Position numbers and translations under genes: made by a program
Shown here: piece by piece, positions 1-23,156 of the stretch
Position numbering within the stretch: the stretch's first letter is position 1
Layout: each line of letters begins with the position of its first letter
Assembly: GCA_002104945.1 (NCBI GenBank)
Contig: MCFH01000155.1
Span: forward strand, 1 to 23,156
Reading direction: 5' to 3'
DNA length: 23,156 nucleotides
Origin: Piromyces finnis finn
Taxonomy: Eukaryota; Fungi; Neocallimastigomycota
Notes under the pieces: generated by a model
Seen by the model: only the letters and a program-made list of their open reading frames with translations
What the model was told of the DNA's origin: nothing
Database searches by the model: none

Positions 1-1745
1 TTGTATTTGCATTATTATGCAAACTATTATATATGTCATTATCATCACCATTAGAATCAAAATGTATACGATCTAAATTATTTTCTTTTTCTACAAAAGT
101 TTTTAAACAATTTTCCTTGTTTATTTTCTACAGGATCATCATTAATTTTTTTTATATTTTTAATATTATTTTGATTATAAAAGTATTGTATGAATTTTTC
201 TCTACTAATGATATATTCCTTAAACGCTTCATTGACTTGTTTTCCTATCTTTAATTTATTATGTAGATCATTGTTCTCAAGTTTTCTTTTTGGAAAAATC
301 TTCATTTTTACAATTAATCTATGAACTTTATTTCTAAAACGAACAGGAATAAGAACTAGAATTATTCCAAACAAAAAACTTAATTTTTTTACATTTGAAT
401 CAAAAGATCCAAAAAAAAAAGAAGCGATTGAAATTCCTACAAACATTTTAATTAAATGATCTAATACATAATTAATATAATTAGTATTAAATTTAAGCTT
501 ATTTGTATTACAGTATACTATTCTAAGATAACTTGTTTGATTATAAATACGATCTTTAATATCTACAAAAGATGGTGCATTATAATAGTATTCGTCTAGT
601 CTTTTAAAAAACTTTAAATATAAAATACCACGTGAAAAAAAATTTAAACTCAATATCGTAATGGCACCACCACCAACAAACATTAGGCAAACAATTTCGG
701 TGATCTTCCAATAACCAAAAATATACTAATTAATAGGAATGGAAGATGTAGTATAAATATAAATATTACAAATACTGTCATATTAACTTTCTCATACCAG
801 TCCTTTGGGTGTTTTTATATCTATCAGGAAGAGTCATGTAGGTAAGTTTTTGACTTATGAAATAACCTAGTACTCTTTTAATAAAAATATCATTCATGGA
901 TGAACCAAATTTACTATTTATTATCGTACGAATTAATCTTAAATATGTTCTCCAAATTGATCTATTAATTTTGTATAAGGAATCAAAATAATACATAAAA
1001 AATAACATTTGTACAAATGAATTTATTTTATCAATTTGAACACAAACATAACCAACATGATTGTAATACATAGCAAAATTACAGTTAATAATATAATACC
1101 AGCTGTTGCAAATACGCCTATCAATATTTTAGGATTCCAATAATTATATTATATTATGCAATCGTACATCTGGACCACGAGGACCATTTATCACATCATC
1201 AAAAATACTGGGGTATAAAATAATTTTGAATATCCTCTTTGATAAATTGATCTCTTGAATTATATTTACTATTAAATTTTATTGAATCGGATTCACTATC
1301 TTCTGAATTATTTTTACGAAAATGGTCTATTTTATCACCATCAAAATTATTATTATTATTATATTATCAAATGTATCATTGGTATTCAAAGCATGGCTTC
1401 CTTTTTCAATTTTAATATTATCATTAGATAAAGTTTCATTATTAAACTTTAAATTTTTTGTCATTTGTAATATCATTTTCGTTTATAGTTTCTTTATTTT
1501 CTTCATTTCCCTCTCTTCAAGTATAAAGTTACTCTTATTCCAAAGTTATATTCTTTTTATAAATCATATCTTCATTTCTATTATGTCATTCCTATTATCT
1601 TTACTCCATTTATATATTTTGCGTCTTCTTTTATATATAAGTATCAATTTCATTCTCATTCTCTAGTGTATTTATTTTCATAATCCTATCGTCCTTGTAC
1701 TCTTTTCAGTTATTAATGGCACTTGTTGTTGCTATTCATATTCAT
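1..1745 (-). CDS. Inverted copy of the 5' part of the multi-TM class-3 lipase gene (partial, cut by the window edge; contains frameshifts)
   Basis: Reverse complement of 10811-12555. The ATG corresponds to cat at 1743-1745. It includes the 201-aa ORF 78..683 (MFVGGGAITILSLNFF...), which is frameshifted in the right-arm copy. Confidence 0.8.
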
Positions 1746-1946
1746 ACTTTATCGTTGAGATAAATTTACAACATCACTTTCGGCGGTAAATATTTTTATA
1801 AATTTTAATAAATACTAAAACTTTTTTAATAAAAAAAAGAAAGAAAGAGATAATTAATAAAAATGAAAATTGTTTCTTTATATATTTATTGGCTAAAATA
1901 TTAAAGTTTTATGAATTTCTTATCTTTTTCTGTTTTTATTTATTTA

Positions 1947-1970
1947 TTTGTTTGTTTGTTTGTTTGTTTG
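1947..1970. repeat. (TTTG)6 microsatellite
   Basis: Read directly; preceded by TTTA units. Mirrored as (CAAA)6 at 10582-10605. Confidence 0.9.
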
Positions 1971-2719
1971 TTTATTATATTTATTTATTATATTTTAAAT
2001 ATACTTTTATATTATTGTAATAGAAATATTTAAAAATAGTTGTATTGTACCTTAGAATAGTAATAATTATAGAGTAGCCTTTTTTTTATTTATTTTATTT
2101 TAATTCTCTTTCCAGCTTTTGTATCTTTTATAGTAGTAGGAATTATAGAATATATAAAATGTCTTTTATATCCATAGGAGGAGAATGAACATTCTTCCAC
2201 CCACAAAAACTATGTAAATACGGAAGATCCAATTAGAATGATGATTTAATATAAAAAATGAAAAATCTGTGGTGGATTACTATGATTTAATATATTGACA
2301 TAATATTATCATTTTATATTTATTAAAGTTTAATTCCATGCTAAATTTATTATTTTATATTAAAAAAATGGTTATCTACAAACTCTAAAAGATAAAATAG
2401 GAATTAATAATAAAATGATGAATTGAGTTTTATTCATTCCTCTTTCAAATAATAAAGCAAAAAAAGTATAATTTGCAATGTTCAATAATCTTTATTTCTT
2501 TCTTACTATTTTAATATTAATTCATTAATGTCAAAATTATTATTTAGTTCATTTAATTCAATCTTTACAGATTTTCTTTTCTTTTTTTTCTTTTCTTTTT
2601 TTTTTTTTCACCAATCAATATCAAAATTTAATTTTATTCCATGTAATGTTTTAATGTACGTAAAATTATTTATATATACAAATAATAAAGACTTTTTTTT
2701 TATTATATAGAATTTTTAA

Positions 2720-2751
2720 AATAGACAAATTTCTTTTAGAATTTGTCTATT
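2720..2751. repeat. Short near-perfect hairpin (14-15 bp stem, 3-nt loop)
   Basis: aatagacaaatttct-ttt-agaatttgtctatt; mirrored at 9807-9840. Confidence 0.8.
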
Positions 2752-4060
2752 CTTTAGTAAATAGTAATTATTATTCCTTCTTATTTTTTAATATTTCAAT
2801 AGTAAAATTATTTTTTAATTATTTTATTATAACACTTTTATTACAAGGCAAGAGAAAAATTTACTTTTTTCTAAACAACTACAAATAATGAATAAATTTG
2901 AAAAATTTTGAATGTAACCATTTAATATGTATTAATTTAAATTAATATATGAGCCAATTAATTCATTTTTCCAATTAAATTAATATTTCACAAATCAAAG
3001 AAATTCTCCTCCCAAAAAAAAGAGTTTAACTCTCAATAAAATCTTTAAGATATTTTCAATATTATAATATTAAGAAAGTGACTTAATATTTTTTGTTAAG
3101 TCAAGTATTTTCCTTTTTAGTTTTTGATGCATTGAGGGTAATTGAACAGAATCTTTTGAATCCATATGGATAATAGTTTTTATCTCTTTACTAGAGGTTT
3201 TGGAGGTATCGCTGTTATCCAATTAACTTCAAGTTCAAATGACAAAACAGCATAGTAGTTATTAGAAAGAATGAAAAAATATTTAGTTTTTCATATATAG
3301 CATGACTATTTAAGATCTTTCTAGATCTTTAAAATCACCTTTTTTTTTAGCAAGAAAGAGAATACTTCTTACTTGTATTTAATTTATTAAATTTTCATTA
3401 AATTAAGTAATAATACGAATTGATAATTAATGGATAATATTAATATAATTATATATATAAATAAAATTATAAATATAAAAAGATAAAATATAAAAAATTA
3501 TTCTGGTTGCATAATAGTTTGATGAATTATTGCAAATAAGTAATTGATTGATTTTTATTCCATAAACTTCCGATATATTTGCTTTCTTCTAATGTTCTTT
3601 GTTTTGTTCCTAACATCCACTATTAATTTTGTAGAGAGATGAATTCATTTTAATTTATACATTTAATTAGAATCAGTTAAATTTATAAATTAATAAAAAT
3701 TATTAGTTTTTTCTTATCTGACACTGACATGAAAGTAAAGACAATTATTACCATAGCATTCTTTTAAATAGTCACAATGACATTTTATAATACTATTAAT
3801 ATTTATGATATCCTTTTAATACTCTTTAAATATTCTTCCAATTTGTTTTTTATTTAAATATTATTTTTTACATTACTCATAGTTTTAGTATATAAAATGA
3901 TTAAATTCTTAATTTATTTAATTATAAAATTGAAAAAAATGACCACTTTTTAAATTTTCATATTATTGATGTATTTTTCTTTATTTTTGATTTTTAATAA
4001 AAAAAAACGAATCTATTAGAATTATCAGTCGTTATTTATCATTTATATTTATTATTTATA

Positions 4061-5235
4061 TTATATATTAAAAAGCGCTTTAAAAAGATTTTTATTATTA
4101 CTTTTAATATTTAAATCTGTTCCTTTTTCATTTAATATTTAACTATCTACATAATGTATTGGTGTATGTCCATAGTCATCTTGAATATTAATATTTATTT
4201 TTTCATTTTTAATTAAATGTTTTACTCTTGTTTCATTTCCTTTATCACATGCATAATGTAATAATGTCCAACCTCATTATTTTGTTTATATATAGTTATA
4301 TTATTCTTTTCAGTAGAATTACTATATTTATATTTTTTAACAAATAAATAATTGGTATTACTTCTGAAGATTCAATATTATCGTTTATTTTCATTTCTAT
4401 GATAGCTTTACATAAAAATTATAAAATTTCATTTTCTTTATTTAAATAGTTTCCAATGTTTTACTACCTTTTTTCTATTGCTAAATCCAAAGGTGTTTTT
4501 CCATTATCATCTTGAATATATATATTTCACTATCAATTAAATATTTTGCTATATCATAATTTTCATCATCAATACGTGCAAAATGAAGTAGAATTTGTCC
4601 ATTATTATCTTTAACATTTAAATTTTGTACCATTAAAAATTAAATAATTCATTAAATTTTTATTTTTTATTAAATATGTATATTGTAGTGGAGTAAATCC
4701 ATTTTTATTACTAATATTTGTATATGCATTATTTGAAATTAAATACTTTGTAATATTTCATTGTTCTTTTTACATGCAATATGTAATGGCGTATCATCTT
4801 CATATTACTTATATTTATATATACTTTATTATCAATAAATATTTTACTATATTAATATTTTCAATTTTACAAGCAATGTGCAATGGATTATCACTATCAT
4901 TATTGCTTATATTTTATAGGCCTCATTATTAATTAGATACTTCACAATATTTTCATATCCTTTTATGCAAGCATAACGAAATGGAGTCCATTTGTTATTA
5001 TCTTGTTTGTTGATATCTATACTTCTTTTTCCATTATCCATTAAATATTTAATAATTTTGACATTTTCTTTTTATGCCTTATGTCCATCCTTGTGTTTTG
5101 AATATTGATATCTCATTATTAATTAAATATTTCACAATATCTTCACTTCCTTTTTTACATGCATAATGAAAAAGAACATTTATAAAAATCAAATAATAAA
5201 ATACTTTAAAATTGTTACTGCATTTTTACATGTAT
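4061..5235 (-). pseudogene. Degenerate ankyrin-repeat gene (left-arm copy)
   Basis: Reverse complement of about 7340-8507. Translations include FHYACKKGSEDIVKYLINN, KWTPFRYACIKGYENIVKYL and GWTLLHYACDKGNETRVKHL. Confidence 0.8.
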
Positions 5236-7339
5236 TATATGTATTATATAATTTTATAACTTTATTTATATACATTTTTTAATATTATTACATTTGTAAT
5301 TAAAAGATATTTGAGATAAAACATATATAATTATTTTTCTATATATTAAATATAATAAAAAATTATTATGTAATTGTATATAAAAAAACGAAAAAGTGTC
5401 CTAGACTTTTTGATTAATTATTTTTTTGCAAGTCTTATTTAATATTTTGTTAATATTATTTATTAATAACACTAATAAAAGATAATTACAAAGTACATAA
5501 ATAGTTCATATATTTATTCTCTATTTATACTAAGAATTGTGACGTATAATTTAATACGAGAAATTCCATGACTATTTTAGTAGTATTACATAATTCTATT
5601 CTACATATTTCTAGATTTAAGTTAAATTATTAATGTTTAACTTTAAACTATTTTTAAATAGGTATAAATATATTTTAAATCAAAATTTTTTTTATAATTT
5701 ACTATTTTGTAAAATCAGGTTTAATAACAGTTATTAATTATTGATACTTTTGCATTATTTATAATTGAACTAGTATTAAAAAAACTTTACAATTAGGGTA
5801 AATACTAATAATCGAATTTGGAAATAAATGTAAGGAAATAGTTGGTCATTTTTAAATTTTATATATTCATTAAATATTAAGTTAATTTAAAATTATTTCA
5901 ATATTGGCCTTTTTCTTGCTTCCAAAATCATTTATGTATTTATTTTTTTATATACATTATCTATTAAATTAATAAACCCAAAAAGTATACTTAATTCAAG
6001 CACAACAAATATGAAAAGTCATATTAGAAATGAATATTCATTTTATTTTTATTTAACTTTATATATTTACCAAATAAATATATAAAAAGAATTATGTATA
6101 TAATATTATTAAATTTGATTTTTGGATTTTCATTTTAAAGAAATAGTTATATTTATTATTTTTTATCATTGTATAATTATTATATATTAATACCTTTAAT
6201 TATGAAATATTTGATATAACTGATATTAAATTTGTTAAAATATTCTATTTTTAAAATAAAATATTTAAGAAAAATAAAAATATTATATATAATATTTAAT
6301 ATTTTATAAATTACTTTTTATTTCGAAATATTTTATTTTAAAAATAAATAGTTTTAACAAATTTAAATAATTCAGTTATATAAAATATTTCATAATTAAA
6401 GGTATTAAATATAATTAATTAATACAATGATAAAAAAATAATAAATATAACTATTCTTTAAAATGAAAATCCAAAAATCAATTTAATAATATATATACAT
6501 AATTCTTTTTTATATATTTATTTGGTAAATATATTAAGTTAAATAAAAATAAAATGAATATTCATTTCTAAATATGACTTTCATATTTGTTGTGCTTGAA
6601 TAAGTTACTTTTTGGGTTTTTAATTTAATAGATAATGTATATAAAAAAATAAATACATAAATGATATTGGAGCAAGAAAAAGGCCAATATGAAATAATTT
6701 AAATTAACTTAATATTTAATGAATATTAAAATTAAAAATGACCAACTATTTCCTTACATTTATTCCAAATTCGATTATTAGTATTTACCCTAATTGTAAA
6801 GTTTTTTTAAATACTAGTCAATTATAAAATAATGCAAAAGTATCAATAATTAATAACTGTTATTAAACCTGATTTTACAAATAGTAAATATAAAAAAAAA
6901 TTTTGATTTAAAATATATTATACCTATTTAAAATATTAAAGTTAAACATTAATAATTTAACTTAAATCTAGAAATATGTAGAATAGAATTATGTAATACT
7001 ACAAAACTATCATGAATATTCTCGTATTAATTATACGTCACAATTCTTAGTATAAATAGAGAATAAATATGAACTATTTATGTACTTTGTAATTATCTTT
7101 ATTAGTGTTATTAATAAATAATATTAACAAAAATATTAAATAAGACTTGCAAAAAAATAATTAATCAAAAAGTCTAGGACACTTTTCGTTTTTTTATATA
7201 CAATTACATAATAAATTTTTATTATATTTAATATATAGAAAATAATTATATATGTTTTATCTCAAATATCTTTTAATACAAATGTAATAATATTAAAAAA
7301 ATGTATATAAAATAAAAGTTATAAAATTATATAATACAT

Positions 7340-8507
7340 ATAATCATGTAAAAATGCAGTAACAATTTAAAGTATTTTATATTTGATTTTATAAATTTTT
7401 TTCATTATGCATGTAAAAAAGGAAGTGAAGATATTGTGAAATATTTAATTAATAATGAGATATCAATATTCAAAAACACAAGGATGGACATAAGCATAAA
7501 AAGAAAATGTCAAAATTATTAAATATTTAATGGATAATGGAAAAAGAAGTATAGATATCACAAACAAGATAATAACAAATGGACTCCATTTCGTTATGCT
7601 TGCATAAAAGGATATGAAAATATTGTGAAGTATCTAATTAATAATGAGGCCTATAAAATATAAGCAATAATGATAGTGATAATCCATTGCACATTGCTTG
7701 TAAAATTGAAAATATTAATATAGTAAAATATTTAATTGATAATAAAGTATATATAAATATAAGTAATAATGAAGATGATACGCCATTACATATTGCATGT
7801 AAAAAGAACAATGAAAATATTACAAAGTATTTAATTTCAAATAATGCATATACAAATATTAGTAATAAAAATGGATTTACTCCACTACATATACATATTT
7901 AATAAAAATAAAAATTTAATGAATTATTAATTTTAATGGTACAAATTTAAATGTTAAAGATAATAATGGACAAATTCTACTTCATTTTGCACGTATTGAT
8001 GATGAAAATTATATATAGCAAATATTTAATTGATAGTGAAATATATATATTCAAGATGATAATGGAAAAACACCTTTGGATTTAGCAATAGAAAAAAGGT
8101 AGTAAAAACATTGAAAACTATTTAAATAAAGAAATGAAATTTTATAATTTTTATGTAAAGCTATCATAGAAATGAAAATAAACGATAATATTGAATCTTC
8201 AGAAGTAATACCAATTATTTATTTGTTAAAAAATAATAAATATAGTAATTCTACTGAAAAGAATAATATAACTATATATAAACAAAATAATGAAGGTTGG
8301 ACATTATTACATTATGCATGTGATAAAGGAAATGAAACAAGAGTAAAACATTTAATTAAAAATGAAAAAATAAATATAATATTCAAGATGACTATGGACA
8401 TACACCAATACATTATGTAGATAGTTAAATATTTAAATGAAAAAGGAACAGATTTAAATATTAAAAGTAATAATAAAAATCTTTTTAAAGCGCTTTTTAA
8501 TATATAA
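7340..8507 (+). pseudogene. Degenerate ankyrin-repeat gene (roughly 8-9 repeats; right-arm copy)
   Basis: Ankyrin consensus motifs DNPLHIACKIENINIVKYLIDN, DDTPLHIACKKNNENITKYLISN, NGKTPLDLAIEK and EGWTLLHYACDKGN. Both arms share two lesions: loss of the TPLH core near 7485-7505, and loss of ACxxG with a frameshift near 8410-8425. No clear start codon. Confidence 0.8.
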
Positions 8508-9806
8508 TATAAATAATAAATATAAATGATAAATAACGACTGATAAATTCTAATAGATTCGTTTTTTTTTATTAAAATCAAAAATAAGAAAAATACATCA
8601 ATAATATGAAAATTTAAAAAGTGTCATTTTTTTCAATTTTATAATTAAATAAATTAAGAATTTAATCATTTTATATACTAAAACTATGAGTAATGTAAAA
8701 AATAATATTTAAATAAAAACAAATTGGAAGAATATTAAAGAGTATTAAAAGGATATCATAAATATTAATAGTATTATAAAATGTCATTGTGACTATTTAA
8801 AAGAATGCTATGGTAATAATTGTCTTTACTTCATGTCAGTGTCAGATAAGAAAAAACTAATAATTTTTATTAATTTATAAAATTTAACTGATTCTAATTA
8901 AATGTATAATTATAAATGAATTCATCTCTCTACAAAATTAATAGTGGATGTTAGGAACAAAACAAAGAACATTAGAAGAAAGCAAATATATCGGAAGTTT
9001 ATGGAAAAAAATCAATCAATTACTTATTTGCAATAATTCATCAAACTATTATGCAACCAGAATAATTTTTTATATTTTATCTTTTATATTATAATTTTAT
9101 TATATATATAATTAATTAATATTATCATTAATTATCAATTCGTATTATTACTTAATTTAATGAAAATTTAATAAATTAAATACAAGTAAGAAGTATTCTC
9201 TTTCTTGCTAAAAAAAAGGTGATTTAAAAGATCTAGAAAGATCTTAAATAGTCATGCTATATATGAAAAACTAAATATTTTTCATTCTTTCTAATAACTA
9301 CTATGCTGTTTGTCATTTGAACTTGAAGTTAATTGGGATAACAGCGATACCTCCAAAACCTCTAGTAAAGAGATAAAAACTATTATCCATATGGATTCAA
9401 AAGATTCTGTTCAATTACCCTCAATGCATCAAAAACTAAAAAGGAAAATACTTGACTTAACAAAAAATATTAAGTCACTTTCTTAATATTATAATATTGA
9501 AAAATATCTTAAAGATTTTATTGAGAGTTAAACTCTTTTTTTTGGGAGGAGAATTTCTTTGATTTGTGAAATATTAATTAATTGGAAAAATGAATTAATT
9601 GGCTCATATATTAATTTAAATTAATAATATATTAAATGGTTACATTCAAATTTTTCAAATTTATTCATTATTTGTAGTTGTTTAGAAAAAAGTAAAATTT
9701 TCTCTTTGCCTTGTAATAAAAAGTGTTATAATAAATAATTAAAAAATAATTTTACTATTGAAATATTTAAAAAATAAGAAGGAATAATAATTACTATTTA
9801 CTAAAG

Positions 9807-9840
9807 AATAGACAAATTTCTAAAAGAAAATTTGTCTATT
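9807..9840. repeat. Short near-perfect hairpin (mirror of 2720-2751)
   Basis: aatagacaaatttct-aaa-agaaaatttgtctatt. Confidence 0.8.
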
Positions 9841-10581
9841 TTAAAAATTCTATATAATAAAAAAAGTCTTTATTATTTGTATATATAAATAATTTACGTA
9901 CATTAAACATTACATGGAATAAAATTAAATTTTGATATTGATTGGTGAAAAAAAAAAAAAAAGAAAAGAAAAAAAGAAAAGAAAAATCTGTAAAGATTGA
10001 ATTAAATGAACTAAAATATAATTTTGACATTAATGAATTAATATTAAAATAGTAAGAAAGAAATAAAGATTATTGAACATTGCAATTATACTTTTTTTGC
10101 TTTATTATTTGAAAGAGGAATGAATAAAACTCAATTCATCATTTTATTATTAATTCCTATTTTATCTTTTAGAGTTTGTAGATAACCATTTTTTAATATA
10201 AAATAATAAATTTAGCATGGAATAAACTTTAATAAATATAAAATGATAATATTATGTCAATATATTAAATCATAGTAATCCACCACAGATTTTCATTTTT
10301 ATATTAAATCATCATTCTAATTGGATCTTCCGTATTTACATAGTTTTTTGTGGGTGGAAGAATGTTCATTCTCCTCTATGGATATAAAAGACATTTATAT
10401 ATTCTATAATTCCTACTACTATAAAAGATACAAAAGCTGGAAAGAGAATTAAAATAAAATAAATAAAAAAAAGGCTACTCTATAATTATTACTATTCTAA
10501 GTACAATACAACTATTTTTAAATATTTCTATTACAATAAATATAAAAGTATATTTAAAATATAATAAATAAATATAATAAA

Positions 10582-10605
10582 CAAACAAACAAACAAACAA
10601 ACAAA
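10582..10605. repeat. (CAAA)6 microsatellite
   Basis: Read directly; same unit number as the left-arm copy. Confidence 0.9.
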
Positions 10606-10810
10606 TAAATAAATAAAAACAGAAAAAGATAAGAAATTCATAAAACTTTAATATTTTAGCCAATAAAATATATAAGAAACAATTTTCATTTTTTATTAAT
10701 TATCTCTTTCTTTCTTTTTTTTTATTAAAAAAAGTTTTAGTATTTATTAAAATTTATAAAAATATTTACCGCCGAAAGTGATGTTGTAAATTTATCTCAA
10801 CGATAAAAGT

Positions 10811-13800
10811 ATGAATATGAATAGCAACAACAAGTGCCATAATAATACTGAAAAAGAGTACAAGGACGATAGGATTATGAAAATAAATACACTAGAGAAT
10901 GAGAATGAAATTGATACTTCATATATAAAAGAAGACGCAAATATATAAAATGGAGTAAAGATAATAGGAATGAACATAATAGAAATGAAGATATGATTAT
11001 AAAAAGAATATAAACTTTGGAAATAAGAGTAACTTTATACTTGAAGAGAGGGAAATGAAGAAAGATAAAGAAACTATAAACGAAAATGATATTACAAATG
11101 ACAAAAAAATTTAAAGTTTAATAATGAAACTTTATCTAATGATAATATTAAAATTGAAAAAGGAAGCCATGCTTGAATACCAATGATACATTGATAATAT
11201 AAATAATAATAATAATTTTGATGGTGATAAAATAGACATTTTCGTAAAAAATAATTCAGAAGATAGTGAATCCGATTCAATAAAATTTAATAGTAAATAT
11301 AATTCAAGAGATCAATTTATCAAAGAGGATATTCAAAATTTATTTATACCCAGTATTTTTGATGATGTGATAATGGTCCTCGTGGTCCAGATGTACGATT
11401 GCATAGATATAATATAATTATTGGAATCCTAAAAATATTGATAGGCGTATTTGCAACAGCTGGTATTATATTATTAACTGTAATTTTGCTATGTATTACA
11501 ATCAATGTTGGTTATGTTTGTGTTCAAATTGATAAATAAATTCATTTGTACAAATGTTATTTTTATGTATTATTTTGATTCCTTATACAAAATTAATAGA
11601 TCAATTTGGAGAACATATTTAAGATTAATTCGTACGATAATAAATAGTAAATTTGGTTCATCCATGAATGATATTTTTATTAAAAGAGTACTAGGTTATT
11701 TCATAAGTCAAAAACTTACCTACATGACTCTTCCTGATAGATATAAAACACACCCAAAGGACTGGTATGAGAAAGTTAATATGACAGTATTTGTAATATT
11801 TATATTATACTACATCTTCCATTCCTATTAATTAGTATATGTTTTGGTTATTGGAAGATCACCGAAATTGTTTGCCTAATGTTTGTTGGTGGTGGTGCCA
11901 TTACGATATTGAGTTTAAATTTTTTTTCACGTGGTATTTTATATTTAAAGTTTTTAAAAGACTAGACGAATACTATTATAATGCACCATCTTTTGTAGAT
12001 ATTAAAGATCGTATTTATAATCAAACAAGTTATCTTAGAATAGTATACTGTAATACAAATAAGCTTAAATTTAATACTAATTATATAATTATGTATTAGA
12101 TCATTTAATTAAAATGTTTGTAGGAATTTCAATCGCTTCTTTTTTTTTTGGATCTTTTGATTCAAATGTAAAAAAATTAAGTTTTTTGTTTGGAATAATT
12201 CTAGTTCTTATTCCTGTTCGTTTTAGAAATAAAGTTCATAGATTAATTGTAAAAATGAAGATTTTTCCAAAAAGAAAACTTGAGAACAATGATCTACATA
12301 ATAAATTAAAGATAGGAAACAAGTCAATGAAGCGTTTAAGGAATATATCATTAGTAGAGAAAAATTCATACAATACTTTTATAATCAAAATAATATTAAA
12401 AATATAAAAAAAATTAATGATGATCTGTAGAAAATAACAAGGAAAATTGTTTAAAAACTTTGTAGAAAAAGAAAATAATTTAGATCGTATACATTTTGAT
12501 TCTAATGGTGATGATAATGACATATATAATAGTTTGCATAATAATGCAAATACAAATAGGATAAATAATAAAAGTGAATGTATAGGAGGTGAGAATGGAA
12601 ATATTAAATTTGACGTTGAAAACATAGATAACAAAAATGACAATTTTAATACTACAATGAATACTGATGATAAGAATATTGAAGCTATATTACCTTGGAA
12701 TAAGGAAAATTTTAATTATGGAAGGGATGTTTAACCGTTTCTTTGTTCGGTTCATAAAGAATATTATAGGAGTTGGTTCTATGGCATTTTTAAATTACTA
12801 TAAATATTCTAATAACATTGATAGTTCAAATGTCAAAACAACGAATAGTCTTTTGGTTGACATTTTTACGCATTCAATTTTTTGATAGCATTACTCGTCA
12901 AGATGTCATTCAAGTAATTCCAGCGAGCTCTGGTTTTATGTCCATGAAAATAAGGAAAATTATTTTTATTTTACTATTAATATTCGAGTTTTGTCTGGTT
13001 ATTATTATTCGTATTACCATAACAAATAACTATATACCAATGGCTTTTATTGTTATAGCTTATTCAACTTTAGCATCTATCCTGATCCCAGAAATACATG
13101 GGATGATGAAAATGTTGAAAGAAAAACCTTTCTTGATCTTTTCAAACCAAATATTAATATTCAACCAAGGATATCCTATAAGCATTTTGATAAAAGGAAA
13201 GGTTTCATTAGTAAAAAATCGAAAAAAGATATTCCTATCATGGATATTTCACTGGTATATAATGACCATGAAAATGAAAATTTATATGATGTATTAGGTA
13301 AGGAAGGTAAGTATACACCATCACCTAATGCTATTCCAATGAAAAAGGACCATGAAAGTTGTTCATATAATAATATATATTTTAATCAAGGGAAGAAGGG
13401 GAATGAATATACCAATGATTATATGATGATATTACCTATGACAATAGGAAGGAACCTACGGTACAACTCTATAAGACGGCTACAACAGAAACACAATATA
13501 AACGGAATGCTCGTGCACGTCATAATGGTTATGCAATTTTATTTGTAACCATAATAGTAATCATTGCCTCTATTTTAATTAGTATATTTCTAGACCATTC
13601 AAGAAAATATAAAACGGTACCATTTTTAGATAGTCCTAATATTTATAATCAAAAAACCAGCAATTTGTCAATGGAATATTGATGGTATTACTATTAATGA
13701 ATTTTCATCATTAGCTCAAGCCTGCTATTTAAAACAATTGACGGTGTGTTCCATTTTTGGTTGTATAATCGACCAAAATCTTCTAATAATAATTTATTAT

Positions 13801-14502
13801 AGGGGATAATAGCATTCACTCAAAAGGCGGTGTTCATTTCATCGATTTTGTTAATGAGGAAAAAAAAAATTATTGTTGTTGCAATTAGAGGAACTTCTAC
13901 CTTTGAAGATATTTTTCAAGATATTTATATTGGAGTGCGTCTGTTTTGCTTCAATTATTCGGCTTTTTTGGAACCTTTATAAATACTGGCCGAGAGAATT
14001 TGTCGCTTCATTAGTTAATTTTATTGTAAAACAATTTACAAATTCTCGACTTTATATTGGGTTGATGTTGAAAAACATATTTATGATTTAAAAATGAATA
14101 CTGATTATACTTTGTATCTTACTGGCCATTCTCTTGGTGGTGGTGTAGCTGGTGTTATCTCAGCTCATTTAGATATTCCTGCTATTACTTTTTCGTCCCC
14201 TGGTTTAGGTTATCCTACAAAACTTATGGCATTGAATTAAATAAATTAATACGAAATTTTGTTAATATCATACCCATGTTTGATCCTATACTATCATTGG
14301 ATTTACAAGTTGGGCAAATCCATAATATTGAGTGCAAGTCAGAGCAACCATTAACATGTCATAGAATGCCAATACTGTTGATACCCTGAATAAGATGTGT
14401 GGTGAGCAATCTTTATACAGTTATTGGGATGATAATGAAGAGGAAATGGTAGATGAAGAGGAAATGATAGATGGAAACTTTATTATAAGCTTAAAAAAAT
14501 AG
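10811..14502 (+). CDS. Polytopic membrane protein with C-terminal class-3 (alpha/beta-hydrolase) lipase domain, about 1200 aa; interrupted by many 1-bp frameshifts that are probably sequence errors
   Basis: ATG at 10811 (MNMNSNNKCHNNTEKEY...), an N/D/E/K-rich N-terminus, then about 8-9 hydrophobic segments. These are followed by ICQWNIDGITINEFSSLAQACY, KIIVVAIRGTSTFEDIFQD (about 13865-13925) and YTLYLTGHSLGGGVAGVISAHLDIPAITFSSPG (GHSLGG at 14124-14141). Further motifs are IIPMFDPI (candidate catalytic Asp) and ECKSEQPLTCH (candidate His). TAG at 14500-14502. The reconstruction needs no intron. Confidence 0.85.
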
Positions 14503-17500
14503 AATAAATGAAGGAATAAAGAGAGAATTCATAAAGTGATATATACATCATTATATTAATAAAAATTGGGTAGCACCAATATAAAAAAAAAAACCAAATT
14601 ATAAAATCTTTTTTCATTTTTAGAATATTTATATTTATATACATAACATTCCATAAACTAAAGTTTATTATTTTGCATCTTATTATTTATTATTTGGCTA
14701 TATTTATAAATTTTTTGAGTAGCTTCAATAAATAGAAGAAAATCATTTAAAGATTAATAATTTATAACAAAATCTCTTTTATAATCATTTAAATAAAATA
14801 AATAATATATATTAAATAAAAATCATTAGTTTTATATTACAAAACTAGGAAAGCAAAATAAACATTATTTAAAATATAACGAAAACAATGATTATATTCA
14901 TTATTATTTCATTGTCTTTTTAAAGTTTAATAATAATTGGATATTAACCAGAAAGATCTTTTTAATTTAGAATAAAATAATAATAATAAAATAATAAAAA
15001 TCACTTTATACATAAAATCAGTTTATTAGTTTAGTGTTTCATTAGGAAAAAAAAAAAAAAAAAAAAGTTTTTAATGCTATAATTCTAAAATGAAAATAAT
15101 GAAAATAATAATAATAAAAAAATAAATTAAATATTATATATATATATATAATTTAATTATATATATTTAATACAAATATATCTTAAAAAAAAAATTTAAA
15201 GATGAAATTACTTTTTTTTTTCTCTTCTTCTTCAAAATTAAAATACGTTTACTAAAAGTTATTATTACTAATTATTATAAAATAATATTACCATTTATAA
15301 TATCCTTTGAAATTTATACCTTTAAAAAAAATAATTTTTTTTTTTTTTGGGGGGTGTTATTAATATTTATTAAACTTGACATTCTTATTATTATAAATTA
15401 TTAGAATAGGTAGTATGATTTTTTTTTTCTATCATACGGAATAACGAAATCGAAAAACAAGTTTATTATATTCATTTTAAACCTTATTAAATGTGTTTTG
15501 GAAATAACCTATTTTTTTTTTTTATATTTTAATTCGTTTATTTATTATATAATTTATTACCATTACATATAATAAAAACAATTTACAACAGCAATTGAAC
15601 AATAATATTTAATTACTATTATATAATAATAATAATAGAAAATAGAAAATAATCTTTATAAACAGGAAATAAAAACAATATACTTACTATTTTAATTATT
15701 TTTTTTTAAATTCAATCATTATTATTTTTATGTGACTAAAATAAAATATATAAAATATTACAAAAACATCAAATCATTTATAAAAATAATATATAATTTA
15801 CTAGAAATAATATTTTATTAGTTAAAAGGAGGTAATAATAAAAAAGCAATTTGAATTCTTTTATTATAATTAATTAATATATAATATATGATTTAATCTA
15901 TAAAATTATTTATTTTATATTGCAAAATATACCTTACTTTATTGTGATAAATCATTTCCACAAGCAGACACTGATACTAATACTATTCCTAATAAGTAAT
16001 TGAAATTACATTACCTAATTGTAGTGTTTTTATTTTAAATTAAAATTATTGTATGTAAATGTATACATTAAATATATCAAAAATGGATCGTACAATAAAT
16101 ATATAATGGCTAAGTAATAGTTTTTTTATAAAAGTTATTAAAACATATTAACTTTAGAAATGATGCTTTATAATAATAAGTATTAATAACTAATTATCAA
16201 TGCTTTAACAATTTTTTTTTGTTATAAAAAGTTTAGTTATTTTTTATATAAAAAAAATAGTATTTAAAAATAAATAACTTTTTCTAATCTATAATTCTAT
16301 ATATTTCAATATTATTTAAAATAAAATAAACTCACATTAACTAATAATTCATTAATTTTAAAAAGAAGTTGACTTTATAAAATTAATTATTTTATTTCAT
16401 ATCTATTCCCTTTTTTTTTATTGATATATGAAACTGTATTCTTTAATTTTATTTTATAATATATATACTTTTTATTTTTGTATAATAAATAATTCTTTTA
16501 AATAAAAATAATTTTCAATTTGGTTTTAAATAGCAGTTTTTAAAGAATTATTTAAAATAAAAAGTTTGACAATAAAAGTATAATTCCAATAAAAAAATAA
16601 TAAAAAATAGTTATATTAATATAAAAATTAAAATGAATATTATAAATAATGTTATAAATATTTTAGTTTTATAATTTATAGTTCTTCATTCATAGTTTAT
16701 ATACAACATTATAAATGATTAGAAAAGATTCTTGTTTTTGTCAGGTCAGACATCCCCCTTCCTGACAGGTACAATAACATGTGGTCGGATTTTGAGACGT
16801 TCACTTGAATTAAATATAACTTTCATAGGTGACTTTTAATCATTTCAAGTTTAAAATGATATTATTATTTAATAATTATAAAATATTTAATATTCAACAA
16901 AATAATATTATATTACTCTATATATACTGTATAATATAATTTATTTAAATTCATTATTTAATATATAATGTTTAATTACATTAATATATGATTGAAATAT
17001 TGTACATTGAGCAGTCAATTATGTTGATTCTTTGTTAAAATTCTGCAAATTCGAAAATTGGAAAATATGGCATTTTCGAATATTCTAATTCTTTGAAGGA
17101 GTATTAGAAATAAATTATGTTAATTATGATTTAAATATGATATTTAACAGGTTTTATGTTCCAATAATAAATTAATGAATTATGGATTAAATGCTATTTT
17201 AAATGTAATTTAACTATTATTTGAATAATTAAACATAAAATAAAATAATAATTCGAGTGGAAAGAATACAAGGATCAAATTAAACTGAGAATTATAGTAA
17301 ATTTTCATGCTCACTGCACTTCAGCCCATAGTAATACCTTATATTATGGCCAACAATGATCAATGTTCAAAAAGTTTAATGGGATAGCCAAGGACGTCAA
17401 TGAGAAGAAAAAATAAGAAAGGATTTAACAGACAACTAATAATTTTTTCTTTTGATAAAATGTAACATCGAATCCTATTGAAAGACAAATGCAATATTAT

Positions 17501-19324
17501 ACTTAATAATAAAGTATTTATTTAAAACAATTAGTGGTTACAAAACTTTTAATAACAAATTGAATTCTTAACTTATAATTGATTATGATTAAATAAAGAA
17601 TATATTATATTTACAATTTATGAATTGAAATGAAATATTCTATTTTGTATTTTTTTAATGATAATAAATATTTAAAACAAATCATGTTTTTCAATAATTA
17701 AAAATTTCAAAATATAATGCTTTTTTAGTAAATATTGTTAATAATAAATAAAAAAAAATTATATTATTTATGGGTAGAATAAATCCTTATTAATCATCAT
17801 GATTTAGTAATAACACCGCCATAAAAGTTTTATGGGGATAGGGTATTTTCATGTAATATAACGATAGGTATAGTTATACTTTATAAAAATAATACATTTT
17901 ATATTTAATAAATTTTTAATTAAATCTTCTTTTAAATTAAATTAGAATAGGAAATGGAATCTTTTTTATTTTTATATATAAATGTTTTTACATTCCTTTT
18001 GTTAAGAGTCGTTGATTTAGGTTGTCAACTTTTTAATGTAAATTATGATAAAGAACTACCATGGTTACATTCTATTCAAACTACATATATTTATACATAT
18101 ATATTGTGGTTTGTTTATTTAATATAATACAATACATTTTAAAAAAAAAAATAATAAAAAAATACTATAATAGGATTATTATTAATGACCTTCATCTTGA
18201 TATTAATTACTTAATTATACAATTAATATTATTGTTTCAATGATTGTTTTAAAATTTGGATACTAAATTGTGGGTGATCTTCTAATTATTGTTAAGAATT
18301 CCAATGCTTAATTTCTAATATTGAAATATTTTACATTGTTGGCATCAACAAGAAGAATTTTTCTTTTCTTTTTTTTTTTCTAAAAAATTTTTAAATCCCA
18401 AAAAATTTCTAAATTTCTGTTAAAAGTATTTTAATAATTTTTCTACATTAATCTCTTTTTTTTTTTTTTATCATTTAAATTAAATATATTTAGAAATTTT
18501 GTGATTTATCTTAAACTTTGCTTGAATTACTTTTTTTTTTACTTTTTTTATTTTGAATTTGTATTTTTTTTTTCATTTGTGATATGCTATTTTAAGTATT
18601 TTAGAGATATTTGATATATATAGTATTATTGAAGACGTAATCCTACTTTTGCATATATTACTAATATTAAATCTTTTTATGATAATGCTAAAATAATTTG
18701 AAATAAGAATTATTATTATCACTTCCTTCTTCTGATTTTGGAAAAATATATGTAAAAGATATTTGAAAATTCTTTTCCTATGGATTAAATCCACAGAATT
18801 ATTTTCAAACTAACTTAAAAATCTCAATTATATTATTATTAGTTTAAAAAAATATAAAAAACATAATTTTTTTTATATTTTTTTATTTTTTATTTTTTAA
18901 AAAAAAGAGTAGAATTTAGTAGGCATGAAGATAACGTTTTTTTTTATCTTAAAAATAAAACAAAATTAAAATAATAAACATCTTTCAATTTATAAAGTAT
19001 TTTTTTTTTCCTTTTCTATATAAATCATTTATTTTTTTATTTGTTTAATTAAATATTGATTATATCACTTTTATTATTTTCTTATTTTATTTTTTTTTAT
19101 TATTAAAGAATTTATTATGTTATTTACTATTTTTTCTTTATTTTACTATAAAGTTTTTATTATTATTCATATACTTTCAATGTATATCTATTTTATTTTT
19201 TATTTTTTCATTTTTGATTAATAATATTAATAATAAAAAATTTAAAAATTGCTTTTAGTATTTATTCTTTAATGAAGTTAGAGGTTGAGTCATGCATATT
19301 ACCAGTGTTATGTTTCACCATTTT

Positions 19325-20995
19325 TCATTTAATATTATCTTCATAACTTGGAAGTAAATCTTCTTCTCCTCCAATGATAGTATTATTATTATTTGTATGA
19401 TTTAATGATTTTATATAGTTTGACTCATTTACAGAATTTAAAGGAATATCTGGAAGATTAGTTGAACTTTCTCCATTTCCAGAAATTGAAGTTGAGTTAA
19501 TGTGAACCTTATTTAAAGTAGAAAAGCTATTTCTTTCATTATTTTTCTTTTTTAAATCTCTATTTTTCCTTAAACAAGGAATATCAGGATGGTCAAAATA
19601 ATACTAATTATTCCAAATACAATGGCTATTATTAAAAAATGGATTTGTACCATTATCGGACTTTAGCATCTTTATTTAAATCATCTTTTCTTCTTTTTCT
19701 ACAACTTGTTTATTTTTATCATTATAATTATCATGAAAACTATATTATATTAAATGATGAATATTTGAATAAAAATGTTTTAATACAACTAATATAATTA
19801 TAATATATATAAACTATTATATAATAAATAAAATAAAAAAAAAAGTAAATTAAATACAATTTAGAAATATTATTATTTAATATTTCTTGAGGTATAGAAC
19901 CACTAAATCCGTTATTCCTAATATCTCTGAATATAATAAAAAGTTAAATATTATCAAGTTTTAGTTGTTGTTTGTTTTAGTTGATCATGAATTGTTTAAA
20001 AATATAATTATATAAATATTATAAATACAAAAAAAAAATTATAAAAAATTATATTTATTTATATATTCAAATAGTAAAAGATACTTTACAAATATTCTAA
20101 GTTTAACCTTCCAAGTTCAGGAGGGATAAAGCCACTTAAAAGATTATCTCTTAATGATCTATTTATTTAGTTAATAAAATAATTGTATATTTTTAAAGGA
20201 AAGTTTAATAATTTTTATTTTTATTTTTTTATAATATTAAATTATATCAATAAATAGGTACAAAATTTCCAATTTTAATAAATTTCCAAATTCAGATGGT
20301 ATTGAACCAGTAAAAGCATTATTACTAAGATATCTTTTTTTTATTATTATTTTATATAATAATGATAATGAATATTTTTAATAATTTTTTAAAAAAAAAA
20401 AAAAAAAAAATTAGAATAAAATTTATATTATCATTTATATTATGCAAATAACATATAAACAATCTTCACATATATTGCAAATTTGATAAATTCCCGAGCT
20501 CTGAAGGAAGGGAACCATGATAACCTTGATCACTAAGATCTCTATTTATCATATCGTAAAACATTATAATAAAATATATAGATTAGTGTATATATAAATA
20601 TATAAATAACTTTTAATTCTTCCTTCCTATATAAATGAAAAAGAATAATTACAGATAAACTAAACGTGTCAAATTTCCAAGTTCAGGAGGAATTGAACCA
20701 CCATACAAACCATTACTTAAATTTCTATTGTTTAATTAATTATTAAAAATAAATATTCATTATTTATACTATTAAGTAGAAATAAAAAAAAAAAAAAGTG
20801 AACTTTTTGTTTTTATCATTACATTACTGCTACGAATCCGTTTTCACATGTAATTCCATTATGAGTGCAACAATCATAATTATCAGATTCTCCTAACAAT
20901 TTATTTACTGCACTACAATCATTTACAAATACTGAAAAGACACCGTTTATTGTAAAAGTTAAATTGAACAGCAATAACAAAACCAACTTTTTCAT
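19325..20995 (-). CDS. LRR receptor-like single-pass membrane protein, paralog B (signal peptide, Cys-rich N-cap, 5 LRR exons, stalk, TM, cytoplasmic tail)
   Basis: Exons with GT-AG borders: 20995-20823 (MKKLVLLLLFNLTFTINGVFS...DCSAVNKLLGESDNYDCCTHNGITCENGFVAV), 20724-20653 (NLSNGLYGGSIPPELGNLTRLVY), 20541-20470 (DLSDQGYHGSLPSELGNLSNLQY), 20333-20262 (YLSNNAFTGSIPSEFGNLLKLEI), 20158-20090 (SLRDNLLSGFIPPELGRLNLEY), 19926-19858 (DIRNNGFSGSIPQEILNNNISK) and 19739-19325 (stalk, TM IAIVFGIISIILTILIFLV, tail ...LLPSYEDNIK*). The last exon has 1-bp frameshifts, and the true stop could be near 19262. Confidence 0.9.
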
Positions 20996-21398
20996 TTTTC
21001 AAATTTTTATTTTTTTTTTTAACTTTTTTACTTTTTCAAATTTATATATTTTTTATTAATTAAATTCTTTTTTTTTAACCAATAAAATTTTTTTTGTTTC
21101 AAATTTTCAAACTTTTTTAAAAAAAGCGGACGATTTTTGGACTTTTTTTATTTTTAAAAAAAAATGTAAAAAAAAAAAAAATCCGCCTTTTTATTTTAAT
21201 AAAATTAAAAAAAAAAAAAAAAAAATTCAAATTAAATAAATTTCTATTTTTTATTTTTTTTTATTTAAAACTATATTTAAATATTTTTTATTTTTTTATT
21301 TTTTTTTTTTTTTCATTTTTTTACTATGAAATTTTTTATTATTTTTAATATACTTTCAAAGTATACTTTTTCATTTTTTTTATTTTTAAAAATTATTT

Positions 21399-23027
21399 TT
21401 AATATTTCTTTTTTGATGAATGAAGTGGTTCCTTATTTTTTTCATTTTTTATAGTTTGAATTTTGGATTTATCGTCAGACAGTGGATATTTTTCCGTGTT
21501 ATGCTTTCCATCTTCATTTAAAACATCTTCATAACTTGGAAGTAAACCCTTTTCTCCAATGCTATTCATTGTCATTACATGGTTTATATTATTCGTAGAA
21601 TTTAAAGGAACACTATATCTGTTATTTGTAGTAATAGTAGAATTAATTACTATTGAATCATCATCATCATCATCATCATGAATAGTAGTAATAGCATTAT
21701 TAGTATTTATTTCCGTAATAGTACTGTTATAATTATTATTAAAAGAAAAACTGGGGTAGAAACAATATCAAGTGTTGTATTTTCATCATTTCCTGAAATT
21801 ATAGATGGATTAATGTGAACATTATTTACAGTCGATAAAGAACTATTTCTTACATTTTTTATCATTATCTTTTAACTTTTTATTTTTTTTTATAACGAGG
21901 AATAATAAAATGCTTGAAACAATACCAATTATTCCAAACACAATAACTATTGCTAATAATGTATTACTACCACCCTTATCGGATTTAGTATCCTTATTTA
22001 AAGTATCCTTATTTAAATCATTATCAATAATTAATTTATCTGATTCTTCTTTTTCGGGAACTTGTTTGGTACTATCATCATAATTATAAAATTTACTATA
22101 TATAGACAGTACAAATAATTAATATTAATATTTATTTTAAAATAAAAAACTTTTTGTATTCATTTTATATATAATCATTAAAATGATAATCAACATAATT
22201 TAAAACTATAAACTATTTTCAATATAATCATATTGAGCAACGATATAAAAAGTACATCTATTTATATAAAAAAAAAAGAAATTACTTACAATTCATCATA
22301 TGGACGATTTAATATTTCTTGTGGCATAGTACTACTAAATCCGTTATTACTAATATTTCTGAATATCATACATGATTTATTAGATATTATTCAATTTTAG
22401 TTGTTGTTGTTGTTGTTGTTGTTTTTAAGTGGTCATGAATTATTTTTATTTTATAAATAAATAATTAATTAATTATTAATAAAGAAGCAATGATTATATA
22501 TAAACAAATATTATTAATTACATCCATCTCAATTTTAATAAATTTCCAAGCTCAGGTGGAATGGAACCACTAAAGTTATTATTTTCTATCCATCTATTAA
22601 TAACATATTTATAATAATTTTAAAAAAGAATAAAAAATAATGTAAATAATATAATTTTTTTTTTTTTTTGTTTCATTTAAAATAAGAATTAATATAATGA
22701 ATAGATAAACAAATAATATTATAAAAATCATTTACAAAGTTCTCAAGCTTGATAACTTTCCAAGTTCAGGTGGAAGGGAACCACTTAAATAATTATCACT
22801 TAATCGTCTATTTTTTTTTTTTTTTAATTAATGAAAGAGTTTTATATTTCTAATTAGAATAAATAACATTATTTTATATTTTTTTTATTTTAATAAATTA
22901 AGAATTTAAAAATAAATAAATAGATTAAACAGATAGTATATATAAATTCATTACGGTGAATCCAATTCTGTTAAATTTCCAAGTTCAGGTGGAATAGAAC
23001 CACTTTAATTTATTATCCACTAAATTT
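21399..23027 (-). CDS. LRR receptor-like single-pass membrane protein, paralog A (5' end beyond the window)
   Basis: Exons 23027-22955 (73 nt, one extra A; NLVDNKLSGSIPPELGNLTELDS), 22807-22736 (RLSDNYLSGSLPPELGKLSSLRT), 22593-22522 (WIENNNFSGSIPPELGNLLKLRW), 22358-22290 (NISNNGFSSTMPQEILNRPYDE) and 22095-21399 (stalk, TM TLLAIVIVFGIIGIVSSILLFLVI, N/T/D-rich tail with LLPSYEDV, TAA). There is no GT donor between 23030 and the window end, so the upstream exon lies outside the window. Confidence 0.88.
21658..21678. repeat. (TCA)7 trinucleotide repeat encoding poly-Asp in the tail of paralog A
   Basis: The minus strand reads cat gat gat gat gat gat gat gat tca (H-D7-S). Confidence 0.85.
21987..22016. 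repeat. 15-bp in-frame tandem duplication (LNKDT x2) in the stalk of paralog A
   Basis: agtatccttatttaa occurs twice; paralog B has one unit (LNKDAK). Confidence 0.85.
22400..22423. repeat. (GTT)8 intronic microsatellite
   Basis: Read directly; lies inside the intron 22359-22521. Confidence 0.9.
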
Positions 23028-23156
23028 CTATTTTTTTAATTAATAATGTATTTTTAGAAATGAAAAATAAAAAAAAAAAAAAGAAAATAATGTAATTATT
23101 TTATGATTCATTGGAGGAATAAAAATTTATAGAGAGATTTAAAATAAATATTATTA

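What the first reader, a model, noticed from the sequence alone, without database searches (positions are those of the whole stretch)
19858..23027. One-LRR-per-exon cassette architecture in kinase-less LRR receptor-like genes of a probable gut fungus
Seen: all nine LRR-encoding exons are 72 or 69 nt long (one is 73 nt, with an apparent error) and are flanked on both sides by phase-2 GT-AG introns at the same point in the repeat. Any exon can therefore be skipped, duplicated or swapped without breaking frame. The intron falls inside the LxxLxLxxN beta-strand, so each putative ligand-facing strand is built from the end of one exon and the start of the next. Those junction-flanking residues vary (RLVY/DLSDQ, NLQY/YLSNN, KLEI/SLRDN, SLRT/WIENN), while the exon core GS(I/L)PPELGNL is conserved. 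Established: this is the plant-specific LRR consensus, and one-repeat-per-exon organisation is known from plant ERECTA-family kinases and brown-algal LRR genes proposed to undergo exon shuffling. Inference: this may be a combinatorially diversifiable fungal surface-receptor family for non-self, partner or substrate sensing.
Basis: partly seen in the sequence, partly recalled or inferred. Interest (0 to 1): 0.8.

Follow-up and report, generated by a model that had tools for sequence, protein, structure and literature searches.

The report
One-repeat-per-exon LRR membrane-protein genes
Two neighbouring genes of the gut fungus Piromyces finnis encode kinase-less, plant-style leucine-rich-repeat surface proteins with each repeat on its own small exon; about 36 sampled relatives, a distant fungus and (per a rice paper) plant receptor genes share this layout, and nothing shows the exons are mixed to make variants.

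Summary
The window holds nine minus-strand LRR exons of 72 or 69 nt. All are flanked by AG/GT, and all introns are phase 2, splitting the first Leu codon of xxLxLxx. The 73-nt exon is an indel error. The window is a redundant, error-laden copy of a Piromyces finnis locus on contigs C197 and C23, where that exon is 72 nt.

The layout holds across the family. In about 190 kb sampled I found 296 LRR exons (255 of 72 nt) in 41 gene-like chains. Two Catenaria (Blastocladiomycota) genes have the same layout, and a rice paper describes the same intron position and phase in plant LRR-kinase genes.

The combinatorial reading is not supported. Recent paralogs are strictly colinear. Change comes from whole-gene duplication and multi-exon block exchange. 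Exon-plus-intron unit duplication is rare (3 of about 36 genes) and I saw one exon decay. Concave-face dN/dS is 0.59, against 0.26 for scaffold positions. Alternative splicing could not be tested.

Verdict: a real but ordinary multigene family with an inherited cassette-like structure. It is a new member of a known kind, poorly annotated and not found in the literature searched. The scan reached a similar verdict four times on other DNA of this genome.

The parts
22955..23027 (-). Gene A, 4th of 7 LRR exons. It is 73 nt in the window because of a 1-base insertion and 72 nt in the clean copies. LRR exons 1-3 and the cap exon lie beyond the contig end.
   Evidence: AG at 23029-23028, GT at 22954-22953; L001:3794-3865 is 72 nt
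22736..22807 (-). Gene A LRR exon 5 (72 nt, phase 2 on both sides)
22522..22593 (-). Gene A LRR exon 6 (72 nt, phase 2 on both sides)
22290..22358 (-). Gene A last LRR exon (69 nt). The deposited model P0001 includes it.
   Evidence: AG at 22360-22359, GT at 22289-22288
21399..22095 (-). Gene A last exon: juxtamembrane stretch, TM segment and cytoplasmic tail with an LLPSYEDVLNE motif, then the stop. Indels break the frame in the window; the clean copy reads open for 232 aa from the exon's first full codon.
   Evidence: no Pfam domain above cut-off
20823..20995 (-). Gene B exon 1 (173 nt): start codon, hydrophobic signal-peptide-like N-terminus and a C...CC...C cap. It ends in phase 2.
   Evidence: missing from the deposited models P0002 and P0003
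20653..20724 (-). Gene B LRR exon 1 (72 nt)
   Evidence: its junction to LRR2 is used by deposited model P0003
20470..20541 (-). Gene B LRR exon 2 (72 nt)
   Evidence: junctions used by P0002 and P0003
20262..20333 (-). Gene B LRR exon 3 (72 nt)
20090..20158 (-). Gene B LRR exon 4 (69 nt). Model P0002 uses an internal donor that gives 54 nt; model P0003 uses the full 69 nt.
19858..19926 (-). Gene B last LRR exon (69 nt)
19262..19739 (-). Gene B last exon: TM segment and tail with an LLPSYEDILNE motif, then the stop. Indels break the frame in the window; the clean copy is open.

Best explanation
These are two tandem members, one cut by the contig end, of a multigene family in Piromyces finnis. 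I sampled about 36 non-redundant members; an earlier scan note puts the genome total at about 45-50. The proteins are type-I membrane proteins: signal peptide, a short Cys-containing cap, 4 to 17 plant-type 24-residue LRRs, one TM helix and a short tail without a kinase. Each LRR sits on its own symmetric 72-nt exon (66 or 69 nt for the last one). The phase-2 intron splits the codon of the first Leu of xxLxLxx, so each concave-face beta-strand is encoded across an exon junction. This layout is an inherited trace of ancient exon duplication. Blastocladiomycota share it, and plant LRR-receptor genes have the same intron position and phase. Shown: the family changes on an evolutionary timescale through whole-gene tandem duplication, exchange of multi-exon blocks between neighbours, occasional tandem duplication of an exon-plus-intron unit, and occasional exon decay. 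All of these keep the frame because the exons are symmetric. Inferred: the proteins bind extracellular ligands on the variable concave face. With no kinase, they either signal through a partner or are regulated by sorting. In the window's subfamily a conserved (L/P)P(S/K)Y motif near the C-terminus is a candidate docking site for WW-domain ubiquitin ligases of the Rsp5/NEDD4 type. The window itself is a redundant, indel-ridden assembly copy of the locus.
For: Organism and deposited models. The window is a duplicate that differs only by indels. Family-wide register: 298 and 289 of 323 units have AG and GT at the canonical offsets. There are 296 exons, of which 255 are 72 nt, 23 are 66 nt and 15 are 69 nt, in 41 chains with 4-17 exons and a median intron of 95 nt. 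A core DNA pattern gives 147 hits against 0 for the reversed control. Cap and TM/tail exons were found for most members, with no kinase. The consensus and entropy profile is that of a plant-type LRR, and the split codon is Leu, Ile or Met in 224 of 230 junctions. Recent paralogs are colinear with block-wise identity. Strict intron similarity gives 40 pairs against 2 in the shuffled control: 23 between paralogs at the same index and 15 intragenic in 3 genes. Scaffold dN/dS of 0.26 indicates purifying selection. Two Catenaria genes map exactly to the same architecture. Rice LRR-kinase introns split the first Leu of xxLxLxx in phase 2, with 72-nt exons (PMC3050792). The nearest solved structures are plant LRR-RK ectodomains. 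The AF2 model places the junction residue inside each strand.
Against: No transcript data were available. Splice junctions rest on GT-AG geometry, frame consistency, family-wide conservation and deposited gene models, which may themselves be ab initio. The deposited models are truncated at the 5' end and disagree on one donor. Gene A carries an in-frame TAA in its signal-peptide exon in both clean copies, so it may be a pseudogene. Signal peptide and TM segments were judged by eye, plus an AF2 helix in the homolog, not with a dedicated predictor. The ligand, the localisation and the role of the PY-like motif are inference only. The plant comparison rests on a paper: the three plant loci fetched all had intronless LRR blocks, as did a diatom locus.
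Confidence: 0.8

Rival explanations
1. One reading: the symmetric one-LRR exons form a working cassette system. Exons are skipped, duplicated or swapped, by alternative splicing or frequent recombination, to generate a combinatorial repertoire of surface receptors for non-self, partner or substrate sensing.
For: All LRR exons are symmetric, so any subset keeps the frame. Exon number varies from 4 to 17 among paralogs. Exon-plus-intron unit duplication did occur in g6, g19 and g40. One exon decayed in place without breaking the gene. The concave face evolves about twice as fast as the scaffold. In brown algae the analogous genes show alternative splicing of LRR exons (PMC11378527).
Against: Recent paralogs are perfectly colinear: every confident exon match among genes 7-12 and 26/27 is colinear, 58 and 12 matches respectively. 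Only 2 strong intron matches link different indices in different genes, and missed exons explain them. Intragenic duplication appears in only 3 of about 36 genes. Concave-face dN/dS is 0.59, not above 1. Decayed or non-coding LRR exons in introns are rare. The same architecture is conserved in a distant fungal phylum (tested here) and is described for plant receptors (literature), so it does not by itself indicate a diversification machine. The two deposited models give one exon set per gene apart from one donor choice.
Confidence: 0.1
2. The feature in the window is not functional biology: it is a pair of pseudogenes or an assembly artefact.
For: The window is a small whole contig that duplicates C197 and C23 at 98.5-98.9% identity with many indels. 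Both of its tail exons and one LRR exon are frameshifted. Gene A has an in-frame TAA in exon 1 in the better copies. C197 holds three copies in alternating orientation, which may be an assembly artefact.
Against: The clean copies of gene B are fully open, with consistent splice sites. The window's exons have zero substitutions relative to them, so the frameshifts are sequencing errors and not decay. The family as a whole is under purifying selection, with scaffold dN/dS of 0.26, and has conserved tail motifs.
Confidence: 0.05
3. On origin: the match in intron position and phase between the fungal family and plant LRR-receptor genes is convergent, or reflects a module acquired from bacteria followed by independent intron gain. 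It would not then reflect shared descent of the exon-intron cassette.
For: LRR arrays with symmetric single-repeat exons arose repeatedly: in brown-algal ROCO genes with a different exon register (PMC3341825), in Tetrahymena with 90-bp exons (PMC6564038), and in vertebrate gonadotrophin receptors (cited in PMC11378527). The same LRR consensus is abundant in bacteria and in intronless plant and diatom genes. The fungal cap is not recognised by Pfam LRRNT_2.
Against: Position (first Leu of xxLxLxx), phase (2), exon length (72 nt), repeat class, a Cys-containing cap that ends in phase 2, and a single-pass TM layout all coincide with the plant genes (PMC3050792). Two fungal phyla share the whole package.
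Confidence: 0.5

Closest known systems
Plant LRR receptor kinase and receptor-like protein genes with 'complex' structure (rice LRR-kinases, PMC3050792; by my own recollection the ERECTA/SERK type)
   Same: The 24-residue plant-type LRR consensus. 72-nt exons encoding one LRR. Phase-2 introns that split the first Leu of xxLxLxx. An N-terminal Cys-containing cap. A single TM segment. The nearest solved structures are FLS2, MIK2, GSO1, PEPR1 and similar.
   Different: No kinase domain, so more like plant RLPs. Short tails with lineage-specific motifs. The cap is not detected by Pfam LRRNT_2. The organism is a fungus. The plant gene structure was taken from the literature and not re-measured here.
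Catenaria anguillulae (Blastocladiomycota) LRR-TM proteins BCR44DRAFT_1444112 and BCR44DRAFT_1437553
   Same: The same whole architecture, measured here: a 122- or 123-nt cap exon with C...CC...C, seven or more 72-nt phase-2 LRR exons in the same register, a 54-nt last LRR exon, a TM segment and no kinase.
   Different: A GC-rich genome (53%). The repeat units, including their introns, are much more homogeneous within a gene. The tails are unrelated.
Brown-algal LRR-ROCO genes (Ectocarpus, Saccharina; PMC3341825, PMC11378527)
   Same: One LRR per 72-nt symmetric exon; proposed and partly documented exon shuffling; variable concave face.
   Different: They are intracellular ROCO GTPases. The exon register differs (the exon starts at the G of GxxP). 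Non-coding LRR exon relics, alternative splicing and positive selection were reported there and were not found, or could not be tested, here.
[quoted passage not shown]
   Same: Arrays of equal-length LRR exons separated almost exclusively by phase-2 introns, with a 'junction' amino acid encoded across exons; clonal expansion by unit duplication.
   Different: The unit is 90 bp, the LRR type differs, there are tens of thousands of exons, and the organism is a ciliate.
Fungal LRR-plus-single-TM proteins surveyed by Soanes & Talbot 2010 (PMC2939053)
   Same: An LRR ectodomain plus one TM segment, with no other functional domain.
   Different: That survey found only five such proteins in 49 fungal genomes and included no gut-fungus or blastoclad genomes. 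Here there is an expanded, tandemly arrayed family.

Membership tests
Leucine-rich repeat (Pfam LRR_1, PF00560) | Match above the curated gathering score | tested here: met
   Deposited model of gene B (P0002) scores 32.1 bits against a cut-off of 20.6. Single 23-aa exons score 13-19 bits, which is expected for one repeat.
Plant-type ('plant-specific') LRR class | 24-residue unit with the consensus LxxLxxLxLxxNxLSGxIPxxLGxL | tested here: met
   In 249 exons of 72 nt, L1, L4, I18, P19 and G23 are nearly invariant. N12, G16, L9, L14 and L22 are conserved. x6, x8, x10, x11 and x13 are the most variable.
Plant-type ('plant-specific') LRR class | Closest solved structures are plant LRR ectodomains, and each repeat has a second short strand | tested here: met
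   Tested on the Catenaria homolog with the same exon register. The top 40 PDB matches are plant LRR-RK/RLP ectodomains. The AF2 model shows two strands and a short helix per repeat. Not run on a full P. finnis protein.
LRR receptor-like protein (RLP) architecture | N-terminal signal peptide | tested here: inconclusive
   A hydrophobic N-terminus follows the start codon in gene B and in 27 of the 41 gene chains. No signal-peptide predictor was available.
LRR receptor-like protein (RLP) architecture | Single TM helix after the LRRs and a short cytoplasmic tail without a kinase | tested here: met
   A roughly 23-residue hydrophobic stretch lies in the last exon of both genes. No kinase or any other Pfam domain scores above cut-off. 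The homolog model has a helix at residues 291-317.
Plant LRRNT_2 cap (PF08263) | Pfam match to the N-terminal cap | tested here: not met
   The cap exons of genes A and B give no Pfam hit at E <= 1. By eye they resemble the C-terminal CxWxGVxC part of the plant cap only.
One-LRR-per-exon plant-like gene structure | 72-nt exons with a phase-2 intron in the first Leu codon of xxLxLxx | tested here: met
   for P. finnis; for Catenaria. The definition comes from PMC3050792.
Exon-shuffling LRR receptor system (brown-algal ROCO type) | Near-identical LRR exons at different positions or genes, and non-coding LRR exon relics in introns | tested here: not met
   Colinear exon matches among recent paralogs. 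Intragenic unit duplication in 3 of about 36 genes. Only one or two decayed exons.
Exon-shuffling LRR receptor system (brown-algal ROCO type) | Positive selection on concave-face residues | tested here: inconclusive
   Pooled Nei-Gojobori dN/dS is 0.59 (0.29-1.23) between recent paralogs. Between repeat units within g19 and g6 it is 1.07-1.6, and those pairs are not all independent.
Exon-shuffling LRR receptor system (brown-algal ROCO type) | Alternative transcripts with different LRR-exon sets | not testable with these tools
   No transcript data. The two deposited models of near-identical copies differ only in one donor choice, 54 against 69 nt.

The most novel reading that the evidence does not exclude
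The symmetric single-LRR exons are used at the transcript level. Regulated exon skipping or alternative donor use would then yield several ectodomain variants per gene, giving a gut fungus a small combinatorial repertoire of surface binders comparable to what is proposed for brown-algal ROCO genes. No transcript data were available, so this is not excluded. A second, less radical open reading is that the 72-nt phase-2 cassette is truly homologous between plants and zoosporic fungi. It would then predate their split or have moved between them, with loss in Dikarya; I put that at about 0.3-0.5.
Probability: 0.08. Interest if true: 0.75.

Novelty: new member of a known kind. Interest (0 to 1): 0.33.

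Why it matters
The value is modest but real. First, the deposited gene models for these loci are truncated: they start in introns and miss the signal-peptide and cap exon and up to six LRR exons. Domain-based censuses of fungal receptors therefore probably undercount this family. Second, an expanded, tandemly arrayed family of LRR-plus-TM proteins in a gut fungus, with counterparts in Blastocladiomycota, qualifies the older view that LRR receptors are almost absent from Fungi. Third, intron position, phase and exon length coincide with those of plant LRR-receptor genes, which gives a concrete and testable handle on how old the plant-type LRR ectodomain cassette is. It does not provide evidence for a new diversification mechanism.

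Tried and rejected
1. Direct re-measurement of the plant intron position failed. Three plant loci (P0109, P0175, P0167) and a diatom locus (P0100) were fetched. All had intronless LRR blocks, so the plant comparison rests on PMC3050792.

2. Word-based homolog searches with P0002 and P0085 were dominated by consensus-like LRR proteins from bacteria, metagenomes and plants. They gave no phylogenetic resolution, and no other gut-fungal genus appeared in the 120 rows listed. Distribution within Neocallimastigomycota stays untested.

3. Pfam scans of single exons gave only sub-threshold LRR_1 hits and nothing for the cap.

4. I rejected the idea that the 225-300-nt 'introns' hold decayed exons. Most hold divergent but intact LRR exons, many with a canonical AG and GT, and only one or two are truly decayed.

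5. A loose intron BLAST gave hundreds of spurious AT-rich matches. Only the strict criteria with a shuffled control were used.

6. Exon matches between distant paralogs (identity 0.75-0.8 against a background of 0.61) look non-colinear, but I treated them as noise.

Exons were searched one by one by reference, and whole-protein queries used deposited models (P0002, P0003, P0085).
Full report
**What is there**

The window is about 18% GC. It is the whole of contig C63 of a 56.46-Mb, 232-contig assembly.

Two genes lie on the minus strand.
- Gene A is cut by the contig end. The window holds its LRR exons 4-7 and its last exon.
- Gene B is complete. It has a 173-nt first exon (start codon, hydrophobic N-terminus, C...CC...C cap), five LRR exons, and a last exon with a TM segment and a tail.

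All nine LRR exons in the window are flanked by AG and GT. Each has the form 1 base + whole codons + 2 bases, so both flanking introns are phase 2. Lengths are 73, 72, 72 and 69 nt in gene A, and 72, 72, 72, 69 and 69 nt in gene B.

**Quality of the window**

Window 16873-23156 is a 98.5-98.9% identical copy of C197:136,667-143,000 and of C23, and the differences are mostly gaps. Within the exons the window has zero substitutions relative to the C197 copy. It differs only by indels: one in the 73-nt exon, which is 72 nt elsewhere, and several in both tail exons. The tail exons read open in the clean copies.

In the clean copies gene A has seven LRR exons, six of 72 nt and a last one of 69 nt. 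It also has an in-frame TAA in its signal-peptide exon, in both copies, so it may be a pseudogene.

**Support for the splice model**

Three deposited models exist. Together P0002 and P0003 use every LRR-to-LRR junction and the LRR-to-tail junction that I predict for gene B. They differ in one donor, which gives 54 or 69 nt for LRR exon 4. P0001 covers only the last LRR exon and the tail of gene A. All three start at ATGs inside introns or inside LRR exon 1 and miss the signal-peptide/cap exon, so the annotation is incomplete. I had no transcript data.

**Is it more than chance, and how general is it?**

- A degenerate DNA pattern for the G-S-I-P-x-E-L-G core hits the genome 147 times, against 0 for the reversed control.
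- The cap exon has 45 matches, clustered on C177.
- I fetched about 190 kb, built a profile from the clean exons and found 323 LRR units.
- Without assuming a register, AG lies exactly 1 nt before the first full codon in 298 units, and GT exactly 2 nt after the last in 289. Upstream offsets give mostly single-digit counts; in-exon offsets reach up to 61 for AG and 27 for GT.
- This gives 296 exons: 255 of 72 nt, 23 of 66 nt and 15 of 69 nt. They chain into 41 gene-like units with 4-17 LRR exons and a median intron of 95 nt. The short exon is always the last one.
- Most chains have an upstream signal-peptide/cap exon and a downstream TM/tail exon. None has a kinase.
- One 17-LRR member ends instead in a Chitin_bind_1 module.

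**Repeat class and structure**

The 72-nt exons give a textbook plant-type LRR. L1, L4, I18, P19 and G23 are nearly invariant. Positions x6, x8, x10, x11 and x13 are the most variable, at 3.2-3.5 bits. The split codon is Leu, Ile or Met in 224 of 230 junctions. Donors are mostly GTAATT or GTAAAT, and acceptors mostly AAATAG or AAAAAG.

P0002 passes Pfam's LRR_1 cut-off. The caps are not recognised as LRRNT_2.

For a structural test I used the complete deposited Catenaria model P0085, which has the same exon register. Its nearest solved structures are plant LRR-RK/RLP ectodomains. In an AlphaFold model with pLDDT above 90 across the solenoid, the concave-face strands are at residues 37-42, 64-68, 88-92, 112-116 and 136-140. 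The split-codon residues are 41, 65, 89, 113 and 137, which is the second residue of each strand in the repeating 5-residue strands.

**Testing the cassette idea**

- *Exon order.* Among recent tandem paralogs (genes 7-12 in the C177 45-75-kb array, and genes 26/27), every confident exon match is colinear. Identity comes in blocks: genes 8 and 9 are about 80% identical over exons 0-4 and 92-100% over exons 5-9. That indicates exchange of multi-exon blocks and not of single cassettes.
- *Introns.* Strict criteria give 40 similar intron pairs, against 2 in a shuffled control. Of these, 23 link paralogs at the same index, 2 link different indices (explained by missed exons), and 15 are intragenic. 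The intragenic pairs are confined to three genes: g6 (the nearest relative of gene B), the 17-LRR gene g19, and g40. Tandem duplication of an exon-plus-intron unit has therefore occurred, but it is uncommon.
- *Exon loss.* One paralog (g11) carries a decayed LRR exon with a stop inside a 281-nt intron, where its relatives have an exon. Most other long 'introns' hide divergent but intact exons.
- *Selection.* Pooled dN/dS between recent paralogs is 0.59 (bootstrap 0.29-1.23) at the five concave positions and 0.26 (0.19-0.36) at scaffold positions. Among repeat units within g19 and g6 the concave value is 1.07-1.6. The binding face is less constrained, but positive selection between paralogs is not shown.
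- *The window's own genes.* A and B differ in repeat number (7 against 5), but their internal exons are only 61-78% identical. The events are old and cannot be assigned.

**Comparison with what is known**

[quoted passage not shown] That is the position, phase and length measured here. I tried to re-measure this directly and failed: the plant and diatom loci I fetched had intronless LRR blocks.
- *Blastocladiomycota.* Two deposited Catenaria anguillulae proteins map exactly onto their loci. Each has a 122- or 123-nt cap exon, a run of 72-nt phase-2 LRR exons in the same register, a 54-nt last LRR exon, a TM segment and no kinase. The architecture is therefore inherited and not specific to gut fungi.
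- *Other lineages.* Brown-algal ROCO genes have 72-nt single-LRR exons in a different register, with reported shuffling, alternative splicing and positive selection (PMC3341825, PMC11378527). Tetrahymena has arrays of 90-bp LRR exons with phase-2 introns (PMC6564038).
- *Fungi in the literature.* Soanes & Talbot (2010) found only five LRR-plus-TM proteins in 49 fungal genomes (PMC2939053). A 2026 paper notes LRR receptor-like kinases in chytrids (PMC13618815). I found no paper on this family or its exon structure in Neocallimastigomycota.

**How it most likely works**

Shown: the gene structure, the family, its modes of change, and purifying selection on the scaffold.

Inferred: these are type-I surface proteins that bind ligands on the variable concave face. 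Because they lack a kinase, they would need a partner to signal, or would act as binders or adhesins.

The window's subfamily keeps a (L/P)P(S/K)Y-E/D motif near the C-terminus across divergent members. Other subfamilies keep other C-terminal motifs. A PPxY/LPxY motif is the classical ligand of WW-domain ubiquitin ligases of the Rsp5/NEDD4 type (established knowledge), so ubiquitin-dependent sorting or turnover is my best guess for tail function. It is untested.

**Earlier notes of this scan**

After reaching the reading above, I found four follow-ups on other DNA of this genome with a similar verdict: a real one-repeat-per-exon family and no exon mixing. Two notes concern this window itself: paralogs that differ by whole exons, and a 12.5-kb palindrome. 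I treated them as leads. The points I rely on were tested here.

Exons were searched by reference and whole-protein queries used deposited models. Nothing in the window looked human, viral or toxin-related.

**Verdict**

This is a real, poorly annotated multigene family whose cassette-like exon structure is an inherited trace of exon duplication. It is shared with another fungal phylum and, per the literature, with plants. It is not a demonstrated diversification machine.

Noticed in passing
window 1-23156; window 16873-23156 against L001, L002 and L003: The window is a whole small contig. Its right third duplicates C197 and C23 and differs from them mostly by indels. C197 itself carries three copies of the gene pair in alternating orientation, with a junction near C197:149,385. 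This looks like a long-read assembly artefact or a real inverted duplication.
   Followed up: partly
window 1-12555: ORF fragments at 81-1128 (-) reappear at 11484-12404 (+), and those at 2489-2707 (+) reappear at 9839-10069 (-).
   Followed up: no
L001:3018-3020 (C197:136,018-136,020), outside the window: Gene A has an in-frame TAA in its signal-peptide exon in both clean copies, and its deposited model (P0001) is truncated to the last LRR exon plus the tail. It may be a pseudogene.
   Followed up: partly
L014:8161-8328 (-) = C177:242,161-242,328; LRR exons at C177:242,667-245,313 (-): A family member with 17 single-LRR exons ends in a Chitin_bind_1 (hevein-like) module instead of a TM segment and tail. 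Its introns are mutually 70-90% identical, which indicates expansion by duplication of exon-plus-intron units.
   Followed up: partly
C177:~52,778 (-), in L007: A decayed LRR exon with a stop and no acceptor lies inside a 281-nt intron of gene g11, where paralogs have an exon. This is an example of exon loss that keeps the frame.
   Followed up: partly
last exons of genes on C165, C170, C197 and C3, and window 21399-22095 and 19262-19739: A (L/P)P(S/K)Y(E/K/N)(E/D) motif near the C-terminus is conserved across the window's subfamily. Other subfamilies keep different C-terminal motifs, for example ISFGSENHPP and FVNTFEDES.
   Followed up: no
L024:1706-2880 (Catenaria anguillulae): The exon-plus-intron units (about 161 bp) are nearly identical to one another within the gene, including their introns. 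That suggests very recent unit amplification or concerted evolution in that species.
   Followed up: partly
window 7657-7899 (+) and 14019-14237 (+): There is an ankyrin-repeat-like open frame, and an open frame with a GHSLGG lipase-class-3-like motif. Both are unrelated to the finding.
   Followed up: no
C152:462,001-472,000 (L022): LRR exon chains with the same 72-nt phase-2 structure are followed by Cys-rich, non-TM C-terminal exons of a different kind. The cassette is therefore also used in other domain contexts.
   Followed up: no
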